Below, piece by piece: positions 1-64,000 of a DNA stretch of 64,000 nt; positions within the stretch are counted from its first letter, which is position 1, and each line of letters opens with the position of its first letter. This DNA is from Deltaproteobacteria bacterium (lineage in GTDB: Bacteria; Myxococcota_A; Polyangia; JAAYKL01). The stretch covers positions 39,981 through 103,980 of the forward strand of contig JAQTNF010000001.1 of NCBI GenBank assembly GCA_028713995.1, written 5' to 3'. The notes under the pieces are model-generated. The model did no database searches and had not been told where the DNA came from. It saw nothing but the letters and a program-made list of their open reading frames with translations. The translations under genes were made by a program, and so were the position numbers.

Positions 1-1037
1 ACCTGCCCGCCGGCCTCGATGAAATCCCGGCCGAGGCGCTCGCCGTCGCTCCCGAGCTCGACCCGGCCGCCTTCGGCGACAAGCTCGCCGCCATGCGCCG
101 CATGACCGCAACGAACCTGGCCCGGATCGCGACCGCCATCCGCGCCATCCTGGAGGTGGTCCTCTTCTCGGGCGCCTCGGCCCACGTGACGAGCGAGATG
201 CACATCGCGGCCATCCGCGAGTCGTACCGCGACATCATGGAGAAGAACCGCAAGCTGGAGGAGATGAACGAGCGCATGAAGGAGTTCGACCGGCTGCGCT
301 CGAGCTTCCTCGCCACGGTGAGCCATGAGCTGCGCACGCCGCTCACGTCCATCATCGGCTACAGCGACATGCTGGCCGAGGGCATCGCGGGCGAGCTCCT
401 CGCCGAGCAGAAGCAGTTCGTCGAGACCATCAAGGCCAAGGGCGACGAGCTCCTGAAGCTCATCGGCGCCATCCTCGATTTCTCGCAGATCGACACGGGC
501 CACATCACCTTGCAGTCGACCGAGGTCGATCCGGCCGAGCTCGTGCGCGCGGCCGTGGGGCGCAAGCAGCACCTGGCGGACCGGCGGGGGGTCCAGCTCT
601 CCGTCGACCTGCCCGCGGACCTGCCCGTCGTGAGCCTCGACCCGGACATCATCGGGAAGGCGCTCGAGAACCTGGTCGAGAACGCCGTCAAGTTCTCGCT
701 GCCGGGCGGCGTGGTGCGCGTCTCGGCCCGCATCGCGCCCGCGGACAGCGCGGACGGGGCCGAGGACGGCTTCGGCTTCGTGCTCATGGCCCGGCCCGAC
801 ATGCTCGAGATCAACGTGGAGGACCACGGCATCGGCGTCCCGGACGCCGACCAGGAACGCATCTTCGCGCCGTTCACCCAGGCCGACAACTCCTCGACCC
901 GCGAGCACGGCGGCGCGGGGTTGGGGCTCGCCATCGTCAAGCACTACGTCGAGGCCCACGGCGGGCGCGTCCACGTGCGCAGCCACGTGAACGAGGGCAG
1001 CGCGTTCTCCATACGCCTGCCGGTCGTTCGCGACTGA
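1..1037 (+). CDS. sensor histidine kinase, 5'-truncated by the window edge (HisKA and HATPase_c domains only)
   Basis: HisKA H-box 'SHELRTPLTSIIGYSDML'. G-box 'GGAGLGLAIVKHYVEAHGGRVHV' with N and G1/G2 motifs. The reading frame is open back to nt 3 with no stop, so the sensor domain must lie upstream of the window. Confidence 0.8.
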   Translation, partial: LPAGLDEIPAEALAVAPELDPAAFGDKLAAMRRMTATNLARIATAIRAILEVVLFSGASAHVTSEMHIAAIRESYRDIMEKNRKLEEMNERMKEFDRLRSSFLATVSHELRTPLTSIIGYSDMLAEGIAGELLAEQKQFVETIKAKGDELLKLIGAILDFSQIDTGHITLQSTEVDPAELVRAAVGRKQHLADRRGVQLSVDLPADLPVVSLDPDIIGKALENLVENAVKFSLPGGVVRVSARIAPADSADGAEDGFGFVLMARPDMLEINVEDHGIGVPDADQERIFAPFTQADNSSTREHGGAGLGLAIVKHYVEAHGGRVHVRSHVNEGSAFSIRLPVVRD

Positions 1038-1929
1038 CGGAGAGCTGCGCTATCGTTGTGGCGGCGAGCGCTTCGATACTGATCCCCCCTCCCTGGGAGA
1101 TCAGCGCCACGCTCCTGCCCCCGTGGCCGCGCGTGACCGCGACCTCGCCGCCGGGCCGCTCCTCGACGCTCGCCGACAGGGCGGGATCGACCGACAGGCT
1201 CCCGCCGTCCGGATGGCAGATGATCTCGAAGTCGCCGCCGCTTTCGATGGCGAACGTGATGCTGCTTCCCGACGTGGTGACGCGGATCGTCCCCTCGCCG
1301 CCGCCGAGCGAGGCCACGTCCGCGGCGCCGCCCGCGTCGATGTCCATGCCGCCGTGGGATTCGACCGAGACGTCGCCGCCCGTCCGCACCGTGACGCCGC
1401 CGTACGCGACGGACTCCACGGCCACGTCGCCCGTGTCCGAGACCGCGACCACGTCGCCTTCGGCTCCTTTGACCGAGATGTCGCCCGAGCCGGTTTCGAG
1501 GTCGAGGTCGCCCTCCACGCCGGACACCGCGAGATCGCCGTAGCCGGTGTCGATGGTGAGTCTCGCGCCGCGCGGCACCTTCGAGCCGCGGTCGAGCACC
1601 AGGTCCACGAGCCCGACGCGGGAGGCGGGCGGCTCGAAGGACAGGATCAGCTCGGCCGGGCCCCGCGCGGCGGTGAGGACGGCGTAGTCGAGGTTGGCCC
1701 GGGCCTTGGCCGGGGAGGCGCCCACGGCCGACGAGATCCCGCGCATGGCGACCCGGTGCGCGTCCCAGCCCGAGATGGCCACGTCGCCCGCGAGCCCCGT
1801 GATCGTGAGCTCGCCGCTCTCGCCGAGATCGAAGCTCTCGTCGTAGGCGCCCTCGGTCCGGAACTGGACCGTGCACGCCGCGGCGAGCAATGCGACCGTG
1901 GGGATCGCGCGGGCCCTCAGTGGTACCAT
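937..1929 (-). CDS. DUF4097-type lipoprotein (LiaG-like putative adhesin with beta-strand repeats)
   Basis: Lipoprotein signal 'MVPLRARAIPTVALLAAAC'. Repeated GDVAV/GDISV/GDVSV beta-strand motifs typical of DUF4097. The ATG overlaps the upstream caspase-gene stop by 11 nt. Only the N-terminal 330 aa of the 889-aa ORF-track entry look real; the rest is an Arg/Gly artefact. Confidence 0.7.
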   Translation of the reverse strand: MVPLRARAIPTVALLAAACTVQFRTEGAYDESFDLGESGELTITGLAGDVAISGWDAHRVAMRGISSAVGASPAKARANLDYAVLTAARGPAELILSFEPPASRVGLVDLVLDRGSKVPRGARLTIDTGYGDLAVSGVEGDLDLETGSGDISVKGAEGDVVAVSDTGDVAVESVAYGGVTVRTGGDVSVESHGGMDIDAGGAADVASLGGGEGTIRVTTSGSSITFAIESGGDFEIICHPDGGSLSVDPALSASVEERPGGEVAVTRGHGGRSVALISQGGGISIEALAATTIAQLSVSRERPAGVWRTRCPRSRGCARGRARRGPRRSA

Positions 1930-3950
1930 GTGAGCCCTCCTACGTACTCCACCGAGAATGCGGTGGGAGCCACCTCGGCGCCGTACGTCCGCCGCGTGCC
2001 GATCGCGACGCCGGCCCGGCCGCCGAAGTCGAGCGACCAGGCGCGCGCCGGGAAGTAGTGCAGCCCGGCCGCGACGTATGGATAGAGCGCCCATCCCACG
2101 TCGCCCGCGTCTTCGCCCTGCCCCGCGCGCGCGGTCTGCACCTCGCACCCGAGCCCCGCGCCCGCGGACCACATGAGGTTCTTGAGGGCGAGGCCGCGGC
2201 CGCGCAGCTCGGGCCCCAGCTTGACCGTGGCGAAGTCCGCGTCCCAATTCACGGACAGGTTGCGCAGGCCGATCACCACGTTGCGGTGCGGCGCGAGGCC
2301 GAGGCCGAGGCCGCCGTCCACGCTCATCGCCATGGTGGTGGGCGTGCGCACGAGGGACGGGGCCAGGCTCAAGCCCACGTCGACGAACATGGCGTCGAGA
2401 TCCGGCGCGCCCGGTCCGCCCCGCGTGTTCGAATAGAACGCGTCGATGGCCGCGTAGCCGTAAGTGTAGAACGCGAGCCCGCCGAGCGCGGTCGCGCCGC
2501 CGAGCTTGGCGCCCGCAACCGGATCCGAGTCCGTTGAGCGCACGCTTCGTCCCACCAGCACGGCCCCGACCAGGGACCCCACGGTCAGCCCGAGCAGGAG
2601 CGCGCCGTCCGCGTAACGCTTGCCGATGAGCTGTGGCACGCCCGGCGCCACGAGCGAGATGCCCAAGGCCGCGGGAGGCACGAGCAGGGCGCCCTTGCGC
2701 CGCGCAAGGGAGGGTCCCTCGTCGACCCCGGCGGGGGCCGCCGACGGCTGCGGTCCCGGGTCCGCCTTTGCGGGCGCGATCGGAGAAGCCGCACGATCGT
2801 TCGCGCCGTTCCACCGCGCGCCCGGGCCCAGGGGGATCTCGGTGAGCGGCCGGACGTGCGCGCTCACGACCGGGACCGCGACCGGCTCGGGTGCGCCCTT
2901 GGCGGTCGCCACGACCATGGGGACGTCGATGAAGTCCGACGGGCCGAGAGTGATCGAATCCCCGTCCCTGAGCCTCGCCTCCGCGGCGTGCAGGCCGGTC
3001 GTCGTGCGCAGCCGGACGTTGTAAGAGCCGGGCGCGAGGGCCACGGCGAGCGCGGCGCCCTTCGCCTTCTCGACCTCGGCCTCGATGCGGCCCGAGGTGC
3101 CCGTGATGAGGACCGTGCCCTCGAGATCGGAAGCGAGATCGATGCGCGCCCGCGTGGCCGACGGGGATGTGAGATCCACGTCGCCCTCGCCCTGCAGCGC
3201 GTACAGGAACGTGGGATGCTGCGGGCCGGATGCGGTGCCCTCGGTCTCCTGCACGGTGAAACGGTAGGCGTACTCGTAGGCCTCGGACACGGACACGCGG
3301 CCGTCGCCGCCCGTGTCGGCCGGCCCGCGCAGGCCGGAGATGAGGTGGTGGCTGAAGAACGACGAGCCGAGCGCGTCGGATTCCTGGGCGTTCTCGATCG
3401 CCGCGGCCGAGGTGAGGATGACCATGCCGCGCGCGCGCACGGGCTGCTCCTCGAGGAACGGCGAGACGACGCGCCCTCCCTTCTGGCGCGTGATCTCCCC
3501 GGACTGGCAGGCGTCGATGATGACCACGCGCACCTTGGCAGGCGTCTGTTCGAGGCGCCGCTTCAGCTCCTCGAGGGCGAGCCCGCGGCCACCGAGGCGC
3601 AGCCACCCCGAGTCCGCGTGCCCGGAGTAGTAGAACACGAGCACCGCATCGCCGCCCGCCGCGTTGATGCGCGCCGCCATGTCGTCGAGGGCCGAGCGCA
3701 CCGCGTCCGGGCCCTCACCGAGGAGCAGCGTCATGTTCTCGCGCGCCACCCCGCCGATCTCGACGAGCAGGTCGGCCATGCGCTCCGCGTCGCGCTCCGC
3801 GTACCTGAGCGGCTCCGAGCGCGGCAGCCCCAGGTTGTTGCCCACGACGACCGCGAACCTCCGGCCGGACGCGGTCTCCTCGGCGCGCGCCCCTGCACCG
3901 GCGGTCGCGAGCAATGCGAATAGGAGGGCCGTGGGCGCGAGACGTTTCAC
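1917..3950 (-). CDS. secreted caspase-family (peptidase C14, orthocaspase/metacaspase-like) protein with a hydrophobic, Gly-rich C-terminal region
   Basis: Signal peptide after a GTG start with RBS AGAGGTGAGC. His-Cys catalytic dyad context 'VLVFYYSGHAD' ... 'VRVVIIDACQSGE' as in metacaspase/orthocaspase C14 domains. Two hydrophobic segments near aa 420-470. The C-terminal ~200 aa are Gly/aromatic-rich and end in 'GGLTWYH', which looks like an outer-membrane beta-barrel terminus. Confidence 0.75.
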   Translation of the reverse strand: MKRLAPTALLFALLATAGAGARAEETASGRRFAVVVGNNLGLPRSEPLRYAERDAERMADLLVEIGGVARENMTLLLGEGPDAVRSALDDMAARINAAGGDAVLVFYYSGHADSGWLRLGGRGLALEELKRRLEQTPAKVRVVIIDACQSGEITRQKGGRVVSPFLEEQPVRARGMVILTSAAAIENAQESDALGSSFFSHHLISGLRGPADTGGDGRVSVSEAYEYAYRFTVQETEGTASGPQHPTFLYALQGEGDVDLTSPSATRARIDLASDLEGTVLITGTSGRIEAEVEKAKGAALAVALAPGSYNVRLRTTTGLHAAEARLRDGDSITLGPSDFIDVPMVVATAKGAPEPVAVPVVSAHVRPLTEIPLGPGARWNGANDRAASPIAPAKADPGPQPSAAPAGVDEGPSLARRKGALLVPPAALGISLVAPGVPQLIGKRYADGALLLGLTVGSLVGAVLVGRSVRSTDSDPVAGAKLGGATALGGLAFYTYGYAAIDAFYSNTRGGPGAPDLDAMFVDVGLSLAPSLVRTPTTMAMSVDGGLGLGLAPHRNVVIGLRNLSVNWDADFATVKLGPELRGRGLALKNLMWSAGAGLGCEVQTARAGQGEDAGDVGWALYPYVAAGLHYFPARAWSLDFGGRAGVAIGTRRTYGAEVAPTAFSVEYVGGLTWYH

Positions 3951-3952
3951 GC

Positions 3953-4786
3953 TCACCTCTTGCGGATCCAGAAAGTCGCCTGCTCGCACGGGAGGGGCAG
4001 CGTCCCTGTTCGCAACGCGCCCGGCCCTCTCCCGGCCAGGCTGCGGGCCGCGCGCTCCACGGCCTGCGCGTCTCCGGCCGCGTCGCCCACGCACAGGAAG
4101 AACCTCTCGAACGACGGGGCGTCGTCGAGGACCACGCTCGCGTCGATGAGCCGGCCCCGCCCCTCGCGCAGCGTGACCGCGCCCGAGGCGTCCGTGGGGA
4201 AATAGCGGGTGACCGCGCCGCGGCCGTCGATGCCCACGAGGACCGCGGGCGCGCTTCGCGGGGCGTCGTACCAGAACTGGATGCGATCGCCCGCGCCGAG
4301 CACGTCGCCGCTCTCGCCCATCTCGCCGCCTCGCGCGCCCTGCCTGTAAAAGCCGAGCCTGAATCCGCCTCGGACGGCCGCTCCATCCTGCGCGCGCCCG
4401 AGCGACGAGGCGCTGCCCATGACGCGCGTCTGGGTGCGCCGCGCCTCCTTGTCGAAGGCCGCCACATACTCCCCGCGCCCGGATCCGGCGAGCCCGGGCA
4501 GCACGAACGCGAGCGCGACCGCTGCGGCCACGGCCACGGGCGCCGCGACGAGGACGAGCCGCGCCCACGGTCTTCGACGCGGCGCGATCCACAGGGCCCG
4601 CACCTTCTCGGGCACGGGGCGCAAGGGGAAGGCCGCCTCATCGGCTCGGGCCTCGGCCAGGGCGGCACGGCACGCGTCGCACTCCAGGGCGGCGGCCTCG
4701 ACCGCCTCGCGGGCAGGTCCCTCAAGCTCGCGGAGCAGGTAGCGCTCGATCGCGATCTGGTTGAGGCACCTGTGGTTCGAGGTCAT
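3953..4786 (-). CDS. membrane-spanning anti-sigma factor (ZAS-like H-x3-C ... C-x2-C N-terminus, one TM helix, periplasmic domain)
   Basis: N-terminus 'MTSNHRCLNQ...ECDACRAAL' gives H/C plus CxxC zinc-binding residues. TM segment 'ARLVLVAAPVAVAAAVALAFVLPGLAG'. The ATG overlaps the sigma-factor stop (ATGA). The stop lies 2 nt from the caspase GTG start. Confidence 0.7.
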   Translation of the reverse strand: MTSNHRCLNQIAIERYLLRELEGPAREAVEAAALECDACRAALAEARADEAAFPLRPVPEKVRALWIAPRRRPWARLVLVAAPVAVAAAVALAFVLPGLAGSGRGEYVAAFDKEARRTQTRVMGSASSLGRAQDGAAVRGGFRLGFYRQGARGGEMGESGDVLGAGDRIQFWYDAPRSAPAVLVGIDGRGAVTRYFPTDASGAVTLREGRGRLIDASVVLDDAPSFERFFLCVGDAAGDAQAVERAARSLAGRGPGALRTGTLPLPCEQATFWIRKR

Positions 4787-5373
4787 GACCGCACCTTGAG
4801 CAGCGCGAGGGCGCGCTTGTGCGCCTTCGACTTGAACTTGCCCATGCGCTTGCGCACGAGCGCCACCGAGCACCCCGTCACCTCCGCGATCTCCTCGTAG
4901 GTCATACCCTCGACCACGCCGTACAGCACGGTCTCGCGCGTGGCCCCGTCGAAGCCCAGGAGCACCCTCAGCACGAGGTCCCGCGGCCACGCCTCCACCG
5001 GCTCCGAGACCGCCGCCGGCTCGAACGCCTGCTGCTCGAGGCGGTCGCGGTTCCTCTTGTCGCGGATGCGGTTCAGGCTCACGTTGGTGGCGATGCGGTA
5101 GAGCCACGTGGCCGGGGAAGCCTGGCCGCGGAAACGCTCCATGGAGCGCACGACCCGCATGAACACGTCCTGCGCCGCGTCGTCCGCCTCGGCCTCGATC
5201 CCGAGGATCCGCAGACAGCGCCTGTGCACCATGCCGCCGTATTTCCTGTAGACATCCTCGATATCGAGCTCGGCCACGGTCGTCGCCCTCTCCTTGAGGA
5301 CCGGAGCATCCACCGGGCCCGTCACGGCAGTCAAGCCCCGGCCTTGTCCGGCCATGGCGAAGCAGGTCATCAT
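4783..5373 (-). CDS. ECF (group IV) sigma-70 family RNA polymerase sigma factor
   Basis: Region 2 'DVYRKYGGMVHRRCLRILG...AQDVFMRVVRSMERFRG...SPATWLYRIATNVSLNRIRDKR'. Region 4 HTH 'EGMTYEEIAEVTGCSVALVRKRM'. Start chosen at 'MMTCFAMAG' with a GGAGG 9 nt upstream. Confidence 0.85.
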   Translation of the reverse strand: MMTCFAMAGQGRGLTAVTGPVDAPVLKERATTVAELDIEDVYRKYGGMVHRRCLRILGIEAEADDAAQDVFMRVVRSMERFRGQASPATWLYRIATNVSLNRIRDKRNRDRLEQQAFEPAAVSEPVEAWPRDLVLRVLLGFDGATRETVLYGVVEGMTYEEIAEVTGCSVALVRKRMGKFKSKAHKRALALLKVRS

Positions 5374-5429
5374 TGCGGCACGCCTCCGACATCTTGGACC
5401 CGCGGGCTCGGAAAAAGCTGTGGGAAAAA

Positions 5430-5458
5430 TAGGTCCTATGGGACCAATGGGTCCTATG
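5430..5458. promoter_or_regulatory. repeat motif in the divergent promoter region: direct repeat T(A/G)GGTCCTATG x2, 18 nt apart, with an embedded inverted repeat GGTCC-TATG-GGACC
   Basis: Read directly: 'taggtcctatgggaccaatgggtcctatg' between the divergently transcribed ECF sigma gene and the 5486 gene. The ORF-track 'GPMGPMGPM' translation across it is a spurious artefact of the repeat. Confidence 0.3.
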
Positions 5459-5485
5459 TTAGTCTTTCTCATTCCGGGAGGCTCC

Positions 5486-6106
5486 ATGGCCGAGGAAACC
5501 AGCGGCATCATGACCGGCGTCACGCGCGTCACCAAGGAGAAGGAGACGGGCGAGCACCCCATGATGAGCTACACTGCCGTGACGACCCACAGGTCCATGG
5601 CCCAGGCCTTCGTGGGGGAGCTCCTGCGAGTGGCGCGGCGGATCATGCCCGATCACGAGCTGTCCATCGAGGACCTCGTGTCCGTCTGCCATGTGGCCCT
5701 CGACACGCGCGAGCACGGCGTGGTCATGCTCGAGGGCAAGCACCTGCGCGGACGGGTCGCCGAGCAGATCTCGCGCGCCGACCGCTACCAGGAGACGTTC
5801 AGCGTCCAGGTCATCGGCTGGGACAAGGAGAGCGGCAAGGTCGACTACGACTCCGTGGTCGACACCCTGTGCGAGCGCCTGCGCAAGACCGACCTCATGT
5901 TCCTCTTCAAGTCCCGCCTCGTACTGCTTCTGCCCCACACGGGCGCCGAGGCCAGCGCCAGGCTCGCGGACCGCATACGCCGCCTGATCGAGGTCGCGTT
6001 CGCCAACCCCAACGATATCGTCATCGACCGGCTGACCTACCCCTCGCCGGAAATCGCCCGGGCGAGCGAGGTGCTCGATTGGGTCGAGGACAAGATACGC
6101 TCCTGA
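5486..6106 (+). CDS. hypothetical protein with a degenerate GGDEF-like domain (no GG[DE]EF motif)
   Basis: RBS GGGAGG before the ATG. The C-terminal 'KTDLMFLFKSRLVLLLPHTGAEASARLADRIRRLIE' resembles the GGDEF-domain tail 'RYGGEEFvvLLPetd..A..vAErIR', but the GGEEF site is replaced by LFKSR. The stop overlaps the next ATG (TGATG). Confidence 0.45.
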   Translation: MAEETSGIMTGVTRVTKEKETGEHPMMSYTAVTTHRSMAQAFVGELLRVARRIMPDHELSIEDLVSVCHVALDTREHGVVMLEGKHLRGRVAEQISRADRYQETFSVQVIGWDKESGKVDYDSVVDTLCERLRKTDLMFLFKSRLVLLLPHTGAEASARLADRIRRLIEVAFANPNDIVIDRLTYPSPEIARASEVLDWVEDKIRS

Positions 6107-7554
6107 TGCCCCCCCAAATCGCCGTCGCTCTCCTCCTTGCCGTCGCGTTCGTGGCGACCCCCGCGCGCGCCCCGGCCGGCGAGCTCATGCGCTTCGGCCC
6201 CGCGGCCGTGCCCGAGGCCCACTCCGACTACGGGGGCACGCCCGACCCGCCGGTCTCGCCCGAGATGGGCCTCTCGCCCGTGGAGATCCGCGCGATCCTC
6301 GCGCGTTTCGCCTCGACCGGTCCCGGGGAGCGCCGCCGCGCGCTCGAGGCCCTGCGGCGCGACGCGGACGGATCGGAGCGGGCCTTTCGCGAGGTGCTGT
6401 GGGGAAGGCACGGGGCCGCCAACGCCGAGATGCGCGGGGCGGTCAAGGACGCGGAGCGGCGCGCCCCGGGCTCGGGCAGGGACAAGGGCGACGCCCTCGC
6501 CGGGCTCTTGGCGTCCTCGGCCTCGGACCGCGGCACGACGACCGCCCTCGGCATCGCCGCCGTGCTGCGCGTCCTCGCCGACCTCGACACCCTGGCCGGC
6601 TACAAGGTGCTCATCGAATTCTCGCCCCGGCACGCGGGCGTCTTCCGCCGCGAGGTCGGCCGCCTCCTCGTGTCGAAAGGACTGCCGGCCATGCCGGCCC
6701 TCGTCTACGGTCGCGGCAGCAAGAACCCGGAGATCCACCTCTTCTGCGTGGAGTGGATCCGCGACATGGGCGAGCCGCTCCTCGGCGAGCAGATCAAGCT
6801 CAAGAACCCGCGGCGCCTGGCGCAGCTCCTCGAGGCCTATGCCTCGGTCAACGACCTCGACGCCATCGACGTGACCTTGTCCCTCGCCAACCACGAGTCC
6901 GTGTTCGTGCGCAACGCCGCCCGCAAGTGCATCGAGGCCTACGGAGTGAACGCCAAGTGGTCCGTGCGGCGCGAGTACGAGAACACCTTCGGACGCACCC
7001 TTCCCGACAGCGCGGACACGGTCGCCATGTTCGCCGAGCTGTGCCGCCGCTGGGACGAGAAGCGCCTGTCCGGCCCGGCCGAGATATTCGCGCGCGGTCT
7101 CGCGCAGCGGGCGGCCGGCAGGCTCGACGAGATGGCCAAGGACTTCAGGCTCGTGCTGCGCGACGCGCCGCTGTTCGCACGTCGCGGCGAGATGGCCGAG
7201 GGCTTCCTGTCCCATGCCGCGGCCCTCGACGCCGCGGGGCGCACCCGCGAGGCGCGCGAGGCGATCCTCGTCGCGAGGCGCGTGGCGCCCGCGGGCTCCC
7301 CGGAGTGGCGCAAGGCCGAGGCCCGCCTGAAGTGGCTCCTCGCGGAGCAGATGCGCGCGGCCGGCGCGGCCTCGCCCGAGCTGTACCGCCAGGTCCTGGC
7401 CCTCGATCCGGGCCTCGAGGACGCCGCGTCGCGGCTCGCCCGCCTCACCGGCGCGAAGCCGAGGCCCGCGGACGTCGCGATCAAGGGCGCCTTTGTCGCG
7501 GTCTTCGTGTTCCTCGCCGCGCTCCTCGTCGTGCGGCGCCTGGGCGCGCCTTAG
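6106..7554 (+). CDS. hypothetical secreted alpha-helical protein with a C-terminal transmembrane anchor
   Basis: Signal peptide 'MPPQIAVALLLAVAFVATPARA'. C-terminal TM 'IKGAFVAVFVFLAALLVVRRL'. Normal codon usage. The antisense ORF 6037..7617 is rejected. Confidence 0.55.
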   Translation: MPPQIAVALLLAVAFVATPARAPAGELMRFGPAAVPEAHSDYGGTPDPPVSPEMGLSPVEIRAILARFASTGPGERRRALEALRRDADGSERAFREVLWGRHGAANAEMRGAVKDAERRAPGSGRDKGDALAGLLASSASDRGTTTALGIAAVLRVLADLDTLAGYKVLIEFSPRHAGVFRREVGRLLVSKGLPAMPALVYGRGSKNPEIHLFCVEWIRDMGEPLLGEQIKLKNPRRLAQLLEAYASVNDLDAIDVTLSLANHESVFVRNAARKCIEAYGVNAKWSVRREYENTFGRTLPDSADTVAMFAELCRRWDEKRLSGPAEIFARGLAQRAAGRLDEMAKDFRLVLRDAPLFARRGEMAEGFLSHAAALDAAGRTREAREAILVARRVAPAGSPEWRKAEARLKWLLAEQMRAAGAASPELYRQVLALDPGLEDAASRLARLTGAKPRPADVAIKGAFVAVFVFLAALLVVRRLGAP

Positions 7555-7626
7555 GGACTGGCAGGCTCCTTGCTTCCCGACTCCCCATGGGGCAGGCTGT
7601 ACCCGTTTTCGCCCCAAGGAGACCTC

Positions 7627-8418
7627 ATGATGAACAAGATGCTCCTCGTATCTTTCGCAACGGCGGCCTGCGCCTCGCTCGCGGCGAGCGCCCGGGCCGC
7701 GGACGGCGGCATCGACGCGGGCGACACGGACGCCGGCCCGGTGTCCGACGATCCCTGCTATCTCGACAACGGGAACGAGACGGACGTGGGCTCGCTGTTC
7801 GGGTGCAACGGCCCGCCGCCCGGACCCGCGCAGTCCCCCGTCTCGATCGGCGCCGAGTGCGCCTTCGACTCGCTCGACGACGTGACCTACGGCAACTGCC
7901 CGGCGGGGCTCTCGGTCTGCTACCCGTACGCGGAGTGGTACGGCGGCGTGGACGGTGAGGACAACCAGTGCGGCATCTGCCTCGCGCGCTGCACCGACTT
8001 CTCCGACTGCCCGGACGGCGAGTCGCGGACCTGCGACGGCGACACGGACTGTGCGTCCGGCAACTGCAACGACGTCACGATGACGTGCGATTTTGAGTAC
8101 GACTTCTGCTCATCGGACTGCCCCGGGGGCATGCGCTGCTGGGCATACGGCGGCGGATACGGCCTGTGCATGATCGACTGCGCGGACGACTCGGATTGCG
8201 CCACCTCCGTATGCGATCCGATCTGGAAGACGTGCGTCCCGCGCACCGCGGTGTGCGGAGTCGACGACACCGACACCGGGACCGGCGGAGGCGACACGGA
8301 TACGGGCGTCGGCACCGACCAGGACGGCGGGACCCCGGCGAAGAACAAGGGAGGCTGCTCGTGCGACGCGGCCGGCTCCAAGGCCGCACCCGGGTTCTTC
8401 GCCCTCCTCCTGCGCTGA
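7627..8418 (+). CDS. Cys-rich secreted protein with a MYXO-CTERM-like C-terminus
   Basis: RBS AAGGAG. Signal peptide 'MMNKMLLVSFATAACASLAASARA'. Many paired Cys (TCDGDTDCASGNCND...). C-terminal 'GGCSCDAAGSKAAPGFFALLLR' matches the Cys-Gly-Cys / hydrophobic / Arg MYXO-CTERM pattern. Confidence 0.6.
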   Translation: MMNKMLLVSFATAACASLAASARAADGGIDAGDTDAGPVSDDPCYLDNGNETDVGSLFGCNGPPPGPAQSPVSIGAECAFDSLDDVTYGNCPAGLSVCYPYAEWYGGVDGEDNQCGICLARCTDFSDCPDGESRTCDGDTDCASGNCNDVTMTCDFEYDFCSSDCPGGMRCWAYGGGYGLCMIDCADDSDCATSVCDPIWKTCVPRTAVCGVDDTDTGTGGGDTDTGVGTDQDGGTPAKNKGGCSCDAAGSKAAPGFFALLLR

Positions 8419-9030
8419 TCAGATCCCCAAGATATCCGTGGCCAGATGCGCGACCCGATCGTGCCGGATGCGCTCGGCCAGGAGCACGGCCCGCAGCCTC
8501 CCGTAGGCCGCGGAGAGGTCGTCGTTCACGAGCAGGTAGTCGAAGAGCCCGTGCTGCGCGATCTCGGCCTGCGCGGCCTCGAAGCGCCGCACGAGCGACT
8601 CGGGCGACTCGGTGCCCCGCGAGCGCAGCCGGCGCTTGAGCTCGTCGAGCGACGGCGGGAGCACGAACACGGTCACGGCGCCCGGATGCCGGGCCTTGAT
8701 CTGGCGGGCTCCCTGGAAGTCCACGTCGAAGACCAGGTCCTTGCCCTCGCGGGCCGCGGCGTCCACCTCGGCGCTCGCCGTGCCGTAACGGTTTCCGTGG
8801 ACAAAGGCCCACTCGAGGAACATGTCGGCCGCGACCATCCGCTCGAACTCGGCCTCGTCCACGAAGCGGTAGTCCCGGCCGTCCACCTCTGTGGCCCGCG
8901 GCTTGCGCGTGGTGTGCGACACGGAGAAGCGCAGATCGCCGAACTCGGCCAGAAGGCGCCGGCACAAGGTCGTCTTGCCCGCGCCGGACGGCGAGGAGAC
9001 GATGAACAGGAGAGGGGTCGGTTTCGTCAT
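8419..9030 (-). CDS. gmk: guanylate kinase
   Basis: P-loop 'SSPSGAGKTTL'. Guanylate-kinase motifs 'SVSHTTRKPR' and 'EVDGRDYRFV'. 203 aa. Confidence 0.9.
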   Translation of the reverse strand: MTKPTPLLFIVSSPSGAGKTTLCRRLLAEFGDLRFSVSHTTRKPRATEVDGRDYRFVDEAEFERMVAADMFLEWAFVHGNRYGTASAEVDAAAREGKDLVFDVDFQGARQIKARHPGAVTVFVLPPSLDELKRRLRSRGTESPESLVRRFEAAQAEIAQHGLFDYLLVNDDLSAAYGRLRAVLLAERIRHDRVAHLATDILGI

Positions 9031-9033
9031 CGG

Positions 9034-9906
9034 TCACTCCACGTTCTGCGTGAGCTCGCGCACCTTCTCGATTTCCGACTTCAAGTCGACGATGACGTGG
9101 CACGCCTCGGCCTTGCCTGTCTTGGCCCCGGCCGTGCCCGCCTCGCGCGTCATCTCCTGCAACAGGAACTCCATGCGCCTGCCCACGGGCCCCGAAGCGT
9201 CACACGCCGCCGCCAGCTGGTCGCAGTGCGACACGAGACGCGCGAGCTCCTCCGAGATGTCCGAGCGGCTCGCGAGCAGCGCCGCCTCGGCCTCGAGCCG
9301 CCTGCCGTCGAGCCCCTGCTCGACCGTGGCGACGAGCGCGCGCAGGCGCTCCTTGAGCCTCTCGAACGCCGCCTGCGCCGAGTCCGCCGCGCTCGCCGAG
9401 AGGGTCTCCACGCACCTGCGCATGGCGTCAACGCCCGCCCGGATCTGCCGGCGCATGGCCTCGCCCTCGGATGCGCGCATCGCCAGGAGGTCTTGCGCCG
9501 CGATCTCGAACGCGGCCGCGACCGCCGCCTCGATCTCCTCGCGGTTCGAGCCGCCCAAGGATCGAAACAGATCCGGCGCGCCTGCAAGGACCGGGACCAG
9601 ATCCGCGAGCACGAGCCCCGAGTCGCCGGCCACCGCCACGAGCGTCTCGAGGTGGGAGCGCAGCGCCTTCGCGTCGATGGAAGCCGCGTTGCCGAGCGGC
9701 CCCTCGTACGACAGGGTCGCGGTGCAGTACCCGCGCGACAGCCGCTCTCGCACGAGCCTGTCGACCAGCGCCTCGCAGCCCGCCATCCCGCCGGGCGCAT
9801 GGCTGCGCACCTCGAGGAAGCGATGGTTCACCGTGCGCAACTCGACGACGACCCGACCCTCGCCGAGCGGCGCGTCTCCCCTGCCGAAGCCGGTCATGCT
9901 CTGCAT
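9034..9906 (-). CDS. yicC: YicC family stress-induced protein (YicC N-terminal domain plus DUF1732)
   Basis: N-terminus 'MQSMTGFGRGDAPLGEGRVVVELRTVNHRFLEV' is the conserved YicC start. 290 aa. Sits 3 nt upstream of gmk, the usual gmk-yicC neighbourhood. Confidence 0.85.
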   Translation of the reverse strand: MQSMTGFGRGDAPLGEGRVVVELRTVNHRFLEVRSHAPGGMAGCEALVDRLVRERLSRGYCTATLSYEGPLGNAASIDAKALRSHLETLVAVAGDSGLVLADLVPVLAGAPDLFRSLGGSNREEIEAAVAAAFEIAAQDLLAMRASEGEAMRRQIRAGVDAMRRCVETLSASAADSAQAAFERLKERLRALVATVEQGLDGRRLEAEAALLASRSDISEELARLVSHCDQLAAACDASGPVGRRMEFLLQEMTREAGTAGAKTGKAEACHVIVDLKSEIEKVRELTQNVE

Positions 9907-9957
9907 GCCTAAGGGACTTGCCTCGACACGAAAGCCCCTGTCAAGGCCGGATACGGT

Positions 9958-10263
9958 TCATTTGAACAGCTTCTTGAGCTTCTCCCTGGCCGACACCACG
10001 TCCGGGGCCTCGGCGGCGCCGTTCTTATAGGTGAAGTTCGTGCAATAGTTCGTGCGCTCCCGTTCCGGGACGTACTCGGTGATGTGCTCCCGGCACTGGT
10101 TGTGCGATCCCGGATCCCAGTACTCGCAGTTCCTGCAGCAGTGCATGTCCTGCCCGCAGTGCGGACACGAGTCCGTGCGCTGCATCTTCACACGGTCGAA
10201 ATCGATTTCATTCGCGCACTTGAAACAGAAGTAGTGCTTCTCTTCCACTTTCGGTATGTACAT
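9958..10263 (-). CDS. small Cys-rich zinc-ribbon protein
   Basis: RBS TAAGGAG 8 nt before the ATG. 'CFKCANE...CPHCGQDMHCCRNCEYWDP...C' gives at least 8 Cys in CxxC pairs. Lower GC than the surroundings. Confidence 0.6.
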   Translation of the reverse strand: MYIPKVEEKHYFCFKCANEIDFDRVKMQRTDSCPHCGQDMHCCRNCEYWDPGSHNQCREHITEYVPERERTNYCTNFTYKNGAAEAPDVVSAREKLKKLFK

Positions 10264-10323
10264 TTGGGTTCTCCTTAGGCTCGCTGCGCCTCCCTCGGCG
10301 CAGGCTGCGGCCTTGAGGTTCAC

Positions 10324-11547
10324 ATGCCGAGGATACCAGGATCGGCGATGCAGGCAAGACGGACCGGCCGGGCATGGATGGTCGTCGCGCTGGCGCTCGC
10401 CTCCTCGTGCATGCCGGAAAGCGACAGGGGCGGCCCGCCACCCCTCGAAGTGGATCCTTCGTCCGCGCTGCAGGGCGCCTCGCTCGTCGTCACCTTGAGC
10501 GCCGAGGGAGTCGCGCTCGAGGAGTGCGCCGGCCTCGCACCATCATCGCTCGCGTTCCGCAACCCGGAGGGGATCAGCCAAGTGACGGTCTACACGCTCG
10601 ACCCGATCGAGGGGAGCGCCCTGCGCGCCCAGATCGCGGTCGCCGAGGACGCCGAGCCGGGCGAGCACGAGGTGAGCCTCTCGTGCGACCCGGCCACCAC
10701 GCTCAAGGGCGTCCTACGCGTCAGGGAGAGGACCGGGGAACCGGCGCTCTCGTTCGATCCCGCGGGGGGGCCGGCCGGCGCCGTGGCCCTCGGGATCGAC
10801 GTGCACGCACCCGGAGCGGGCTTCGTCGACGGGAAGAGCCAGATCATCTTCGGCGACGGGACTTCGGTCGCCATCGTCGAACAGATCGTGGTCGGCCGCG
10901 AGGATATCCATGTGGTCGTGGACGTCTCGGCCCTGACCCCGGTCGGGGATCTGCCCGTGGCCGTCATCACGGGCGGCGAGGTCGCGCGCGGCACGTTCGC
11001 GATCACGGATCGAATCTGGCCGAGCATTGAGGTGGATCCGGCCGAGGCCGAACGCGGCAGCCTGGACACGCCAGCCCAGGCGTCCCTCACCATCGACGGC
11101 ACGAACATGCGCTTCGTCGAACCGGCCCCGGATGCCGGCGCGGACGATCCGGATGCAACGCGCGTCACGTTCCCCCACAACCCGGGCATCTCGGTGACCG
11201 CCGTGGACGTGGCGAGCCCCACGCGTCTCCTCGTCAACATCCTCTTGAACCACATCGCCGATCTCGGGCCGACCACGTTGCGCGTGTCCACGGGCGATCA
11301 GTTCGCCGAGACCGACTTCACCGTGCTGCCGCAGGCCGGCACGGCCACCTTGACCCTGTCGCCCCGCTCGCTGCCCCGGGGAGCGCAGAACACGCTGGTC
11401 CTGGCCGAGGCCACCAACTTCGATTTCGTAGAGCCCGCCGCGGTCGCGTTCGAGAAGCCGGGCTGCCAGGTCGTGTCGAGCCAGATCCTCACCGACAAGG
11501 CCATCGCCCTGTACGTTTCGATCGACCCGGGTTTCGAGGGCGCCTAG
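10324..11547 (+). CDS. lipoprotein; N-terminal segment of a large secreted repeat protein, ending at an in-frame TAG
   Basis: Lipobox 'VVALALASSC'. Repetitive beta-rich Ig-like segments. Same reading frame as the next ORF, separated only by TAG-AAC. Confidence 0.55.
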   Translation: MPRIPGSAMQARRTGRAWMVVALALASSCMPESDRGGPPPLEVDPSSALQGASLVVTLSAEGVALEECAGLAPSSLAFRNPEGISQVTVYTLDPIEGSALRAQIAVAEDAEPGEHEVSLSCDPATTLKGVLRVRERTGEPALSFDPAGGPAGAVALGIDVHAPGAGFVDGKSQIIFGDGTSVAIVEQIVVGREDIHVVVDVSALTPVGDLPVAVITGGEVARGTFAITDRIWPSIEVDPAEAERGSLDTPAQASLTIDGTNMRFVEPAPDAGADDPDATRVTFPHNPGISVTAVDVASPTRLLVNILLNHIADLGPTTLRVSTGDQFAETDFTVLPQAGTATLTLSPRSLPRGAQNTLVLAEATNFDFVEPAAVAFEKPGCQVVSSQILTDKAIALYVSIDPGFEGA

Positions 11548-11550
11548 AAC

Positions 11551-13848
11551 GTGATCGACGTCACATCGGGCGGCAAGTCGGTCTCGTCCTACCTGGGCGT
11601 CACGGCGGACGGCGGCTTGCGCCTCGCGAGCCCGGTGCCGGCAACGCTGTCGCAGGGCGCGGTCGCCGCCGAGGTCGCGCTCGGCGCGTTGGGGGGGACG
11701 CTCGATCCGGGCTCCACCGCCCGGGTCCTCGCCCGCTCCGGCATCCGCGTGGCCTCGGCACTCGTGGACGACGGCGGCGGCGCCATCCGGCTCTGGCTCG
11801 ACGTGGCCGACGACGCCCCGGTCGGTCCGGCGTTCGTCGAGGTCTTAAGCGCGGGAACTGCGCTCACGGCCTTCCTCTCGATCGAGGCGAGCGGGCCTTC
11901 CGTGTCCGTGCACCCGTCGGTCCTCCTGCCCGGCCGGCGCACGGCCGAGTTCCGGATTTCGGCCGCCGGGATGACGCTGTCCAAGGACGTGGGCATCGCC
12001 TTCGACGATCCGGCCATCAGCGTGGTCAAGCTCGCGCCCGACGGCCAGGGCGGTGTGGACGTGACGGTCGCGGTGGGCCCCACGGCCCGATCCGACATGA
12101 CCGTGGCGTACGTCCGGGACGGCGCGAGCAGCGCCGCGGCCACGTTCCGGGTTCTGGCGGCCTCGCGGTCCACGGCGACCGCGATCCCCTTCGAGATCAC
12201 GCGCGGGGGCAGAGCCGCCCACGCGATCTCCGTGTCCGGCCAGGGCACGTCATTCTCCGCGGACGAGACGGTGGCGCGACTCCCGGGCGGGATCGGCGTG
12301 GACGTGACGCGCGTCGAGGTGCTCGACGCCACGACCCTCCATCTGGACCTCTCCGTGGACGAGGACGGGCCCGGAGGCTGGACCGGCATCCTCTTGAGGA
12401 CCGGCGAGGAGTCGGTGGTGGTTCCGCTGCACATCGCCGCGGGTGATGAGTCCCTGACCATGACGGTCACGCCGTCGAGCCTCCCACCCGGGACCAGGGA
12501 CGCGGTCTTGGACATCACCACTCCCGCCGCGGTGTCGCTCGAGACGTCGATGTCGAAAACGAGCACCGGCACGGCCGGCGCCTATGCGACGCTCACGCAG
12601 GTGAAAGGCGCGAACCAGGCACGCGCGGCGTTCGACATCTCGTTCGGCGCTCAGATCGAGGGCGGCAGGATCCCGATTTTCGTCGCCACCGCCGAGGGCG
12701 CGGCCGTGGGGTTCGTCGAGTCCGAGCCGATCGCGGCCACGCAGCTCACGGAGTTTGCGCCGTGGGAGGGCACTCTCGTCCCCAAAGAAGCGCTCCTGTT
12801 CAGCGTGACCCCCGCCGGCGTGCCATCGTTGATCGAGACGTGCGTGGGCGACCCGTCCCGCACGGACGTGAACCTTGAGCTCCTCGCGTCCGACGGGATC
12901 TCGACCCAGGACTGGACCGGCGCGGGACACGTGTGGCTCCTCGATCCCGGCGATACCCTGTTCGTCGCGCGGCCGTCCGAGGATCCCGGCGACCTGCCTT
13001 CCGCGCTGTCGGTCGCCACACGGACGAGCGGGACCACCGCCATGCCCGAGCCGGATGACCTGCCGGAACAGGCCATGACCCTGCCGGGGAATCCCTGCGA
13101 GCAACCCTTCCTCGGGCTCGCCGCCATCAACGGTGCGCTCGACGTGGACCGGCTCTTAGTGGGCGCCACGACGTGCCCGCTCGTGGTCTCGGCCGTCGCG
13201 CGTTCCCTCGCCGACCGCCCCTGGTCCACCCCGGATCTGTGGATCGAGATCCGCGATTCCACCGACAAGCCCCTGGCGTCGGCCACGGACCAGCCTTCGA
13301 CCCGGGACGCGGATCCGTCCATTCCTCTCGAAGTCTCCTCGGCGAGCCGGCAGATCGTGGTGGGCGCGCAGATGGGCTCGACCGGGCTCTACCTCCTCAA
13401 CGTCCGGCGGGCCGAGATCGTGCGCACGCTCTGCCGCGACGTCGCGCGGCAGTTCATCGAGCTCGAGGTGGGCGCGCAGACGACCGCCTCCTCCCTGTCG
13501 CTCTCGGTCGTCGATCCGTCGGACGGCACCCTCCTCGCCCACCTCGACGTGCCTGCCACGGTCCCGCCCGCGGACGGGATCCTGGTTCTCGGACGCGCCG
13601 CCATGCCCGGGACCGACGTGGCCGCGGACGCGCTCCTCGACGGGCTTCCCGAGTCGGGCCCGTTCGCGGTCGTGCTCTTCGTCGACGGGACCGCCGTGGA
13701 CGCCGTGGAGGCGGGCGGGTCCGGCACCTACGGCGAAGGAGAGCCCTTGCCCGAGACCACGGTGTGCGCCGCGCGCCTCAGCGGGATCGACAGCAACGAC
13801 AACAGCTTCGACTTCCAGGTGGGTTGGGCGGGCGCCCCGGGATTCTGA
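11551..13848 (+). CDS. large secreted repeat protein, downstream segment (GTG start, no signal peptide); probably contiguous with 10324..11547
   Basis: 765-aa ORF in the same frame as the upstream ORF. No signal peptide of its own. Similar repetitive segments (e.g. 'DVTRVEVLDATTLHLDLSVDEDGPGGW'). Confidence 0.5.
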   Translation: MIDVTSGGKSVSSYLGVTADGGLRLASPVPATLSQGAVAAEVALGALGGTLDPGSTARVLARSGIRVASALVDDGGGAIRLWLDVADDAPVGPAFVEVLSAGTALTAFLSIEASGPSVSVHPSVLLPGRRTAEFRISAAGMTLSKDVGIAFDDPAISVVKLAPDGQGGVDVTVAVGPTARSDMTVAYVRDGASSAAATFRVLAASRSTATAIPFEITRGGRAAHAISVSGQGTSFSADETVARLPGGIGVDVTRVEVLDATTLHLDLSVDEDGPGGWTGILLRTGEESVVVPLHIAAGDESLTMTVTPSSLPPGTRDAVLDITTPAAVSLETSMSKTSTGTAGAYATLTQVKGANQARAAFDISFGAQIEGGRIPIFVATAEGAAVGFVESEPIAATQLTEFAPWEGTLVPKEALLFSVTPAGVPSLIETCVGDPSRTDVNLELLASDGISTQDWTGAGHVWLLDPGDTLFVARPSEDPGDLPSALSVATRTSGTTAMPEPDDLPEQAMTLPGNPCEQPFLGLAAINGALDVDRLLVGATTCPLVVSAVARSLADRPWSTPDLWIEIRDSTDKPLASATDQPSTRDADPSIPLEVSSASRQIVVGAQMGSTGLYLLNVRRAEIVRTLCRDVARQFIELEVGAQTTASSLSLSVVDPSDGTLLAHLDVPATVPPADGILVLGRAAMPGTDVAADALLDGLPESGPFAVVLFVDGTAVDAVEAGGSGTYGEGEPLPETTVCAARLSGIDSNDNSFDFQVGWAGAPGF

Positions 13849-14361
13849 CTACTCGAGCCCCTTGCGCTTCTTGACGTTGGCGAGCACCCTGCCGTACTCG
13901 ATCTCCCAGTCGCGCGTCCCCTCGGTGAGGTTCTTGATCTTGTTGCGCACTTCCTCGTCGATCTCTTCCTCGATATCCGTATGGCGCTTGATGACCGTGC
14001 GCATCTTGCGCTTGAGCTCGTGGTCCTCCGAGAAGATCTCCTCCACGAACTGGCTGTGCATGAAGGAGCGGATGATCTGCTCCATGATGTAGTCGGTCGC
14101 CTCGTCGCCCACCACGAAGCCGCGCTGGTCCGAGAGCTGCTTCTTGACCTTCAGGTAGGCCGAGAACGGCAGGCCGCGCTGCTCGCACAGGTCCTTGGCC
14201 TTCTCCGTCAGATCTCGATCCGTCCGCAGGTACTCCTTGAGCACGGCCTCGACGTCCAGCTCCACCTCTGCCGGCGACTCGGTCTCGATATCCTTTTCGC
14301 CGATGAGGACCGAGGCGATCTCCGCCGCGATGATGCCGATTTTCCCGGAAAAGAGTTTCAT
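13849..14361 (-). CDS. DUF507 family protein
   Basis: 170 aa, charged and helical. 'MKLFSGKIGIIAAEIASVLIGEKDIETESP...' matches the conserved DUF507 family of Myxococcota/deltaproteobacteria. Lower GC than neighbours. Confidence 0.7.
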   Translation of the reverse strand: MKLFSGKIGIIAAEIASVLIGEKDIETESPAEVELDVEAVLKEYLRTDRDLTEKAKDLCEQRGLPFSAYLKVKKQLSDQRGFVVGDEATDYIMEQIIRSFMHSQFVEEIFSEDHELKRKMRTVIKRHTDIEEEIDEEVRNKIKNLTEGTRDWEIEYGRVLANVKKRKGLE

Positions 14362-14531
14362 GGGAACCTGCCTGGGCCCCGCGCGGGGCCTCGAAAAAGT
14401 CGCGCCGGAGTATGGACCCGGGATCCCCCCATGTCAATAAAAGCCCTCGAAAAACAGCAGCTTACCGGACCACCGGCTTGACGGGACACAGGTTGTAGCC
14501 TAGTGATTCAATCGACATTGCGGAGAACGCC

Positions 14532-14960
14532 ATGAAACTGTCTACCAGAGGACGTTACGGCTTACGAGCGATGATCGAGCTGGCCAAGCGGCACGGCAGC
14601 GGGCCGGTCCTTACCAATACCATTTCCGAGACCCAGGGCATCTCCACCAAGTACCTGCACGCCCTGCTCAACACGCTGCGGGCCGCGGGGCTCGTGCGCA
14701 GCATCCGCGGCGCCAAGGGCGGATTCGTCCTCGCGCGCGAGCCTTCCGACATCGACATCAAGGAGATCGTGGTTGCGCTCGAAGGATCGCTCGGCATCGT
14801 GGACTGCGTGCAGACGCCGGATCTGTGCGGCAAGAACAAGGACTGCCCGGCCCGTCGCCTGTGGGAAGAGGTCGGCAACGCCATCTCGGCCGTGCTCACG
14901 AAATACACCCTCGAGGATCTCGCCCGCCCGGACGCGTGCGCCGGGAAGCCCGCCCGATGA
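14532..14960 (+). CDS. Rrf2 family transcriptional regulator (IscR/CymR-like)
   Basis: 'MKLSTRGRYGLRAMIELA' Rrf2 wHTH N-terminus. Cys cluster 'CVQTPDLCGKNKDCPARRLWE'. The stop overlaps the cysE ATG (ATGA). Confidence 0.85.
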   Translation: MKLSTRGRYGLRAMIELAKRHGSGPVLTNTISETQGISTKYLHALLNTLRAAGLVRSIRGAKGGFVLAREPSDIDIKEIVVALEGSLGIVDCVQTPDLCGKNKDCPARRLWEEVGNAISAVLTKYTLEDLARPDACAGKPAR

Positions 14961-15877
14961 GCGATCCGGGAAACCTGCGCGTCATCGTTGACGCCCTGTG
15001 CCTGGCGTGCAACGGCGTGGGACGCACGGCGCGCTCGAACCCGGCCATGGAGGCGCTGCCCTCGCGCGACGCCGTCGTGGAGATGGTGCAGCTCCTGCGC
15101 TCCGTGATCTTCCCCGGCTACTTCGGACGCTCCGAGATCTCGCAGCACAACATCTGGTTCCACGTGGGCTCCACCCTCGATCGCGTCATCACCATCGCGC
15201 GCGAGCAGATCCGCAGGGGCCTGTGCTTCTATTGCACCGAGGAGACCAAGGACCGCTGCTCGGATTGCGAGCGCAAGGCCGCGCTCATCACCGACGACTT
15301 CGTCAAGGCCCTGCCGCGCGTCCAGCGCCTCCTCGGCACCGACGCGCGCGCCGCGTACGAGGGCGATCCGGCCGCCACGAGCGCGGACGAGGCCATTTTC
15401 TGCTACCCCGGCGTGCTCGCCCTCACGAGCTACAGGCTGGCCCACGAGCTGCATCTGCTCGGCGTGCCGCTCATCCCGCGCATCATGACCGAGCACGCGC
15501 ACAGCATCACGGGCATCGACATCCACCCCGGCGCCACCATCGGCGAGCGCTTCTTCATCGATCACGGCACGGGCGTGGTGATCGGCGAGACGACCGAGAT
15601 CGGCCGCAACGTGCGGATCTACCAGGGCGTGACCCTGGGCGCGAAGAGCTTCCCGCTCGACGAGAACGGCAGACCCATCAAGGGCATGAGGCGGCACCCG
15701 ATCGTCGAGGACGACGTCATCATTTACTCCGGCGCCACAATCCTCGGGCGAGTCACCATCGGCCGCGGCTCGGTCATCGGCGGCAACGTCTGGCTCACCC
15801 ACGGAGTCGCGCCCGGCAGCCGGCTGGCGCAGGCCGCGGCGAGCGCCGACGAGTTCGCGAGCGGAGAGGGCATCTAG
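14957..15877 (+). CDS. cysE: serine O-acetyltransferase
   Basis: SATase N-terminal helical domain. Left-handed beta-helix hexapeptide repeats 'GIDIHPGATIGERFFIDHGTGVVIGETTEIGRNVRIYQGVTLG'. Confidence 0.85.
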   Translation: MSDPGNLRVIVDALCLACNGVGRTARSNPAMEALPSRDAVVEMVQLLRSVIFPGYFGRSEISQHNIWFHVGSTLDRVITIAREQIRRGLCFYCTEETKDRCSDCERKAALITDDFVKALPRVQRLLGTDARAAYEGDPAATSADEAIFCYPGVLALTSYRLAHELHLLGVPLIPRIMTEHAHSITGIDIHPGATIGERFFIDHGTGVVIGETTEIGRNVRIYQGVTLGAKSFPLDENGRPIKGMRRHPIVEDDVIIYSGATILGRVTIGRGSVIGGNVWLTHGVAPGSRLAQAAASADEFASGEGI

Positions 15878-15887
15878 CCCGACGTCC

Positions 15888-17156
15888 ATGTCCACCCGCG
15901 CGGAGCGCTTCGCCTGGTGCTTGTACGACTTCGCGAACTCGTCCTTCCCCACGGTCATCGTCACCGTGGTGTACGTCATTTACTTCAAGAACGTGGTGGT
16001 GGGAGAGGGGCACGTGGGCCTCTCGGACCGGCTATGGGGCATGGCGAACTCCCTGGCCGCGGCCGTCGTCTTCCTCACCGCCCCATTCCTCGGCGCGGTT
16101 GCCGACGCGGCCGGTCGCAAGCGCGCGTTCCTCGCCGTGTACGCGTTCGCCTGCGTCGTCGCCACGGCGCTCCTCGCGCTCACCGGCCCGGGCACCGTGG
16201 CCTTGGCCGTGACGCTCTTCACCATCGCCTCCATCGGCTTCGAGGGATCGGTGGTGTTCTACAACGCCTTCCTGCCCGAGCTCGTCCCGGCCGACCGCAT
16301 GGAGCGGCTCTCGGGCGCGGGCTGGGCGCTGGGCTACGTGGGCGGCCTCGCTTGCCTGCTCGTGGTCCTGCCCTTCGCCAAGTCCCACACGTCCCTGGTC
16401 CCGCTCGCGGTGGCCGGGTGGTACCTCGTGTTCTCGCTCCCGAGCCTCGCCCTGCTGCGCGATCGTGCGCGCCCCTCGCCGGGATCCCTCGCCCCGTCGG
16501 TCGTGGCCGAAGGCGGACGGCGCTTCCTTTCGACCCTGCGCGGCATCGGGGAGCACAGGAGCCTCTCGCGCTTCCTCACCGCCTACTTCTTCTTCGAGAA
16601 CGCGATCGTCACGGTCATCGTCTTCACCGTGGCATTCACCAAGGACACGCTGGGCTTCACCATCACCGAGAACATCATCCTGGTGGTCGTCATGAACGCC
16701 ATCGCCGCACCCGGGGCCTATGCCTTCGGCCGGGTGGCCGAGCGCATCGGCTGCAAACGCACGCTCGTCGTCACGGTGTGCATGTGGCTCGCCGTAGTGG
16801 CCGGCGCCGAGGTCTCGGCGTGGCCCGGGCTCTTCACCGCCCCGGGCGCCAAGAGCGTCTTCTGGGGCGTGGCGACCCTCGCGTCCCTGTGCATCGGCGC
16901 GAGCCAGGCCACGGCGCGCACGTTCGTTGCGCAGCTCGCACCCGAGGGGCGGTCCGGCGAGTTCTTCGGCTTCATGGCCTTTGCCGGCAAGGGCTCGGCC
17001 ATCCTGGGCCCGATCGTGTTCGGCCTGGCGTCCGACATCTCGGGCAGCCAGCGCGTGGCCGTGGCCACCATCGGCGCGTTCTTCCTCGCGGGCCTCGTCC
17101 TGCTCCTGCGCGTGCCCGCGCCATCATGTTCGTCTGCCGATTGTTCCCCCCAATAA
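15888..17156 (+). CDS. MFS transporter (UMF1/Atg22-like family)
   Basis: 422 aa with about 12 predicted TM segments. 'FAWCLYDFANSSFPTVIVTVVYVIYF' is the characteristic UMF1 N-terminus. Confidence 0.75.
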   Translation: MSTRAERFAWCLYDFANSSFPTVIVTVVYVIYFKNVVVGEGHVGLSDRLWGMANSLAAAVVFLTAPFLGAVADAAGRKRAFLAVYAFACVVATALLALTGPGTVALAVTLFTIASIGFEGSVVFYNAFLPELVPADRMERLSGAGWALGYVGGLACLLVVLPFAKSHTSLVPLAVAGWYLVFSLPSLALLRDRARPSPGSLAPSVVAEGGRRFLSTLRGIGEHRSLSRFLTAYFFFENAIVTVIVFTVAFTKDTLGFTITENIILVVVMNAIAAPGAYAFGRVAERIGCKRTLVVTVCMWLAVVAGAEVSAWPGLFTAPGAKSVFWGVATLASLCIGASQATARTFVAQLAPEGRSGEFFGFMAFAGKGSAILGPIVFGLASDISGSQRVAVATIGAFFLAGLVLLLRVPAPSCSSADCSPQ

Positions 17157-17608
17157 AAAACGGCGAACTCGGTGGATGTGGGGGGGGCATCTGGGGCGAG
17201 TCCGCCGTCGGTCAAGCAACATTGCAACACGTGTGCCAGAACTCCGTTCCTCACGCCATCAAACGGCCTTTCTCCGTCCTGCCGGAAAGCATCACGCGCA
17301 ACCCCTGTTATTGACGTGCGTCCGCGCGTCGCCGCGATCCTTGCACCCGCAATGGGCCGGTTTGCGGCCTGCAGAACCGCTGGTCTATTCCGCCGCTGAC
17401 AGATGGTGTTTTTCAATTTTGAAAGCGCCGGTTTTCATGACCGGACGAGCAGGGGATCGCGACCTTGCAAAGGCCCTCTCCCGGAGGCTCGCGCGCGCCG
17501 GGATCGCGCGCATTTATGGGGGTTGTCGCCTTGCCGCAAACACAATAGATTCGGACTGTCCGCCGCTCGAAAAAGCGGCCGGATCACCCGAAATAAGGAG
17601 GAGACGAC
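17157..17608 (+). promoter_or_regulatory. unusually long (~450 nt) non-coding leader upstream of serA-serC, lower GC, with several short hairpins
   Basis: No convincing ORF; 17403..17612 is judged spurious. Ends with a strong RBS 'AAGGAGGAG'. Function unknown and no riboswitch consensus recognised. Confidence 0.2.
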
Positions 17609-18478
17609 ATGAAGATTCTCATCGCAGACGCCTTCGACAAGAGCCTTCCGAAGCGCCTCGAAAAATTCGGCGAGGTGTTCGACACGATGGACCGCGTCGC
17701 CGAGGCCGACGTGATCCTCGTGCGATCGAAGACCAAGGCCGACAAGGCCTTCATCGACAACGCGAAGAGCGTCAAGCTGTTCATCCGCGGCGGCGTGGGC
17801 ATGGACAACATCGACGCTGCGTACTGCAAGGAGAAGGGCATCGCGGCCATGAACACTCCGGAGGCGTCGTCCGTGGCCGTGGCCGAGCTGGCCATGGCGC
17901 TCATGATCGCGATCCCGGCGCGCCTCGTCGATGGGCACAACGGCATCGTGGCCGGCAAGTTCCTGAAGAGCGAGCTCAAGCGCACCGAGCTCTACCAGAA
18001 AACCCTCGGCCTCATCGGCGTGGGCCGCATCGGCACCGAGGTCGCCAAGCGCGCGCAGGCGTTCGGCATGAAGGTCATCGCCTTCGACAAGTTCATCGAC
18101 AAGCACCCCATCGTGGAGCTCGTGTCCCTCGACAAGCTGCTCGCCGGAGCGGACTACATCTCCTTGCACACGCCGCTCACCGACGAGACCAAGGGCATGA
18201 TCAACAAGGGGACCATCGCCAGGATGAAGAAGGGCGCCGTCATCATCAACACCGGCCGCGGCAAGTGCGTGGTCGAGGAGGACGTCGCGGAGGCGCTCAG
18301 GTCCGGCCAGCTCGGCGGCTACGGCACGGACGTGTGGTACAAGGACGAGATCTACGGCAGCCCGATCGTGGGCGCGCCGAACACGGTGGTGATGCCGCAC
18401 CTCGGCGCGTCGAGCAAGGAGAACCTCCTGCGCATCGGCGACTGCGTGGTCGACATCCTCTCGAAATGGAACAAGTGA
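17609..18478 (+). CDS. serA: D-isomer-specific 2-hydroxyacid dehydrogenase (SerA-like, short form)
   Basis: NAD-binding 'GLIGVGRIGTEVAKRAQAFGMKVIAFD'. Catalytic 'TGRGKCVVEEDV...H'. Immediately upstream of serC. Confidence 0.7.
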   Translation: MKILIADAFDKSLPKRLEKFGEVFDTMDRVAEADVILVRSKTKADKAFIDNAKSVKLFIRGGVGMDNIDAAYCKEKGIAAMNTPEASSVAVAELAMALMIAIPARLVDGHNGIVAGKFLKSELKRTELYQKTLGLIGVGRIGTEVAKRAQAFGMKVIAFDKFIDKHPIVELVSLDKLLAGADYISLHTPLTDETKGMINKGTIARMKKGAVIINTGRGKCVVEEDVAEALRSGQLGGYGTDVWYKDEIYGSPIVGAPNTVVMPHLGASSKENLLRIGDCVVDILSKWNK

Positions 18479-18487
18479 GGTGACACC

Positions 18488-19576
18488 ATGGTGAAGAGAA
18501 TCTTCAATTTCGCGGCTGGCCCCTGCACCCTCCCCCTGCCCGCCCTGGAGAAGGCGGCTTCGGAGTTCGTGGAGTACGGGAGCTCCGGGATGTCGCTCAT
18601 CGAGATGAGCCACCGCGGCAAGCAGTACGACGCGATCCACAACGCGGCGCTCGCCTCCTTGCGCGAGGTCTTCGGCGTGCCGGACACGCACGAGATCCTG
18701 TTCCTCCAGGGCGGCGCCACCCTGCAGTTCGGCATGGTGCCCATGAACATGAAGGTCGAGGGCAAGACCTTCGAGTACGTCAACACGGGCGCGTGGGCCA
18801 AGAAGGGCATCTTAGACGCCAAGAAAATAGGGCCCACCCGGGTGATCTGGACCGACGAGGCGGGCAAGTTCATGCGCATGCCCAAGGCGGCCGAGATCAA
18901 GGCCGGCGCGGACGCGGCGTACGTGCACGTCACGAGCAACGAGACCATCGGCGGCATCGAGATGTTCGAGTTCCCGGACACCGGGAGCATCCCGCTCGTG
19001 GCCGACATGTCCTCGGACATCCTGTCGCGCCCCCTGCCCTTCGAGCGCTTCGCGCTCATCTACGCGGGCGCCCAGAAGAACCTGGGCCCCGCGGGCAACA
19101 CGGTCGTCATCATCCGCAAGGACGTGCTCGAGAAGTGCCGCGAGGACCTGCCCGCGTACCTCGGGTACAAGACCCACGTGCCGGACAAGTCCATGTACAA
19201 CACGCCCACGGTGTTCGCGATCTACATGATGAAGCTCAACCTCGACTGGGTGAAGTCGGTGGGCGGGCTCAAAGAGATGGACAAGCGCGCGAGCAAGCGC
19301 GCCGGCATCATCTACGGCGCGATCGACAACTCCGGCGGGTGGTACCGCTGCCCGGTCGACAAGGCGTCGCGCTCGCGGATGAACGTGGTGTGGCGCCTGC
19401 CGACCGAGGAGCTCGAGGAGAAGTTCCTCGGCGAGGCGGGCAAGGCCGACTTCTCGGGGCTGAAGGGCCACCGCTCGGTCGGCGGCTGCCGCGCGTCCAT
19501 GTACAACGCCATGCCCGTCGAAGGCGCCGAGAAGCTGGCCGAGTTCATGGCCGGCTTCAAGAAACGCAACAGCTGA
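18488..19576 (+). CDS. serC: phosphoserine aminotransferase
   Basis: 'MVKRIFNFAAGPCTLP' SerC N-terminus. PLP-lysine region 'YAGAQKNLGPAGNTVVIIRKD'. 362 aa. Confidence 0.9.
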   Translation: MVKRIFNFAAGPCTLPLPALEKAASEFVEYGSSGMSLIEMSHRGKQYDAIHNAALASLREVFGVPDTHEILFLQGGATLQFGMVPMNMKVEGKTFEYVNTGAWAKKGILDAKKIGPTRVIWTDEAGKFMRMPKAAEIKAGADAAYVHVTSNETIGGIEMFEFPDTGSIPLVADMSSDILSRPLPFERFALIYAGAQKNLGPAGNTVVIIRKDVLEKCREDLPAYLGYKTHVPDKSMYNTPTVFAIYMMKLNLDWVKSVGGLKEMDKRASKRAGIIYGAIDNSGGWYRCPVDKASRSRMNVVWRLPTEELEEKFLGEAGKADFSGLKGHRSVGGCRASMYNAMPVEGAEKLAEFMAGFKKRNS

Positions 19577-19598
19577 GCGACAACCGACATCCTTCACC

Positions 19599-20765
19599 TC
19601 ATGGCGCCCCGCCCGCAGCCTGCCCGAGCCGCAACACGCCCCTGCCCTTCTCGATCGCGATCCGCGCGCCAAGCGGCCTCGACGCCTCGGACACGCGGCC
19701 GAGCATCTCGTCCGCTGACGCGCCCTTCATGACCTTGGGCTGAAAGTCCACAAGGTCGTCCGCGTTCTTGATGTAGAGCGGGAAGAGCTCGACCGCCTCC
19801 ATACGCCCGTCTTCGAGCACCGCGCGCACAAGGAGCCCCTCGTCGGCCTCGCGGTTGCCCGAGCCGAACGCGAAGTTTCCGACCCCGTAGACGATGGGCT
19901 TGCCCTTGTAGACTTCGGCGGGCTGCCAGAAGTGGGCGTGGTGCCCGACCACGAGATCGGCGCCCGCGTCCACGGCCGCGTGGGCGAGCCCGCGCTGGAA
20001 TTCCTCGGGAGCGCGGTGGTAGCGGATGCCGAAGTGGAAGACCGCGATCACCACGTCGGCCGCTTCCTCCGCGGCGCGCACGCCTTGCGCCACGCTCTGC
20101 GCCGTCGCGATCACCGCGCCGGGCCTGCCCTTGCCCACGCCGAAGCGCCTCGTCATGCCCCGCTCCATGCGGCGGTACGCGCCGGGCTCGAGCGAATCCT
20201 CGAACTCGTGGAACCATGTGTCCGCGGCCACGAACCCCACGAATGCGACCTTGCGCCCGCCGAGCTCGAACACCCGCGGCGCTTGCGCCTCGGGCGGGTC
20301 TTGCCCTGCGCCGAACCAGGGGATGCCCGCGACCCGAAGCGACTCGAACGTCTCGAGCATGCCCCCGACACCGCAGTCGGCCACGTGGTTGTTGGCGAAC
20401 GAGACCGCGTCGAAGCCCGCCCACTTGAGGCCCTGAAGCGTCCACGGCGGCACCTTGTACGGGAAACGCGACTCGCGCCGCGTCGCTTTGGTCGCCACCG
20501 GGCCCTCCAGGTTGCCCACGGCGAGATCCGCTCCTTGCAGCAGGGGCGCGGTCGCGAGGAACGGATAGCGCGCGCCGTGCTTCTCCAGGTTCGCGCGAGC
20601 GTCATCCCACGTCATGATGTCACCCACGAGCGCGATCGACCGCCTGCCCAAGGGCAGGGACACGCTCGCGGCGCTCATCTCGCCGGTCTTGTAAACGGAC
20701 ACCGGCTTGCCGCACCCGGCGAGCGCAAGGACCGCGCACGCGACCGTGGCGGGAAGGCTCCTCAT
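19599..20765 (-). CDS. CapA family (PGA_cap metallophosphatase-like) lipoprotein
   Basis: Lipobox 'LALAGC'. Metallophosphatase motifs 'GNLEGP', 'NNHVADCG' and 'GHHAHFWQP' as in CapA. Confidence 0.75.
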   Translation of the reverse strand: MRSLPATVACAVLALAGCGKPVSVYKTGEMSAASVSLPLGRRSIALVGDIMTWDDARANLEKHGARYPFLATAPLLQGADLAVGNLEGPVATKATRRESRFPYKVPPWTLQGLKWAGFDAVSFANNHVADCGVGGMLETFESLRVAGIPWFGAGQDPPEAQAPRVFELGGRKVAFVGFVAADTWFHEFEDSLEPGAYRRMERGMTRRFGVGKGRPGAVIATAQSVAQGVRAAEEAADVVIAVFHFGIRYHRAPEEFQRGLAHAAVDAGADLVVGHHAHFWQPAEVYKGKPIVYGVGNFAFGSGNREADEGLLVRAVLEDGRMEAVELFPLYIKNADDLVDFQPKVMKGASADEMLGRVSEASRPLGARIAIEKGRGVLRLGQAAGGAP

Positions 20766-20780
20766 GCGGCCGCGTGGCTC

Positions 20781-21977
20781 CTACGGCAGGGCGATGACGG
20801 GGCTCACCAGATATTGGTCGACGGTGTACGCGCTGTCGTACCCGATGTACGCCGAGTTGGGAGACGAGTTGTAGGCAGACGTGGTGGTCGCGAAGACGCG
20901 CGTGCTCGTGTCATAATCGCCATCCACGGACAGCCAGCCCGTGGGCAGCGCGGGCGCGGTCACGCCGTCGAAGGTCTGCGCCACGGAGCACGAGACCGGC
21001 CAATCCGTGTCGGTCGTCTCGGCGATGCACAGGTCGTCGATGTACCAGTTGTCCATGTTCACCGCGTAATAGCGGAACGCGAGACGCACGTTCTGCCCGG
21101 AGTAGGTGTTGATGTCGGCCACGTACCCCTGGGCCCAGGCGCCGTCGGCCGCGGCGTTCTCCATGGCCGTGTAGCTGGCCAGAGTGATCCAGGAGCCGTC
21201 GGTGGGATCTGAGGACGTTTCCGGGCCGATCATCAGGTAGTGCGCACCGTAGTTGGTAATGGCGGAGATGTACTCGCGAAAGTGCAGCGTGAGGCCCTGG
21301 GAGCACGCCCCGTCCACGCACCCGAGATCGCAATACTGGCACCCGGCCGTGTCGGTGTCGTGCACGCACAGCTCGTAGGAGGAACAGTAGTCGATCGCCT
21401 GCCACTCCGTGTCCCACACGAGGTTGTCCGCGCCGCACACGGCGTTCGAACCTGTGCAGTGCCTGTGCTGGTACCTGACCGCCGCAATGGCGCCGCAGTC
21501 GTCCGTACCCGAGCATGCGTATTCGGCCGCGTAGGAGTCCGTGTCGCACAGGTACGTGCCGGGCCTGAAGAACCCGGCGAAGCAGCAGTCTCCGGTCGAA
21601 CATTCGTAATTCGTGTCCGAGTCGCCGTCCGAATCCGTGTCGCTGTCCGAATCCGTGTCGCCGTCCGCGTCCGAGTCGCTGTCCGCGTCCGCATCCGTAT
21701 CGCCGTCCGTATCGCCGTCCGCGTCGCCGTCCGAGTCCGCGTCGCCGTCCGCGTCCACGCTCCCGCAATCGCAGGCGTCCCAGCCGTCGCCCACGTCGTT
21801 GCACGTGTGGACGCCGCTCAGCCCGTTGCCGCACAGGCATACCTCGCTTGCGCCCGGCGCGCAGCTCACTGTGCCGCCGTCGTCGCCACCGGAATCTCCC
21901 TTGCTGCAGGCCGCGGCGAGCGCCGCGAGAGCCGTGACGAAGAGCAGAATTCCAAATTGGGTCGTTATGGATCTCAT
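20781..21977 (-). CDS. Cys-rich lipoprotein with poly-Asp/Ser linker, tandem paralog A
   Basis: RBS AGGAG. Lipobox 'LAALAAAC'. An about 48-aa D/S/G/T linker. The C-terminal about 150 aa are conserved with paralog B ('AQGYV.D...YSGQ..RLAF.YY..N.D.WY.DD.CIAETT'). Confidence 0.6.
   Translation of the reverse strand: MRSITTQFGILLFVTALAALAAACSKGDSGGDDGGTVSCAPGASEVCLCGNGLSGVHTCNDVGDGWDACDCGSVDADGDADSDGDADGDTDGDTDADADSDSDADGDTDSDSDTDSDGDSDTNYECSTGDCCFAGFFRPGTYLCDTDSYAAEYACSGTDDCGAIAAVRYQHRHCTGSNAVCGADNLVWDTEWQAIDYCSSYELCVHDTDTAGCQYCDLGCVDGACSQGLTLHFREYISAITNYGAHYLMIGPETSSDPTDGSWITLASYTAMENAAADGAWAQGYVADINTYSGQNVRLAFRYYAVNMDNWYIDDLCIAETTDTDWPVSCSVAQTFDGVTAPALPTGWLSVDGDYDTSTRVFATTTSAYNSSPNSAYIGYDSAYTVDQYLVSPVIALP
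21608..21752 (-). repeat. coding low-complexity GAC/GAT/AGC repeat (poly-Asp/Ser/Gly linker) in paralog A; the similar tract in paralog B is at about 22867..22941
   Basis: Read directly as 'gtcgctgtccgaatccgtgtcg...' repeats on the plus strand. Confidence 0.6.
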
Positions 21978-22002
21978 TTTCTTTCTCCTTTCAGATTCAG
22001 AC

Positions 22003-23154
22003 CTACGGCAGGGCGATGGCGTTGCTGACCAGGTAGCGCGCGACCATGTTGGTTGCGTCGTAGTTGATATAGGCCGAGTTGGGCGAAGAGGAGTATTTCG
22101 ACACGGTCGTCCCCCACGTGCTCGTGGCGCTCACGTTGGAGCCCCCGGCCACGCTCAGCCATCCCGAGGGCAGCGCGGGCGGGGTCACGCCGTCGAACGT
22201 CTGCTCGAGGGCGCACGCGGCGGGCCATGACGTGCTCGTCGTCTCGGCGATGCACACGTCGTCGACGTACCAGACGTCCGCATTGGTCCCGTAGTAGTAG
22301 AACGCCAGGCGCCTGGTCTGCCCGGAGTATGCGCTCAGATCGACCACGTAGCCCTGGGCCCAGACGGCGTTCGCCGAGGCGTTCTTCATGGCCGCGGAAC
22401 TGGCCAGGGTGGTCCAGCTCCCGTCCTCGGGATCGGTGGACGTGCTCGGGCCGATCGCGACGTTGTGACCGACGTAGTAGGTGTAACCATCGATATATTC
22501 GTGGAAGTGCAGCGTGAGACCGCTGTCCGTGTCCGTGCCCGTGTCCGTGTCGACGCACGAGCCGTCCACGCACCCGAGATCGCAGTACTGGCACCCGGCC
22601 GTTTCGGTGTCGTGCACGCACAGCTCGTAGGAGGAGCAGTAGTCGATCGCCTGCCACTCCGTGTCCCACACCAGGTTGCCCACGCCGCAAATTGCGCTCG
22701 ATCCCGTGCAGTGCTTGTGCTGGTACCTCATCGCCGCGACGGCGCCGCAGTCATCCGTGCCGGCGCAGCCGTATTCGGCGGCGTAGGAATCCGTGTCGCA
22801 CAGGTACGTGCCGGGCCTAAAGAACCCGGCGAAGCAGCAGGCGCCGGTGGAGCACTCGTAGTTCGTGTCCGAATCGCCGTCGGAGTCAGAGGCGCTGTCC
22901 GTGTCCGCATCCGTATCGCCGTCCGTGTCGCCGTCCGCGTCCACGCTCCCGCAATCGCAGGCGTCCCAGCCGTCGCCCACGTCGTTGCACGTGTGGACGC
23001 CGCTCAGCCCGCTGCCGCACAGGCACACCTCACTTGCACCCGGCGCGCAGCTCACTGTGCCGCCGTCGTCGCCCCCGGAATCTCCCTTGCTGCAGGCCGC
23101 GGCGAACGCCGCGACCAAGAGAATGCCCAACCCAATCGTTATGGGTTTCATCAT
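22003..23154 (-). CDS. Cys-rich lipoprotein with poly-Asp linker, tandem paralog B
   Basis: Start 'MMKPITIGLGILLVAAFAAAC'. About 70% identical to paralog A over the N-terminal 150 aa and the C-terminal domain. The upstream 33 codons of the ORF-track entry are judged non-coding. Confidence 0.6.
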   Translation of the reverse strand: MMKPITIGLGILLVAAFAAACSKGDSGGDDGGTVSCAPGASEVCLCGSGLSGVHTCNDVGDGWDACDCGSVDADGDTDGDTDADTDSASDSDGDSDTNYECSTGACCFAGFFRPGTYLCDTDSYAAEYGCAGTDDCGAVAAMRYQHKHCTGSSAICGVGNLVWDTEWQAIDYCSSYELCVHDTETAGCQYCDLGCVDGSCVDTDTGTDTDSGLTLHFHEYIDGYTYYVGHNVAIGPSTSTDPEDGSWTTLASSAAMKNASANAVWAQGYVVDLSAYSGQTRRLAFYYYGTNADVWYVDDVCIAETTSTSWPAACALEQTFDGVTPPALPSGWLSVAGGSNVSATSTWGTTVSKYSSSPNSAYINYDATNMVARYLVSNAIALP

Positions 23155-23303
23155 CGTCCCCTTTTGTGAAAACAAACCATCCTTGGACATGAATTCTATC
23201 ACAAAATTCTTTGTGCCCGGGTTCGTTTCGGAGTCGCTTGCCCGGGAAATCAACTTCGAATATCCTCAATATATCGTTTCTTGAGAAACAGGGAGGTCCC
23301 CGG

Positions 23304-24632
23304 ATGCGCCCAGTTCCGCAGCGGTTCGCGACTCTTGCCGTCGCGGCCGCGGCGCTCGCATTCCTCCTGCCGGTGCTCGCGGGCGAGCCCGGAATGATTG
23401 CGGTCCTGCCCGTGCGCAACGACGCAGGCCTCGACAAAACAGAGGTCGACTATCTGTCGGATCTGATCCGCGGCACCGCAGCCCTGACCCTCGGGACCGG
23501 CGAAGCGCTTGCGACCAAGCCCGATGTCGGCAAGGCGCTCGGCGCAAAGGCCGGGAACTGCGACGAGCAGTGCGCGCTCAAGGCGGGCAAGCGGCTCGGC
23601 GCGGCTCGCGTGGTGCTGTGCGAGATCCGCCGCATCGACCAGGAGCTCAAGGTCACGGTGAAGCTGCTCGAGACCGAGGGCGGAGCGCTCAAGGCCATGG
23701 AGCTCGTGGGCGGCAAGGACGTGGCGTCCCTCGAAGCCCCGCTCGGAAATGCGGTGCGTCGCGTCCTGGGGGCTCCGGCCGTGCCCGGGGCCGCTCCCCC
23801 GCCACCCACCGGACCGGTCACCCTCACACCCGATGAAGACAAGGACCACTTCGGCGACCTGTCCGTGACCCTGACCGGGGTGAAGGAAGGCTCCGGCAGG
23901 AAGGTCGATGGCCCCGCGGACGCGGACGTGCTCGTCAACGGGCGACGCGTGGGGTTCGCGCCATACAATGATGGCCTGCCCGCCGGCCGCTACCACGTGA
24001 AGGTCGTGCGCGGGAAGGACACGCTCGCACAGTCCGTCGTTGACATCGTGGCCGGCAAGCGGCACGTCGTCGAGGCCGCGACCAAGGTGCCCATGACCGC
24101 TGAAGAGCGTGCCTCCTGGAACGAAGAGCAGACCAAGAAGAGGGACAAACGGGTGCGCATGGAGCGCGCGGCGTGGGAGGCGAAGAGGGCCGAATGGGAA
24201 ACCGCGGCCGGGAAGGCACGCGAGGAGCGCTTCCCGTACCTCGTGTCGGCCACCGTGCTCGGCGGAGCCGGGATCGCCATGGTCATCGGCGGCGGCGTGG
24301 CGGAGAGCATGGCTCTCGATCAGAACGACAAGGTGAGCAGCAACTACCACATGTGGCAGGAGCAGACCGACCCCGAGGCCATCGCCGCGGCCGAGAAGAA
24401 CGTGAAGAGCGCGCGTGAGGCTCGCGACTTGGACAACACGCTCGGGACCAGCTTCCTCGTGATCGGCGGCGCGGCGATCGCCACGAGCGTCGTGCTGTTC
24501 ATCATCATGCCCGGGATCCCGGACGAGCCGTCCGCGCCCGCCGCCCTCGGCTCGTGGATCGGCGCATCCATCAACCTTTCGCCGCTCGTGGGTGACGGCG
24601 CGAAAGGCGCCGCGCTGGAAGTGAGGTTCTGA
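23304..24632 (+). CDS. PEGA-domain membrane protein
   Basis: RBS GGGAGG. Signal peptide. PEGA-like 'VLVNGRRVGFAPYNDGLPAGRYHVKVV'. Two C-terminal TM segments. The antisense ORF 23250..25463 is rejected. Confidence 0.5.
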   Translation: MRPVPQRFATLAVAAAALAFLLPVLAGEPGMIAVLPVRNDAGLDKTEVDYLSDLIRGTAALTLGTGEALATKPDVGKALGAKAGNCDEQCALKAGKRLGAARVVLCEIRRIDQELKVTVKLLETEGGALKAMELVGGKDVASLEAPLGNAVRRVLGAPAVPGAAPPPPTGPVTLTPDEDKDHFGDLSVTLTGVKEGSGRKVDGPADADVLVNGRRVGFAPYNDGLPAGRYHVKVVRGKDTLAQSVVDIVAGKRHVVEAATKVPMTAEERASWNEEQTKKRDKRVRMERAAWEAKRAEWETAAGKAREERFPYLVSATVLGGAGIAMVIGGGVAESMALDQNDKVSSNYHMWQEQTDPEAIAAAEKNVKSAREARDLDNTLGTSFLVIGGAAIATSVVLFIIMPGIPDEPSAPAALGSWIGASINLSPLVGDGAKGAALEVRF

Positions 24633-24634
24633 GG

Positions 24635-26266
24635 ATGACAGCGCTTCGACAGCTTCTGGTCGTGGCCGTGTCGCTTCCCTTGCTCGCGGCGACCGCGTGC
24701 ACGTTCGAGGATCGCCCGCTCGGAGAGCACCCGTGCGACGCGTGCAGGCCGTGCGAGACGTGCGTCGTCCCGGACGGAGGAACCCTGCCCATATGCCTCG
24801 CCGAGCCGCGGGGCTCGCGGTTCTGCGGCGTGGACGGCAACGTGCACTGGCGCGACTCGTGCGGGGAATACACGGGCATCGCCGAGCAGTGCCCGGCCAA
24901 ACACGCGCAGTGCGTGGAGACGATGCAGGACGTCGCCGCGTGCGAATGCACGAACCACTGGGAGGGCGTGAGCTGCGACGAGTGCCCCGGCAACTGGGAT
25001 CCCGGCAAAGATTGCAACGCGTGCGCGAACTACTGGGGAGGCTCCGACTGCACCGTCTGTCCCGAAGGCATGGATCCAGCCACCAACTGTGCCGACTGTC
25101 TAGGAAACTGGGATCCCGCGTCGAGCTGCAGCGTCTGCAAGAACCACTGGAAGGGCTCGGACTGCGAAACCTGCCCGAGCAACTGGGATCCCGCGCGGGA
25201 CTGCGGCGCGTGTAAAGGCCATTGGGAAGGCGCAGACTGCGACAGATGCCCTGGTGGATGGGTGGGCGCCGACTGCGATACTTGCGTACGATACGTGGAT
25301 GGCGACGTCGCATCTTCGGGAAACGGGTTGTCCTGGAAGGAGGCGTACGAGAGTATTCAGGAAGGCATAGACGCAGCATATACGGCCACGCAGCAGAACA
25401 ACGGACCTGTGCGTTGCCAGGTGTGGGTCTCGGGTGGAACATACTGGGTTTATTCGACGGCAAAAACGGACACGATCGAATTGAAATCGGGTGTCGACCT
25501 CTACGGGGGCTTCGACGGCACGGAGTCTGATCTCGTCAATCGGAAGCATGTCACGACGACGCTGAGTGGTTACCATCCCGAAAGAATAGGAAAGGTTTAT
25601 CACGTCATCACAGCGCTAGACGATTCATCCGTCGATGGCTTCACCATCCAGGATGGGAAGGCCGACGATACCATCAACATGGGTGGTGGCGGACTGATCG
25701 CCAACCTAGCGAGCGTGGCCATCCGAAATTGCATTTTCAAGAACAACGAGACGCTTGCGTGGGGCGGAGGCGCATTCATCAACGGCCCAGCGCGTATCGA
25801 GTCGTGTCTCTTTTCCAACAACACCGCGATGAGCGGCGGGGGAATACACTTCGACTATTACGGGACCGGTTCCGTTGTCGCCAATTGCACTTTCACTCAG
25901 AACTCCTCCGGAAATGGCGCGCTTTCCAAGGATGGCGGAACAATTACGGTCGTCGACTCAATCATGTGGAACGACGCTCATCAAGAAATATGTGTCTGGG
26001 ACCAGAACGGAATCTCGGTCAGGTCGAGCGACGTGCAGGGGGCTGTGGGGGGTACCGGCAACATCGACGTGGATCCACTTTTCGTCGACGCCGCGAGCGG
26101 GGACTTCCGCCTGAGCGCCGGCTCGCCGTGCATCGACGCGGCCGACGGCACGCAGGCGCCGGCCACGGACATCGACGGCAACGCGCGCGTGGACGACACC
26201 GACTCCCCCAACACGGGCATCGGCCCGCCGTGGGCCGACATGGGCGCCTACGAGTATCAGCCATGA
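24635..26266 (+). CDS. lipoprotein with EGF-like Cys repeats followed by a right-handed parallel beta-helix domain
   Basis: Lipobox 'LLAATAC'. Repeated 'C..C.GNWDP...C..C' units. Beta-helix repeats 'GGGGLIANLASVAIRNCIFKNN', 'GGAFINGPARIESCLFSNN' and 'GGGIHFD'. C-terminal 'ADMGAYEYQP' is shared with 33014..34978. Confidence 0.65.
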   Translation: MTALRQLLVVAVSLPLLAATACTFEDRPLGEHPCDACRPCETCVVPDGGTLPICLAEPRGSRFCGVDGNVHWRDSCGEYTGIAEQCPAKHAQCVETMQDVAACECTNHWEGVSCDECPGNWDPGKDCNACANYWGGSDCTVCPEGMDPATNCADCLGNWDPASSCSVCKNHWKGSDCETCPSNWDPARDCGACKGHWEGADCDRCPGGWVGADCDTCVRYVDGDVASSGNGLSWKEAYESIQEGIDAAYTATQQNNGPVRCQVWVSGGTYWVYSTAKTDTIELKSGVDLYGGFDGTESDLVNRKHVTTTLSGYHPERIGKVYHVITALDDSSVDGFTIQDGKADDTINMGGGGLIANLASVAIRNCIFKNNETLAWGGGAFINGPARIESCLFSNNTAMSGGGIHFDYYGTGSVVANCTFTQNSSGNGALSKDGGTITVVDSIMWNDAHQEICVWDQNGISVRSSDVQGAVGGTGNIDVDPLFVDAASGDFRLSAGSPCIDAADGTQAPATDIDGNARVDDTDSPNTGIGPPWADMGAYEYQP

Positions 26267-26913
26267 GACGGCAATCGAAAGTCATGCGCATTCCGCTCGC
26301 GGCGATGGCGCTCGCGCTCCTGGCGCAGGCGTGGACGGCCTTCGCCCAGGAGCCGCCTCCACCTCCGCCCCCGCCTCCGGCCGCGGAGCAGCCCCCTGCC
26401 CCGCAGCCCTGCGTGCCCTCGTGCCGCGCGGGCTACACGTGCGTCGACGGACGCTGCCTGTCCCCGTGCAACCCGCCGTGCCCGGACAGCGAGGTCTGCA
26501 CCCGCAACGGGCTGTGCCTTCCCGCCACCGAGCCGGTCGCGCCCCGGGCACCAGCGCTCGGGACGACGGCGTTGTCCGGCCGATCCGTGAGAGCGGGGGC
26601 CGGAGGGCCGTCCAAGGACACCACCGAGTTGCGCGACAAGTTCTCCGCCCAGCGCGCCGGGGGCGCGTTCCTCATCATCCTGTCGGTCCTCTCCGGCACC
26701 GCCAGCGGCCTCATGGTCGGCCTCGGCGATTCGGACATCGCCATGTGGGGCTCCATCATCTCGCCCCTCGAGCTCGCCTTCGGCATCCCGGGCATCACCC
26801 TCGTGGTGACGGGCTCGACGGGCCTCGGCAAGCTCGACAAGGGCATCCCCATCACGCAGGGAGGCCCGAGGCTGCACGTCGGCGCAGCGCCGGCGCTCAC
26901 GCTCGAGTTCTGA
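26263..26913 (+). CDS. secreted Pro-rich / Cys-rich protein with a hydrophobic C-terminal half
   Basis: The ATG overlaps the upstream stop (ATGA). Signal peptide, then 'EPPPPPPPPPAAEQPPAPQP', then Cys pairs 'CVPSCRAGYTCVDGRCLSPCNPPCPDSEVC'. Confidence 0.45.
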   Translation: MRRQSKVMRIPLAAMALALLAQAWTAFAQEPPPPPPPPPAAEQPPAPQPCVPSCRAGYTCVDGRCLSPCNPPCPDSEVCTRNGLCLPATEPVAPRAPALGTTALSGRSVRAGAGGPSKDTTELRDKFSAQRAGGAFLIILSVLSGTASGLMVGLGDSDIAMWGSIISPLELAFGIPGITLVVTGSTGLGKLDKGIPITQGGPRLHVGAAPALTLEF

Positions 26914-26982
26914 CCTCGTTTGACGCCTCGCGCTTCGGAGCTACTGTTACCACTCGACACGCCGAAAAAAGGAGGGAAGGGC

Positions 26983-27621
26983 ATGAAGATCGGAATCATC
27001 GGATCGGGCGACGTGGCAAAGGCGCTGGGCAGGGGCTTCCTCGCGCACGGCCACGAGGTGATGCTGGGCACGCGCACCGCGGGCAAGCTCGCGGATTGGG
27101 CGACGGAGAATCCCAAGGGCAAGGTGGGCGGCTTCCCGGACGCGGCCAGGTTCGGGGAGTTGGTCGTGCTTTCCGTCAAGGGCCTCGCCGCGATGGACGC
27201 CCTGCGCGAGACGGGCGTCTTGAACCTCGCCGGCAAGACCGTCATCGACACGACGAACCCGATCGCGGACGCGCCTCCGGACAACGGCGTGCTGCGCTTC
27301 TTCACGAGCCTCGACGACTCCCTCATGGAGCGCCTGCAGCACACGGCCCCGGACGCGCGCTTCGTCAAGGCCTTCAACTCCGTGGGCAACGCCCTCATGG
27401 TGAACCCGAGCTTCAAAAGCGACAGGCCAACCATGTTCATCTGCGGCAACGACCAGGCTGCCAAGATGACCGTGCGGGGGCTGCTCGAGCAGTTCGGGTG
27501 GGACACCGCGGACATGGGCGGCGCCCAGGCGGCGCGCGCCATCGAGCCCCTGTGCATGCTGTGGTGCATCCCTGGATTTTTGCGCAACGACTGGCGCCAC
27601 GCGTTCAAGCTGCTCGCGTAA
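26983..27621 (+). CDS. NAD(P)-binding oxidoreductase (F420-dependent NADP reductase / ProC-like fold)
   Basis: RBS AAGGAGGG. Rossmann motif 'MKIGIIGSGDVAKALG'. 212 aa. Confidence 0.7.
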   Translation: MKIGIIGSGDVAKALGRGFLAHGHEVMLGTRTAGKLADWATENPKGKVGGFPDAARFGELVVLSVKGLAAMDALRETGVLNLAGKTVIDTTNPIADAPPDNGVLRFFTSLDDSLMERLQHTAPDARFVKAFNSVGNALMVNPSFKSDRPTMFICGNDQAAKMTVRGLLEQFGWDTADMGGAQAARAIEPLCMLWCIPGFLRNDWRHAFKLLA

Positions 27622-27637
27622 GTCGCGCAGGGCCGAT

Positions 27638-29776
27638 CTACTTGGGGATCTCGGGGCTCTTCTCGAGCCACGCCTTGAAGGCGTCGAAGGTGTAGGGGCG
27701 GCCGAGGAACTTCTCGACCATGGCCGCGGCGTCGACCGAGCCGCCGGGCGCGAGCACGTCCGCGCGGTACTCGAGGGCCGTGGGCTTGTCGAGGAGCCCC
27801 TTCTGCTCGAATCGCGTGAAGAGATCCTTGGAGAGCACGAGCGACCACATGTACGTGTAGTACATGGAGCTGTACCCATCCAGGTGGCCGAAGTTGTCGT
27901 ACTCCCAGGTCCCGGCCTCGAGCGGGTACGGGCTGTACTTCTGCTGAAGCTCCTTCACCACGCCCATGAGGTCCATGTCCTTGGGGTCGCGGGAGTGGTA
28001 CGCGAGCGAAAGCGCGGCGTAAAAGATCTGGCGCATGGTGTGCACGCCCTTGCCGAACTCGTCGGCCGCGCGCATGCGCGTCACGAGGTCCTTCGGGATG
28101 GGCTCGCCCGTCGCGTTCGTCGCGAAACGCCGGAGCACGTCCGCGTTCCACGCCCACTCCTCCATGATCTGCGACGGCGCCTCCGCGAAGTCCCACTCGC
28201 ACGAGAGCCCGGCCAGGTTGTACCAGCGCTGCTTGCCGGACAGCATGTGGTGCATGAGGTGGCCGAACTCGTGGAAGAACGTCACGACGTCGTTGTGCTC
28301 CATGAGCGCGCGCCCGCCCGTGAGCTTGGGATCCGGGAAGTTGCACACCATGGCGCCCGACGGGAGCTGCCGGCCGTCCACGCCCGTGTTCATGGGGAAC
28401 ATGGCCGCGTGGTTGTACTTGCCGTTCCGCGGGTGCATGTCCATGTAGACGCGCCCCAGGATCTCGGCGCCGTCCATCACGTCGTACGCCTCCACGCTCG
28501 GATCCCATGCGTCCGGCTTGTCGACCTTCTTGAACACCACGCCGAACAAGTCCTGGTTCAGCGCGAGCAGCCCGTCACGCACCTTCTCGAACGCGAAGTA
28601 CTCGCGCACCTTCTGCGAGTCCACGCCGAAGCGCTCGGAGCGCACCTTCTCCACGTAGTAGAAGCGGTCCCACACGTGGATGACGGCGGGATCGGTGACG
28701 ATCGCGGCCGGCGCCGCGCCCTTCCTGGCCTTCTTCGCGTCCGCAGCGTCCCTGGCCTTGCGCGCCGAGAGGTCGGAGAGATCGGCCTTCATGCGCGGCC
28801 GGCCGATGTCCGCCACCTTGTCGATGAACTCGGCGATGACCTTCTCGTGGCCCACCATCTTGTCCTCGGCGTTGTACTCGGCCCAGTCCGGGTAGCCGAG
28901 CATGACCGCGTAGGCGTGGCGCAGGGTGAGCAGCTTCTTGAGGGCCTCGTCGTTGGCCGGGTGGCCGCGCGACAGGAAGCGGAGGTAGAGCTCCTTGCGC
29001 AGCTCCTCGCTCGTCGAGTAGGTGGCGAACGGGAAGAAGTCCGGGTAGTCGGTGCTGACGCGGATCTTGCCGTCGGCGCCGGGCTTGTGGCTGTCCACGA
29101 AGTCCCGCGGCAGCCCGGCGAGGTCCGCGGCGCCCGAGAGCGCGATCTCGCGCTTGTCCTCGCGGATGGTGCGCGAAAAGTCCTGGCCGGTCTTGACCAA
29201 CTCCTCGTTCAGGCGCGCGAGCTCCTTGCGCGTGGTTTCGTCCTTGTCCACGCCCGCGCGGCGGTAGTCGCGCAGCAGGTGGTCGAGCGAGCGCCCGGCC
29301 ATGGGGTCGAGGCCGTCCGCGGGCACGGCAAAGAGCGCGTCGAAAAGGCCCCGGTCGAGCTTGAGATCCGAATAGAACTTCATGGCGTCCTGCTGGCACT
29401 TCTCCGCGGCCTCGCGCACGGCCTTGTCCGGGTGCACGTTGGCCACGAGGTCCGACAGCGGCAGCACGCGGTCGAGCTCCACCAGCATGTCGCTCATCGG
29501 CGCGAGCGTATTCTGCGCGGTGCGCGGTCCTTCGACCGCCTTGAGGTAGTCACGGACGGCCTGCGCCGCGCTGATGTGCGCCTTGCACGAGGCATGCACC
29601 TCGGCCGCCGTGTGCCAGATCTCCGGGGTGAGGAGCGTGGGCGGCGGCGGCGGCAGGGTCTTCCTCTGCGGCGCGGGTGGGGTCGCGGGCTGCGGCGCGG
29701 GAGCCACGGCCCCGGAGCAGCCGGCGAGGCACGCGGCGATCAGGAGCGCGAGCACGACAAGGACGGTGTGACGCAT
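27638..29776 (-). CDS. M3 family zinc metallopeptidase (oligopeptidase A / Dcp-like) lipoprotein
   Basis: RBS GAGGAGG. Lipobox 'LIAACLAGC'. Zinc site 'FFHEFGHLMHH' with the downstream E. 712 aa. The 438 upstream codons of the ORF-track entry are rejected. Confidence 0.85.
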   Translation of the reverse strand: MRHTVLVVLALLIAACLAGCSGAVAPAPQPATPPAPQRKTLPPPPPTLLTPEIWHTAAEVHASCKAHISAAQAVRDYLKAVEGPRTAQNTLAPMSDMLVELDRVLPLSDLVANVHPDKAVREAAEKCQQDAMKFYSDLKLDRGLFDALFAVPADGLDPMAGRSLDHLLRDYRRAGVDKDETTRKELARLNEELVKTGQDFSRTIREDKREIALSGAADLAGLPRDFVDSHKPGADGKIRVSTDYPDFFPFATYSTSEELRKELYLRFLSRGHPANDEALKKLLTLRHAYAVMLGYPDWAEYNAEDKMVGHEKVIAEFIDKVADIGRPRMKADLSDLSARKARDAADAKKARKGAAPAAIVTDPAVIHVWDRFYYVEKVRSERFGVDSQKVREYFAFEKVRDGLLALNQDLFGVVFKKVDKPDAWDPSVEAYDVMDGAEILGRVYMDMHPRNGKYNHAAMFPMNTGVDGRQLPSGAMVCNFPDPKLTGGRALMEHNDVVTFFHEFGHLMHHMLSGKQRWYNLAGLSCEWDFAEAPSQIMEEWAWNADVLRRFATNATGEPIPKDLVTRMRAADEFGKGVHTMRQIFYAALSLAYHSRDPKDMDLMGVVKELQQKYSPYPLEAGTWEYDNFGHLDGYSSMYYTYMWSLVLSKDLFTRFEQKGLLDKPTALEYRADVLAPGGSVDAAAMVEKFLGRPYTFDAFKAWLEKSPEIPK

Positions 29777-29954
29777 GGGAATTCCTCCTCGGGTTCGGGT
29801 CTTCATGGACGGGGCTTTCCCGGATTCCTTAGCACAATATCGGCCTCGGCGGGGGATCTGGATCAAAAAGGCAACGTTGTGTATACACGAGCATCCCTTA
29901 TGGACGAAGGAGGCCCGCACGGACCTTTTTCGAGGAGGAGTCGAGGTGAACACC

Positions 29955-30887
29955 ATGAAGAGATACTCGATTGTCATCGCCCTTTTGGTCCTCATCGGCG
30001 GCGCCGGGTGCGGAACGTCCAAGACCGAGGAAACGCCCTCGTCGGGTGCATCCAAGGAAGATCGTCTCGCCAAGATCAAGGCGGCCATCGACAAGCTCGG
30101 GACGGCCGACGAGGCCGGTCTGATCCAGGCCTTGAAGCATGATGACCGGCGCGTGCGAAAGGTCGCGGCCGAGAAGATCGCCGAGCGCAACCTCTCGAGC
30201 CCGAGCGTGATCACGGCCCTCATTCCGATCCTCGCGGACCGCGACCGCAAGTGCCGCGGCACGGCCAAGGCCGCGCTGGTCAAGATCGGAGAGCAGGCCG
30301 TGGAGCCGCTCATCGACACGCTGCGCAAGGACAACCCGCTGCGCCGCCTGTCGTACACGGACCACGACCAGACCCACCCCATCCGCGACATGATCAAGGT
30401 GACCCTGGGCGATATGGGAGAGGTTGCCGTGCCAAAGCTTCTGCTGGCCCTCGACATCGACGACGTCTCGGTGAAGCTGAATGCATCCGGCGCGCTCGGT
30501 CGCATGGGCGCCAAGGCCAAGGCCGCGGTTCCGCGCCTGCTCACGGCCCTAGAGGACAAGGAGTGGGGGATCCGGCTCAACGCCACCGGCGACCTGTCGA
30601 AGATCGCTCCCGACGATCCGGCCGTGCGCGCGGCGGTCGAGAAGAAGCTGACCGACCCGCAACCCGAGGTGCAGGCCGAGGCCAAGCGCGCCATGGACGC
30701 CTTTGCCAAGGCCGCGGCCACCCCGGCCGCCGTCCCCGCGGAGCCGGGCAAGGCACCCGCCGAGGCCGCCAAGGCCGAGAACGCGAAGCCCGAGACGGCC
30801 AAGCCCGAGGCCAAGCCGGTCGCCGCCAAGGCCGCAAAACCCGCAGCCAAACCGGCCGACAAGCCCGCCGCCGCCCCCAAGAAGTAG
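29955..30887 (+). CDS. HEAT-repeat lipoprotein with an Ala/Lys/Pro-rich tail
   Basis: RBS GGAGGAG. Lipobox 'LIGGAGC'. HEAT/PBS-lyase-like repeats ('DRRVRKVAAEKIAE', 'DRKCRGTAKAALVKIG', 'DVSVKLNASGALGRMG', 'EWGIRLNATGDLSKI'). Tail 'AKPEAKPVAAKAAKPAAKPADKPAAAPKK'. Confidence 0.65.
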   Translation: MKRYSIVIALLVLIGGAGCGTSKTEETPSSGASKEDRLAKIKAAIDKLGTADEAGLIQALKHDDRRVRKVAAEKIAERNLSSPSVITALIPILADRDRKCRGTAKAALVKIGEQAVEPLIDTLRKDNPLRRLSYTDHDQTHPIRDMIKVTLGDMGEVAVPKLLLALDIDDVSVKLNASGALGRMGAKAKAAVPRLLTALEDKEWGIRLNATGDLSKIAPDDPAVRAAVEKKLTDPQPEVQAEAKRAMDAFAKAAATPAAVPAEPGKAPAEAAKAENAKPETAKPEAKPVAAKAAKPAAKPADKPAAAPKK

Positions 30888-30950
30888 CCGTCTTCTTTCC
30901 TCGCCACGCAAAATTGACACCTCGGCCCGTTTGCGGGCACGCTCCTTTGC

Positions 30951-32267
30951 ATGTCGAAGGACAAGGAACGAGGCGCCGGGAATCGGTCGAAGCTGCGCGC
31001 CCTCGCGGGCCCGCTCATCGTGTTCGCGGCCGGGCTCCTCGTGTTCTCCGCGTTCTCGGGAAAGCGCCTCCTCAAGCACTCGAACGACAACCACTACGTG
31101 TACCTGGCGGACGGCATGCTGCACGGTCGCCTGGCGCTCGAAGGCCGCCCTCCGCACCTGAACGACTGGGCCAAGTACCAGGACAAGTGGTACGTGTCGT
31201 TCCCGCCCGCGCCGGCCGTGCTCATGATGCCGGGCGTGGCCATCTGGGGCCTCGAGTTCAACGATCGGATCTTCACCCTGTTCTTCGCCGCGGCCGGGCC
31301 GGCCCTGCTCTTCTGGCTCATGCAGCTGCTCGTGGTGAAAGGACGCTTCGAGCGCTCCACGCGCGAGATCGCTCTCCTCGCGCTCGTGTTCGGCGTCGGC
31401 ACCGTCTACTTCTTCAGCGCGGTGCAGGGCTCGGTGTGGTTCACGGCCCACATGGTGGCCGGCGTGCTCCTCCTGCTCTATGCCGGCGCCTCGCTCGACG
31501 GCCGACATCCGATCCTGGCCGGACTGTTCCTGGGGCTCGCGTTCGCCACGCGACCGCCCATGCTCGTGGCCTTTCCGTTCTTTTTGCACGAGATGCTGCG
31601 CCCCCATGCACCCGGCGACGCGCCCACGGCGTGGAGCTGGCTCAAGGGATCCCTCCGCGGCATCGGTTTCAAGCGGCTTGCGCGCAAGTGCCTCGCATTC
31701 GGCGTTCCGCTCGCCGTGATCCTGGCGCTGCTCATGGCCATGAACGCGGCGCGCTTCGACGATCCGTTCGAGTTCGGGCACAAGCACCTGCAGGTGCGCT
31801 GGGTGGCGCGCATCGAGGAGTGGGGCCTGTTCAACTACCACTACCTGGGGCGCAACCTGACCGTGGCCCTGGCCCTCGTGCCGTGGATCACCCACGCGCC
31901 GCCGTATCTCGGCGTGAGCCGCCACGGGCTCGCCCTGTGGTTCACGACCCCCGTGTTCCTGTGGATCCTGTGGCCCGCTTTCCGCACGCCGCTCTATACC
32001 GCGCTCGCCCTGACCGTTGCGGCCGTAGCGATTCCGGACCTGCTCTACCAGAACTCGGGCTGGCTCCAGTTCGGCTACCGCTTCTCGCTCGACTACGCGC
32101 CGTTCCTCATGCTCATGCTGGCGGCGTCCGGACGCCGCTTCGGCAGGCTCTTCATCGCGCTCGCGCTCGCGGGCATCGCCGTCAACGCCTTCGGCGCCGT
32201 GACCTTCGATCGTTACTGGGAGTTCTACCCGACCGAAAGCACGCGGACCTACTTCCAGCCCGAGTAG
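30951..32267 (+). CDS. polytopic inner-membrane protein, possibly a GT-C-type glycosyltransferase
   Basis: 438 aa with about 11 hydrophobic helices and periplasmic-loop Trp/aromatic motifs. Family assignment is uncertain. Confidence 0.45.
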   Translation: MSKDKERGAGNRSKLRALAGPLIVFAAGLLVFSAFSGKRLLKHSNDNHYVYLADGMLHGRLALEGRPPHLNDWAKYQDKWYVSFPPAPAVLMMPGVAIWGLEFNDRIFTLFFAAAGPALLFWLMQLLVVKGRFERSTREIALLALVFGVGTVYFFSAVQGSVWFTAHMVAGVLLLLYAGASLDGRHPILAGLFLGLAFATRPPMLVAFPFFLHEMLRPHAPGDAPTAWSWLKGSLRGIGFKRLARKCLAFGVPLAVILALLMAMNAARFDDPFEFGHKHLQVRWVARIEEWGLFNYHYLGRNLTVALALVPWITHAPPYLGVSRHGLALWFTTPVFLWILWPAFRTPLYTALALTVAAVAIPDLLYQNSGWLQFGYRFSLDYAPFLMLMLAASGRRFGRLFIALALAGIAVNAFGAVTFDRYWEFYPTESTRTYFQPE

Positions 32268-32358
32268 TCGGCTCCCCCGACCTCGCACGGCTTGCGGAAC
32301 TTCTGCGCTCCGGTCGAAAAGCTGGTTGCGCGCCCCATGACGGGGTAGACTCCGGCAT

Positions 32359-32994
32359 ATGGGTCGCCCCGCGCCAGGAATCGCCGTGCTCTTCGCCCTG
32401 CTCGCGGCGCCTCTCGCCGGCGCGCTCGCGGCCGGTGCCGAATTCACTCCCGAGGAGCTCGCCAAGCTCGGCAAGGGCGATGTGGTGCGACGCATCAGCC
32501 CCGACAACGGCAAGGACGGACGCTTCGGCGGCAGCGGCTGGGCGCTCATCGACGCCGCACCCGACAAGGTGTGGACCGCGATCCAGGACTGGAAGAACTA
32601 TCCCGAAATTTTTCCAAACACCGTCGAAACGTCGGTGATCTCCCGCCGCGAGGGACGCTCGCTCATCCGCATGAAGCTCGGCCACCCGATCATCTCCATC
32701 ACGTACCATGTGGAGATGGCACCCGAGGCCGCCACATGGACCATGCGGTTCAAGCTGGTGCGCAACTTCCCGAGCGACCTCGACGCCATCGACGGCTACT
32801 GGCGGCTCTATCCCATCGAGGGCGGCCGCACCTTGTGCTCCTACATCCTCAACGTCCACGTGCCCTCGGGTATCGTCAACATCCTGCCCGACTCGTTCAA
32901 GCGCATGGCCGTGCGCGGCGTGCTGGGCGTGCCCGGCTCGGTCAAGCAGTGGGTCGAGCGTCGCGAGCAACGCAAGCCCGCGACCGGCTCCTGA
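32359..32994 (+). CDS. secreted SRPBCC (START/Bet v1-like, polyketide-cyclase fold) protein
   Basis: Signal peptide 'IAVLFALLAAPLAGALAAGA'. 'VWTAIQDWKNYPEIFPNTVETSVI...LGHPIISITYHVEM' is typical of the SRPBCC fold. Confidence 0.55.
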   Translation: MGRPAPGIAVLFALLAAPLAGALAAGAEFTPEELAKLGKGDVVRRISPDNGKDGRFGGSGWALIDAAPDKVWTAIQDWKNYPEIFPNTVETSVISRREGRSLIRMKLGHPIISITYHVEMAPEAATWTMRFKLVRNFPSDLDAIDGYWRLYPIEGGRTLCSYILNVHVPSGIVNILPDSFKRMAVRGVLGVPGSVKQWVERREQRKPATGS

Positions 32995-33013
32995 AGCGCC
33001 CCCCTCACGTCCC

Positions 33014-34978
33014 TCAAGGTTGGGACTGGTACTCGAACGCCCCCATGTCGGCATAGTCAGGCACGCCGCCGCCCGTGTTCGGCGTGGCCGGATCGTCCTC
33101 GCGCTCCCTGCCGAGCGCGTCGAAGCTCGGCGCCACGTCCCCGTCGGCCGCGTCGATGCACGGCGAGCCGGCGGCGAGCCTGAAGTCGTAGACCTCGTAG
33201 GACGCCCCGGGCGCGTACGCGGTGATGTCGCCGAGGACCATGATCCTTGTCTTGGCGTTGTCGATGATGTGCGCGAAGAGCGGGTACGGGCTGACGGCGT
33301 CGCTCCAGATGAGCAGGGACAGGCCCGCGAGCTCGCCCGGTGTCCACGTCTCGTCGGAATCCTCGAGCGTGGTAATGAACATCTTCTCGTCGTACCACAT
33401 GGAATCGGGCTCCTGGCTCGCCACCGCGGGAAAGCCCCGGTAGATCGGATCCGCGTCGATGTTGCCGTCGCCCGCGTGGCCTCCGGCCACGTCGCTGTAA
33501 GTCACGTCCGCGGTCACGCCCGATCCCGCGATCTCGGGCGACACGTTCCCCCATAGGATCGAGCCCGCCACGACCGGCGCGCCGCCCAGCTCGCTCCAGA
33601 TGGCGCCCGCCGCCTCGCCGTACGACCGGTTGCCGACGAACGTGCAATTGATCACCATGGGCGAGCTCCCCATGTTGAACATGCCGCCGCCCGGGCCCGC
33701 GCCGCCGAAGTTTCCCACGAAGACCGAGCTCGTCACGACCGGCGCCGAGTTGATGTTTCCCATCCCGCCGCCATCGTTGCCCACGAACAGCGAGTCCGAC
33801 ACCACGGGCGCGCTGCCCTCGTTGCTCATCCCGCCGCCCACGTCCGTGGAGGAGTTGTTGGCGAACACGGCGGTCGAGACGGTCGGGAAGCTGGACCTGT
33901 TGCGCATGCCGATCGCGTTGCCGAAGAAGAGGGTGCGCGAGACGTCCGGGGCGCTCGAGTTCACGTTCAGCATCCCCTCGCCCCGGTTGCCGATGAACAT
34001 GGTATCCATGACCTCGGGAGAGCTGCGGTCGTTCAGCATGCCGCCGCCGTCGCCCGTGCATGTCCCTTCGCAATCCTCGGACACGAGATCGGCGCGGTTG
34101 CGCAGGAAGGCCGCGGAAGAGAGCGTCGGCGCGCTGTCCTCGTTCAGCATGCCGGCGCCGCGCCCCTTGCAGCTCTTCATGTCGCAGCTCTCGTAGAGCC
34201 CCGTGGCGCGGTTGCCGTCGAAGAGGGTGTTCTCGATGTGCGGCGAGCTGCGCAGGTTGTATATGCCGCCCCCGCCGTTCGCCGCCCGGTTCTCGGAGAA
34301 CTTGCAGTTCCTCACCGCGGGTGAGGCGTCCACGTTCAGCATGCCGCCGCCCTTCTCGTGCAGGGCGCCGCCGCCCGCGTCGCCGTTCCTCACGACGAAG
34401 CCGTCGAGGGAGGCGCCGTTCGCGCCCGTGACCACGTGGTAGACCTGCTTCATCCCCCTGCCCTTGTCGCGACCGTCAAGGATCGTCGTGTGCACGATGA
34501 CGTCGCGCTCGACGACCGACTGCTCGGTGCCGTCGAACCCGCCGACGAGCTGCACGCCCGGACGGAGCGTCACCGTGTCGCGCGGGTCCTTGCGATACGT
34601 GTAGTAGACGCCCTCGGCCACCCACACCGCGCATGTGCCGCCGCAGCCCTGGACCTCGCACTCGGCCGCGTCGAGGCCCTCCTCCACGGCGGCGAACGCG
34701 GTGGCCCAGGTGAGACCGTCTCCCAAAATCCCGGCGTCGGCGTTCCGGTCCGCGTCCACGCGGCGCACGCACGGCGAATCGCACAGGGGCGTGGGGCACT
34801 CGTGACCGGCGTCGATATCCGTGTCGTCGCTTGCGGTGCCCGTGTCGGCGTCGGTCCCGCCGTCGGTCCCGCCGTCGGCGGGCAGGCTCGTGTCCTTGTC
34901 GGCGTCCACCCCGCGCTCGCACGCGCCGCACGCGAGGAGCGCCGCGAGCACGCAAAGGGTCGTCAGGTTCGTCCTCAT
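33014..34978 (-). CDS. right-handed parallel beta-helix repeat lipoprotein, paralog of 24635..26266
   Basis: RBS GGAGGA. Lipobox 'LLACGAC'. Asp-rich linker. Many 'GGGM[LF]N..SSP.V' beta-helix rungs. C-terminal 'DYADMGAFEYQ'. Confidence 0.65.
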   Translation of the reverse strand: MRTNLTTLCVLAALLACGACERGVDADKDTSLPADGGTDGGTDADTGTASDDTDIDAGHECPTPLCDSPCVRRVDADRNADAGILGDGLTWATAFAAVEEGLDAAECEVQGCGGTCAVWVAEGVYYTYRKDPRDTVTLRPGVQLVGGFDGTEQSVVERDVIVHTTILDGRDKGRGMKQVYHVVTGANGASLDGFVVRNGDAGGGALHEKGGGMLNVDASPAVRNCKFSENRAANGGGGIYNLRSSPHIENTLFDGNRATGLYESCDMKSCKGRGAGMLNEDSAPTLSSAAFLRNRADLVSEDCEGTCTGDGGGMLNDRSSPEVMDTMFIGNRGEGMLNVNSSAPDVSRTLFFGNAIGMRNRSSFPTVSTAVFANNSSTDVGGGMSNEGSAPVVSDSLFVGNDGGGMGNINSAPVVTSSVFVGNFGGAGPGGGMFNMGSSPMVINCTFVGNRSYGEAAGAIWSELGGAPVVAGSILWGNVSPEIAGSGVTADVTYSDVAGGHAGDGNIDADPIYRGFPAVASQEPDSMWYDEKMFITTLEDSDETWTPGELAGLSLLIWSDAVSPYPLFAHIIDNAKTRIMVLGDITAYAPGASYEVYDFRLAAGSPCIDAADGDVAPSFDALGREREDDPATPNTGGGVPDYADMGAFEYQSQP

Positions 34979-35064
34979 GATGTCCTCCATCGCACCCTGG
35001 CAACTGGATTGACAGGCAAGTGCCGTTGTCTCAATAGACAAGGTTAGTTCAAGAAGAGGAAGGA

Positions 35065-36762
35065 ATGAACATGAAATTGACGAACCTCGCATCCTTGCAC
35101 GGTTACGGCCCGGCCGTGGCCCGCGCGCTCGCCGAGCTCGATGCCCACAAGATCATGGAGCGCATCTGGGCCAAGGACCATACGGTGTGGAAGCCCGAGC
35201 CGACCGAGATCGCCAACCGGCTCGCCTGGCTCCACGTGGTCAAGGAGACGCGCGCGGCCGCGCCCCGCCTGCACGGGCTCCTCGACGCGGCCCGCGCCCT
35301 GGGCTGCACGCACGCGATCCTCTTCGGCATGGGCGGCTCGAGCCTGGCTCCCGAGGTCTTCCGCAGGACCTTCGGCGTGGCCGAAGGCGCGCTCGACCTC
35401 GAGGTGCTCGACAGCACGGATCCGGGCGCGGTGCTCGCCCACGAGGCGCGCCTCGATCCGGCGCGCACGCTGCACATCGTGGCCACCAAGTCCGGCGGCA
35501 CGGTCGAGACCTTCTCGTTCTTCAGGTCCTTTTACAACCGCGCCGCAAAGACGCTCGGCAAGGAGCGCGCGGGCAGGCACTTTGTGGCCATCACGGATCC
35601 GGGCAGCAAGCTGGCCGAGATCGCCTCGTCGCTCGGCTTCCTCGCCACGCTCGAGAACGATCCGGACATCGGCGGCCGCTATTCGGCCCTGTCGTTCTTC
35701 GGAATGGGACCCGCGGCCTTGCTCGGCGTCCCCGTGGAGACCGTGCTCGACCGGGCCCTTTCCCTCGGCGAACGATGCCGCACCGCGCCGGCGGTCGAGA
35801 ACCCGGCGGCGTTCCTGGGCGCGGCCTTGGGCGAGCTGGCCAAGGCCGGCCGCGACAAGATGACGCTCGTTGTTTCGGACGGGCTTTCAAGCCTCGGCGA
35901 CTGGATCGAGCAGCTCGTGGCCGAGAGCACGGGCAAGGAAGGCCGGGGCGTCCTGCCGGTGGTGGGCGAGCCCGTGGGCGCGCCGCAGGCCTACGGTCCG
36001 GACCGCGTTTTCGTGCACGTGCGCCTCGACGGCGACGCGAGCAGGGACGCGGCCGTGTCCGCGCTCGAGGCCGCGGGACACCCGATCGTGCGCATCCCCG
36101 TGGCCGATCGCCTCGATCTGGGCGCCCTCTTCTTCCTGTTCGAGCTCGCGACCGCCGTGGCGGGAGAGCGGCTGCGCATCAACCCCTTCGACCAGCCGGA
36201 CGTGGAGTCCGCCAAGGTGAGCGCGCGCAAGGTGGTCGCCGAATACGCGACAAGGGGCAGCCTGCCGCAGGAGAGCCCGGTCCTCGTCGATGGCGGAATC
36301 GAAGTGTTCGCACGCGAGCCCGTGCCATCCGTCGACGGGCTGTTCGCATTCCTGCTCGAAGGCGCAGCAGCCGGCGCGTACGTGGCGCTGCAAGCGTACG
36401 TCACCCCCGACGCAGGAACCGCGCGCGCCCTCGACGCGCTGCGCCTCGCCATCCGCGACCGCTGGCGCGTGGCGTCCACCGTGGGCTTCGGGCCGCGATT
36501 CCTGCACTCCACGGGCCAGCTGCACAAGGGCGACCGCGGCAACGGGCTGTTCGTGCAGCTCACCGCGGACCACGCCCGCGACGTGGCGATTCCCGACGAG
36601 ATCGGCTCGGACAGATCGACCATGACCTTCGGCGTGCTCATCGCGGCGCAGGCCATGGGTGACGCCGAGGCCTTGAGGCAGGCCGGCCGCCGCGTGGTGC
36701 GCGTGCACCTGGGCGCGGATCCCGTGGCCGGCATCGAGCGCCTGACGAGGACCTTGGGCTGA
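35065..36762 (+). CDS. pgi: glucose-6-phosphate isomerase
   Basis: SIS-domain PGI signatures 'ILFGMGGSSLAPEV' and 'IVATKSGGTVETFSFF'. 565 aa. Confidence 0.85.
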   Translation: MNMKLTNLASLHGYGPAVARALAELDAHKIMERIWAKDHTVWKPEPTEIANRLAWLHVVKETRAAAPRLHGLLDAARALGCTHAILFGMGGSSLAPEVFRRTFGVAEGALDLEVLDSTDPGAVLAHEARLDPARTLHIVATKSGGTVETFSFFRSFYNRAAKTLGKERAGRHFVAITDPGSKLAEIASSLGFLATLENDPDIGGRYSALSFFGMGPAALLGVPVETVLDRALSLGERCRTAPAVENPAAFLGAALGELAKAGRDKMTLVVSDGLSSLGDWIEQLVAESTGKEGRGVLPVVGEPVGAPQAYGPDRVFVHVRLDGDASRDAAVSALEAAGHPIVRIPVADRLDLGALFFLFELATAVAGERLRINPFDQPDVESAKVSARKVVAEYATRGSLPQESPVLVDGGIEVFAREPVPSVDGLFAFLLEGAAAGAYVALQAYVTPDAGTARALDALRLAIRDRWRVASTVGFGPRFLHSTGQLHKGDRGNGLFVQLTADHARDVAIPDEIGSDRSTMTFGVLIAAQAMGDAEALRQAGRRVVRVHLGADPVAGIERLTRTLG

Positions 36763-36774
36763 GAAGGCTCAGCT
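36758..36774. terminator. short hairpin (GCTGAG-aagg-CTCAGC) between convergent pgi and the GH57 gene
   Basis: Perfect 6-bp inverted repeat spanning the pgi stop codon. No T-tract. Confidence 0.15.
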
Positions 36775-38889
36775 CGACCGAGCCACTTTCAGCCTGAGCT
36801 CGCGCGCCTCGAGCCAGTGCCCGAACGGCGCGCCGAAGACCAGGCAGAACCCCTGGAAGATGCGCTCGAACCCGTCCTCGGACGCGGACACGGTCTCGAT
36901 CGGATAGGCCGCGATCGTGCCCTCGCAAGAGAGCTCGAGCCGCAGCTCGAACCCGCGCAGCTCGTCGACCACGCGCACCTCGCGAGCGTCGCGCACCGTG
37001 GCCTCGCCGTCGATGGGGATGCGCCTGCCGCCCACGACGAGGTGGCGCATCTCGTCCCACGCGTTGAGCGTGAGGTTCATCTCGACACACGCGTGCGCAC
37101 CGCGCGGCGGGCGGCGCCGCAGATCGAGGTCCTCGACCAAGAGCGCGAGCTCGAAGCCGCAGCCTCTCGCGGGCAACCTGTATTCTTTCAGGATCGACAT
37201 CCGGCCGAAGCCCGCGTCCACGTCATCCGCGGCCAGATCCGCAATCAGGCAACCGCCCTCGTCGCCGAGGCTCATGACATGGAACGAGGTAGCGGCCAGG
37301 TTCCCCATCTCGCGCGCGACGCCCAGGCGCAGGGCCCGCGACGACGGCGCGGCCGGCAGCAGGAACGACGTGCCGGACAGGCGCATGCGACTGTCGTAGA
37401 CGAGGAAGCGCTCGAGCCCCTTCTCCTTGGCGGTCACCCGATCGTGGATCGACGCCGGCCCCTTGCGGGATGAGCGCGCCGCTGCCGAACGGACCTTGTC
37501 GTGGTAGATCTCCTCGCGCCGCGTGAGGACGTCGCTGAGCGACAGCCCGAGACCTTGATCGTCCCACAGGTACACGCTGCCCCCGCGGGCGGGAGAGACG
37601 ACGATCATCTGGTCGGCGGTCCGCGCGAGCACGTCCGGCCTGCCGTCGCGGTCGAAGTCCATCTCGCGGATGCCGCGCTCGGGCGCGATCCCGTCGACGA
37701 CGCGGTCGGCCTCCATGAGGTGGCCGTAGGCCGCGGCCCGCAGGAACGGCAGGTACAGCCCGCCGAACAGGCCGTGCCAATAAGCGTCGTTGCACTGGGC
37801 GAGGCAAAGCGCCCGCCGAGCCGCATCGAGGCCGCATGCGCCTCCCGCCTCGGCCGCGGCGAGCCGCTCGCTCGAAAGGAGCATGCGCTTGTGCAGGCGG
37901 TTCGACTCCTCGTACTTGACGAGGAACTGGTCGAAGAACCCGCCGCCGATGACGCCCTTTGCCGCGGCCCCGAGGCGCTTCATTGCGCGCCGCCGCTCCC
38001 GCGCTGCGGGCACGGGGAGCGCCCACTCGGTCATCTCCCTGTAGCTCGAGGCCGGCAGCGCCGCCCGCCCCGACGGCTCCCGTGCGGCCACCTCGGACAG
38101 GAAGGCGGTCTCGACCGTGTCGCGGCTCTCCTCGAGCGACGACAGGAACGCGTCGAGCCAGCCCTTCTCGAACACCCACTCGTGCGTGCCCGGCCACAGG
38201 CCGAACTTCTCGCCGTCGTCGAAGTAGGTGTACGCGGGCGTGCCCCCCGGGGGCGCGTCGGCCGCGGCCCAACGGCGCACGAGCGGCGCGATGCCCCGCG
38301 CGGGCCCGAAAGGGATGCGATAGCGCAGCGCCTCGCAGATCGGGAACACCTTGAGCACGTGGCCGTGCTTCTCCACCGTGCTGTATCCGGACATCCTGCG
38401 CCCGCCGAAGCCCGCCGCCCGGAAATGGTGGTCGTCCGCGAGCGCGTGGTCGATCCCGAGCGGGGCGAGCAGGGCCGGCAGCGACGGCTCGAAGACGCGC
38501 TCCGTGAGCCAGAGACCCGAGAACTGTGCGCCGACGAGCTCGCGCACGAGCTCGCGCATGGCCGCGATCTGGGCCGCCGCGTCGTGCTCCGGCAGGATGC
38601 CGAGAACCGGCTCGCCGAGGCCGGAACCCAGGATCTCCACGCGTCCGTCCGCGACGAGGGCTCGCAGATCCGAAAGAAGCGAGCGGTCGTGCTTTGCGAG
38701 CCACAAAAGGAGCGGCCCGGAAAAGTGCACGTTCCACTTCACCTGCGGGTGGCGGGCGATGGCGTCGAGCATGGGCCTGTAGCACCGCGCGATCGCCTTC
38801 TCGAACACGAAGTCGAAGTTCCCCGCTGGCTGGTGGTTGTGGATGCCGAGGCAGAGCGTGGCCCTGCCGGGGGGCGGCGCGGCCCTCAT
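36769..38889 (-). CDS. glycoside hydrolase family 57 protein (4-alpha-glucanotransferase / alpha-amylase-like)
   Basis: N-terminal 'LCLGIHNHQP...' is the GH57 signature motif. 706 aa. Confidence 0.8.
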   Translation of the reverse strand: MRAAPPPGRATLCLGIHNHQPAGNFDFVFEKAIARCYRPMLDAIARHPQVKWNVHFSGPLLLWLAKHDRSLLSDLRALVADGRVEILGSGLGEPVLGILPEHDAAAQIAAMRELVRELVGAQFSGLWLTERVFEPSLPALLAPLGIDHALADDHHFRAAGFGGRRMSGYSTVEKHGHVLKVFPICEALRYRIPFGPARGIAPLVRRWAAADAPPGGTPAYTYFDDGEKFGLWPGTHEWVFEKGWLDAFLSSLEESRDTVETAFLSEVAAREPSGRAALPASSYREMTEWALPVPAARERRRAMKRLGAAAKGVIGGGFFDQFLVKYEESNRLHKRMLLSSERLAAAEAGGACGLDAARRALCLAQCNDAYWHGLFGGLYLPFLRAAAYGHLMEADRVVDGIAPERGIREMDFDRDGRPDVLARTADQMIVVSPARGGSVYLWDDQGLGLSLSDVLTRREEIYHDKVRSAAARSSRKGPASIHDRVTAKEKGLERFLVYDSRMRLSGTSFLLPAAPSSRALRLGVAREMGNLAATSFHVMSLGDEGGCLIADLAADDVDAGFGRMSILKEYRLPARGCGFELALLVEDLDLRRRPPRGAHACVEMNLTLNAWDEMRHLVVGGRRIPIDGEATVRDAREVRVVDELRGFELRLELSCEGTIAAYPIETVSASEDGFERIFQGFCLVFGAPFGHWLEARELRLKVARSS

Positions 38890-39836
38890 TTCGACGGGGC
38901 TTCCTCCGCCTTGGCGTCAATCGCATCGAGGAGGGCGTCGAGCGCCTGCGCGTAGTCCTTCTGGGCCTTGTCGATCTGGGCCGGCATGCCGGGGGCGAGC
39001 TTGCGCGCCTCGGCCACGGCGCCGTCCAGGGCCGCGCGGCTCTTGGTGAGGGCCGCCAGACGCTCTGCGGAGGCCTGCTTGTCGGCCTTGGAGAGGCCCT
39101 CCGTGGCCGCGAGCTCCTTCTCCGCCGCGATGTCGTCGTCGAGCGTGTCCTCCACGTCGCCGGCCTCGGCGAGGAGCCGGTTCAGCTTCACCTTGTCCTC
39201 GACGAGCCCCACGCGCACGAGGTGGCTCGCGCGGCTGACGCGGTCGGCTCCGGCGCGCAACGGCTCCACGTTCTTCTTGCCGAGGGCGTCCTCGTGGCGG
39301 TCGATGAGCAGTTGGGCCTCGTTGTGGCCGCGCATGCGCTTCTCGAGCTGCTTCGACACGCCCTCCTTGAGCGAATAGGACACGGCGCCGTACACGTCGA
39401 CCTCGCAGGTCTGGTTCGTGTCCGTGATCTGCTTCTTGGCGGCCGCTTGCGTGCCGTTGGCCACGCGCTTGGTGATCTCGTCCTTCTCCTCCTCGAAGAA
39501 GGCGCGCGTCGCCGCGTCATCGGCCGCGCCGTCGGCGTAGGCACGACCGCGCCCGGCCTCGTCGGCCTTTTCGACCACGGCCTTCACCTTCGGCCACGGC
39601 GGGCCCGTGAGCTCTCCGGGGAGCCCCGCGAACGAGCCCGTGAGCGAGCCCGTCTCGGCCAGCCGGGCGTTATAGCCTGCGGCGACGGTGTTCACCTCTG
39701 CCGGATACTCGAGTGCGTAGCCGGAGAGCCCGGCGGACGAGGCCACGACCGGCTCGGGCTTCGGCTGGCTGCAAGCGCCGATCCCGACCGCCAGGGCCGC
39801 CCAGATGATGGCGTGGAAGACGTGTTGTGTTTTCAT
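38886..39836 (-). CDS. hypothetical helical lipoprotein
   Basis: Lipobox 'AVGIGAC'. Coiled-coil-rich. The stop overlaps the GH57 start by 4 nt. Confidence 0.5.
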   Translation of the reverse strand: MKTQHVFHAIIWAALAVGIGACSQPKPEPVVASSAGLSGYALEYPAEVNTVAAGYNARLAETGSLTGSFAGLPGELTGPPWPKVKAVVEKADEAGRGRAYADGAADDAATRAFFEEEKDEITKRVANGTQAAAKKQITDTNQTCEVDVYGAVSYSLKEGVSKQLEKRMRGHNEAQLLIDRHEDALGKKNVEPLRAGADRVSRASHLVRVGLVEDKVKLNRLLAEAGDVEDTLDDDIAAEKELAATEGLSKADKQASAERLAALTKSRAALDGAVAEARKLAPGMPAQIDKAQKDYAQALDALLDAIDAKAEEAPSK

Positions 39837-39908
39837 GTCGTGATGGAACAAGAAGGCGCCCCGGCTGTCAAGACACACGTGTCACCCCCGAAGAACCTCG
39901 AAAGAGCC

Positions 39909-40934
39909 TCAGCGGAAACCCACGATCTCCTCGACCGCCTCGAGCACGAGGCTCGTGAGGACTGTGTCGTCGAACGCGGGCATGGAGAGGCCGCGCTCGG
40001 CGAGAAGGCGCTCCGTGTGCGCCGTCGATACGCGCACGTCCCGAGGGTGGGCCCGGAAGAACTCGCGCGGTGACCAGGCGTCCTGACCGCCTCTCTTGAG
40101 CGCGCGCCGCGCGCCTGCAACAAGGTCGAAGCCGGAAGGGACGTGCGACAGGGCCAGCTCACTTACGCGCGCGGCCAGGTCCAAGGGGCGGCCCATGCCG
40201 GGCTCGATGAGGTGCAGGGTCTCGCCGCCCGCAGGGCCGGGGCGCGCGGCCAGGGTCGAGACAATCTCGGCTGCCGCGGCGACATCGGTCGCGAGGAGCG
40301 GCGCGTGCATGTCCTTGAGGGACGCGGCGAGCTCGGGCTGCGAGGCGAGCAGCAGGTGAGCCACGGGCGCGAGGCCGGTCCCGCGGCCGCAGAGCCAGCC
40401 GGTGCGCACGATCGTAAGGGGGAGTCTGCCCGCAAACCGGCGCAGGACGCGCTCGGCCCTAAAACGATCCTCGGCGTCCTCGGAGGAAAACTCCTGGCCT
40501 GCATCGAGATCGTGCTCGGCGAACACGCCATCGATGGAGCCGCATACGTCCAGGTGCGACAGGACGATGGCGTGCTCGAGTCGGGGCGCGGCGAGGGCGA
40601 GCTCGATCACCTCGCGTGTCTGGGCGCGGGCGCGGGTCGGGGGCTCGCCGTGACGCGGCGCGGGCAGATCGAGCGCGACGATCGCGGCGACCTCGTTCGA
40701 CAGCGAGAGATAGTCCGGGCCCGTGAGCCCGAAGTCGATGCGCGTCAGGGATCCGATCAGGATCCGGACCCTGCCGTCGACGCCGGCCGCGAGGCGCTGC
40801 GCCTCTTCCGCGTGCGCGGCCTCAACGAGAATCACGATCCTCGTGTCCGGGCGAAGGACCAGGTTCGCGGCGATGCGTTCGGCCAGGGACCCCGGAAACC
40901 CCACGACGAGCACGGTGCGCCCCTTGCCGGTCAC
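39909..40934 (-). CDS. NAD-dependent epimerase/dehydratase (extended SDR / NAD_binding_4-like) protein
   Basis: N-terminal Rossmann 'TVLVVGFPGSLAERIAANL'. 341 aa. 4-nt overlap with coaE. Confidence 0.6.
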   Translation of the reverse strand: MTGKGRTVLVVGFPGSLAERIAANLVLRPDTRIVILVEAAHAEEAQRLAAGVDGRVRILIGSLTRIDFGLTGPDYLSLSNEVAAIVALDLPAPRHGEPPTRARAQTREVIELALAAPRLEHAIVLSHLDVCGSIDGVFAEHDLDAGQEFSSEDAEDRFRAERVLRRFAGRLPLTIVRTGWLCGRGTGLAPVAHLLLASQPELAASLKDMHAPLLATDVAAAAEIVSTLAARPGPAGGETLHLIEPGMGRPLDLAARVSELALSHVPSGFDLVAGARRALKRGGQDAWSPREFFRAHPRDVRVSTAHTERLLAERGLSMPAFDDTVLTSLVLEAVEEIVGFR

Positions 40935-41554
40935 ACCTTGCCTCCGAAGCGCTCTTCGATGCGGGTGAGGATCTCGAGCGTGCGTTCCCGCGCCTCTTCC
41001 GGCGGGCCGTCGTTCTCTATGACCCAGTCGGCCACGGCCAGCTTCTCGGCGAGCGCGTGCTGGGACGCGATGCGCGCCGCGGCCTCCTCCGGGGAAAGCC
41101 CGTCGCGGGCCGCGAGCCGCTTGAGCTGCGTGGCCACGGGGCAGGAGATCACCACCAGCGCCGAAAGGTTCCGATACGTGCCGGTTTCGACCAGCAACGC
41201 CGCCTCGTAGAACGCGAACGAAGCGCCGCGCTCGGCCACGAGGGCGAGTCCCTTCTGGGCCAGACGCGAGATGGCCGGGTGGGTCAGGGACGCGAGAAGC
41301 TCGAGGCGCTCCTTGTTCCCGAACACGAGCGCGCCGAGCTTCCGGCGATCGATGGTCCCGTCGTCCCCCAGGATCTCGCGGCCGAAGGCCAGGACCGTTC
41401 CGGCGTAAGCCTCGCCGTCCGGCTCGAGCACCATGTGGCCGAGCTGGTCCGCGTCGAGCACCGGCGCGCCGGCCTCCCGCAAGAAGCCCGCGACGAGGCT
41501 CTTGCCCGAGGCGATGCCGCCGGTCAGGCCGACCACGTTGACGGGGAAGGACAT
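40931..41554 (-). CDS. coaE: dephospho-CoA kinase
   Basis: 'VNVVGLTGGIASGKS' P-loop and CoaE fold. 207 aa. The upstream Arg/Pro-rich part of the ORF-track entry is rejected. Confidence 0.85.
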   Translation of the reverse strand: MSFPVNVVGLTGGIASGKSLVAGFLREAGAPVLDADQLGHMVLEPDGEAYAGTVLAFGREILGDDGTIDRRKLGALVFGNKERLELLASLTHPAISRLAQKGLALVAERGASFAFYEAALLVETGTYRNLSALVVISCPVATQLKRLAARDGLSPEEAAARIASQHALAEKLAVADWVIENDGPPEEARERTLEILTRIEERFGGKV

Positions 41555-41567
41555 GGGGGAAGACGGC

Positions 41568-42188
41568 CTACTCGAACAGGGAATCGACGGTTTCGTTGTT
41601 CTGTTCCTTCTTCTCGGGCTCGGGTTCCTTGAGGGAGCCGGCCTCGTCGGGCGACGTTGGCATGTTCTTCTGCCCGTCCTCGAAGCCGGACGAGGCCTCA
41701 TAGTCGTCGTCCATGACCGCGGGACCGGCCTCCTTGGGCTTGAGCTTCTTCTTGCCCTCGGTGAGCTTGTTCCCGTTCCAGACGTTGCCCACCTCGCTGT
41801 CGCCGAAACCCCACTCGCCCACGATCTTGTGCTTCTTGTGATCCTTCACCTGCTCGATCGCGTACTTGTACACGCCGTGGCCGTTGGTCTCGCGGGGCTT
41901 GCCGCGCAGCCGCTCGTCCCACTGGGTCCACTTGAAGTACAGGAGGTCGCCGTTCACGTGACCCTCGATGCGGCCGTAGCGCATCTCGCCCTCGTAGAGC
42001 CCGGTCACGTTGCCGCCCGTCTCGGTCAGCTCCATCCGGCCGAAGTCGGTCATCCATACGCCGTCGAAGCTCCCGCCCTCGGGCATGGGCCCGGGTTTGA
42101 AGGTGCTCTTCCCGGCCATGGCGCCGCCACAGCCCGCGGCGAGCCCTGCCGCCATAACCACGATCGCGATGAGCGTGAGTCTCCTCAT
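41568..42188 (-). CDS. hypothetical lipoprotein with a Lys/Glu-rich tail
   Basis: RBS GGAGGAGCGC. Lipobox 'LAAGCGG'. Confidence 0.55.
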   Translation of the reverse strand: MRRLTLIAIVVMAAGLAAGCGGAMAGKSTFKPGPMPEGGSFDGVWMTDFGRMELTETGGNVTGLYEGEMRYGRIEGHVNGDLLYFKWTQWDERLRGKPRETNGHGVYKYAIEQVKDHKKHKIVGEWGFGDSEVGNVWNGNKLTEGKKKLKPKEAGPAVMDDDYEASSGFEDGQKNMPTSPDEAGSLKEPEPEKKEQNNETVDSLFE

Positions 42189-42278
42189 GTTGCGCTCCTC
42201 CTTTCGAAGCGGTCCGAGTGTAGCAAGGTCGAAAATTCGAGGCAACTGGTCCGCGTCGTGGGGCTATACTTCCCGGAA

Positions 42279-42899
42279 ATGGGCCTTCCCGACATCGGCG
42301 AGCGGATCGTCGCGTTCCTGTCCGGGGGCGAGAGCGCGGCCGGGCTCGCCGTGCTCTTCGTCTCCGCGGCGGTCGAGTACGTGTTTCCGCCGTTCCCGGG
42401 CGACACGATCACCCTGTTCGGCGCTTTCCTGGCGGCGAACCTCGGGTGGAGCGTGCCGCTCGTGTTCGTTGCGGTGACGGCCGGATCGCTCGCGGGCGCG
42501 TCGATCGATTACGCGCTGGGCCGCAGGCTCGCGCGCACCCCGGCCGCGTCGCTCTCGGGAAGGGCGAAAAAGGCCCGCGAGCGGGTCGAGCCGATCCTGG
42601 AGCGGTTCCGTTGCCACGGTGCGGCGTACATCATGGTGAACCGGTTCCTGCCCGGCGTGCGCGCCCTGTTCTTCGTCGCCGCGGGCATGGCCGGCTTGCC
42701 CGCGGGCCGCGTGCTCCTCTACGGCTTCGTTTCCGCCGCGGCGTGGAACGCGCTCGTCATCGCGACGGGCTTCGCGGTCGGAAGGAGCTGGGAGCGCCTG
42801 CTCGGTCTGCTCGGAACCTACACGGCCGTGGCGTGGATCCCGGTGGTGGTTCTCGTCATCGCGGTCCTGTGGATCGTCTTTCGCCCGAAGCGCGGCTGA
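42279..42899 (+). CDS. DedA/SNARE-associated (VTT domain) family membrane protein
   Basis: 'EYVFPPFPGDTITLFGAFLAANLGW' DedA signature. About 4 TM segments. Confidence 0.8.
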   Translation: MGLPDIGERIVAFLSGGESAAGLAVLFVSAAVEYVFPPFPGDTITLFGAFLAANLGWSVPLVFVAVTAGSLAGASIDYALGRRLARTPAASLSGRAKKARERVEPILERFRCHGAAYIMVNRFLPGVRALFFVAAGMAGLPAGRVLLYGFVSAAAWNALVIATGFAVGRSWERLLGLLGTYTAVAWIPVVVLVIAVLWIVFRPKRG

Positions 42900-42908
42900 A
42901 GGGCGGGA

Positions 42909-44063
42909 TCAGACAGCGAGCGCGAGCTGGACCGGAGGCCGCCGTCCGTCGAGGAGCACGTAGGGCGCGGCGGCGCGGCCCGAGACGCCCATGGCCTCGA
43001 GCGCCGGGAGGCTGCGGATGGGCGCCTTCCTGCGCGTCGACTCGATGCGCGCCGCGCAGACCGGGCCGATTCCCGGCACGCGCACGAGCTCCTCCGCTCG
43101 CGCCGTGTTGACCTCGAGCGGGAAGCGCTCGGGGTGCAGGGCGGCCCACGCGGTCTTGGGATCCGTGGCCGAAGGGAGCGCGCCGTCCTCGCCGAACGGG
43201 ATCTCGTCGATGCCGAACCCGTACTTCCGCAGGAGGAAGTCCATCTGGTAGAGCCGGTGCTCGCGCGCGAACGGCGTGGGCGGCTTTCCCTCGAGCGGCG
43301 TGCCGGGCACGGGCTGGAACGCCGAGTAGTAGACCCGCGCCAGGTTCAGGCGGCCGTACAGGAGCGACGCGCTGCGGCCGATCTCGGCGTCGGTCTCCTC
43401 CGAGGCGCCCACCACGAGCTGCGTGGTCTGCCCGGACCTGGCGAAGCGCCCCTCGGCCTCGGCCCGCGCGATCTGGCGCATGGGCGCCACGAGCTCGCTT
43501 TCGAACGCCTTGGCCGGTGCCATGCGCGCGAGGCGCGCGGCGTTGGGCGCCTCCAGGTTCACGGAAACGCGCGTGGCGAGCTGCATGGCGCGCTCCACCT
43601 GGTCGGGTCTCGCGCCGGGCAGCACCTTGAGGTGCAGGTAGCCGCGGAAGCGGTGGCGCAGGCGCAGGATCTCGGCCGTGGCCAGCATTCGCTCCATGGT
43701 GGCCGGTGCGCCGTCGCGGATGGCGGACGACAGGAACATCCCGAAGACGCTCCCTTGCGCGTGCATGTCGGAAAAGAGCCGCGCCAGCTCGTCGGGCGTG
43801 AACGACGCGCCGCGCCCGGCCGCGCCGCCGCTGCGCTCCACGCAGTAGTAGCAGCCCCGCTCGCATCCCGATTGCTGCAAGACCTTGAGCATGGGCACGC
43901 GCTTGCCCGACGGCAGCGCCGCCGGATAGATCCAGCGTCCGTCCGGACCACGCTTGCGGGGCTGCGACGGTCCGCACGAGCATGAGAGATCGTAGCGCGC
44001 GGCCTCGCCCAGGATCTCGAGCCGTTCCGAGAGCGACGGCGAAACGCGAACAACTGGAGCCAT
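42909..44063 (-). CDS. putative DNA modification/repair radical SAM protein (with C-terminal helix-hairpin-helix)
   Basis: 'CERGCYYC' CxxxCxxC radical-SAM cluster. C-terminal HhH 'LVRVPGIGPVCAARI'. 384 aa. Confidence 0.7.
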   Translation of the reverse strand: MAPVVRVSPSLSERLEILGEAARYDLSCSCGPSQPRKRGPDGRWIYPAALPSGKRVPMLKVLQQSGCERGCYYCVERSGGAAGRGASFTPDELARLFSDMHAQGSVFGMFLSSAIRDGAPATMERMLATAEILRLRHRFRGYLHLKVLPGARPDQVERAMQLATRVSVNLEAPNAARLARMAPAKAFESELVAPMRQIARAEAEGRFARSGQTTQLVVGASEETDAEIGRSASLLYGRLNLARVYYSAFQPVPGTPLEGKPPTPFAREHRLYQMDFLLRKYGFGIDEIPFGEDGALPSATDPKTAWAALHPERFPLEVNTARAEELVRVPGIGPVCAARIESTRRKAPIRSLPALEAMGVSGRAAAPYVLLDGRRPPVQLALAV

Positions 44064-44209
44064 GCCCAGAGACTACTGAACATTTGACGAGGTGTCAAAG
44101 CCCGCACCGGGCCGGCTGCAACGCCCATGAGCCGGGGCTGTACACGTTGGTAGACATATGCGAAACCGGTGTCGGAAGGTGGACGCAACCCAAGGAGACG
44201 GAGAGGACC

Positions 44210-45298
44210 ATGCCCAACAAACAAGCCATCCTCGTGGTGTTGATCGCGCTCTTCTCTGGCCTGGCAGCCGCGTGCAACGGATCAAAGGCCGCGCCGGAAG
44301 AGCGCGCCGCTGCGGCCCCGGGGAAGGCCGGGACGCCCAAGAAGGAGATCGTGCGCACCTTGACCCTGGGAGCGTACACCACGCCGCGCGAGGTGTACGG
44401 CAACGCGGTCATCCCGGCGTTCCAGAAGGAATGGAAGCAGAAGACCCACGAGGAGGTCCGTTTCGAGCAGTCGTACCAGGGCAGCGGGGCCCAGGCGCGC
44501 GCCATCATCGGCGGGTTCGAGGCCGACGTGGCGGCCCTCTCGCTCGAGCCGGACGTGCAGAAGATCGCGGACGCCGGGCTCATCAAGAACGCGTGGCGCG
44601 AGGGGCCGTTCGGCGGAATGGTGAGCCGCTCCATCGTGGTCATCGGCGTGCGGCCGGGAAACCCCAAGGGCATCAAGGACTGGGATGATCTCGCCAAGCC
44701 GGGCCTGGCGGTCGTCACGCCCAACGTGAAGACGAGCGGCGGCGCCATGTGGAACGTCCTGGCCGTGTACGGCGCGGCCTTCCGCGGACACACCAAGGCC
44801 AAGGCAGGCGACGCGGCCGCGGCCGAAGCCCTGCTCGAAAAAGTGCTCGCGAACGTGACCGTGATGGACAAGGGCGCGCGCGAGTCCATGCTCACCTTCG
44901 AGCGCGGCATCGGCGACGCCATCATCACCTACGAGAACGAGGTCCTGGCCGCCAAGAACGCGGGTCGCGCCTACGACTACGTCATCCCCAAGTCCACAAT
45001 CCTCATCGAGAACCCGGTGGCCGTGGTCGACGGCTACGCCGGGCGCCATGGGGTGAAGGACGTGGCCGAGGCGTTCGTGAAGTTCCTCGCGACGCCGGCA
45101 TCCCAGGAGGCCTTTGCAAAGGGCGGCTATCGGCCCGTGGACGACAAGGTGGCCGCGGGCTTCGCGGACAAGTTCCCCAAGGTCGAGGATCTCTTCTCCG
45201 TGCGCGACTTCGGCGGTTGGCCGCAGCTCGTGAAGACCCTGTTCGCGGACGGAGCGGCCTACGACAAGGTCATTGCGGCTGTCTCGGAGAAGAAATGA
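44210..45298 (+). CDS. cysP: sulfate/thiosulfate ABC transporter substrate-binding lipoprotein
   Basis: Lipobox 'LFSGLAAAC'. Sbp/CysP family 'SYQGSGAQARAII' and 'NPKTSGGA'. Confidence 0.85.
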   Translation: MPNKQAILVVLIALFSGLAAACNGSKAAPEERAAAAPGKAGTPKKEIVRTLTLGAYTTPREVYGNAVIPAFQKEWKQKTHEEVRFEQSYQGSGAQARAIIGGFEADVAALSLEPDVQKIADAGLIKNAWREGPFGGMVSRSIVVIGVRPGNPKGIKDWDDLAKPGLAVVTPNVKTSGGAMWNVLAVYGAAFRGHTKAKAGDAAAAEALLEKVLANVTVMDKGARESMLTFERGIGDAIITYENEVLAAKNAGRAYDYVIPKSTILIENPVAVVDGYAGRHGVKDVAEAFVKFLATPASQEAFAKGGYRPVDDKVAAGFADKFPKVEDLFSVRDFGGWPQLVKTLFADGAAYDKVIAAVSEKK

Positions 45299-46128
45299 CG
45301 CGAAGGGTGGGCGCCGCCGTGACCCCGGGTCCGGTGGGGCTTGCGCTGCGCGCCGGCGTCATCACGTATCTCGCGGTTCTCGTCATCGTTCCGCTCGCCA
45401 CGCTGGCCCACAAGGGTCTCGCGGGCGGGGCGGGTGCCGTCTGGAAGGCTGCCTCGTCGCCGGTGGCGGCGGACGCCCTCGTGCTCACCTTGTGGACCGC
45501 GGCGGTCATGGCCGTGGTCAACGCCGTGATGGGCACGGCCACCGCGTGGGTGCTCGTGCGCTTCAGGTTCCCGGGCCGCCGCCTCCTGTCGGCGCTCGTG
45601 GATCTGCCCTTCGCCATTCCCACGCTCGTGGCCGGCATCATGCTCGTCACCCTGTTCGGCCCGCAGACGCCGCTCGGCGCGTGGATGGCGGCCCACGGCA
45701 TCAAGATCGTGTTCGCCGATCCGGGCATCATCCTGGCGCTCCTGTTCATCACCATGCCGCTCGTGGTGCGCGCGGTGGAGCCGGTGCTGATGGAGATCGA
45801 TCCCGCCGAAGAGGAGGCCGCGGCCACCCTGGGCGCGAGCCCGCTCGTCACGTTCCGCCGCGTGGTGCTGCCGCCCGTGATCCCGGCCATCGCCTCGGGC
45901 ACCATCCAGTGCTTCGCCCGCGCGCTCGCCGAGTTCGGCTCGGTGGTGGTCGTCTCGGGCAACATCCCGAACCGCACCCTCACGGCGCCGGTCTACATCT
46001 TCGGCGAGGTGGAGAGCGATCGACCCGGAACCGCGGCCGCGGTGTCGCTCCTGCTCCTCGCAGTGGCCGTGGCGGCGCTCTTCGCCACGCGCGGCCTGCA
46101 GCAGTTCGTGGGGAGGGACCGTGCCTAG
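45295..46128 (+). CDS. cysT: sulfate ABC transporter permease CysT
   Basis: ATGA overlap with cysP. EAA-loop 'EEAAATLGASPLVTFRRVVLP'. Confidence 0.85.
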   Translation: MTRRVGAAVTPGPVGLALRAGVITYLAVLVIVPLATLAHKGLAGGAGAVWKAASSPVAADALVLTLWTAAVMAVVNAVMGTATAWVLVRFRFPGRRLLSALVDLPFAIPTLVAGIMLVTLFGPQTPLGAWMAAHGIKIVFADPGIILALLFITMPLVVRAVEPVLMEIDPAEEEAAATLGASPLVTFRRVVLPPVIPAIASGTIQCFARALAEFGSVVVVSGNIPNRTLTAPVYIFGEVESDRPGTAAAVSLLLLAVAVAALFATRGLQQFVGRDRA

Positions 46129-46945
46129 GTCCGTGGCCCTCGTCAAGTGGACCTGGCCGCGCGTCGCGCTGCTCGCGGCGGTCCTCGTGTATCTGGGCGG
46201 CCTGCTCGTCCTTCCTCTGGGCGCGCTCGCCACCCAGACCGCGGGCTCCGGCTTCGCGAGCCTGCTTTCCGACCTCTCGTCCCCGGACGCCCTGCACGCC
46301 CTGTTCGTCTCGCTCGTTCTCGCCGCAATCGCGGCGGTGGTGAACGGCGTCGTCGGTGTGGCCGCGGCCATCGTGTTCGTGCGCCACCGTTTCGTCGGGC
46401 GGCGAGTCCTCGACGCGGTCGCCGACATGCCGCTCACCGTTTCACCGGTCATGGTGGGCCTCGCCTTCCTTCTCATCTTCGGCCGCGACGGATACCTGGC
46501 CCCGATGCTCGAGATCCTCGACTTCAAGGTGACGTTCGCCTTCGCCGGCCTCGTCATCGCCACCCTCTTCGTCACGCTGCCCTTCACCCTGCGCGAGGTG
46601 AGCTACGTGCTCGAGGAGCTCGGCACCGAGGAGGAGGAGGCCGCGGCCATCCTCGGCGGCTCGGCGTGGCAGACGTTCAGGCTCGTGACCCTGCCCAACA
46701 TCCGGCACGCGCTCGCCTACGGCATCACGCTCACGGTGGCGCGCTCCTTGGGCGAGTTCGGCGCGGTGCTCATCCTGGGCGGCGCCATCTCGGGCAAGAC
46801 CCAGACCGCCACCACGTTCATCAACGTGGCCATGGAGGAGCGCCGCGAGCCCGCGGCTTACGGCATGGCGCTTGTTTTGGCCGTGGCCAGCATCGCGCTC
46901 CTGCTCGTCCTCGAGGCGCTCAAGAAGGTGAAGGAGAAGGCTTGA
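46121..46945 (+). CDS. cysW: sulfate ABC transporter permease CysW
   Basis: EAA-loop '[21 protein letters not shown]'. 8-nt overlap with cysT. Confidence 0.85.
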
Positions 46946-46946
46946 G

Positions 46947-47978
<1,032 letters not shown>

Positions 47979-47994
47979 ACCCGCCCCGAGTCTC

Positions 47995-49113
47995 TCAGCT
48001 CTTGTGGCAGATCCGGCACATCTTGTGCTGCGACGGCACCTTCCCGTTGAAGAACTCATGGGTGCCGCCCGGACTGCCCTCTGTCTTCGGGTCGTGGCAG
48101 CTCGTGCAGGAGAAGCCGGGCGGGTGGGGATTCACGCCGCCGCCCGTGGAGTGGCACCTGACGCAGTTGGAGCGCGGTCCCTGGTCGTGGCAGGACGCGC
48201 ACTCCATGATGTTGCGGCGCGCGGCGCGGCCGTGGGAACCGGAGGTCTCGGCGGCGGACATCCAGCCCTTGCCGTGCGACGCGGGCATGCGGTTGCCGAG
48301 CTGGCCGCCGACGCCCTGCCGCTCGTGGCACGACGTGCAGAACCTGGTGCCGTGGCACTTCATGCAGCTCGTCTCGCCCAGACGCGCTTCCATGCTGTGG
48401 CGCGAGACGAAGTCGCCGCGGTGGATAAACTCGCGGTCGATGCGCTCCGGGTAGCGGATGGCCGGCGTCACGGTCGCGTTCTTCGAGTGGCAGTCCGCAC
48501 AGAAGCTCTGGTCATGGCACGTGGCGCACACGCTCTGGCCGCCCATGGCCCGCGCGCCGTGGCGTTCGAAGAAGCCCGCCTTGTGCTCGTACAAGGTCTC
48601 GGGCTTCTGAGGGTAAAGATCGAGCCGCTCGTGGCACTTGGGGCAGCGCCCGGAGTCGAGATCGTCCTCGTGACACCTGCGGCAGTCGGACATGGACGGC
48701 AGGAGCCTCTTGCCTGGGGCGAGCGCCGGCGCGTGGGCCGCGTCCTTGTGGCACGCGTCGCACCCGGTCACGCGCGAGAGGTGGGCCTCGTGCGAGAAGA
48801 CGAGGTGGGTGGGCGCGGGCCTGTTCCACTTCGCGGGGGTCGCCGGGTTGGCGTGGCAGATCTTGCAGTCGGTCGTTTTCGCCACGTCGTGGCAGTTCGC
48901 GCATTCGGGCTTCTTCGGAATGGCGTCGACCCGGCCCTCGGCGTCCTTGGCGAGCGCGCCGTGGCAGTCGGCGCAGGTCACGCTCTGCTCGGTGTGCACG
49001 TGGTGCGAGAAGACGATGGCGTCGCGCGGGCCACCCGCGACCGTCGAGCAGGCGCCCCCCGCGACCGCCGCGAGCGCGATGAGGAGGTTCCCATCGAGCG
49101 TGAATCGTCTCAT
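47995..49113 (-). CDS. multihaem c-type cytochrome lipoprotein (14 CxxCH motifs)
   Basis: Lipobox 'AVAGGAC'. 14 CxxCH motifs counted (CADCH, CANCH, CKICH, CDACH, CRRCH, CPKCH, CATCH, CADCH, CMKCH, CTSCH, CASCH, CVRCH, CTSCH, CRICH). The stop overlaps the upstream beta-barrel gene. Confidence 0.8.
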   Translation of the reverse strand: MRRFTLDGNLLIALAAVAGGACSTVAGGPRDAIVFSHHVHTEQSVTCADCHGALAKDAEGRVDAIPKKPECANCHDVAKTTDCKICHANPATPAKWNRPAPTHLVFSHEAHLSRVTGCDACHKDAAHAPALAPGKRLLPSMSDCRRCHEDDLDSGRCPKCHERLDLYPQKPETLYEHKAGFFERHGARAMGGQSVCATCHDQSFCADCHSKNATVTPAIRYPERIDREFIHRGDFVSRHSMEARLGETSCMKCHGTRFCTSCHERQGVGGQLGNRMPASHGKGWMSAAETSGSHGRAARRNIMECASCHDQGPRSNCVRCHSTGGGVNPHPPGFSCTSCHDPKTEGSPGGTHEFFNGKVPSQHKMCRICHKS

Positions 49114-50654
49114 GGCTTCCTCCGCTCGACGAAGCTCACGTCGAAATTATAGACGAATCTCAGCATGCCGCGCAGCTCGTGCTCCGCGTACGGCGTCACG
49201 CCCGCCGTGAACGCGCCGCCCGCCTCCCACTCCTCGAGCCTGTAGAAGAGCCCCACGTCCCCGAGGAACCCGACCGTCTGGCCGTTGTACGCGTCGTCGT
49301 AGAGGTCGACGTACAGGTCGGTGCTCGCGGCGAGCGGATCGAGGAACAGCGGCACCACGGCGCCGGCGCGCAGCTGGTGCATGCCTGTCACGTCCTGCGC
49401 AAACCTGCGGTACTCCACGAGCGCCGTGCCCTTGCCCTTGTCCCCGTACCGGACGCGCGCGCCGCCCACCACATCGTAGCCCAGGTCGAGCCGGTTCTTG
49501 TCCCCAACGGCCGCCGGCGCCTTCCAGCCGTAGAGGAGCTCGTGGTACCCGGCCTCGAGCGTGAGCCACGCAAGAGGCAGGAAGCGCGCCACGCCGCCCA
49601 CCGCGTCGTACTCGGAGTTCGAGAACACCGAGAAGATGGACATGTGCGACAAAAGCAAGGTGGGGTTCGCGTGCCGGTAATCGACGCTGAAATGGAACAC
49701 GTCGACCGGGAAGATGTCCACGGCCGCGTTGGCCTCCTGCACGTCGCGCGAGGGCAGGTCGATGGCCACGTTGGAGCTTACGCCGAACAGGTCGATGGGC
49801 GTGACGTCGAGGTCGACCCCGACGAGCTGCCGGCCCACCTCGCCCAGCTCCATGAGGCGCAGGAACGACACGCCGGCCGAGACCCGGCCCGCGAGGCGGT
49901 AGAAGACCCGGCCGCCCGCCGCGTAGTCCCACTGTCCCTCGCGTTCCCAGTCGCTCCCGCCGGCGCCGTAGTCGTCGTAACTCGTGTCCGGTTGCTCGCG
50001 GTACCAGTCCGGCCCCAGGTCCGGCTCCACGGGCAGGCCGCCGAACGCCTCGAGCCCCAGATGAACGGGCGATTCGTAGGACACGTCGAGCCCGTCCATG
50101 CGCAGGCCGCGCGTCGCGCCGGTGAAGAGCATCTGCCGGCCGAGCCGGAGGTCGAGCCCGCTGCTCGCGAACTGCATGTAGAGATAAGTGGGATCCGCCA
50201 CCACGCGCTGGTCGAAGTAGACGTCGGCCAGATCGAGCCCGGCCCAGCCCTGGAAGTGGACCGAGAGCCCGGGGTGGCCGAGCTCGTCCGCGCGCAGCTC
50301 GATGGTCTCGTAGAAAGGATACACGTCGAGGGTGCGCAGGCCGTAGCGCCCACCGCCGAGATCGTGCATCTGCGGCCTCTCACTCATGAACATCTCGCTG
50401 CGCAGGCTGCCGGACACACGCGTGTCGAGCTCGCGCACGGGAATCCGGGGCGGCGGGTTCGACGCCGTATCCTTGACCTTGGGCTCGACCGCAGGTGTCG
50501 GCTCAGGTGCAAGGACCGGTCCGGCGTCACTTCCCGCCCCCGGGCCCGCGTCTGTCTTCTCAGGCGCGACGCCCGCGTCCATGTCCGCGTCCTGTGCGCG
50601 CGCCTCGACCGCGGCGAGCGCGATGACGGCGACGGTGATGGCGATGATTCTCAT
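49110..50654 (-). CDS. putative outer-membrane beta-barrel (porin-like) protein
   Basis: Signal peptide 'MRIIAITVAVIALAAVEARA'. 514 aa of alternating amphipathic strands rich in Y/G/D. C-terminal 'LRFVYNFDVSF' is an aromatic-terminal beta-barrel signature. ATGA overlap with the upstream cytochrome gene. Confidence 0.55.
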   Translation of the reverse strand: MRIIAITVAVIALAAVEARAQDADMDAGVAPEKTDAGPGAGSDAGPVLAPEPTPAVEPKVKDTASNPPPRIPVRELDTRVSGSLRSEMFMSERPQMHDLGGGRYGLRTLDVYPFYETIELRADELGHPGLSVHFQGWAGLDLADVYFDQRVVADPTYLYMQFASSGLDLRLGRQMLFTGATRGLRMDGLDVSYESPVHLGLEAFGGLPVEPDLGPDWYREQPDTSYDDYGAGGSDWEREGQWDYAAGGRVFYRLAGRVSAGVSFLRLMELGEVGRQLVGVDLDVTPIDLFGVSSNVAIDLPSRDVQEANAAVDIFPVDVFHFSVDYRHANPTLLLSHMSIFSVFSNSEYDAVGGVARFLPLAWLTLEAGYHELLYGWKAPAAVGDKNRLDLGYDVVGGARVRYGDKGKGTALVEYRRFAQDVTGMHQLRAGAVVPLFLDPLAASTDLYVDLYDDAYNGQTVGFLGDVGLFYRLEEWEAGGAFTAGVTPYAEHELRGMLRFVYNFDVSFVERRKP

Positions 50655-51703
50655 GGCGCGTCCCCCGCGAGCTTGTCGCCCGACGCCTCGATCTTGCCGT
50701 CCATGTGGTACTTCAGGTTCACGCCGCCGCCGCTGATGGTGGACGAATGGCATTCCGCGCACCCGGTCGACTGTTCGTGACCCCCGCCGGGCGGGTACCC
50801 GTGGCACGCCTTGCACGGCAGGCCCGCGAGGCTGCCGTTCCAGGTCGGCGAAGTGTCCTCGCCGCCGTTGAGCGTCGCTCCATGGCAATACACGTCGTTG
50901 CAGCGCGTGCCGTCCCACGATGGGAAGACGCCTCCTGTCGTAGCCAAGCTGCCCTTGGCGAAGATCACGTCGACCGTGCCGTTGCGGTGCTTGCCCGATT
51001 GCGCCGGCGTCAATGGGACCTCGTGGCAGGTGTCGCACGGGACGGGCTTGCCGTACGTGCCGGCCGTGCGGTGCGCGTCGTGAGAGGCTCCGCCGCCGTT
51101 CGCGTCGTGGCACGTTCCGCACGCCGCGCCGGACACCTCGACCTTGCCGTCGAGGTGGTAATCCAGATTGAGGCCGTCGTCCGCGAACGTCTTGTCGTGG
51201 CACGCCACGCACTGCGTGCTGTCGGGGTGGTTCTCCGACGGCGGGTGCCCGTGGCACGCGATGCACGGCAGGCCGTTTTTCTCGTACGCGCCCCACGCCG
51301 GGGACGTGTCGGCGCCGCCGCTCAAGGTCGCGCCGTGGCAGTACGTGCCCTTGCAGCGCTTGCCGTCCCAGGACGGTGAGGCGCCGTCCGCCCGCGCCAG
51401 GCTGCCCTTGGCGAAGATCACGTCCGCCTTGCCGTTGCGGTGCGTCTCGGTGGCAGCCGCCGTAGGCGGAACCACATGGCAGGTGGCGCACGGCACCGGC
51501 TTCCCGTACGTGTCGGCGTTGGCAAACGCCTCATGGGTCGGGCCGTCGCCGATCGCCAAGTGACACGTACCGCACTGGCCCGAGCCCACACCGTCCCCGT
51601 CGTTGCGTACGGCCAGGCACGCGGGAAAGCCGAGCGCAAGGAGCGCTGCCACGGCCAGGGCAACGGGATCTGTCGTCCGCTTTCTCGTCTTCAAGATCTC
51701 CAC
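50651..51703 (-). CDS. multihaem c-type cytochrome (8 CxxCH plus 2 CxxxxCH; Geobacter-type C-x4-C...CxxCH repeats)
   Basis: Signal peptide. Motifs CGTCH, CATCH, CKGTYCH, CIACH, CVACH, CGTCH, CDTCH, CNDVYCH, CKACH, CAECH. Confidence 0.8.
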   Translation of the reverse strand: MEILKTRKRTTDPVALAVAALLALGFPACLAVRNDGDGVGSGQCGTCHLAIGDGPTHEAFANADTYGKPVPCATCHVVPPTAAATETHRNGKADVIFAKGSLARADGASPSWDGKRCKGTYCHGATLSGGADTSPAWGAYEKNGLPCIACHGHPPSENHPDSTQCVACHDKTFADDGLNLDYHLDGKVEVSGAACGTCHDANGGGASHDAHRTAGTYGKPVPCDTCHEVPLTPAQSGKHRNGTVDVIFAKGSLATTGGVFPSWDGTRCNDVYCHGATLNGGEDTSPTWNGSLAGLPCKACHGYPPGGGHEQSTGCAECHSSTISGGGVNLKYHMDGKIEASGDKLAGDAP

Positions 51704-51781
51704 CTCGAGAATAATTGATTTCCGTGTAGCCTACCCCCGGTACGGGGGGGCGGCAACACGGCCCGCCGAAAAAAAGAGGAT

Positions 51782-52720
51782 CTAACCCCGCGTGATGTAA
51801 TTGGCCTTGAGGAGCTTTATGACGATGTTGGCCGCGTCGATGTCGCTCGACTTGGCCCGGTCGAGCACGTTGCGCAGCCGGCCGTGGTTGTGGACGAGTT
51901 GGAACACGTCGAGCTCCTCGGGCGACAGATCCGCGAGCCGCGATACGAGGGGCGTGACGACCACGAGATCCGCCTCCATGGGCGGCAGCTTCTTCTGCAT
52001 GTGGCGCAGCTCGTCGAGCTGCCGGAGGCCCTCCATGAGAATATGCTCGGTCGGCATGTCGATGACCTCGGGGAACTTCTGGGGCTCGGGCCCGAGCAGC
52101 TCGAACGTCCCGTCCTCCCACGCCAGGATGCGCACGACCGCCTTGATCGGCGAAAGCCCCGGAGAGTCGTCCACCGAGGCGTAGACGATCCGGCCCTTGT
52201 CGAGGTGGATCTTGCCCACCACGCCATGGCCGTTGATGACAAGCGTGCCCGTCTTCTTGCTCGTGCCGAAGAGCTGGATGAGATCCGGCAGGGGCACCTC
52301 GGCGATGGTCCCGGCCATGGAGCGCCCGGCGCTATGCATGGTGGCGCGGCCCATCGCCTCGGCGGACGCCATGGACTGCGCGCCGGCGCCGGCCTTGCCC
52401 CCATCCTCCCCCGCCTCGACCACCTTCATGATCGACGTGCCGATAAGGATGCGATCGCCCTTGCCGACAACCGCCTTGGCGACCTTCTCGCCGTTCACGA
52501 ACGTGCCGTTCGTGCTTCCCAGATCCTCGATCTGGATCTTGCCACCCACGACCTTGAGGCGTGCGTGCTTGCGGGAGACCATGTCCTCCACGAGCACGAG
52601 GTCGATGTCCGAGCTGCGCCCGATGAACATCTCCTTCCCTTCCTTGAGCGGGAATTCTCCCCCCTTGTATTTGCCGGAGATGAAACGCAGCGCGAGCTTG
52701 GGCATCGGATTCCTCTTCAA
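51782..52720 (-). CDS. FHA-domain protein with a C-terminal DUF4388-like domain
   Basis: FHA 'FIGRSSDIDLVLVEDMVSRKHARLKVVGGKIQIEDLGSTNGTFVNGEKV'. C-terminal 'GTLVINGHGVVGKIHLDKGRIVYA' is typical of DUF4388. Confidence 0.6.
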   Translation of the reverse strand: MKRNPMPKLALRFISGKYKGGEFPLKEGKEMFIGRSSDIDLVLVEDMVSRKHARLKVVGGKIQIEDLGSTNGTFVNGEKVAKAVVGKGDRILIGTSIMKVVEAGEDGGKAGAGAQSMASAEAMGRATMHSAGRSMAGTIAEVPLPDLIQLFGTSKKTGTLVINGHGVVGKIHLDKGRIVYASVDDSPGLSPIKAVVRILAWEDGTFELLGPEPQKFPEVIDMPTEHILMEGLRQLDELRHMQKKLPPMEADLVVVTPLVSRLADLSPEELDVFQLVHNHGRLRNVLDRAKSSDIDAANIVIKLLKANYITRG

Positions 52721-52785
52721 ACCCAGAGAATTTCATATTGTGTTGTTACGGCCGTCACAAGTCAAGGTTACGAAATTGGCCGTTT

Positions 52786-54504
52786 TCAGGAGCGTCCCTG
52801 GCGGTCGTACAGGACCTTCGGCGCGAAGGCGCCCCTTTCGTCCAGGGCAGGCGCCAGGATCCTGGAGACGAGGGGCCCGCCGCTGTCCGCGCGCCCCAGC
52901 ACCACCATCAGGTCGAACGCCGCCGACAGAAGCCCCGCAGCCGCCGGCAGGGCCAAGGGAGCGCCGGCCATCGCCATGACCGCCGCAATCTCCCGGTCCA
53001 GGGGCCCGGCCGCCCCGAGCGGGATCTCGGCCACGATCCCCGGGCGTCCGGTCGCGGCGGCCAGGATCGTGGGGAGGTCCGCGAAGGGCGTTGCGCCCAC
53101 CGCGATCCAGTCCGGCTCCAGGTCGAGGGCCCGGCGCAGGAGCGCCGCGAATCCCTCGGACCGCGAGACCCCGGTTGCCAGGTTGCGCGCGAACAGGCCG
53201 ACCCGGCAGCGCCCTTCGATTCCGAGCAGGGGCAGATCCTCCACCGCGACCATGACCTCGTCTTCGGGCACGCTCCGGATCACGCCCCGCATGACCGCGA
53301 GGCGCGTCGCGGCCGAGCCGCCGACAACGGCGATTTTGGATTTCGCCTCGAGGGCCGTTCGTACCGCGGCCCATGCTTCTGGTGCCATGAGCCTGCCGTC
53401 GCCGCGCGGCCCGGGACCGTGGACCGGCACCTTGGTGATGAGAACCGAGGCCGAGGACGCCGCGGGCGGCACGGACGAGAAAACCAAATGTCCCTCCTCG
53501 AGCCTGTACCTCGCGAGCCCCGTCACGCCGTCGTCGCGCGCCTCAATTCCCGCACCCAGACAGCGCAGGGCGTCGAGGAGATCGTCTTCGCCGGGAAAGC
53601 CGCCTGAGCCCTCGGCCCACGCGCCGCCCTTGAGAAGCGCCACCTCGGAAGGCCCGAGCACGCGGATCGCCTCCACCTCGGGATCCTCGAGCCAGCCGCT
53701 GAACGGACCCAAGTCCACGGCCGCGCGGAAGGCCTTGCCGAGCAGCGCACCGCGCTCCGCTGCCGACGGGATCTTGCCGCGCGACGCGAGGTCCTCCACC
53801 AACTCCTCTAGCGTGATGCGCACCTTGCCGGCCGTGCCCTCGTCGACCCGCGACGGTGCGGCGCTCCGGTCGATGCGTTTCACCTCGCGCGCCACCCGGT
53901 CGAGCAACGTCTCGACCAGAGCGAAGATCGCGGAGTCGGAGCCGGGCAGCTCGAGCAAGGGGACTTCCGCGGGCGGGGCGCCGGGGTGCGCCTTGGCCGC
54001 GAGCTGTTCGCCCACGGACGCGATGGGCGAGGTCACCACGCCCTCGGCGGCCTGAGGCAGGGCGCCTGCCTGGCGCGCCTTGGGCCGTCCCGCGCGCGGG
54101 TCCTTGGGGGCTGCTGCCTTGGCCGGTACGGACACGATGGCCGCTGGCGGCACCGGTCCCGCAGGCTTGGGCAGATCCTTGGGTGCATCGTCAGGCTCGT
54201 CCAGATCGAGGGCCTCATGGCCCTCCAGGCTCAGGATGAAATCACCCAGATAGACCTTGTCGCCACGGGTGAGACGGGTCGGCTCCTGGATGCGCCGCCC
54301 GTTCACGTAGGTGCCGTTGGTGCTGCCCATGTCGGTCAGCACGAACTCGCCGCCCTTGAGCTCGATCTTGGCGTGGCGCTTGGACACGTTGCCGCGCGGC
54401 AGGACGATCTGGTTGCCTTGCACGCGCCCGATCGAGATCATCTCCTCGTCGAACTCGATGCGCTGCTGGGTCCCACCCTTCTCGGTGACGATGACGGTGA
54501 ACAT
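52786..54504 (-). CDS. FHA-domain protein fused to a CpaF/TadA/VirB11-like secretion-ATPase domain with degenerate catalytic motifs
   Basis: RBS AGGAGGG. FHA 'ISIGRVQGNQIVLPRGNVSKRHAKIELKGGEFVLTDMGSTNGTYVNGRRI'. The C-terminal domain aligns to the CpaF core, but Walker A reads 'VVGGSAATR' where 'GxTGSGKTT' is expected, and the His-box reads 'TGRPG' where 'TGHDG' is expected. Confidence 0.55.
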   Translation of the reverse strand: MFTVIVTEKGGTQQRIEFDEEMISIGRVQGNQIVLPRGNVSKRHAKIELKGGEFVLTDMGSTNGTYVNGRRIQEPTRLTRGDKVYLGDFILSLEGHEALDLDEPDDAPKDLPKPAGPVPPAAIVSVPAKAAAPKDPRAGRPKARQAGALPQAAEGVVTSPIASVGEQLAAKAHPGAPPAEVPLLELPGSDSAIFALVETLLDRVAREVKRIDRSAAPSRVDEGTAGKVRITLEELVEDLASRGKIPSAAERGALLGKAFRAAVDLGPFSGWLEDPEVEAIRVLGPSEVALLKGGAWAEGSGGFPGEDDLLDALRCLGAGIEARDDGVTGLARYRLEEGHLVFSSVPPAASSASVLITKVPVHGPGPRGDGRLMAPEAWAAVRTALEAKSKIAVVGGSAATRLAVMRGVIRSVPEDEVMVAVEDLPLLGIEGRCRVGLFARNLATGVSRSEGFAALLRRALDLEPDWIAVGATPFADLPTILAAATGRPGIVAEIPLGAAGPLDREIAAVMAMAGAPLALPAAAGLLSAAFDLMVVLGRADSGGPLVSRILAPALDERGAFAPKVLYDRQGRS

Positions 54505-54518
54505 GGCTCTTGACCCTC

Positions 54519-56075
<1,557 letters not shown>

Positions 56076-56233
56076 GGAATTGTGAGGTTATCGCGGGGGT
56101 TGAACGGGGTCAATCGGCGCTGGGTCAAGTGACGCCGTGGTCGAGATTGCCTCGCGGGTGAGGACATGATATATGGAAAATATGCTTTCATGTCCGTACG
56201 CCGCAAAAACGCTGCAAAAAAAGGAGAAAAGCC

Positions 56234-57331
56234 ATGAAAAGGGATTTTGTCGCGGAGATCCTGGCAACGTGTTTTTTCGCGGTGCTCCTGGGAAGTTGTG
56301 AGGCGGTGGATGAGCGGGAAATCTCCGGACAGGCTTCCTTGCAAAGCCTTGTCGGAAATACGCAGGAGACCGGCTATACCGAATGGAAGGGCGCGGTCGG
56401 CGTCGACAACGGCTGCACGGGCACGCTCATCGATCCGGAGGTCGTTCTTACGGCGAAACATTGTGTTGAAACGGGGGGGAGCAACTTCGGAATACAGGGG
56501 GGAGCGTACATGAAAATGCAGCTCGCGCATTCGACCCAGAAGCTCCTGGGAGCGACCGACGTGGCGCTGCTGAAAATCACGCCGGCCCTTACGAACATCG
56601 AATGCTACGGCGTCAAGAGCGGCTCGGAGGTCACCGTGGGAACGACAGGCTGGCTCGTGGGATATGGCACGACCGACACGAGCGGAGCGGACGTCGGGTT
56701 CGGCGTGCATCGGAAAGGCCAGTCAACCGTTCTTGACGTCTCGGGCAGCATCATCGAGCTCGGAGGGGAATCGAACCACTGCACCGGCGATTCCGGAGGC
56801 CCGTTCTTTGTTGAGCAAAATGGGGAGTGGGTTGTCGCAGGTGTCACTTCGTATGGTGAAGGCGACGACTGTCCGGTGGAAAGCGGCGGCTTCGACGAAA
56901 GCGTTTTCTACGTCTATGACTGGATAAATGATGGAGTCATGCAGTTGACCGGGCATGGGGTTGAGGACAGCAATTGCGGTAGTTTGACAGATACCGATAC
57001 CGGCAGTGATACCGACGGCGATAGTGACGGCGATACCGACAGTGACGGCGATACCGACAGCGACAGCGATTCTGACAGCGATGGCGATACCGACAGTGAC
57101 AGCGATTCTGACAGCGATGGCGATGCCGACAGTGACAGCGATTCTGACAGCGACGGCGATACCGACAGTGACAGCGATTCTGACAGCGACGGCGACGCCA
57201 GCAGCGATGGCGATTCTGATGGCGATGCGGACACTGGTGCGGACTCACGGAAAGGGGATGGCTCGTGCGGATGCTCGCTTGTCGGTGCAAGAAGCGCCTT
57301 CGCGTCTCCGATGAGTCTCATTCTTCTATAA
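56234..57331 (+). CDS. trypsin-like (S1) serine protease with a poly-Asp/Ser linker and MYXO-CTERM tail
   Basis: Catalytic triad contexts 'TAKHC' (His), 'DVALLK' (Asp) and 'GDSGGP' (Ser). 85-aa D/S/G/T linker. C-terminal '[23 protein letters not shown]'. AT-rich upstream region with an AAGGAG RBS. Confidence 0.8.
56987..57244 (+). repeat. coding tandem repeat (36-bp units, GAC/AGC/GAT-rich) encoding a ([12 protein letters not shown])n linker
   Basis: Read directly: repeated 'gacagtgacagcgattctgacagcgatggcgatacc' units. Confidence 0.7.
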
Positions 57332-57403
57332 AGACAAGCTTTGGTCTCGAAGAGCGCGGCTTTCGCGCAAGACAACTTCATCTGGAAGGAATGGGGCGTC
57401 GGC

Positions 57404-57652
57404 CTAAAGGTCTTCTACGGATTTTAGCATCTCCGGAATGAAATGCTGCCGCACGCGGATGAGGCTCCGCTCCTTCCCTTTCTGGCGCACTACCATCAGT
57501 TCGCCATCCGGTCTCACCAAATCGCCCGTGACCACATCGTCGTCAAATGTGTACTCGGTCTTTTCGGCGTACTTCACATCGCCCTGTGCGAACGATACCA
57601 CGGCCATCAGAAACAGCGCTCCGCCAACGAGCAACCCGGTCATGCGCTTCAT
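57404..57652 (-). CDS. small secreted protein (82 aa)
   Basis: RBS AGGAGG 7 nt before the ATG. Signal peptide 'MKRMTGLLVGGALFLMAVVSFAQG'. Located directly downstream of the TPR lipoprotein gene. Confidence 0.45.
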   Translation of the reverse strand: MKRMTGLLVGGALFLMAVVSFAQGDVKYAEKTEYTFDDDVVTGDLVRPDGELMVVRQKGKERSLIRVRQHFIPEMLKSVEDL

Positions 57653-57705
57653 TGTTTTCCTCCTGTCGACTCTCATCGCCCCATGATACCAGAAAATGGC
57701 TTTCC

Positions 57706-59397
57706 TTACTTCTTCTTCTCAGGTGCTGGCTTACCATCCTTGGCCGCATCGGCCTTGGGCTGCTCTCCGGCCTTGGGCTGCTCTCCGGCCTTGGGCTGCT
57801 CTCCGGCCTTGGGTTGCTCTCCGGCCTTGGGCTGCTCTCCGGCCTTGGGCTGCTCTCCGGCCTTGGGCTGCTCTCCGGCCTTGGGCTGCTCTCCGGCCTT
57901 GGGCTGCTCTCCGGCCTTGGGCTGCTCCCCGGCCTTGGGCTGCTCCCCGGCCTTGGGCTGTGCCCCCGCAGCCGGAGCCGGAGCCGCACCCGCGGCAGGC
58001 GCCGCGCCTTCAGCTGGGATCTCGGGTGGGGCCTGCATGCCAGCCTTCTCCTTTTCTTCCAGCTGTTTGGCCTTCTCCATCATCTTCTTGGCTTCTTCCT
58101 CGCGTTTCTTCTGCTCCTCCGCGAGCTTCTTGATCTCGGCCATCTGGCGCTCGGCTTCGCGGATCTGCTTCACGGCCTCGTCGCACTTCTTGATGCGGAG
58201 CTCAGCCTTCGCATACCAGGAAAGAAGAGGCCCTTTCCCATCGGGATCGGCCTTGTGGTTCTCAGTGGCGTTCTGCAAAAATTTTTCGAAGACCTTCTTG
58301 GCCTTCTCGTAGCCCTCGGGCGTGCCCGGGTTCTCGTAGTCCATCTCCAAGAGGCCCAGGTTGAAGATGTAGTCGGTCCGCTTGGGGTCGATTTCGGCCG
58401 CCTTCTTGTACTCGGCCCGAGCGCCGACGAAGTCGCGGAGGCCTCTCATGGCCACGCCAAGGCCCATATGCGCGTCGTAGCTCCTGGGGTTGAGGACAAT
58501 GGCCCTCTCGAATGCCGTCTTCGCCTCGGCATACCCGCGGAAGCTCAGGTTGATGGCAGCAAAATTCATGTACGACTCAAACAAGTTCGGGTCCTTCTTG
58601 AATGCGGCCTCGAAGGCCTTGAGCGCCTCGACGAGGTCGTTCTGGGCCATCAGGATCTGCCCCAGCGCGTGGTAGACGGGACCGTATTCCGGATTCAGCT
58701 GGATGGCCTGTTCGCAGACCAGCTTTGCCAGCGTGAAGTATGAGGGCTTTTGGTTGTCGATCGCGTAGTCGTAATACAGCATTGCCAACTGGTAGAGCGC
58801 GGGCATGAACTTGGATTCGATGGCGAGCGCGGTCCGAAGGTTGTAAAGAGCCTTCTCGACCTTCTTCCGCTCTCGAAGGAGCGTGGCCGCGTTCGTGTAG
58901 GCCGGAACGGCCTCCAGGCGATTCGGGCCGGCCGCCACCGCTCTGCGCAGCATGTCCTCGGCCTCCTGCGTGCGACCATTCTCCAGGTTCATCACGGCAA
59001 GGTAGTCCAAGGCCGGTTGGTAGTCCGCCACGACCTTCAGGGCGTTCTCGAACGCCTCCTTGGCCTTGTCGTTCATCCCGCACTTGCGATAAACGACGCC
59101 GACGTTGAAAAGAGCCTCAATCATCTTGCCGTGCTCGCCAGCAACATCCAGAAAGGCGGAGGCCACGGACTGGCACTTGTCTTTGGGCCAGCCCAGCTTC
59201 TCGGCCTCCATGTAGCTCTTGGCGGCCGCCGTGAAGTCCTCCTTTGCCTCTTGCGTGATCACCGGCCGGCCGGGCCCACCCCCGTGCTCGCCCCCTGCAC
59301 CAGCTGCGCCTGCCTGAACCGCGCCACCGCACCCGGCGGCCAGAGTCAGAAACATCACCGAGGAAAGACACGCGATAGCTTGGATTCTGATCTTCAT
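57706..59397 (-). CDS. TPR-repeat lipoprotein with a coiled-coil and a C-terminal (AGEQPK)x12 repeat
   Basis: Lipobox 'LTLAAGCGG'. Multiple TPR units ('ALYQLAMLYYDYAID', 'YHALGQILMAQND', 'YDAHMGLGVAMRG'). Lys/Glu coiled-coil. 12 perfect AGEQPK repeats. Confidence 0.7.
   Translation of the reverse strand: MKIRIQAIACLSSVMFLTLAAGCGGAVQAGAAGAGGEHGGGPGRPVITQEAKEDFTAAAKSYMEAEKLGWPKDKCQSVASAFLDVAGEHGKMIEALFNVGVVYRKCGMNDKAKEAFENALKVVADYQPALDYLAVMNLENGRTQEAEDMLRRAVAAGPNRLEAVPAYTNAATLLRERKKVEKALYNLRTALAIESKFMPALYQLAMLYYDYAIDNQKPSYFTLAKLVCEQAIQLNPEYGPVYHALGQILMAQNDLVEALKAFEAAFKKDPNLFESYMNFAAINLSFRGYAEAKTAFERAIVLNPRSYDAHMGLGVAMRGLRDFVGARAEYKKAAEIDPKRTDYIFNLGLLEMDYENPGTPEGYEKAKKVFEKFLQNATENHKADPDGKGPLLSWYAKAELRIKKCDEAVKQIREAERQMAEIKKLAEEQKKREEEAKKMMEKAKQLEEKEKAGMQAPPEIPAEGAAPAAGAAPAPAAGAQPKAGEQPKAGEQPKAGEQPKAGEQPKAGEQPKAGEQPKAGEQPKAGEQPKAGEQPKAGEQPKAGEQPKADAAKDGKPAPEKKK
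57751..57966 (-). repeat. 12 tandem copies of an 18-bp unit (ggccttgggctgctctcc on the plus strand) encoding AGEQPK
   Basis: Read directly. Copies are near-identical, with C/T wobble in the last three. Confidence 0.85.
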
Positions 59398-59409
59398 TGG
59401 CTTTCCTCC

Positions 59410-62400
59410 CTATTCCTCTTTCGACGCGCTCTCGGCTTCGCCCTTGGAAGACATCGTGCCGCCGCCGATCTCGGCCGCGGAGGTTGTCAGCTCCCTGTCC
59501 ATCTTCTGGGCCGCAGTTTCGAGCTCCAGGATGGGGTCCGGTGTCGCCCAGACCGTCAGCCTGTTGTTGTTCTGGACGCGGATCTCCTCGGACACCGGAA
59601 ACTCCTGCGGGCTGAGCTTGTTGAGCTCGCGCTCGCACCGCATGGAGTTCTCGTTGAACCACCGGACCTTGGTGGAGATGTTGAGGCAGTGCGTGTACAG
59701 CGTGACCGCGATGTCGTGCATGGGCTGAGCCTTGCCGTCCAGCGACTCTCGGTAGATATCGACGAGTTCCTGATTGTCCTTGATCGATGGTGGAACTGGC
59801 GCGTCATACAGCGTCTGCATGAACTCGAGCTGCATGTCGGCCACGCGCGCGGCCGCCGCCATCTCCCATTCAGGCACGTGCATTTTGGCCACCAACGCGA
59901 ACATGTCGGAGGCATCCTTGAGCACCTTGCCCTTGTTTTCCATCCACGGGACGAACTTGAATTTGATCCAGTATTGGAACTGCGGCTCCCCAACTTCCTT
60001 CTTGGCCTCCTTCTCCGCATCTTCCTTCTTCATTTCTCCCCATCTCACGAGCAGCCTACGGTACTTCTTCCATTCCTCCGCCGCCTTCAGATCTTCCGGC
60101 TTCTGTTCGCTCTTCCACCACTTCTCGACGGTCTTGGGAATCTCCTTCTCGGAGCGGAACTCGGGAAGGGTGATCCTCTCGAACTCCTGGAACTTCCTCT
60201 CGGCCACGTAATATCTAGCCTTGGCAGCCGCGATGAGCATGGCCGCCTTGCGTTTGTTATCCGGGACCTTGTCCATGGCGCCTGTGTCGTACACGGCGAG
60301 CGCCTGTTTGTAAGCTTTCTCGGCGGCGGCGTAGTCCGGCTTCTTCTGAAGCCAGTACGAATCGCCGATCATGACGTAAGCCTGGACCTGCTCGTCGAGG
60401 ATCTTGAGCTTCCCATAGTTCTTCAGGTAGCTGTCGTAGTGCTTGCGAAGCTTCTCGTAATCCTTCTCGTTAACGTAGATGAACCCGACTCCGAACACCA
60501 CTGTGGCGGTTTCGGCGGGCTTCCTCTGCTTGTAGTACTTCTCGAACAGGTTCATGGTCTCGAGCGCCTGCTCGTACCGCCCGAGACCGATGTAAAACAT
60601 CACTGCGTTCGACAGGGCCTCCGGGGCTTCCTTTTCTCCCGAATACTTCGTGGCGAACGACTTGTAGTTCTCCGCGGCCTCTCCATAAAACGCGAGGGCG
60701 TGGTAGTTCGCTCCGATATAGTAGGCGGCCTTCTTGGAATGCTCGCAGTCCGGATAGAGCTCGATCATCTTCTTGCGGAAGTTGATGGCCTGCCCGACGA
60801 GCCGCGCCGCCTCGAGGTTGATTGCCGTATTGAACAGCACCTCGCACATGCCCCTATCATCGTAGACTCCCTGATACTTCGTGAAAATCGTGATGTAGAT
60901 CTCGGCCGATTCCTTGAAGCGCTTGCGGGTTGTGAGAGCTTCAGCCTTCTTTCGCAGCACGCCGACCTTGAGCGCCTTGATCTGCCCCGCGAACTCCGCG
61001 TCCTTCATGAGCGACTTTCCGGGCGCTTTGGCGTCATCGATGAAGAGATCGACCGCTGACGCCAAATCGTCGTAGCACGAAGGCTCCGGCGGCTCGACCA
61101 TGCTGCCGAGCACGTTCAGGCAGTCCAGGTACAGGTTCGCGGCGTAGACGGCGAGCTGGTTGTCCGAGTGCTTGACAGCGATGTCCTTGAACAAAACCGC
61201 CGCCTCGGCGAACATGTTGGCCTCGTAATAAATTCGCGCGCGGCGATATTTGATGTTGACCAGATCCTGGCCTTCGGACACGTAGCAGACGTACCGGTCA
61301 TACGACTTGAGCATGCCCGCCTGGACCTGCGTGAGCTCGCTGGGCTTCAGGACGACCTTCGCGGCCTCATCACACGCCTTGGTGCAAGCGTTCTTCTCCT
61401 CGTCCTTGCCCTTGCACTTCTTCTTGCAGTCCTTGCATTTCTTGTCGCAGCCGCCATCCGTGGCCTGGTCGGTCTTGAGCTTGTGCGTGCGGTCCTTGTT
61501 CTCGAGACCGATCTGCACGGCGATCTTGTTGTAGCAGAGCACCGCCGCGTATGCGGCCTCGGCCAGATACTCGCCCTGCGGATTCATTTCCACAACCGCG
61601 TCGAAGGCGGGCGCGCACTTCTCCCAGTTCTCCATCGCCCAATAGAGGTCGGCCTTGTAATACGCGATGCGGTACTTTGTGGGCCTCGTTTTCTCTTCGA
61701 AACCCTCGACTTTTACTTCATCGATATTCGGAAACATGTTCAAAATCTCGTCATACAGGCCAATGGCGAGATTCATGGTGTTCTTGTCCTTGGTGCCCGG
61801 CGACGACTCGGTGCCCACGGCCTCGCGGTGCCACTGCAGCGCCTGGTCGACGGCCAGCGCGAGCGTGTCCGCGGCGCACTGCTTGACCTTCTGCTTGTCG
61901 TGTTTCCCCTCCTCGGAGAACTTCTTGTATAGGCCGAGCTGCCGCTTGAGCTCGGTGAGCTGCTCGTCCTTGGGTCGCGAGCTGATCACCGCGTTGGTGA
62001 CCATGGTCTGGTAGTGACACAGCTCGTCGCTGTTGTTTTTTGCGTAGTTGTCGATCTCGAGCGCCTCGAGCTTGTGGAACACGATGATTGCGTCCGCCCA
62101 GTGGCCCTCATCGTAGTAAAGCTCCGCCAGCTTTATGAGCATCTTGTGGGAGAGATCGGCACCGATCTTCTGGAAGAACTCCCACGCTTGACTCGGGTTG
62201 CCGATCTTCGAGAACGCGTCGACGAGCTCCATTCTGGACCGCTTGGCGACCGCCTGCGCCTCCTTGTTGTCCGGATGGTCGACCGCATACTGGATGACCT
62301 GATTGAACTGGTTGATGGTCCTCTTGTAGTCCTGCATGTTAAAGAGGCACCATGCTTGGTAGTACATTGCTATGATGTAGTTGGGGTTGTTGTCAGCGCC

Positions 62401-63294
62401 CCATTCCACGACCTTCTCGTAGGCCTTCATCGCCCGTTCGACGTCCCGCGCCTCGTTAAAGTAGTATTCACCGTACGCCATCCATGCGTGCGGGATGAAT
62501 CTCGACTGCGGATAGTTCCTGATGAGTTCCTGGTAGAAGACGCGAGCCCTTTCCCGGTAGCTTTCCTTCTTCGACTTCTCCTTCTCCTCCATCTCGCTCG
62601 CGATCTGGTCAATTTCGTACGCGATCGCAAAAAGGATTTCGTCGTAAGCCGGGTAGTCCGGGAAGTTGTTGCGGATCTCCACATATGCTTTGATGGAGAG
62701 TTCCCGGTACTCTCGTGCCTTTTCGTCCAGCGCCTTTTGCTGCGCCTTCAGACGGGCCGCTTCCTTGGCGTTCTTTTCCTTGGCCTGGAAGATTTTCTCA
62801 TCCAGATCGCGTGCCATGAAATTGAGTTGCGAATAGAACTCCTGATACGCATCCGCGAGACGCTTGAGAATCTCGGCCTTTTCCGGATTGTCGTTGCCGG
62901 TCTGTGTGACGAGACGCTTGATAAGATCGATTTCCTTTTTTAAAATATCGATCTTTTTCTTCTCACGCTTCTTCTTGAACGAAGATTGGATAACGTTCTT
63001 GACGTAATCCTTCCCGAGGCTCGGACCCAACGCCGCTTTTTCCTTCTTCTTCTCTTCCTTCTTCTCGGCCGAAGAGACCTTGACCGACTTCCTATTTGCG
63101 AAATCTCCGATCTTGAACCCGCCCGGACAGGTCATCACCTTGTCCTCAACGGACTTCGGGATGCACACCTCGTTTGCAGCACTTGCCGAGGGCTTGTTGG
63201 TCGTCTCCGCGAAGACCCGCGGCGACACCGAAAAAACGACGGCGAGAACGGCCATGGCGGCCAGACACACCACCCCATCTCTCTTGCGAATCAT
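59410..63294 (-). CDS. large (1294 aa) secreted TPR-repeat protein
   Basis: Signal peptide 'VVCLAAMAVLAVVFSVSPRVFA'. Lys/Glu-rich coiled-coil segment. TPR-like repeats throughout ('YYQAWCLFNMQDY', 'AAYYIGANYHALAFYGEAAENY', 'AYVMIGDSYWLQKKPDYAAAEKAY'). A Cys/Lys cluster 'CDKKCKDCKKKCKGKDEEKNACTKAC'. Lower GC. Confidence 0.7.
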   Translation of the reverse strand: MIRKRDGVVCLAAMAVLAVVFSVSPRVFAETTNKPSASAANEVCIPKSVEDKVMTCPGGFKIGDFANRKSVKVSSAEKKEEKKKEKAALGPSLGKDYVKNVIQSSFKKKREKKKIDILKKEIDLIKRLVTQTGNDNPEKAEILKRLADAYQEFYSQLNFMARDLDEKIFQAKEKNAKEAARLKAQQKALDEKAREYRELSIKAYVEIRNNFPDYPAYDEILFAIAYEIDQIASEMEEKEKSKKESYRERARVFYQELIRNYPQSRFIPHAWMAYGEYYFNEARDVERAMKAYEKVVEWGADNNPNYIIAMYYQAWCLFNMQDYKRTINQFNQVIQYAVDHPDNKEAQAVAKRSRMELVDAFSKIGNPSQAWEFFQKIGADLSHKMLIKLAELYYDEGHWADAIIVFHKLEALEIDNYAKNNSDELCHYQTMVTNAVISSRPKDEQLTELKRQLGLYKKFSEEGKHDKQKVKQCAADTLALAVDQALQWHREAVGTESSPGTKDKNTMNLAIGLYDEILNMFPNIDEVKVEGFEEKTRPTKYRIAYYKADLYWAMENWEKCAPAFDAVVEMNPQGEYLAEAAYAAVLCYNKIAVQIGLENKDRTHKLKTDQATDGGCDKKCKDCKKKCKGKDEEKNACTKACDEAAKVVLKPSELTQVQAGMLKSYDRYVCYVSEGQDLVNIKYRRARIYYEANMFAEAAVLFKDIAVKHSDNQLAVYAANLYLDCLNVLGSMVEPPEPSCYDDLASAVDLFIDDAKAPGKSLMKDAEFAGQIKALKVGVLRKKAEALTTRKRFKESAEIYITIFTKYQGVYDDRGMCEVLFNTAINLEAARLVGQAINFRKKMIELYPDCEHSKKAAYYIGANYHALAFYGEAAENYKSFATKYSGEKEAPEALSNAVMFYIGLGRYEQALETMNLFEKYYKQRKPAETATVVFGVGFIYVNEKDYEKLRKHYDSYLKNYGKLKILDEQVQAYVMIGDSYWLQKKPDYAAAEKAYKQALAVYDTGAMDKVPDNKRKAAMLIAAAKARYYVAERKFQEFERITLPEFRSEKEIPKTVEKWWKSEQKPEDLKAAEEWKKYRRLLVRWGEMKKEDAEKEAKKEVGEPQFQYWIKFKFVPWMENKGKVLKDASDMFALVAKMHVPEWEMAAAARVADMQLEFMQTLYDAPVPPSIKDNQELVDIYRESLDGKAQPMHDIAVTLYTHCLNISTKVRWFNENSMRCERELNKLSPQEFPVSEEIRVQNNNRLTVWATPDPILELETAAQKMDRELTTSAAEIGGGTMSSKGEAESASKEE

Positions 63295-63299
63295 GCCTG

Positions 63300-63995
63300 C
63301 TACCTCCCGCAGTGGCTGCTGATCGGTTGCCTGTAGTAGCCGAGTTCATCGCGCCAATACTCGCCCTGGAACGGCCACAAGACGTGCTCTGCATCGCTCT
63401 CGATGTTGGCCTGCTGTACGGTCGGGCCTTGCACGGCCTGCTCCTGCTGGATTTCGAGATCGAGCTCGCCGCGCAGCGCCTTGAGGATTTCAATCTCCAC
63501 GCGGGTCGCCTGGTTCAGGAGGTCCTGGATCTCGCCCAGGAGGCGTTCGTAACGGGAACGGGCCAGATTCCCGGTATTGTCGATGGCCACGGACTTGGCC
63601 GTGTTGATGTCCTGCTGGATTCGGATGCCGGCGCCCGAGTTCACGAACATGGGCGGCATCTTTGACAACTTCTGCTCCTCCTTCTCGAGGATGTCGACGT
63701 ACTCCAGATTGCGCAGCAGGGTGCGGTCTCCCAGGGCGCCCTTGATGACGCTCAGGATCTCCGGGGAGAAGCCCATGATGGTCTTCTGCTCCGCCGCCGT
63801 ACCGCCGCCGCCCGGCGAAGCCTTGACATCGACCTCGGGACCGGCCCCTGCCTTGTCCAACTCGCGAAGCTTGCGCAGGAAGTCGAAGAAGGCCTGGTTG
63901 TTGGGGAACTTGCCCAGAGCCGCCTGCAGCTGCTGTTGGATGGGCGTGTACTTCTTGGTGAAATCGGCGACCGTCTTCTGTGCATCGTCGTACAA
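63300..63995 (-). CDS. hypothetical protein; the N-terminus probably lies beyond the window edge (ORF-track start is a TTG)
   Basis: 231 aa in a coherent frame with ordinary composition. Stop is 6 nt upstream of the 1294-aa TPR gene start. The first codon in the window is TTG, so the true start is probably upstream of nt 64000. Confidence 0.4.
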   Translation of the reverse strand: MYDDAQKTVADFTKKYTPIQQQLQAALGKFPNNQAFFDFLRKLRELDKAGAGPEVDVKASPGGGGTAAEQKTIMGFSPEILSVIKGALGDRTLLRNLEYVDILEKEEQKLSKMPPMFVNSGAGIRIQQDINTAKSVAIDNTGNLARSRYERLLGEIQDLLNQATRVEIEILKALRGELDLEIQQEQAVQGPTVQQANIESDAEHVLWPFQGEYWRDELGYYRQPISSHCGR

Positions 63996-64000
63996 GCACT

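Follow-up and report, generated by a model that had tools for sequence, protein, structure and literature searches.

An exported caspase-family protease in a conserved ECF sigma/anti-sigma module, and a motif suggesting that it may act on the anti-sigma factor

In the stretch of deltaproteobacterial DNA analyzed here (the window, 64,000 nucleotides), an exported caspase-family protease is encoded together with an ECF sigma factor and a single-pass anti-sigma factor, and a short T-R-x-K-G motif is common to the protease and the anti-sigma families. Based on the present data, we regard the window locus as one copy of a widespread three-gene signalling module, with a toastrack-like lipoprotein gene as an addition of its own lineage. 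The motif that protease and anti-sigma factor have in common suggests that the protease helps to turn the sigma factor on, beyond being its product. In the reading that we favour, and to which we assign somewhat less than an even chance, the caspase would cut the linker of the anti-sigma factor as a site-1 protease and so free the sigma factor. The association of metacaspases with sigma factors is already known (PMC3501461); what is new is the T-R-x-K-G motif common to the two partners.

Direct reading of the sequence and an ORF listing confirmed four minus-strand genes in 937-5373 (Table 1). As the initial annotation had described, ATGA is common to the stop codon of the sigma gene (TGA, 4785-4783) and the start codon of the anti-sigma gene (ATG, 4786-4784), and the stop codon of the anti-sigma gene (TGA, 3955-3953) is followed after two bases by the GTG start codon of the caspase gene (3950-3948). 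The caspase coding sequence ends in ...LTWYH-TGA and overlaps that of the lipoprotein, the ATG of which lies at 1929-1927, by 13 nt when the stop codon is counted and by 10 nt when it is excluded, which replaces the 11 nt originally given for this junction. The four genes form a single co-oriented, tightly coupled unit with junctions that are nearly exactly those first described, and they are translationally coupled.

Table 1. Positions of the genes, motifs and candidate promoter of the window locus.
Feature	Position	Strand	Size	Basis or remark
ECF (group 4) sigma factor gene	4783..5373	-	196 aa	Pfam and NCBIfam
Single-pass anti-sigma factor gene	3953..4786	-	277 aa	AF2; weak zf-HC2 and DUF4384 matches
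Exported Peptidase_C14 caspase-family gene	1917..3950	-	677 aa	Pfam, AF2 and Foldseek
Toastrack/DUF4097-like lipoprotein gene	937..1929	-	330 aa	Pfam score just under cut-off; orthologues
Anti-sigma linker motif TRVMG, aa 120-124	4415..4429	-		position of the family T-R-x-K-G; candidate cleavage site
Caspase motif TRQKG, aa 154-158	3477..3491	-		start of disordered loop; candidate autoprocessing site
Candidate autoregulated ECF-type promoter (weak assignment)	5395..5424	-		CCCACAGCTTT, 12-nt spacer, GGGTCCA

The order sigma factor, anti-sigma factor, caspase was found in 70 of the 72 related loci with enough upstream DNA, a homologous sigma gene lying upstream of the caspase in all 70. These loci come from Myxococcota, Fibrobacter (Fibrobacterota), Chitinivibrionales, Vicinamibacterales/Acidobacteriota, Eisenbacteria and Aminicenantia, so that the recurrence of C14 genes beside ECF sigma genes, for which a search across Myxococcota had been proposed, extends beyond that phylum. 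Such uniformity of order, together with an ATGA overlap between sigma and anti-sigma genes in 54 of 71 loci, is far more than chance would produce. The idea that unrelated genes happen to lie side by side has nothing but its a priori possibility to recommend it; it is refuted by one gene order kept across several phyla with conserved start and stop overlaps, and we give it practically no weight. The comparison also reverses the initial picture of a caspase inserted into a familiar pairing of ECF and DUF4097 genes: the core conserved across phyla consists of the first three genes, while the fourth gene varies and the DUF4097-like gene is found only in the closest orthologues (loci L002-L006).

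Pfam assigned to the sigma factor the domains Sigma70_r2 (68 bits) and Sigma70_r4_2 (29.5 bits) and no others, and NCBIfam sigma70-ECF was matched as well (73.6 bits; cut-off 42.9); the protein has the domain content of an ECF (group 4) sigma factor, and its gene is accompanied by that of a co-transcribed cognate anti-sigma factor through the ATGA overlap. In relatives from Fibrobacter and Myxococcota a strongly conserved element, GGTGACACTTT-N12-GTGT(C/T), lies upstream of the sigma gene. The search for an ECF-type -35/-10 upstream of 5373 therefore gave a clear answer in the relatives, but in the window the candidate at the same position is only weakly recognisable (1.0 bit against the family matrix) and its assignment as a promoter is weak. 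A Shine-Dalgarno sequence, GGAGG (5387-5383), lies between this candidate and the sigma ATG at 5373.

In the AF2 model of the anti-sigma factor (mean pLDDT 82.7), residues 10-67 form a cytoplasmic helical domain and residues 74-95 a TM helix; the periplasmic part comprises a disordered linker (100-134) and a DUF4384-like beta-sandwich of 135 residues (143-276). In the HMM search that had been proposed, zf-HC2 scored 16.5 against 22.2 for the window protein, in which CDAC is present and the His expected for H-x3-C-x2-C is absent; of 72 family members, 33 matched zf-HC2 at E<0.01. At the same threshold DUF4384 (PF14326) was matched by 23 of the 72 (best 1.2e-6); the window protein did not reach the gathering score (16.7 against 27), for which reason we call its domain DUF4384-like. 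Relatives carry the source names ActD-like, DUF4384 domain-containing and anti-sigma RsiW, and Foldseek returned for the domain generic Ig-like or CBM-like matches only (E about 3e-3).

The protease matched Peptidase_C14 over residues 30-212 (49.1 bits; cut-off 21.4) and carries the motifs YSGHA (108-112, His111) and DACQSG (146-151, Cys148). Its AF2 model, which also has a mean pLDDT of 82.7, places a caspase domain (30-245) and a beta-sandwich (247-343) after the signal peptide (1-24); a disordered linker (355-411) then leads to hydrophobic helices (421-506), and the chain closes with a beta-barrel of 8 strands (523-676). Foldseek related it to MALT1, caspase-6 and metacaspase-9 at E about 1e-7. 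All 80 caspases compared retain the His and Cys, and neither residue varies among 66 homologues. The signal peptide, MKRLAPTALLFALLATAGAGARA/EE, was read by eye and is conserved in orthologues. Pfam match, fold, dyad and export signal together uphold the original view of a genuine, exported Peptidase_C14 protein. The protease further aligns with Arabidopsis metacaspase-4 over the His and Cys motifs (E = 0.011), Asp146 lies two residues N-terminal to Cys148, and Asp54 is aligned with the Asp of the metacaspase-4 segment VNDVRRM, a pocket residue. These sequence correspondences would fit an acidic S1 pocket of the metacaspase type and may point to a specificity for Arg/Lys.

The Gly/aromatic C-terminus, which ends in ...GGLTWYH and had been suspected to be a beta-barrel, has in the predicted structure the features of an eight-stranded barrel of the NspA/OmpX/OmpA type, with NspA (1p4t) as Foldseek match (E = 1.9e-6, TM 0.72). 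Pfam OMP_b-brl was matched by six homologues, and the C-terminal half is conserved in at least 25 full-length orthologues.

The fourth gene product narrowly missed the predicted DUF4097 match (PF13349; 22.2 bits against a cut-off of 22.9); among its orthologues that of L002 scored 18.6 bits and that of L005 had no match. A lipobox, LAAAC, was read by eye and is conserved in orthologues. Lipoprotein orthologues with the same overlapping start were found only in L002-L006, different genes occupying this place in other loci, and the DUF4097-like gene is a lineage-specific fourth gene. The last ~45 residues of the lipoprotein are not conserved, and their coding sequence overlaps a convergent histidine-kinase gene (93..1037).

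In 60 of 71 loci the anti-sigma factor contained R.KG exactly once, in the segment that connects the TM helix with the beta domain, compared to a mean of 2.9 and a maximum of 8 in shuffled sequences, and in an independent set the motif was present in 117 of 119 ActD-like proteins. Of 81 caspases encoded in the related loci, 69 had TR.KG 6-9 residues past the catalytic Cys, compared to a mean of 0.5 after shuffling; in an independent set of database homologues, 106 of 120 had [TS]R.KG. In the window caspase the motif is located 6-10 residues past Cys148, where the mean pLDDT is 51 over residues 151-160 and 40 over 161-170; in the AF2 models the motifs of both proteins lie in low-confidence, disordered segments. 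Caspase domain and anti-sigma sensor domain alike lie on the periplasmic side, each on a disordered tether. When the variable residue of the motif was compared by eye between partners, no covariation was seen. The anti-sigma motif could also cap the DUF4384 domain structurally, as in most members it stands 3-5 residues ahead of the first strand, or it could be a site for another protease. Met takes the place of the Lys, the proposed P1 residue, in the anti-sigma factors of the window, P0122 and L001-L003, and with TRVMG in the window cleavage here may be at Arg, may be weak, or may be replaced by simple binding.

The initial proposal, in which the caspase is driven by the sigma factor, probably captures only half of the logic. 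The shared TRxKG and the DUF4384-type anti-sigma factor suggest that the caspase acts on the anti-sigma factor too. In such a scheme the caspase would process itself at TRxK/GG (the slash marking the cut) and, upon an envelope signal, would cleave the anti-sigma linker at TRxK/G, removing the DUF4384 domain. An RseP-type site-2 protease would then complete the cleavage of the anti-sigma factor and release the sigma factor, which would transcribe its own operon in a positive feedback together with lineage-specific downstream genes such as that for the toastrack lipoprotein. Since hydrophobic helices precede an outer membrane-type barrel, access of the caspase to an anti-sigma factor in the inner membrane is an assumption of this scheme. 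We count in its favour the conserved gene order with its varying fourth gene, the ATGA overlap, the shared motif and its disordered setting in both proteins, the His/Cys dyad, the metacaspase-4 alignment, the links of DUF4384 to orthocaspases and to Csx30, the DdvA precedent and the promoter of the relatives in two phyla. Against it we count the other roles that the motif could have, the Met at P1 in the window, P0122 and L001-L003, the promoter score of 1.0 bit, the failure to see covariation by eye and the assumed access across the envelope.

ECF operons often carry their own targets, and the most direct competing view, that of the initial annotation, is that sigma and anti-sigma factors sense envelope stress in some other way while caspase and toastrack lipoprotein are simply products of the regulon, the caspase being an induced protease of the periplasm or outer membrane that serves quality control, surface remodelling or autolysis. 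Being downstream in the sigma operon, the caspase must be co-expressed; its own membrane anchor and outer membrane-type barrel suggest a role at the outer membrane, the Lys of the motif is missing from the window anti-sigma factor, and cell-death roles were proposed in the 2012 survey (PMC3501461). This view nonetheless offers no reason why the caspase should be the sole invariant partner across phyla while downstream genes vary, and it leaves both the shared TRxKG and the recurrent link between DUF4384 and caspases unexplained; we consider it unlikely, though still to be taken seriously. We judge it improbable, to a greater degree, that the DUF4384 domain and TRxKG linker are a pseudo-substrate holding the caspase inactive until a signal separates them, which would activate the protease as the real effector and simultaneously destabilise the anti-sigma factor. 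The identity of the anti-sigma motif with the presumed processing site of the caspase would suit a docked inhibitor, Met-at-P1 variants such as that of the window would fit a non-cleavable binder, and DUF4384 is fused to orthocaspase domains in other lineages (PMC6426788, PMC7475262). However, profile comparison of DUF4384 with known protease-inhibitor families found no relation, and the Foldseek matches were generic.

That the caspase is a suicide effector, set free once the ECF system senses phage attack at the envelope, as has been proposed for the DdvS-controlled defence island, seems very improbable to us. Caspase-like proteases are present in several defence systems, and CBASS and CRISPR loci are under DdvA/DdvS control; PADLOC assigned to the protease a weak 'caspase' match of 19 bits only and gave no defence-system match for sigma factor, anti-sigma factor or lipoprotein. 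Against abortive infection, those adjoining genes to which a name could be given have housekeeping functions (gmk, yicC) or encode a histidine kinase, with no defence genes nearby, and the model for EACC1-associated caspases (NCBIfam NF047832) scored 71.5 bits, below its cut-off of 140. Moreover, the several paralogues that Myxococcus genomes reportedly carry (four in M. xanthus) fit signalling better than a mobile defence island.

The proposed action of the caspase on the anti-sigma linker would share the overall site-1/site-2 logic of the RseA/DegS/RseP pathway of E. coli sigma-E, in which site-1 cleavage in the periplasm, a few tens of residues from the membrane, is followed by an intramembrane cut and release of the sigma factor. 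DegS, a PDZ serine protease that OMP C-termini activate, has its gene at another genomic location, whereas the candidate site-1 enzyme of the window is an operon-encoded Cys protease. A further parallel is DdvA of M. xanthus, an anti-sigma factor whose caspase-like TPR-CHAT domain lies in the periplasm and has been proposed to cleave the flexible linker of DdvA itself ahead of RseP (PMC11506125). DdvA/DdvS and the window locus both pair an ECF sigma factor with a single-pass anti-sigma factor and have a periplasmic caspase fold, and in both a flexible linker between TM helix and periplasmic domain is the proposed site-1 target. In DdvA, however, CHAT and TPR are part of the anti-sigma factor itself and act in trans within a dimer, whereas in the window no caspase-like domain is fused to the periplasmic side of the anti-sigma factor: the protease, of the Peptidase_C14 family, is the product of another gene and has an anchor of its own, the anti-sigma factor has a small DUF4384-like beta-sandwich, and no defence island is attached. 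In type III-E craspase, Csx29 (TPR-CHAT) cuts Csx30, a binding partner of Csx31 and of an RpoE-type sigma factor, and the C-terminal domain of some Csx30 proteins is DUF4384. There too, as proposed for the window, a cut by a caspase-like protease in the flexible linker of an anti-sigma-like protein alters sigma-dependent transcription. Unlike the present module, craspase is cytoplasmic, RNA-guided and CRISPR-associated, its protease is of the CHAT family and its cleavage motifs are different; neither gRAMP/Cas7-11 with CRISPR arrays nor other cas genes accompany the module.

Metacaspases in predicted operons with sigma-70-family factors were reported for four of the five in M. xanthus DK1622, and also for Anaeromyxobacter, Haliangium, Sorangium, Ralstonia and Fibrobacter (Asplund-Samuelsson, Bergman, Larsson 2012, PLoS One, PMC3501461). 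The window locus belongs to this set, and the initial statement that it could not be placed in a described system has to be modified: the gene association was published in 2012, although no mechanism was given, and the anti-sigma partner, DUF4384, the shared TRxKG and the membrane anchor of the caspase are likewise absent from that survey. To the set, the subfamily of the window adds the outer membrane-type barrel and the toastrack-like lipoprotein.

The module joins caspases and ECF sigma factors in hundreds of genomes, among them those of Myxococcus, a model of development, and of Fibrobacter, a cellulose degrader of the rumen. To our knowledge, almost none of the numerous bacterial caspase homologues has a known substrate or role, and most ECF sigma groups lack a known activating signal. 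The present analysis offers a concrete candidate substrate site, TRxK/G in the partner anti-sigma factor. In the broadest form of our reading, which we put forward as doubtful but worth stating, a separate membrane-tethered periplasmic metacaspase would be the dedicated site-1 protease of a whole ECF anti-sigma family and would recognise the same T-R-x-K/G twice, once in the activation loop of the protease and once in the linker of the anti-sigma factor. With the protease apparently anchored through an outer-membrane-type barrel and its proposed substrate in the inner membrane, the pair could then report envelope geometry or integrity, and caspase-fold proteases, those of DdvA and the craspases included, would be recurrent, ancient triggers of sigma release. 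If confirmed, cleavage of the anti-sigma factor would provide the first defined substrate class for a large caspase clade, and would widen caspase-like control of anti-sigma factors from the fused (DdvA) and CRISPR-linked (craspase) cases to a common free-standing module.

Direct reading of the sequence, together with the ORF listing, showed that region 937-5373 consists of four co-oriented genes on the minus strand. The initial annotation had described these as a single coupled operon, and the four-gene unit, the ATGA junction of the sigma and anti-sigma genes and the 2-nt gap between the anti-sigma and caspase genes are all borne out by the sequence. The caspase and DUF4097-like genes do overlap, but by a length that differs from the 11 nt originally given, whether or not the stop codon is counted. 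The sigma protein matched Sigma70_r2 and r4_2 and scored above the cut-off of the ECF superfamily model (Pfam, NCBIfam), and the region with the proposed His/Cys dyad (YSGHA, residues 108-112; DACQSG, residues 146-151) is a clear Peptidase_C14 domain (49.1 bits against a Pfam cut-off of 21.4). Both Pfam matches of the anti-sigma factor, to zf-HC2 and DUF4384, are sub-threshold, and the designation of the last gene product as DUF4097 is borderline (22.2 bits, Pfam cut-off 22.9).

Genes of the module (window coordinates) and segments of their products as predicted by AF2 (residues)
Feature	Position	Strand	Remarks
Sigma gene	4783..5373	-	Stop TGA 4785-4783; ATGA shared with anti-sigma ATG 4786-4784
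Anti-sigma gene	3953..4786	-	Stop TGA 3955-3953; 2 bases to caspase GTG (3950)
Caspase gene	1917..3950	-	GTG start; ends ...LTWYH-TGA at 1919-1917
DUF4097-like gene	937..1929	-	ATG at 1929; overlap with caspase gene 13 nt including stop codon, 10 nt without
Anti-sigma, N-terminal helical domain	10-67		AF2
Anti-sigma, single TM helix	74-95		AF2
Anti-sigma, disordered linker	100-134		AF2
Anti-sigma, beta-sandwich with helices	143-276		AF2, confident
Caspase, signal-peptide helix	N-terminal		AF2
Caspase, caspase domain	30-245		AF2; disordered loop 157-169
Caspase, beta-sandwich	247-343		AF2
Caspase, disordered linker			AF2; 55 residues, between beta-sandwich and helices
Caspase, three hydrophobic helices	421-506		AF2, confidently packed
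Caspase, eight long C-terminal strands	523-676		AF2

To define which of these genes belong together, 447 loci encoding relatives were collected in a scan with one genome per species, 80 of which were retained with their flanks, and the four window proteins were searched against the six-frame ORFs of these 80 loci. In 70 loci from several groups, a sigma homologue preceded the caspase, which shows that the gene order is not a one-off and excludes a chance juxtaposition. The anti-sigma homologue lay between sigma and caspase in all 59 of these loci where it was detected, and in the other 11 the gap is occupied by an ORF of anti-sigma size. Ten loci had no sigma match, and eight of them end at a contig edge upstream; the only loci among the 80 in which upstream DNA is present and the sigma/anti-sigma pair is absent are L020 and L074. 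The ATGA overlap of sigma stop and anti-sigma start recurred in 54 of 71 loci. Judged by record titles, the loci originate from Myxococcota, Fibrobacter, Chitinivibrionales, Vicinamibacterales and other Acidobacteriota, Eisenbacteria and Aminicenantia. Implausible MAG titles (Klebsiella, Enterobacterales, Enterobacteriaceae, Bifidobacteriaceae, Bifidobacteriales) were carried by L008, L010, L020, L021, L024, L030, L037, L040, L044, L055, L059 and L072; these are probably mislabelled public bins, as their module is Myxococcota-like.

The unit assigned in the initial annotation is thus real and conserved, but the lipoprotein is not part of its core. Among the loci examined, the DUF4097-like gene directly follows the caspase only in L002-L006, and the idea of a universal fourth gene was rejected, since this position is taken by several genes specific to sub-clades (among them those for a beta-lactamase-fold protein and DUF2167, as well as unannotated families). 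The conserved unit therefore comprises sigma, anti-sigma and caspase, and the lipoprotein is an add-on of the window's lineage. No second copy of the module was found within the 64-kb window. The arrangement varies in some Myxococcaceae: one genome (L084, 8001-11748) has the order caspase, 307-aa protein, sigma, anti-sigma, and in Myxococcus sp. MISCRS1 (L086, 6519-8415) the sigma and ActD-like genes are kept and a 203-aa protein without Pfam match replaces the caspase. The latter locus is syntenic with a Stigmatella locus, both adjoining DUF6748 and dnaN.

Several features of the surrounding genes were also recorded. At its C-terminal end, the DUF4097-like ORF has a tail of ~45 residues (937-1072, minus strand) that is unconserved among orthologues and overlaps the 3' end of the convergent histidine-kinase gene (93-1037, plus strand) by about 100 nt; this tail is probably read-through resulting from the scarcity of stop codons in 72% G+C DNA. 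Divergent from the sigma gene, a 209-aa protein (5477-6103, plus strand) only faintly resembles diguanylate cyclases (SiaD model, E = 1.3e-4) and lacks a GGDEF motif by eye; it therefore looks like a degenerate GGDEF-like domain; its gene is kept in this position in L001, L005, L006 and L007. Further along, 7570-8418 (plus strand) encodes a Cys-rich, Asp/Gly-rich secreted protein ending in ...GCSCDAAGSKAAPGFFALLLR, which by eye resembles a Myxococcota C-terminal sorting signal; the protein had no NCBIfam match at E <= 0.001.

The caspase homologues numbered 225 at E <= 1e-5 among 8000 candidates scored, about 25 of which are full-length orthologues with a conserved C-terminal half. The catalytic His and Cys are kept in all 80 locus caspases. 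In the AF2 model (mean pLDDT 82.7), Foldseek matched the N-terminal domain to MALT1, caspases and metacaspase-9 (E about 1e-7). The suggestion that the C-terminus might form a beta-barrel held up, with eight predicted strands and a Foldseek match to NspA, an 8-stranded outer-membrane barrel (E = 1.9e-6, TM 0.72). Six homologues matched Pfam OMP_b-brl, and a few matched the small hairpin families DUF5683 and DUF6677. In the model, the helical hairpin resembles an inner-membrane anchor; however, by a rough estimate of extended length the segment from hairpin to barrel would be too short to span the periplasm. Two acidic residues align with metacaspase-4, namely Asp54 and, two positions ahead of the Cys, Asp146; with what is known of metacaspases, this points to Arg/Lys specificity.

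The anti-sigma model has the same mean pLDDT of 82.7. Matches to zf-HC2 and DUF4384 were found in 33 and 23, respectively, of 72 family members (E < 0.01), and relatives carry database names such as 'DUF4384 domain-containing', 'anti-sigma factor RsiW' and 'ActD-like'. Against the PDB, Foldseek returned only generic Ig-like or carbohydrate-binding-like (CBM-like) neighbours of this model (E about 3e-3). Homology of its beta domain to the beta-sandwich of the caspase was rejected (profile-profile probability 1.3%). The names 'ActD' and 'ActD-like' are widespread among Myxococcaceae homologues (proteins P0137, P0149, P0150 and P0164-P0282; loci L081 and L086). The act operon of M. xanthus, which includes ActD, controls the timing of C-signal production, and the shared naming hints at a relation of the anti-sigma family to this ActD. 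No support for such a link was found in the literature searched, and the Stigmatella and Myxococcus loci that were fetched have no adjoining ActA/ActB-type genes, being sigma/ActD-like/caspase units and not act operons. MXAN_3215 was dropped as an act-operon lead since it is an acetyltransferase.

The two conserved partners of the sigma factor share a short motif. Nearly every anti-sigma factor contains one T-R-x-K-G in the linker between TM helix and beta domain: R.KG occurred in 60 of 71 loci (mean 2.9 and maximum 8 after shuffling) and KG in 68 of 71. In the caspases the motif follows the catalytic Cys by 6-9 residues (C-x-S-G-x-x-T-R-x-K-G-G), and TR.KG was found in 69 of 81 (shuffled mean 0.5). 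This position is that of the L2 inter-subunit loop, which is cut on activation of animal caspases. Independent database sets gave the same picture, with exactly one TRxKG in 117 of 119 'ActD-like' proteins and [TS]RxKG after the Cys in 106 of 120 caspase homologues. Both AF2 models place the motif within a low-confidence segment or at its border. In the anti-sigma motif, Lys is replaced by Met in the window (4415-4429), in its nearest relative, P0122, and in L001-L003 (TRVMG, TRIMG, TREMG, INLMG), although the partner caspases of this clade retain TRxKGG.

Just upstream of the sigma gene, an identical GGTGACACTTT-N12-GTGT(C/T) element occurs in the Fibrobacter loci and the Myxococcota loci L002/L003, as would be expected for a cognate autoregulated ECF promoter. 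The window element at this position (5424..5395) scored 1.0 bit against the family matrix. No regulon was callable in the window: the relatives' promoter consensus (<=3 mismatches) gave 2 matches versus 1.95 expected, and with a two-block matrix 96 sites exceeded 6 bits, the sigma promoter itself reaching only 1.0 bit. When two-block motifs were enumerated without supervision across all upstream regions, GC-rich noise dominated. The intergenic region shared by the sigma gene and its divergent neighbour contains a near-perfect inverted repeat, TATGGGACCAATGGGTCCTATG (5432-5458; 9-bp arms, 4-nt loop). The repeat is situated directly upstream of the candidate -35 element and could be an operator for another regulator; no such repeat was seen in the upstream regions inspected in the closest orthologues.

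The most economical reading of the module, every step of which we infer, is that the caspase would be part of the switch as well as its product. The protease would process itself at TRxK|GG and then cut the anti-sigma linker at a putative TRxK|G site, so that the DUF4384 domain is lost; regulated intramembrane proteolysis could then be finished by an RseP-type protease, freeing sigma, which would transcribe its own operon. Precedents come from two characterised systems. The M. xanthus anti-sigma factor DdvA has a flexible linker that is proposed to be cut by its own periplasmic caspase-like CHAT domain before RseP acts (PMC11506125), and in type III-E CRISPR the caspase-like Csx29 cleaves Csx30, the holder of an RpoE-type sigma factor. 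We favor this cleavage of the anti-sigma factor tentatively, at somewhat less than even confidence, and for the window itself the case is weaker still because its anti-sigma motif lacks the Lys and its candidate promoter element scored so low.

Alternatively, the motif might have a structural role, capping the anti-sigma beta domain. That the caspase is solely an output, an induced envelope protease or autolysin, seems somewhat less likely than the favored reading, and that the anti-sigma factor restrains the caspase by docking as a pseudo-substrate is a distinctly less probable arrangement. A defence module is very improbable: PADLOC gave a weak, 19-bit 'caspase' match for the protease, but nothing for sigma, anti-sigma or the last gene, the EACC1 caspase model scored far below cut-off, and the nameable neighbours are gmk, yicC and a histidine kinase.

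The initial annotation did not place a secreted caspase-like protease in this setting in any described system. The gene association was, however, reported in 2012 by Asplund-Samuelsson et al., who found four of five M. xanthus metacaspases in predicted operons with sigma-70-family factors, and likewise such operons in Anaeromyxobacter, Haliangium, Sorangium, Ralstonia and Fibrobacter; no mechanism was put forward (PMC3501461). The window locus is a member of this set. The main text of the ECF classification by Casas-Pastor (2021) does not mention caspase, C14, DUF4384 or DUF4097. Cyanobacteria and alphaproteobacteria have fusions of DUF4384 with orthocaspase domains (PMC6426788, PMC7475262), and some Csx30 C-terminal domains are DUF4384. 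In its likely mode of action, the locus is closest to DdvA/DdvS and the craspases (Csx29/Csx30). Unlike these, its protease is a free-standing Peptidase_C14 with a predicted anchor of its own, the sensor domain of its anti-sigma factor is DUF4384-like, no CRISPR or defence genes are attached, and a candidate cleavage motif is common to the module's protease and anti-sigma factor. The gene association was already known; in the literature searched there is no description of the protein anatomy, the motif or the proposed logic. The window locus is an ordinary member of a widespread module, with a degenerate copy of the key motif; for the module as a whole, a directly testable mechanism is now in hand.

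Follow-up and report, generated by a model that had tools for sequence, protein, structure and literature searches.

A CpaF-like Protein Without Catalytic Residues, Fused to an FHA Domain and Encoded Beside a DUF2254 Membrane Protein in Uncultivated Myxococcota

Introduction

The secretion, pilus and archaellum ATPases of the CpaF/PilB/VirB11 superfamily have been studied as motors. A well-described member is CpaF/TadA, the Tad motor of Caulobacter crescentus (structures 8rjf, 8rkd and 9e24). In the Kil system, the Tad-like prey-killing apparatus of M. xanthus, the central hexameric ATPase is KilF, which is encoded in a cluster with secretin, platform and pilins (PMC8460266). Motors of this superfamily are also contacted by regulators. 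The PatA-type proteins PixE and PixG of Synechocystis act on the T4P motor PilB1/PilC; their PATAN domain is the output domain, which binds the ATPase and is membrane-localised (bioRxiv 10.1101/2021.06.11.447907).

In this study, we describe a gene that joins an FHA domain to a CpaF-like module devoid of catalytic residues (hereafter pseudo-ATPase), and we compare its locus with the systems above. The window, i.e., the whole stretch of DNA that was analysed, is 64 kb long. A literature search on pseudo-CpaF proteins, on FHA combined with DUF4388 or PATAN, and on the function of DUF2254 returned nothing relevant, and the pseudo-ATPase family is apparently undescribed.

Results

Gene and Domain Organization

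The gene, whose product is a cytoplasmic protein, and its three regions are as follows.

52786..54504, minus strand: whole gene, FHA domain, linker and CpaF-like pseudo-ATPase, 572 aa plus stop
54193..54504, minus strand: FHA domain, aa 1-104, with all predicted phospho-threonine-binding residues intact
53944..54192, minus strand: disordered Pro/Ala-rich linker, aa 105-187
52789..53943, minus strand: CpaF/TadA-type two-domain module (N2D and RecA-like CTD), aa 188-572, without catalytic residues

The boundaries 52786-54504 given by the initial annotation match the open reading frame, the Shine-Dalgarno (SD) sequence and the identical NCBI model P0001 exactly. The stop codon lies at 52786..52788 on the minus strand. 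We regard the ATG at 54504 as the real start because AGGAGG is located 9 nt upstream, overlapping the stop codon of the preceding gene, because the family consensus N-terminus MFTV coincides with it, and because P0001 has the same length of 572 aa as the frame from this codon. An ATG further upstream at 54543 would yield a 585-aa ORF and was rejected, as the SD sequence, the family consensus and P0001 all favour 54504.

The N-terminal region was already recognized as an FHA domain with a suggested phospho-threonine-dependent role, and the present data agree. PF00498 matches with 71.8 bits (cut-off 20.7) over aa 36-100 of the 585-aa ORF, the region can be aligned to GarA and OdhI, and it is modeled with a pLDDT of ~95. 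The predicted phospho-threonine-binding residues G26, R27, S41, H44, T62, N63, G64 and N68, following the pattern G-R, S-x-x-H, T-N-G and N, are invariant among 50 homologues, and the domain thus looks phospho-threonine-competent. The Yop-YscD_cpl model matches the FHA domain as well, and weak NCBIfam matches to GltG and TagH are confined to it. The following linker has a pLDDT below 50, consists of 83 residues of which 17 are Pro and 20 are Ala, and is poorly conserved, with the highest dN among the three regions of the protein.

A Divergent but Complete CpaF-Like Module

Standard family models recognize the C-terminal region barely or not at all. Pfam T2SSE (PF00437) gives no match even at E<=1, and the VirB11 model scores 32 against a cut-off of 250. 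TIGR03819, the NCBIfam TadA family, matches with E=3.5e-11 along positions 29-336 of its 340, at 42.9 bits against a cut-off of 373. More sensitive comparisons are clear. A profile built from 23 family sequences aligns to the C. crescentus CpaF structures over 334 positions with E=1.1e-19. The AF2 model has a pLDDT above 90 across the CpaF-like domain, and indeed over both folded domains, and its best Foldseek match in the PDB is CpaF (8rjf, E=1.8e-17), the top matches being CpaF, FlaI, GspE and VirB11. The CpaF/TadA/VirB11 core that had been proposed is therefore real but very divergent, and it constitutes a complete two-domain module, N2D included.

Loss of All Catalytic Motifs

The motif register was determined by alignment to three PDB references, to the family profile and to ~100 canonical CpaF representatives; all these alignments are gap-free and give the same register. 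The canonical representatives (hmmalign) carry GGTGSGKTT, IEDAAEL, DRIVVGECR and TGHDGSLTTLHAN. Register and fixation of the substitutions were also followed in an hmmalign comparison with other FHA-T2SSE proteins. The corresponding positions of the pseudo-ATPase, assigned from the alignments to CpaF and from the family alignment, are listed below.

53299..53322, minus strand: degenerate Walker A, GGSAATRL, aa 395-402, with Arg401 at the Lys position
53224..53244, minus strand: Asp box remnant, VEDLPLL, aa 421-427, with E-D kept and Leu as the third acid
53086..53112, minus strand: degenerate Walker B, DWIAVGATP, aa 465-473, with Ala in place of the catalytic Glu
53020..53052, minus strand: degenerate His box, TGRPGIVAEIP, aa 485-495, with Arg487 and Pro495 in place of the two His

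Compared to GGTGSGKT, the Walker A sequence GGSAATRL has Ala for Gly4, Thr for Gly6, Arg for Lys and Leu for Thr and thus departs from GxxGxGK[ST]. Across the family the pattern is GxxxxxR[LMRK], in which the Arg at the Lys site is invariant. The Asp box VEDLPLL, aligned to IEDAAEL, departs from E-D-x-x-E, and Walker B (DWIAVGAT against DRIVVGEC) departs from hhhhGE, with T, A, G, S or N at the Glu site in family members. Likewise, the His box TGRPGIVAEIP, aligned to TGHDGSLTTLH, no longer reads TGH...H; the family pattern is GRxGVhAELPLG, with a near-invariant Arg at the first His site. In the N2D motif RLPDGSR the first Arg is kept and the second is replaced. Because every catalytic residue is replaced, ATP hydrolysis is predicted to be very unlikely.

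These results sharpen the initial annotation, which had anticipated the loss of hydrolysis in a secretion-ATPase homologue. HMM alignment with motif mapping places the domain among secretion ATPase-like proteins, with motifs that are degenerate in the gap-free register. Both strings that it quoted occur in the protein, VVGGSAATR as residues 393-401 and TGRPG as residues 485-489, and its reading of the first His-box His as Arg holds, since TGRPG aligns to TGHDG with Arg487 at this site. The Walker A lysine, in contrast, is not replaced by Ala. A register with Lys->Ala and a retained Thr was discarded, as Arg401 occupies the Lys position in all gap-free alignments; within the family this Arg never varies, in contrast to the poorly maintained Thr just before it, which is not conserved.

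A Conserved Family Under Purifying Selection

An exhaustive search of 1.84 billion representatives yielded ~38 clusters at 50% identity that share the same substitutions as well as the same length and architecture. Family members scored 355-533 bits compared to at most 127 bits for the other FHA-T2SSE proteins from the first homologue search; the exhaustive search adds relatives with intermediate scores. The carriers found so far are uncultivated Myxococcota MAGs only. For the CpaF-like domain, dN/dS amounts to 0.20 and 0.30 in two independent pairs of orthologues other than the nearest relative P0002. Judged from these sequences, the pseudo-ATPases are a small, discrete family under purifying selection in which the replacements are fixed. 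Conservation and a dN/dS of 0.2-0.3 fit a retained non-catalytic role, either regulatory or scaffolding as first proposed, rather than a decaying gene.

Gene Neighborhood

Two neighbors accompany the pseudo-ATPase gene.

54519..56075, minus strand: DUF2254 membrane protein, 518 aa, conserved upstream partner with four TM helices and a cytoplasmic alpha-solenoid
51782..52705, minus strand: protein with FHA and PATAN (DUF4388/PatA_N) domains, 307 aa, frequent downstream partner (Pfam FHA and DUF4388; start codon)

The DUF2254 protein, whose cytoplasmic part, aa 159-518, is a HEAT-like solenoid, is a conserved membrane partner that the initial annotation had missed. Its gene directly precedes the pseudo-ATPase gene, in the same orientation, both in the window and in all of the ~20 related loci that were examined, at an intergenic distance of -13 to +26 nt; in the window its stop is 14 nt before the pseudo-ATPase start. 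The pseudo-ATPase gene is thus always second in an operon-like pair. When genomes were scanned with a DUF2254 alignment and the resulting loci were screened for the pseudo-ATPase, the pair was present in loci from 12 GTDB species, against 55 DUF2254 loci without it. Indeed, DUF2254 orthologues with 49-55% identity occur without FHA genes in most Polyangia. DUF2254 therefore works without the pseudo-ATPase, and any functional tie between the two may be a loose one. The DUF2254 model has no similarity to T2SSF/TadB/TadC platforms. An FHA docking site was sought among 17 clade-specific DUF2254 positions, which include no cytoplasmic Thr and whose signal is inseparable from phylogeny.

The adjoining FHA/DUF4388 gene noted earlier is present 80 nt downstream of the pseudo-ATPase gene; it occurs in about 12 of the 18 module loci and is missing from about a third. 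The TPR genes previously named as part of the setting are likewise there (57706..59397 and 59410..63294), but they are not conserved neighbors: together with a trypsin gene they lie in a lower-GC stretch and are absent from related loci, and an association with this cluster was rejected. In one sub-clade a receiver-like fourth gene (490-564 aa) is conserved upstream of DUF2254. As the window does not contain it, we do not count it among the core genes of the module.

No genes for Tad, T2SS, T4P platform, secretin, pilin, an active ATPase or a Ser/Thr kinase are found in the 64-kb window, so that neither the cognate kinase nor the active ATPase for which a search had been proposed is encoded there. 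When all six frames of the window were scanned for motifs of Ser/Thr kinases and PP2C and for the Walker A of T2SSE, the only match was the Walker A of an ABC transporter. In the ~20 related loci, no gene of a pilus or secretion machine and no kinase gene is conserved as a neighbor. The earlier view of an envelope-machine subunit is supported as regards the non-catalytic secretion-ATPase homologue but not as regards the machine, of which no genes are present in the window or conserved in these loci.

Discussion

We consider it probable, at moderate confidence, that the pseudo-ATPase is a phospho-threonine-controlled, membrane-anchored scaffold in which a motor fold has been reused for signaling. 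The gene order suggests that pseudo-ATPase, DUF2254 and FHA-PATAN proteins may form one phospho-threonine-regulated complex anchored in the membrane. Here, the DUF2254 solenoid would dock the CpaF-like module, which is probably oligomeric, at the inner membrane face, in the way active CpaF sits on its platform. The two FHA domains would bring the complex to phospho-threonine sites or hold it there, the writer being a Ser/Thr kinase encoded elsewhere; this input is assumed from the FHA domains, with no kinase or phosphatase gene linked to the locus. The adjacency of the genes further suggests that the PATAN domain could bind the ATPase-like module, as PATAN does with PilB1 in Synechocystis. The CpaF fold itself would serve as a scaffold or switch independent of nucleotide hydrolysis, not as a motor. 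As its output, it could control either DUF2254 or, in trans, an active motor of the PilB/CpaF type.

Arg is invariant at the Lys site and near-invariant at the first His site, which suggests that something may still be bound in the former nucleotide pocket and would fit poorly with a purely passive scaffold. Taken further, the pseudo-ATPase might be a ligand-sensing switch whose ATP pocket, remodeled with arginines at the Lys site (R401), at the His site (R487) and in N2D (R334), binds a phosphate-rich ligand without hydrolysis. ATP/ADP, c-di-GMP, (p)ppGpp or a phosphorylated peptide would be candidates, and binding would alter the N2D/CTD arrangement or the oligomer and thereby signal to DUF2254 or the PATAN protein. 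Both arginines persist across sequences that are 33-47% identical while the surrounding P-loop varies freely, the Asp-box E-D is retained, and degenerate nucleotide sites, or regions close to them, bind c-di-GMP in other ATPase-family regulators such as FleQ and MshE. However, both internal P-loop glycines and the Mg-coordinating Thr are lost, five variable residues between Gly and Arg argue against a conserved cradle for nucleotide phosphates, and salt bridges to the remaining Asp-box acids could give the arginines a structural role instead. We regard such a switch as unlikely.

Quite unlikely, too, is a regulatory or scaffolding role within an envelope machine, be it Tad, T4P or another type, whose genes would lie elsewhere in the genome. 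In that role the pseudo-ATPase would act under Ser/Thr-kinase control through mixed rings with an active CpaF/PilB/KilF-type ATPase, by capping it or by competing with it for the platform. Such a role would accord with the full preservation of the CpaF fold including N2D, with the frequent occurrence of FHA-CpaF fusions that have intact motifs (P0144, P0145, P0170 and others), with the action of PATAN domains on PilB and PilC (bioRxiv 10.1101/2021.06.11.447907), and with the Kil system of M. xanthus, where several FHA proteins accompany the FHA-fused ATPase KilF (PMC8460266). Against it, no machine gene occurs within 64 kb and none is conserved nearby in ~20 loci, while the sole invariant partner, DUF2254, is modeled with a structure unlike T2SSF/TadB/TadC platforms.

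It is highly improbable that the protein remains an active NTPase by means of non-canonical residues, with Arg replacing the Walker A Lys and another general base. With Arg, the Lys site would stay positively charged, and the Asp-box E-D is still in place. Yet Walker A (Thr and both P-loop glycines), Walker B (Glu), the Asp box (third acid), N2D (one Arg) and the His box (both His) have all lost residues, and the vicinity offers no conserved acidic residue that might compensate. In P-loop ATPases, replacement of the Walker A Lys by Arg typically abolishes hydrolysis. A decaying paralogue, a pseudogene in progress or a mis-annotated ORF without function is effectively refuted: decay would produce the loss of all catalytic motifs, but not the intact reading frame with a strong SD sequence, the ~38 clusters (50% identity) of uniform length and architecture, the dN/dS of 0.2-0.3, the AF2 pLDDT above 90 over both folded domains, or the invariant replacement residues and strict synteny.

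Only tentatively, we raise the possibility that DUF2254, FHA-pseudo-CpaF and FHA-PATAN constitute a new signaling module, wired to Ser/Thr kinases, in which a former secretion-motor ring, now non-hydrolysing and arginine-lined, sits on a HEAT-repeat membrane protein and senses ligand or phosphorylation. If true, the large DUF2254 family would gain its first functional handle, and a pseudo-enzyme would be known that descends from an ATPase of the T2SS/T4P type. A conserved member without catalytic residues and without a machine, yet still under selection, would show that the fold can also be used as a scaffold or sensor. The strict pairing is the first contextual clue to DUF2254, which has thousands of members and no known function. 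With the FHA-PATAN neighbor, the partnership of PATAN domains and ATPases would no longer be confined to cyanobacterial phototaxis and would be tied to Ser/Thr phosphorylation, whereas cyanobacteria use two-component signaling. As all carriers are so far uncultivated, tests must use heterologous expression.

Comparison With Known Systems

Compared to CpaF/TadA, the pseudo-ATPase has the same N2D and RecA-like CTD, alignable over ~335 residues, and keeps the Asp-box E-D and the first N2D Arg. At the same time it is only ~18% identical and has replacements in Walker A (Lys, Thr and glycines), Walker B (Glu), the Asp box (third acid) and the His box (both histidines), and it remains below the Pfam and NCBIfam thresholds of the T2SSE/CpaF-TadA family. 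An FHA domain takes the place of the N-terminal region found in CpaF, and the gene is not accompanied by genes for TadB/C, CpaC, pilins or a prepilin peptidase. The FHA domain is of the same subtype as in T6SS TagH/Fha1, T3SS SctD/YscD and gliding GltG, with which the idea of assembly by phospho-threonine recruitment is shared, whereas the similarity to those proteins ends with this domain and the surrounding genes encode none of the three machines. Similar to Synechocystis, a PATAN protein is paired with a PilB-superfamily (T2SSE-type) module. Here, however, PATAN is combined with an FHA domain in a protein that lacks a receiver domain, the putative target of this protein is a pseudo-ATPase, and no T4P genes are linked. 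Unlike KilF, which was compared by its description only, the pseudo-ATPase family has neither the catalytic motifs nor a Tad-like cluster; yet both occur in Myxococcota, both join an N-terminal FHA domain to a CpaF-type module, and both have further FHA proteins alongside.

Gene model and domain composition

The pseudo-ATPase gene reads as follows:
52786..54504, minus strand, ATG start at 54504, 572 aa

The longest ORF (52786..54543) was rejected as the true gene, since the SD position, the homologue N-termini and the public gene model P0001 all favour the ATG at 54504. An AGGAGG motif 9 nt 5' of this codon overlaps the stop (TAG) of the gene before it, MFTV... is the N-terminus common to all homologues, and P0001 has 572 aa with 100% identity. 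The window has a GC content of ~69%, GC3 of real genes exceeds 0.8, and the source names of the homologues assign the window to uncultivated Myxococcota ('Deltaproteobacteria') MAGs.

Judged by sequence, the N-terminal 104 residues represent a bona fide FHA domain, in agreement with the initial annotation. The domain scores 71.8 bits in Pfam (cut-off 20.7), has GarA and OdhI as best PDB sequence matches, and its phospho-threonine contact residues, taken from characterised FHA domains (G-R, S-x-x-H, T-N-G, N), are invariant across 50 homologues. It is followed by a Pro/Ala-rich linker (residues 105-187), disordered in the AlphaFold model. Residues ~188-570 form a CpaF/TadA-type module, albeit a very divergent one. 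Pfam T2SSE gives no match even at E<=1, and TIGR03819 (TadA family, NCBIfam) matches end to end with E=3.5e-11, far under its cut-off. Against the Caulobacter CpaF structures 8rjf, 8rkd and 9e24, a profile built from 23 family members aligns over 334 positions (E=1e-19); VirB11 follows with E=4e-12, and GspE and FlaI are weaker. In the AF2 model both folded parts exceed pLDDT 90 and the overall mean is 85; in a Foldseek search of the PDB with this model CpaF ranks first (E=1.8e-17), followed by FlaI, GspE and VirB11/HP0525.

Loss of the catalytic motifs

The motif register was derived from three pairwise HMMER alignments (VirB11 2gza, GspE 2oap, CpaF 8rjf), the profile alignment and an hmmalign with ~100 canonical CpaF representatives, all of which agree on one gap-free solution.

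Catalytic motifs of canonical CpaF and of the pseudo-ATPase
Walker A: GGTGSGKT; GGSAATRL; two internal Gly lost, Lys to Arg, Thr to Leu
Asp box: IEDAAEL; VEDLPLL; third acid lost, E-D retained
Walker B: DRIVVGEC; DWIAVGAT; catalytic Glu to Ala
His box: TGHDGSLTTLH; TGRPGIVAEIP; His to Arg, His to Pro
N2D domain motif: RLPDGSR; RLEEGHL; second Arg lost

The secretion-ATPase-like core with degenerate motifs proposed initially thus withstands HMM alignment and motif mapping, with no shift restoring intact motifs, and the Arg in place of the His-box His (TGRPG) is confirmed. The Ala assigned to the Walker A Lys position is ruled out by the concordant gap-free alignments; this residue is Arg, the earlier register having been off by 1-2 positions.

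The losses extend to the whole family. Full-length relatives recovered by the first homologue search number 55 (33-83% identity), and no precomputed T2SSE match is recorded for any of them. The Lys position is Arg in 55/55, with the five preceding P-loop residues varying freely, the Walker B Glu is absent from all, and the His box reads GRxGVhAELPLG in nearly all. With the family profile the relatives reach 355-533 bits, compared to at most 127 bits for other FHA-T2SSE proteins of the same search. When 1.84 billion representatives were scanned exhaustively with HMMER, ~38 clusters (50% identity) lay above ~190 bits, some relatives being intermediate-scoring, with canonical CpaF levelling off at ~110-135 bits. 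Arg, invariant at the former Lys site and nearly so at the first His site, would fit a nucleotide pocket that may still bind a phosphate-bearing ligand. Gene decay is rejected by the family-wide motif losses and by dN/dS values (Nei-Gojobori) for the CpaF-like domain of 0.20 (locus L004 versus L011) and 0.30 (L002 versus L008). Together, these two observations show the protein to be a maintained pseudo-ATPase in which motif loss is a family trait.

Genomic neighbourhood

The genes surrounding the pseudo-ATPase are:
54519..56075, minus strand, DUF2254 membrane protein (Pfam), upstream of the pseudo-ATPase
51782..52705, minus strand, FHA + DUF4388/PatA_N (PATAN) protein, downstream of the pseudo-ATPase
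50651..51703, minus strand, multihaem cytochrome c7-type gene, directly downstream of the module
49110..~50650, minus strand, ~515-aa protein with a signal-peptide-like N-terminus, between the two cytochrome c7-type genes
47995..49113, minus strand, multihaem cytochrome c7-type gene, downstream of the module
56234..57331, plus strand, trypsin-like gene, upstream of the module
57706..59397, minus strand, large TPR gene, upstream of the module
59410..63294, minus strand, large TPR gene, upstream of the module

The module comprises the DUF2254 and pseudo-ATPase genes with or without the FHA-PATAN gene; the last is the second FHA/DUF4388 gene that had been noticed initially. Only 14 nt separate the DUF2254 stop codon from the pseudo-ATPase start. 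The ~515-aa secreted-type protein has no Pfam match, and a 793-aa ORF (49110..51491) is artefactual, a GC3 switch near 50500 showing that it joins two overlapping frames. A cytochrome c7-like gene again follows the FHA-PATAN gene on the contig of the nearest relative. Across the trypsin-like and TPR genes (56000..64000) GC drops from ~0.69 to 0.57-0.60; this stretch may be foreign or recently acquired, and these genes do not neighbour the module in the other genomes examined. No Tad, T2SS or T4P component, second T2SSE ATPase or Ser/Thr kinase is encoded within the 64-kb window. The remainder consists of housekeeping and miscellaneous genes, including two unrelated to the pseudo-ATPase: a ~900-aa gene with a caspase (Peptidase_C14) domain (1917..4637, minus strand) and a histidine kinase fragment at the window start (3..1037, plus strand).

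The AF2 model of DUF2254 (pLDDT 86, pTM 0.82) has four N-terminal transmembrane helices and a ~320-residue all-helical domain, which should be cytoplasmic given the positively charged N-terminus and the even number of membrane helices. The predicted architecture bears the signature of a protein-docking scaffold.

Conservation of the module

Seven contigs carry family members at 34-83% identity (P0002, P0004, P0008, P0032, P0035, P0049, P0055). DUF2254 is directly upstream in 7/7 (gaps -13 to +23 nt) and FHA-PATAN directly downstream in 6/7; an 886-kb contig found via its DUF2254 gene has both in these positions. The flanks beyond vary by locus (IleRS/LspA, CutA1, a carboxypeptidase, cytochromes), and roughly two-thirds of the module loci include the PATAN gene.

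A DUF2254-alignment scan with one genome per GTDB species yielded 80 loci, which were screened with family HMMs. The pseudo-ATPase directly follows DUF2254 in 12, those with the DUF2254 closest to that of the window (54-68% identity). It is missing in 55 despite at least 2.5 kb downstream, including Sandaracinaceae, Polyangiales and Sorangium cellulosum, and 13 loci were too short to judge. Together with a DUF2254 identity of 53-91% among the 120 matches listed, this distribution indicates that DUF2254 is the older, far more conserved partner and that the FHA-pseudo-CpaF gene has been added only in a single uncultivated clade; all carriers found are uncultivated.

One sub-clade has a further conserved gene, the fourth, immediately 5' of DUF2254 (L002 6849-8318, L003 6635-8305, L004 3033-4691, L008 6257-7951). 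It encodes 490-564 aa (35-41% identity between loci) with a weak N-terminal receiver-domain match, is often preceded by a divergent TetR+PqqD pair, and has no counterpart in the window by tblastn. Contig L014 (JAIPFM010000056.1), binned as Phycisphaerae, encodes a DUF2254 59% identical to that of the window with no pseudo-ATPase in 4 kb downstream; the contig may come from Myxococcota and be mis-binned, or its DUF2254 may belong to the close clade but lack the module.

Discussion

The sequence data portray a CpaF-type protein that is conserved and under selection, stripped of its catalytic residues and equipped with a competent FHA domain. Its gene is coupled to that of a membrane-anchored solenoid protein, often to FHA-PATAN, and to no pilus or secretion genes. 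Based on gene order, we propose that the three proteins would assemble at the inner membrane. The DUF2254 solenoid would dock the CpaF-like module, PATAN would bind this ATPase-like module, and the FHA domains would answer to a Ser/Thr kinase encoded at an unlinked site, with the CpaF-like module working as a scaffold or switch. The initial annotation envisaged a regulatory or scaffolding subunit of an envelope machine. Conservation of a stripped protein under selection agrees with the first part; the protein may regulate a machine encoded elsewhere in the genome, but the gene context lends this no support.

Many other Myxococcota FHA-fused CpaF-like proteins (P0058-P0120) have the Walker A Lys replaced (for example GPSGSGVTT, GPAASGRST, GSGTAAVVS), and FHA-CpaF paralogues of this phylum may have lost their ATPase motifs repeatedly. 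One of them, P0112 (L089 10001-12001), is an orphan among housekeeping genes; its gene lies beside one for sigma-70, and a kinase-FHA fusion is encoded 8 kb upstream. In very long proteins of 864-1605 aa (P0132, P0134, P0137-P0140, P0146), CpaF-like stretches occur two to four times and most of these stretches have canonical motifs; such proteins may be either tandem multi-ATPase polypeptides or the result of fused gene calls.

Literature searches turned up no publication about a pseudo-CpaF, FHA+PATAN proteins or the function of DUF2254. An FHA-like N-terminus also occurs on many canonical CpaF representatives of the exhaustive search. KilF, the ATPase of the Kil Tad-like killing apparatus of M. 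xanthus, carries an N-terminal FHA domain and is accompanied by other FHA proteins (PMC8460266). The pseudo-ATPase resembles KilF as an FHA-CpaF fusion, so the fusion itself is not new; apparently undescribed is an FHA-CpaF protein turned pseudo-ATPase with DUF2254 as its new conserved partner.

What the first reader, a model, noticed from the sequence alone, without database searches (positions are those of the whole stretch)
56080..63995. A lower-GC block whose gene order (large TPR, TPR lipoprotein, tiny secreted protein) recalls the Glt/Nfs machinery clusters
From about 56.1 kb to the window end the GC content drops visibly. On the minus strand sit a 1294-aa secreted TPR protein, a 563-aa TPR lipoprotein and an 82-aa secreted protein, preceded by a further upstream gene at 63300. 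To my recollection this size and order pattern matches gltD(agmU)-gltE(aglT)-gltF of the Myxococcus gliding-motility cluster and the paralogous nfsD-E-F sporulation cluster. There an FHA-domain protein (GltG/NfsG) follows. Here FHA proteins are present at 52786..54504 and 51782..52720. They are separated from the TPR genes by an oppositely oriented S1 protease (with MYXO-CTERM) and a DUF2254 gene. This may be a divergent or rearranged Glt/Nfs-like envelope complex.
Basis: inference. Interest (0 to 1): 0.55.

Follow-up and report, generated by a model that had tools for sequence, protein, structure and literature searches.

The report
Split Glt-type envelope machine, periplasmic module
The low-GC block encodes divergent but clear relatives of GltC, GltD, GltE and GltF, the periplasmic part of the myxobacterial gliding/sporulation envelope machine, in an uncultured myxobacterium whose matching inner-membrane gene (gltG) lies on another contig; it is a new member of a known system.

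Summary
GC falls from about 0.69 to about 0.59 at 56.1 kb. The minus strand carries intact genes of 1294, 563 and 82 aa, plus the 3' end of a fourth gene.

The four genes are homologues of GltC, GltD, GltE and GltF, in that order. The matches are full-length and collinear, but all fall below NCBI's ortholog cut-offs.

- **FHA genes:** the FHA genes at 51.8-54.5 kb are not GltG. They share only the FHA domain.
- **Synteny:** five related uncultured-Myxococcota loci have yraN<-Cys-rich lipoprotein<-|->gltC-D-E-F, and where sequence extends downstream, gltG-hisS follows (two also lack yraN and/or the lipoprotein). The window keeps this layout up to gltF and then breaks.
- **GltG:** a full-length GltG-family protein with a nearby accession number, so probably from the same MAG, lies on another contig. 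In a near-identical relative that gene sits beside two MotA/ExbB + 2x ExbD triplets, the AglRQS arrangement.
- **GC dip:** about 63% comes from amino-acid composition rich in Lys, Glu, Asn and Tyr. It is not a foreign island.

Verdict: a new member of a known kind, with a different locus split. Interest is modest.

The parts
63300..64000 (-). 3' part of the gltC-like gene. It encodes a 566-aa secreted TPR protein, and the start lies 1000 bp beyond the window end.
   Evidence: NCBIfam gliding_GltC gives E 2.2e-21 for the window part. The full protein from L001:2808-4508 gives 249.8 bits, E 6.4e-74, covering model positions 119-619 of 622, below the cut-off of 450. It is 81% identical to its L003 ortholog.
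59410..63294 (-). gltD-like gene encoding a 1294-aa secreted TPR protein. In M. xanthus the counterpart is the central periplasmic scaffold. The start lies 5 nt after the gltC-like stop.
   Evidence: BLASTP against M. stipitatus GltD gives E 1e-54. hhalign gives probability 100% with 978 aligned columns. There are 50 homologues at 50-67% identity and about 46 at 33-37%. NCBIfam has no GltD model: true GltD also hits only YbgF-like models.
61366..61446 (-). Lys-rich insert with 6 Cys in the GltD-like protein, at about residues 617-643 (CDKKCKDCKKKCKGKDEEKNACTKAC). Coordinates are approximate.
   Evidence: The insert is conserved in the closest clade and absent from the 35% tier and from Myxococcus GltD.
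57706..59397 (-). gltE-like gene encoding a 563-aa TPR lipoprotein. The start lies 12 nt after the gltD-like stop.
   Evidence: NCBIfam gliding_GltE is the top hit at E 2.1e-27, 96 bits (cut-off 225), aligning 17-437 to model positions 7-406 of 411. BLASTP against true GltE gives E 3e-14, with the AAGC lipobox aligned.
57750..57960 (-). 18-bp tandem repeat, 11.7 copies at 98% identity. It encodes the (GEQPKA)n tail of the GltE-like protein.
   Evidence: TRF score 401; translation. The independent Logan contig L001 ends inside this repeat.
57404..57652 (-). gltF-like gene encoding an 82-aa secreted protein. AGGAGG lies at 57659-57664.
   Evidence: NCBIfam gliding_CglF gives E 1.4e-19, 69.9 bits (cut-off 90). 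It is 39% identical to M. stipitatus GltF, E 2e-17, and 77-80% identical to the L003 and L004 orthologs. The RBS is seen.
57332..57403 (.). Synteny breakpoint. This is the convergent intergenic gap after gltF, where relatives continue with gltG-hisS.
   Evidence: L003, L004/L006, L005 and L008 have gltG directly after gltF. tblastn finds no gltG, hisS or X671 remnant anywhere in the window plus 3.8 kb.
56234..57331 (+). Trypsin-family serine protease with an Asp/Ser-rich repeat tail. It is not part of the Glt module and occupies the position where gltG sits in relatives.
   Evidence: Pfam Trypsin E 1.5e-20. The TAKHC and GDSGGP motifs are present. It has no homologue in related loci. Its four-fold GC3 of 0.733 is among the lowest in the window.
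51782..54543 (-). Two FHA-domain genes: FHA plus a TadA/VirB11-like ATPase, and FHA plus DUF4388. They are not GltG equivalents.
   Evidence: Similarity to GltG is confined to the N-terminal FHA region. There is no AgmX/PglI C-terminal domain and no mid-protein TM segment.

Best explanation
Window 57404-64000, continuing 1 kb beyond the end, is a tightly packed minus-strand operon, gltC-gltD-gltE-gltF. It encodes the exported periplasmic connector module of an Agl-Glt/Nfs-type trans-envelope machine. The source is an uncultured Myxococcota MAG annotated 'Deltaproteobacteria bacterium'.

**Shown here**
- All four proteins are full-length, collinear homologues of GltC, GltD, GltE and GltF.
- All four have N-terminal export signals.
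- The locus sits in the position shared with relatives: yraN<-Cys-rich lipoprotein<-|->gltC-D-E-F.
- In relatives gltG-hisS follows gltF. Here the cluster is broken right after gltF.
- A full-length GltG-family gene with a nearby accession number, so probably from the same MAG, lies on a different contig. It has an FHA domain and an AgmX/PglI TonB-C-like domain, and is flanked by an ECF sigma/anti-sigma pair.
- In a relative whose GltG is at least 90% identical, that second locus also carries two MotA/ExbB + ExbD + ExbD triplets within 8 kb.

**Inferred from the M. xanthus model (PMC3169522, PMC11761067)**
- GltD is the central periplasmic pillar. It binds the TonB-like C-terminal domain of the inner-membrane protein GltG.
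- GltE caps the GltD C-terminus.
- GltF bridges GltC, GltD and GltG.
- GltC docks under outer-membrane barrels.
- Proton-motive force from the TolQR-like motor is thereby passed to the outer membrane.

Whether the output is gliding, spore-coat assembly or another envelope task cannot be decided from sequence.

**The GC dip.** It is mostly a consequence of proteins rich in Lys, Glu, Asn, Tyr and Ile. There is also a small regional drop in synonymous GC.
For: **Homology**
- NCBIfam hits come, with true-positive controls.
- BLASTP against verified M. stipitatus GltD, GltE and GltF is.
- The GltD-family profile-profile comparison gives probability 100% with 978 aligned columns.

**Operon structure.** Intergenic gaps are 5, 12 and 53 nt, and gltF has an RBS.

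**Export signals.**

**Synteny**
- Loci L003 to L008 are described.
- L003's GltG-like protein scores 453 bits on gliding_GltG and carries the AgmX/PglI domain.
- At least 18 contig lengths are shared between the GltD-like and GltG-like hit lists.

**Split locus**
- P0001 is MDD5305765.1 on a 128,734-bp contig. P0171 is MDD5306880.1 on a 48,111-bp contig. Both are also present in Logan run SRR22315509.
- P0171 scores 424 bits on gliding_GltG, full length.
- The motor triplets beside P0234, which is in the same 90% cluster, are.

**GC**
- Expected GC from amino-acid composition is 0.631, against 0.598 observed and 0.688 background.
- In the high-GC relative L003, gltC/D/E have GC 0.62-0.65 but background-level GC3 of 0.92-0.955.

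**Junction.** The DUF2254/protease boundary, which is the GC-shift point, is reproduced at 100% identity in an independent assembly of another run.
Against: - Every score against NCBI's Glt equivalog models is below the curated cut-off: GltC 250 against 450, GltE 96 against 225, GltF 70 against 90, and the GltG-family protein P0171 424 against 650. These are therefore family-level homologues, not demonstrated orthologs.
- No gltA/B/H/K, gltI/J, cglB or aglRQS gene occurs in the 64-kb window. The rest of the MAG could not be searched.
- Assigning P0171 to the same MAG rests on accession numbers 1,115 apart, an identical organism name and a shared sequencing run. It does not rest on an assembly record.
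- The motor triplets were seen only as Pfam labels, on a relative's contig for which no DNA was available. One ExbB plus two ExbD also occurs in some TonB systems.
- The 1.6 kb from 56289 to 57930 (protease body and gltF) is not covered by any independent contig.
- Function has never been tested in this lineage.
Confidence: 0.85

Rival explanations
1. The block is a horizontally acquired genomic island, and its low GC marks foreign DNA carrying a Glt-like cassette.
For: - GC drops by 0.09 at 56.1 kb.
- Four-fold GC3 is lower in region B, 0.805 against 0.886, p = 2e-4.
- The synteny break after gltF lies within about 1.3 kb of the GC shift.
Against: - About 63% of the drop is accounted for by amino-acid composition.
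- The same dip occurs in the high-GC relative L003 with no GC3 change.
- The yraN/Cys-lipoprotein/gltC-F arrangement is conserved in relatives with GC from 0.44 to 0.66, including the 35% tier.
- The reduced GC3 extends into the housekeeping genes yraN and mnmA.
- No tRNA or integrase gene, and no remnant of the gltG-hisS genes, flanks the block. Flanking repeats were not searched for.
Confidence: 0.05
2. The cassette is a decaying remnant. After the rearrangement removed gltG-hisS, gltC-F are no longer used.
For: - gltG adjacency, which is the norm in relatives, has been lost.
- All HMM scores are sub-threshold.
- A recent repeat expansion has occurred in the gltE tail.
Against: - All four ORFs are intact and align end to end with orthologs at 57-81% identity.
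- The operon spacing is compact and gltF has an RBS.
- GC3 is typical of coding sequence.
- Residues invariant across the clade are retained.
- A full-length GltG-family gene probably exists elsewhere in the same MAG, next to motor genes in a near-identical relative.
- M. xanthus itself runs the machine from three separate loci (PMC3169522).
Confidence: 0.07
3. The break after gltF is an assembly chimera in the MAG contig. In the real genome gltG follows gltF.
For: - The synteny break lies within about 1.3 kb of the codon-usage shift at 56.1 kb.
- No independent contig covers 56289-57930. The exact products of the protease gene and of gltF are not on record in the contig index.
- Repeats in the protease gene and in the gltE tail could mislead an assembler.
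Against: - An independent Logan contig from a different run is 100% identical across 54382-56288, spanning the GC-shift boundary.
- The GltG-family gene, independently assembled from the same sequencing run and probably from the same MAG, has an ECF sigma gene upstream rather than gltF, and no hisS downstream. A relative with a GltG at least 90% identical shows the same flanks.
- The protease ORF reads through its repeats in frame.
Confidence: 0.06
4. The machine is homologous to Glt but does not drive gliding. It may act as an Nfs-like spore-coat/polysaccharide assembly device, or as the 'core complex' of unknown function seen in non-gliding bacteria.
For: - PMC3169522 reports that paralogous clusters (Nfs, G4, G5) in M. 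xanthus do not serve motility. It also reports that the core complex occurs in non-gliders.
- The order C-D-E-F-G matches nfsC-G.
- The tier-1 loci examined show no gltI, gltJ, gltH or gltK nearby.
- Related uncultured Zodletone Myxococcota were reported to lack most A-motility-specific genes.
Against: - GltF is a 'group A' gene, tied to Myxococcales and Bdellovibrionales. PMC3169522 speculated that possession of AglRQS plus GltA-G marks potential gliders.
- The 35%-tier relative L005 has a giant TPR (GltI-like) gene after gltG and two barrel genes upstream.
- nfsA/B-like genes are not upstream here, and no nfsH-like gene is downstream.
Confidence: 0.4

Closest known systems
Myxococcus xanthus Agl-Glt gliding machinery: GltC (AgnA), GltD (AgmU), GltE (AglT) and GltF (CglF)
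   Same: - The four protein families match, with the same sizes, export signals and domain layout.
- The D-E-F order is the same.
- GltF's conserved C-terminal half is retained.
- The GltG-family partner found on another contig has the same FHA, TM and TonB-C-like architecture.
   Different: - Identity is only 22-39%, and all scores fall below NCBI's equivalog cut-offs.
- gltC is fused to the front of gltD-F here. In M. xanthus it lies in the separate G2 cluster with gltK/B/A.
- gltG is detached. In a near-identical relative it sits beside two motor triplets rather than after gltF.
- No gltH, gltI or gltJ lies nearby.
- The clade has its own features: a 6-Cys insert in GltD and a (GEQPKA)n tail on GltE.
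M. xanthus Nfs sporulation machinery (nfsA-H, cluster G3)
   Same: The contiguous order C-D-E-F(-G) matches nfsC-D-E-F-G. According to PMC3169522, the Nfs genes are the closest paralogs of the glt genes.
   Different: - No nfsA/B-like barrel genes lie upstream. A divergent Cys-rich lipoprotein gene and yraN lie there instead.
- No G or H gene lies downstream in the window.
- Direct comparison with Nfs sequences could not be made with these tools.
Ancestral 'core complex' (GltC, D, E, G + AglRQS) of Gammaproteobacteria, Geobacter and Fibrobacter (PMC3169522)
   Same: - It contains the same GltC, GltD and GltE families.
- In the relative's second locus, gltG lies close to MotA/ExbB + 2x ExbD genes, as in the core complex.
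- Fibrobacter GltD-like proteins were retrieved as distant hits at 20-22% identity.
   Different: - This locus contains GltF, a gene restricted to Myxococcales and Bdellovibrionales.
- The core complex is a single cluster, whereas this system is split into two modules.
Tol-Pal / TonB systems (CpoB/YbgF TPR proteins, TolQR/ExbBD motors)
   Same: - The GltC-like and GltD-like proteins give partial YbgF-type TPR hits.
- The presumed energiser belongs to the MotA/ExbB-ExbD family.
- GltG carries a TonB-C-like domain.
   Different: The similarity is at domain level only. The proteins are far larger, and there are no Pal, TolA or TolB genes.

Membership tests
Agl-Glt machinery (M. xanthus type) | GltD: a protein of about 1200 aa, exported and TPR-rich, homologous over its full length | tested here: met
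   BLASTP E 1e-54 plus a collinear C-terminal hit. hhalign probability 100%, aligning 82-1241 to 49-1112 of 1194. No NCBIfam GltD model exists.
Agl-Glt machinery (M. xanthus type) | GltE: TPR lipoprotein reaching the NCBIfam equivalog cut-off (NF033758, 225 bits) | tested here: not met
   96.1 bits, E 2.1e-27, full-length alignment, top-ranked family. True GltE scores 737 bits. The protein is a homologue, not an equivalog.
Agl-Glt machinery (M. xanthus type) | GltF/CglF: small secreted protein reaching the cut-off (NF033764, 90 bits) | tested here: not met
   69.9 bits, E 1.4e-19, aligning 29-90 to model positions 27-88 of 88. It is 39% identical to true GltF. True GltF scores 141 bits.
Agl-Glt machinery (M. 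xanthus type) | GltC: periplasmic TPR protein reaching the cut-off (NF033756, 450 bits) | tested here: not met
   249.8 bits, E 6.4e-74, covering model positions 119-619 of 622.
Agl-Glt machinery (M. xanthus type) | GltG: FHA, TM and TonB-C-like (AgmX/PglI) protein encoded after gltF | tested here: not met
   Absent from the window plus 3.8 kb. A full-length family member (P0171, 424 bits against a cut-off of 650, AgmX/PglI domain 105 bits) is on another contig, probably of the same MAG.
Agl-Glt machinery (M. xanthus type) | AglRQS proton-driven motor (one TolQ-like plus two TolR-like proteins) | tested here: inconclusive
   None occurs in the window. Two MotA_ExbB + ExbD + ExbD triplets lie within 8 kb of gltG in a relative whose GltG is at least 90% identical. 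Only Pfam labels were available, with no DNA.
Agl-Glt machinery (M. xanthus type) | Outer-membrane module GltA/B/H/K plus the CglB adhesin | not testable with these tools
   Not in the window. The tier-2 relative L005 has two OMP_myx_plus barrels upstream.
Agl-Glt machinery (M. xanthus type) | Cytoplasmic/inner-membrane scaffold proteins GltI and GltJ | tested here: inconclusive
   Not in the window. The tier-2 relative L005 has a TPR gene of more than 3300 aa after gltG. Tier-1 relatives have hisS plus an unknown secreted protein there.
Agl-Glt machinery (M. xanthus type) | Required for gliding motility | not testable with these tools
   The lineage is uncultured.
Nfs sporulation machinery | Single contiguous nfsA-H operon (A/B barrels upstream of C; G and H downstream of F) | tested here: not met
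   Upstream of gltC-like lie a divergent Cys-rich lipoprotein gene, yraN and mnmA. Downstream of gltF-like lies a convergent protease gene.
Nfs sporulation machinery | Closer sequence similarity to NfsC-F than to GltC-F | not tested

The most novel reading that the evidence does not exclude
The 50-67% identity clade, found only in uncultured Myxococcota with GC from 0.44 to 0.70, may be a distinct lineage of Glt-like machines with its own parts and possibly a task other than gliding or sporulation.

Candidate clade-specific parts are:
- a conserved 16-Cys lipoprotein transcribed divergently from gltC;
- a conserved secreted 'PLFW-repeat' protein after hisS;
- a 6-Cys, Lys-rich insert in GltD that could sense redox state or metal.

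In the window organism the system has been re-partitioned into two loci. One holds the purely periplasmic module (C-D-E-F). The other holds gltG, possibly under control of the adjacent ECF sigma/anti-sigma pair, with duplicated motor genes beside it in a near-identical relative.
Probability: 0.15. Interest if true: 0.5.

Novelty: new member of a known kind. Interest (0 to 1): 0.3.

Why it matters
The finding extends the Agl-Glt/Nfs family into a clade of uncultured Myxococcota whose proteins fall below automated annotation thresholds. They are deposited only as 'tetratricopeptide repeat protein'. One survey of related MAGs reported that A-motility genes were largely absent (10.1101/2021.07.06.451402), so threshold-based surveys may undercount these machines.

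The gene order gives a natural view of the machine's modularity. In this genome the periplasmic connector genes form one locus and gltG lies at another, which in a near-identical relative also holds the motor genes. This fits the module boundaries proposed from AlphaFold models of the M. xanthus complex (PMC11761067).

It does not open a long-standing question, and it would not greatly surprise a specialist.

Tried and rejected
- **Nearby FHA genes as GltG.** Rejected. Similarity is limited to the N-terminal FHA region, and the remaining domains are a TadA/VirB11-like ATPase and DUF4388.
- **Foreign island.** Rejected on composition decomposition and conserved synteny.
- **gltG/hisS pseudogene remnants near the breakpoint.** None found, even at E<=10.
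- **tRNA genes as island markers.** None in the window.
- **Other Glt/Agl genes in 1-56 kb.** I scanned 38 additional predicted proteins against NCBIfam and some against Pfam. They gave only housekeeping, sulfate ABC transporter, choice-of-anchor, caspase-like, cytochrome c7-like and similar hits.
- **Exact-product look-ups to test the junction.** The protease and gltF (both candidate starts) are not on record. The DUF2254 look-up succeeded.
- **Genome-contig scan.** It did not retrieve the source MAG. It returned 3 close relatives plus distant hits, mostly Fibrobacter.
- **Terminator and promoter scan at the junction.** Nothing beyond chance.
- **MYXO-CTERM on the protease.** No model hit.
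- **Cys-rich lipoprotein and the 'X671' protein.** No Pfam or NCBIfam family, and no GltK or GltJ match.

Full report
**1. Observation**

Per-kb GC is mostly 0.66-0.74 over 1-56 kb and 0.53-0.61 over 56-64 kb.

The minus strand carries these ORFs:
- 59410-63294, 1294 aa;
- 57706-59397, 563 aa;
- 57404-57676, 90 aa from the first ATG.

Gaps between consecutive genes are 5, 12 and 53 nt, which indicates an operon. Every product has an N-terminal hydrophobic signal. The 563-aa protein has an 'AAGC' lipobox that aligns with that of true GltE.

The ORF at 63300 runs off the window. An independently assembled Logan contig, L001 (9877 bp, run SRR22315509), is the reverse complement of window 57931-64000 plus 3807 further bases. 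It gives the full 566-aa upstream gene. Beyond it lie a divergently transcribed 167-aa Cys-rich lipoprotein gene, yraN (UPF0102) and mnmA.

The protease, the DUF2254 gene and the two FHA genes exist as described. The MYXO-CTERM label was not confirmed.

**2. Identity of the four genes**

I used NCBIfam models for the gliding proteins. As positive controls I used the Myxococcus stipitatus G1 cluster (L002: gltD-E-F-G-H...gltI). Its proteins score far above the cut-offs: GltE 737, CglF (= GltF) 141, GltG 1077 and CglE (= GltH) 177 bits.

| Window protein | NCBIfam model | Score (bits) | Cut-off | E-value | Coverage |
|---|---|---|---|---|---|
| 563 aa | gliding_GltE (top hit) | 96 | 225 | 2e-27 | 17-437 to 7-406 of 411 |
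| 82/90 aa | gliding_CglF | 70 | 90 | 1.4e-19 | 29-90 to 27-88 of 88 |
| 566 aa (upstream gene) | gliding_GltC | 250 | 450 | 6e-74 | model 119-619 of 622 |

No NCBIfam model exists for GltD. True GltD also hits only YbgF-like TPR models. I therefore compared the 1294-aa protein directly with M. stipitatus GltD (P0103):
- BLASTP gives 25% identity over 852 aa, E 1e-54, plus a collinear C-terminal block at E 5e-9.
- A profile of ten clade members against a Myxococcus GltD profile gives probability 100%, E 4.5e-54. It has 978 aligned columns spanning 82-1241 against 49-1112 of 1194.
- GltF-like against true GltF gives 39% identity, E 2e-17. GltE-like against true GltE gives 22% identity over 344 aa, E 3e-14.

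The four genes are family-level homologues of GltC, GltD, GltE and GltF in that order. None reaches NCBI's ortholog ('equivalog') cut-off.

**3. The nearby FHA genes are not GltG**

The protein from 52786-54543 is an FHA domain plus a TadA/VirB11-like ATPase. The protein from 51782-52720 is an FHA domain plus DUF4388.

Their similarity to true or clade GltG is limited to the N-terminal FHA region. They lack the mid-protein TM segment and the AgmX/PglI (TonB-C-like) C-terminal domain.

**4. Synteny in relatives**

The GltD-like protein has 50 homologues at 50-67% identity. All come from metagenomes or MAGs labelled Myxococcota, Deltaproteobacteria or Proteobacteria. About 46 more lie at 33-37% (Polyangiales, Sandaracinaceae), and Myxococcus GltD lies at about 25%.

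I examined five independent related loci:
- L003, from a 372-kb JGI contig;
- L004, which is the same as L006, from Myxococcota MAG MO_167.B37;
- L007;
- L008, from Zodletone MAG Zod_Metabat.76;
- L005, from the 35% tier.

They share the layout yraN<-Cys-rich lipoprotein<-|->gltC->gltD->gltE->gltF->gltG. The exceptions are these. L004/L006 has HU and uvrC upstream instead of yraN and the lipoprotein. L003 has the lipoprotein but no yraN hit. The L007 contig ends just after gltD.

In the closer tier (L003, L004/L006 and L008), hisS and a conserved secreted protein of 600-670 aa follow gltG.

The gene after gltF is a real GltG. L003's copy scores 453 bits on gliding_GltG and 111 bits on the AgmX/PglI domain. 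L005's copy scores 379 bits.

At least 18 contig lengths are shared between the GltD-like and GltG-like hit lists. This implies that co-location of the two genes is the norm.

The window keeps yraN, the lipoprotein gene and gltC-F. After gltF it has a convergent protease gene instead of gltG. Nothing resembling gltG, hisS or the downstream protein occurs anywhere in the window plus 3.8 kb, even at E<=10 near the junction.

**5. Where gltG went**

Among 1323 GltG-like proteins, P0171 (647 aa) lies on a Logan contig from the same run, SRR22315509 (L016). Its NCBI accession is MDD5306880.1, labelled 'Deltaproteobacteria bacterium', on a 48,111-bp contig. The window's GltD-like protein is MDD5305765.1, with the same organism label, on a 128,734-bp contig. 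The accession numbers differ by 1,115, consistent with one MAG submission. This is an inference.

P0171 matches gliding_GltG over its full length: 424 bits, E 1.5e-126, with the AgmX/PglI domain at 105 bits.

Upstream of it lies a divergent ECF sigma/anti-sigma pair, not gltF. Downstream lies a membrane protein, not hisS.

P0234 is in the same 90% cluster as P0171 and lies on a 20-kb JGI contig. It has the same upstream pair. Within 8 kb downstream it has two triplets of MotA_ExbB + ExbD + ExbD, with proteins of 211/164/185 and 222/188/198 aa. That is the AglR/AglQ/AglS architecture (245/162/194 aa in M. xanthus; PMC3169522). No DNA was available for this contig, so the assignment rests on Pfam labels and linkage.

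**6. Is the break an assembly artefact?**

A Logan contig from a different run (SRR22315506, L017) is 100% identical to window 54382-56288. It spans the DUF2254 gene, the intergenic region where GC shifts, and the start of the protease gene.

The stretch 56289-57930 has no independent cover. However, gltG's own flanks also lack gltF and hisS, both in an independent assembly of the same run and in a relative with a GltG at least 90% identical. I therefore consider the split real.

**7. The GC dip**

| Measure | Region A (1-56.1 kb) | Region B (56.2-67.7 kb) |
|---|---|---|
| Observed coding GC | 0.688 | 0.598 |
| GC expected from amino-acid composition, using region-A codon usage | 0.688 | 0.631 |
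| GC3 at four-fold sites | 0.886 | 0.805 |

About 63% of the drop therefore comes from amino-acid composition. In the GltD-like protein, residues encoded by AT-rich codons (K, N, I, Y, F, E, D, M) make up 48%. The rest of the drop is the lower four-fold GC3 (Mann-Whitney p = 2e-4).

The lower GC3 continues into yraN and mnmA, and is also seen on the gltG contig L016 (0.81-0.86).

In the high-GC relative L003, gltC/D/E have GC 0.62-0.65 but GC3 of 0.92-0.955, equal to their flanks. Even M. stipitatus gltD is about 0.03 below its neighbours.

Combined with the conserved synteny across genomes of GC 0.44-0.66, this argues against a foreign island. The modest regional GC3 shift remains unexplained.

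**8. Mechanism (inferred)**

In M. xanthus the AglRQS TolQR-like motor and GltG/J form the inner-membrane platform. GltD, GltE and GltF are periplasmic, and GltC links to the outer-membrane barrels GltA/B/H (PMC3169522).

AlphaFold modelling of that complex (PMC11761067) predicts the following:
- GltD is the central pillar. It is wrapped by a GltG segment and bound by the GltG and GltJ TonB-C-like domains.
- GltE sits on the GltD C-terminus.
- GltF bridges GltC, GltD and GltG.
- GltC scaffolds the barrels.

The window encodes exactly these four exported parts. The conserved half of GltF, its C-terminal 61 residues, is retained. The most likely reading is that the operon supplies the periplasmic force-transmission module for a PMF-driven machine whose inner-membrane and motor module is encoded at a second locus.

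The output cannot be decided. PMC3169522 shows that paralogous clusters serve sporulation (Nfs) or unknown functions (G4, G5), and that a GltC/D/E/G + AglRQS core exists in non-gliders.

**9. Comparison and novelty**

PMC3169522 already documents Glt-like clusters, their duplication and their reshuffling across the Myxococcales and Bdellovibrionales. M. xanthus itself splits the genes over three loci.

New here:
- a clade of uncultured Myxococcota with sub-threshold Glt proteins, annotated only as TPR proteins;
- a conserved gltC-D-E-F-G order with clade-specific neighbours;
- in this genome, a different partition, with the periplasmic genes at one locus and gltG at another, which in a near-identical relative also holds two motor triplets.

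A survey of Zodletone Myxococcota reported that most A-motility-specific genes were absent (10.1101/2021.07.06.451402). L008, a Zodletone MAG, carries the full C-D-E-F-G cluster. I could not establish whether that MAG was in their set.

This is a new member of a known kind, and interest is modest (0.3).

Noticed in passing
L001:1912-2415 (-), which is 1393-1896 bp beyond the window end; orthologs at L003:7294-7848, L007 about 7356-7844, L008 about 7262-7888 and L005 about 7303-7716: A 167-aa lipoprotein with 16 Cys has conserved motifs (EEMVGAPC.PE[TS]D, FSFCSC[RK]CK, CECPP, GSYC.P.C). It is transcribed divergently from gltC in 5 of 6 genomes across both identity tiers. It has no Pfam or NCBIfam family and no GltK match. 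It may be a clade-specific partner of the machine, or merely syntenic.
   Followed up: partly
L003:19396-21411, L004:19381-21201, L008 about 19163-20941: A conserved secreted protein of 600-670 aa always follows gltG-hisS in the closer relatives. It has many PLFW/PLYW/PPLFW-type repeats and an acidic PEE-rich tail, and no family hit. It is absent from the window.
   Followed up: partly
window about 61366-61446 (GltD-like residues about 617-643): A Lys-rich insert with six cysteines (CDKKCKDCKKKC...C...C) is conserved throughout the 57-67% identity clade. It is missing in more distant homologues and in Myxococcus GltD. An N-terminal 'VCIP...CPGG' Cys pair is conserved more widely.
   Followed up: partly
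window 57750-57960: A near-perfect 18-bp x 11.7 tandem repeat encodes (GEQPKA)n in the disordered tail of the GltE-like lipoprotein. It appears to be a recent expansion specific to this genome, and it broke the independent Logan assembly.
   Followed up: yes
window 56234-57331 (+): A trypsin-family protease has intact His and Ser motifs and a long (D-S/D-G-D-T)n repeat (36-bp unit x 5.8 at 57019-57227). Its four-fold GC3 of 0.733 is among the lowest in the window. Its tail '[23 protein letters not shown]' resembles MYXO-CTERM but hits no model and lacks the terminal Arg run.
   Followed up: partly
window 56.1 kb to at least 67.7 kb (extended), and L016: Synonymous GC (four-fold GC3 of about 0.73-0.84) is lower than in 1-56 kb (mean 0.886). 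This holds even in the housekeeping genes yraN and mnmA, and on the separate gltG contig. Amino-acid composition does not explain it. The boundary at 56.1 kb is confirmed by an independent assembly.
   Followed up: partly
P0234 contig (JGI 3300075153, 20,085 bp; no DNA held): Two MotA_ExbB + ExbD + ExbD triplets in opposite orientations flank a 338-aa protein and a 618-aa HEAT-repeat protein, just downstream of the GltG-like gene. An ECF sigma/anti-sigma pair lies upstream.
   Followed up: partly
L005:881-2719 (-): In the 35%-tier relative, two adjacent outer-membrane beta-barrel genes (293 and 314 aa; TIGR04565 OMP_myx_plus) lie 5.5-9 kb upstream of gltC. They are candidate GltA/GltB counterparts. 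The same locus has a giant TPR gene (more than 3300 aa) downstream of gltG.
   Followed up: partly
window 47995-54543 (-): A run of same-strand genes: a multihaem cytochrome c7-like protein (372 aa), a 793-aa protein with no family, FHA + DUF4388, and FHA + TadA/VirB11-like ATPase. This may be a separate FHA-regulated system.
   Followed up: no
window 1917-4592 (-), 20781-26266 and 33014-35092: An 891-aa protein has an EACC1-associated caspase domain. Several secreted proteins carry choice-of-anchor J or Q domains, one of them with Asp/Ser repeats like the protease.
   Followed up: no
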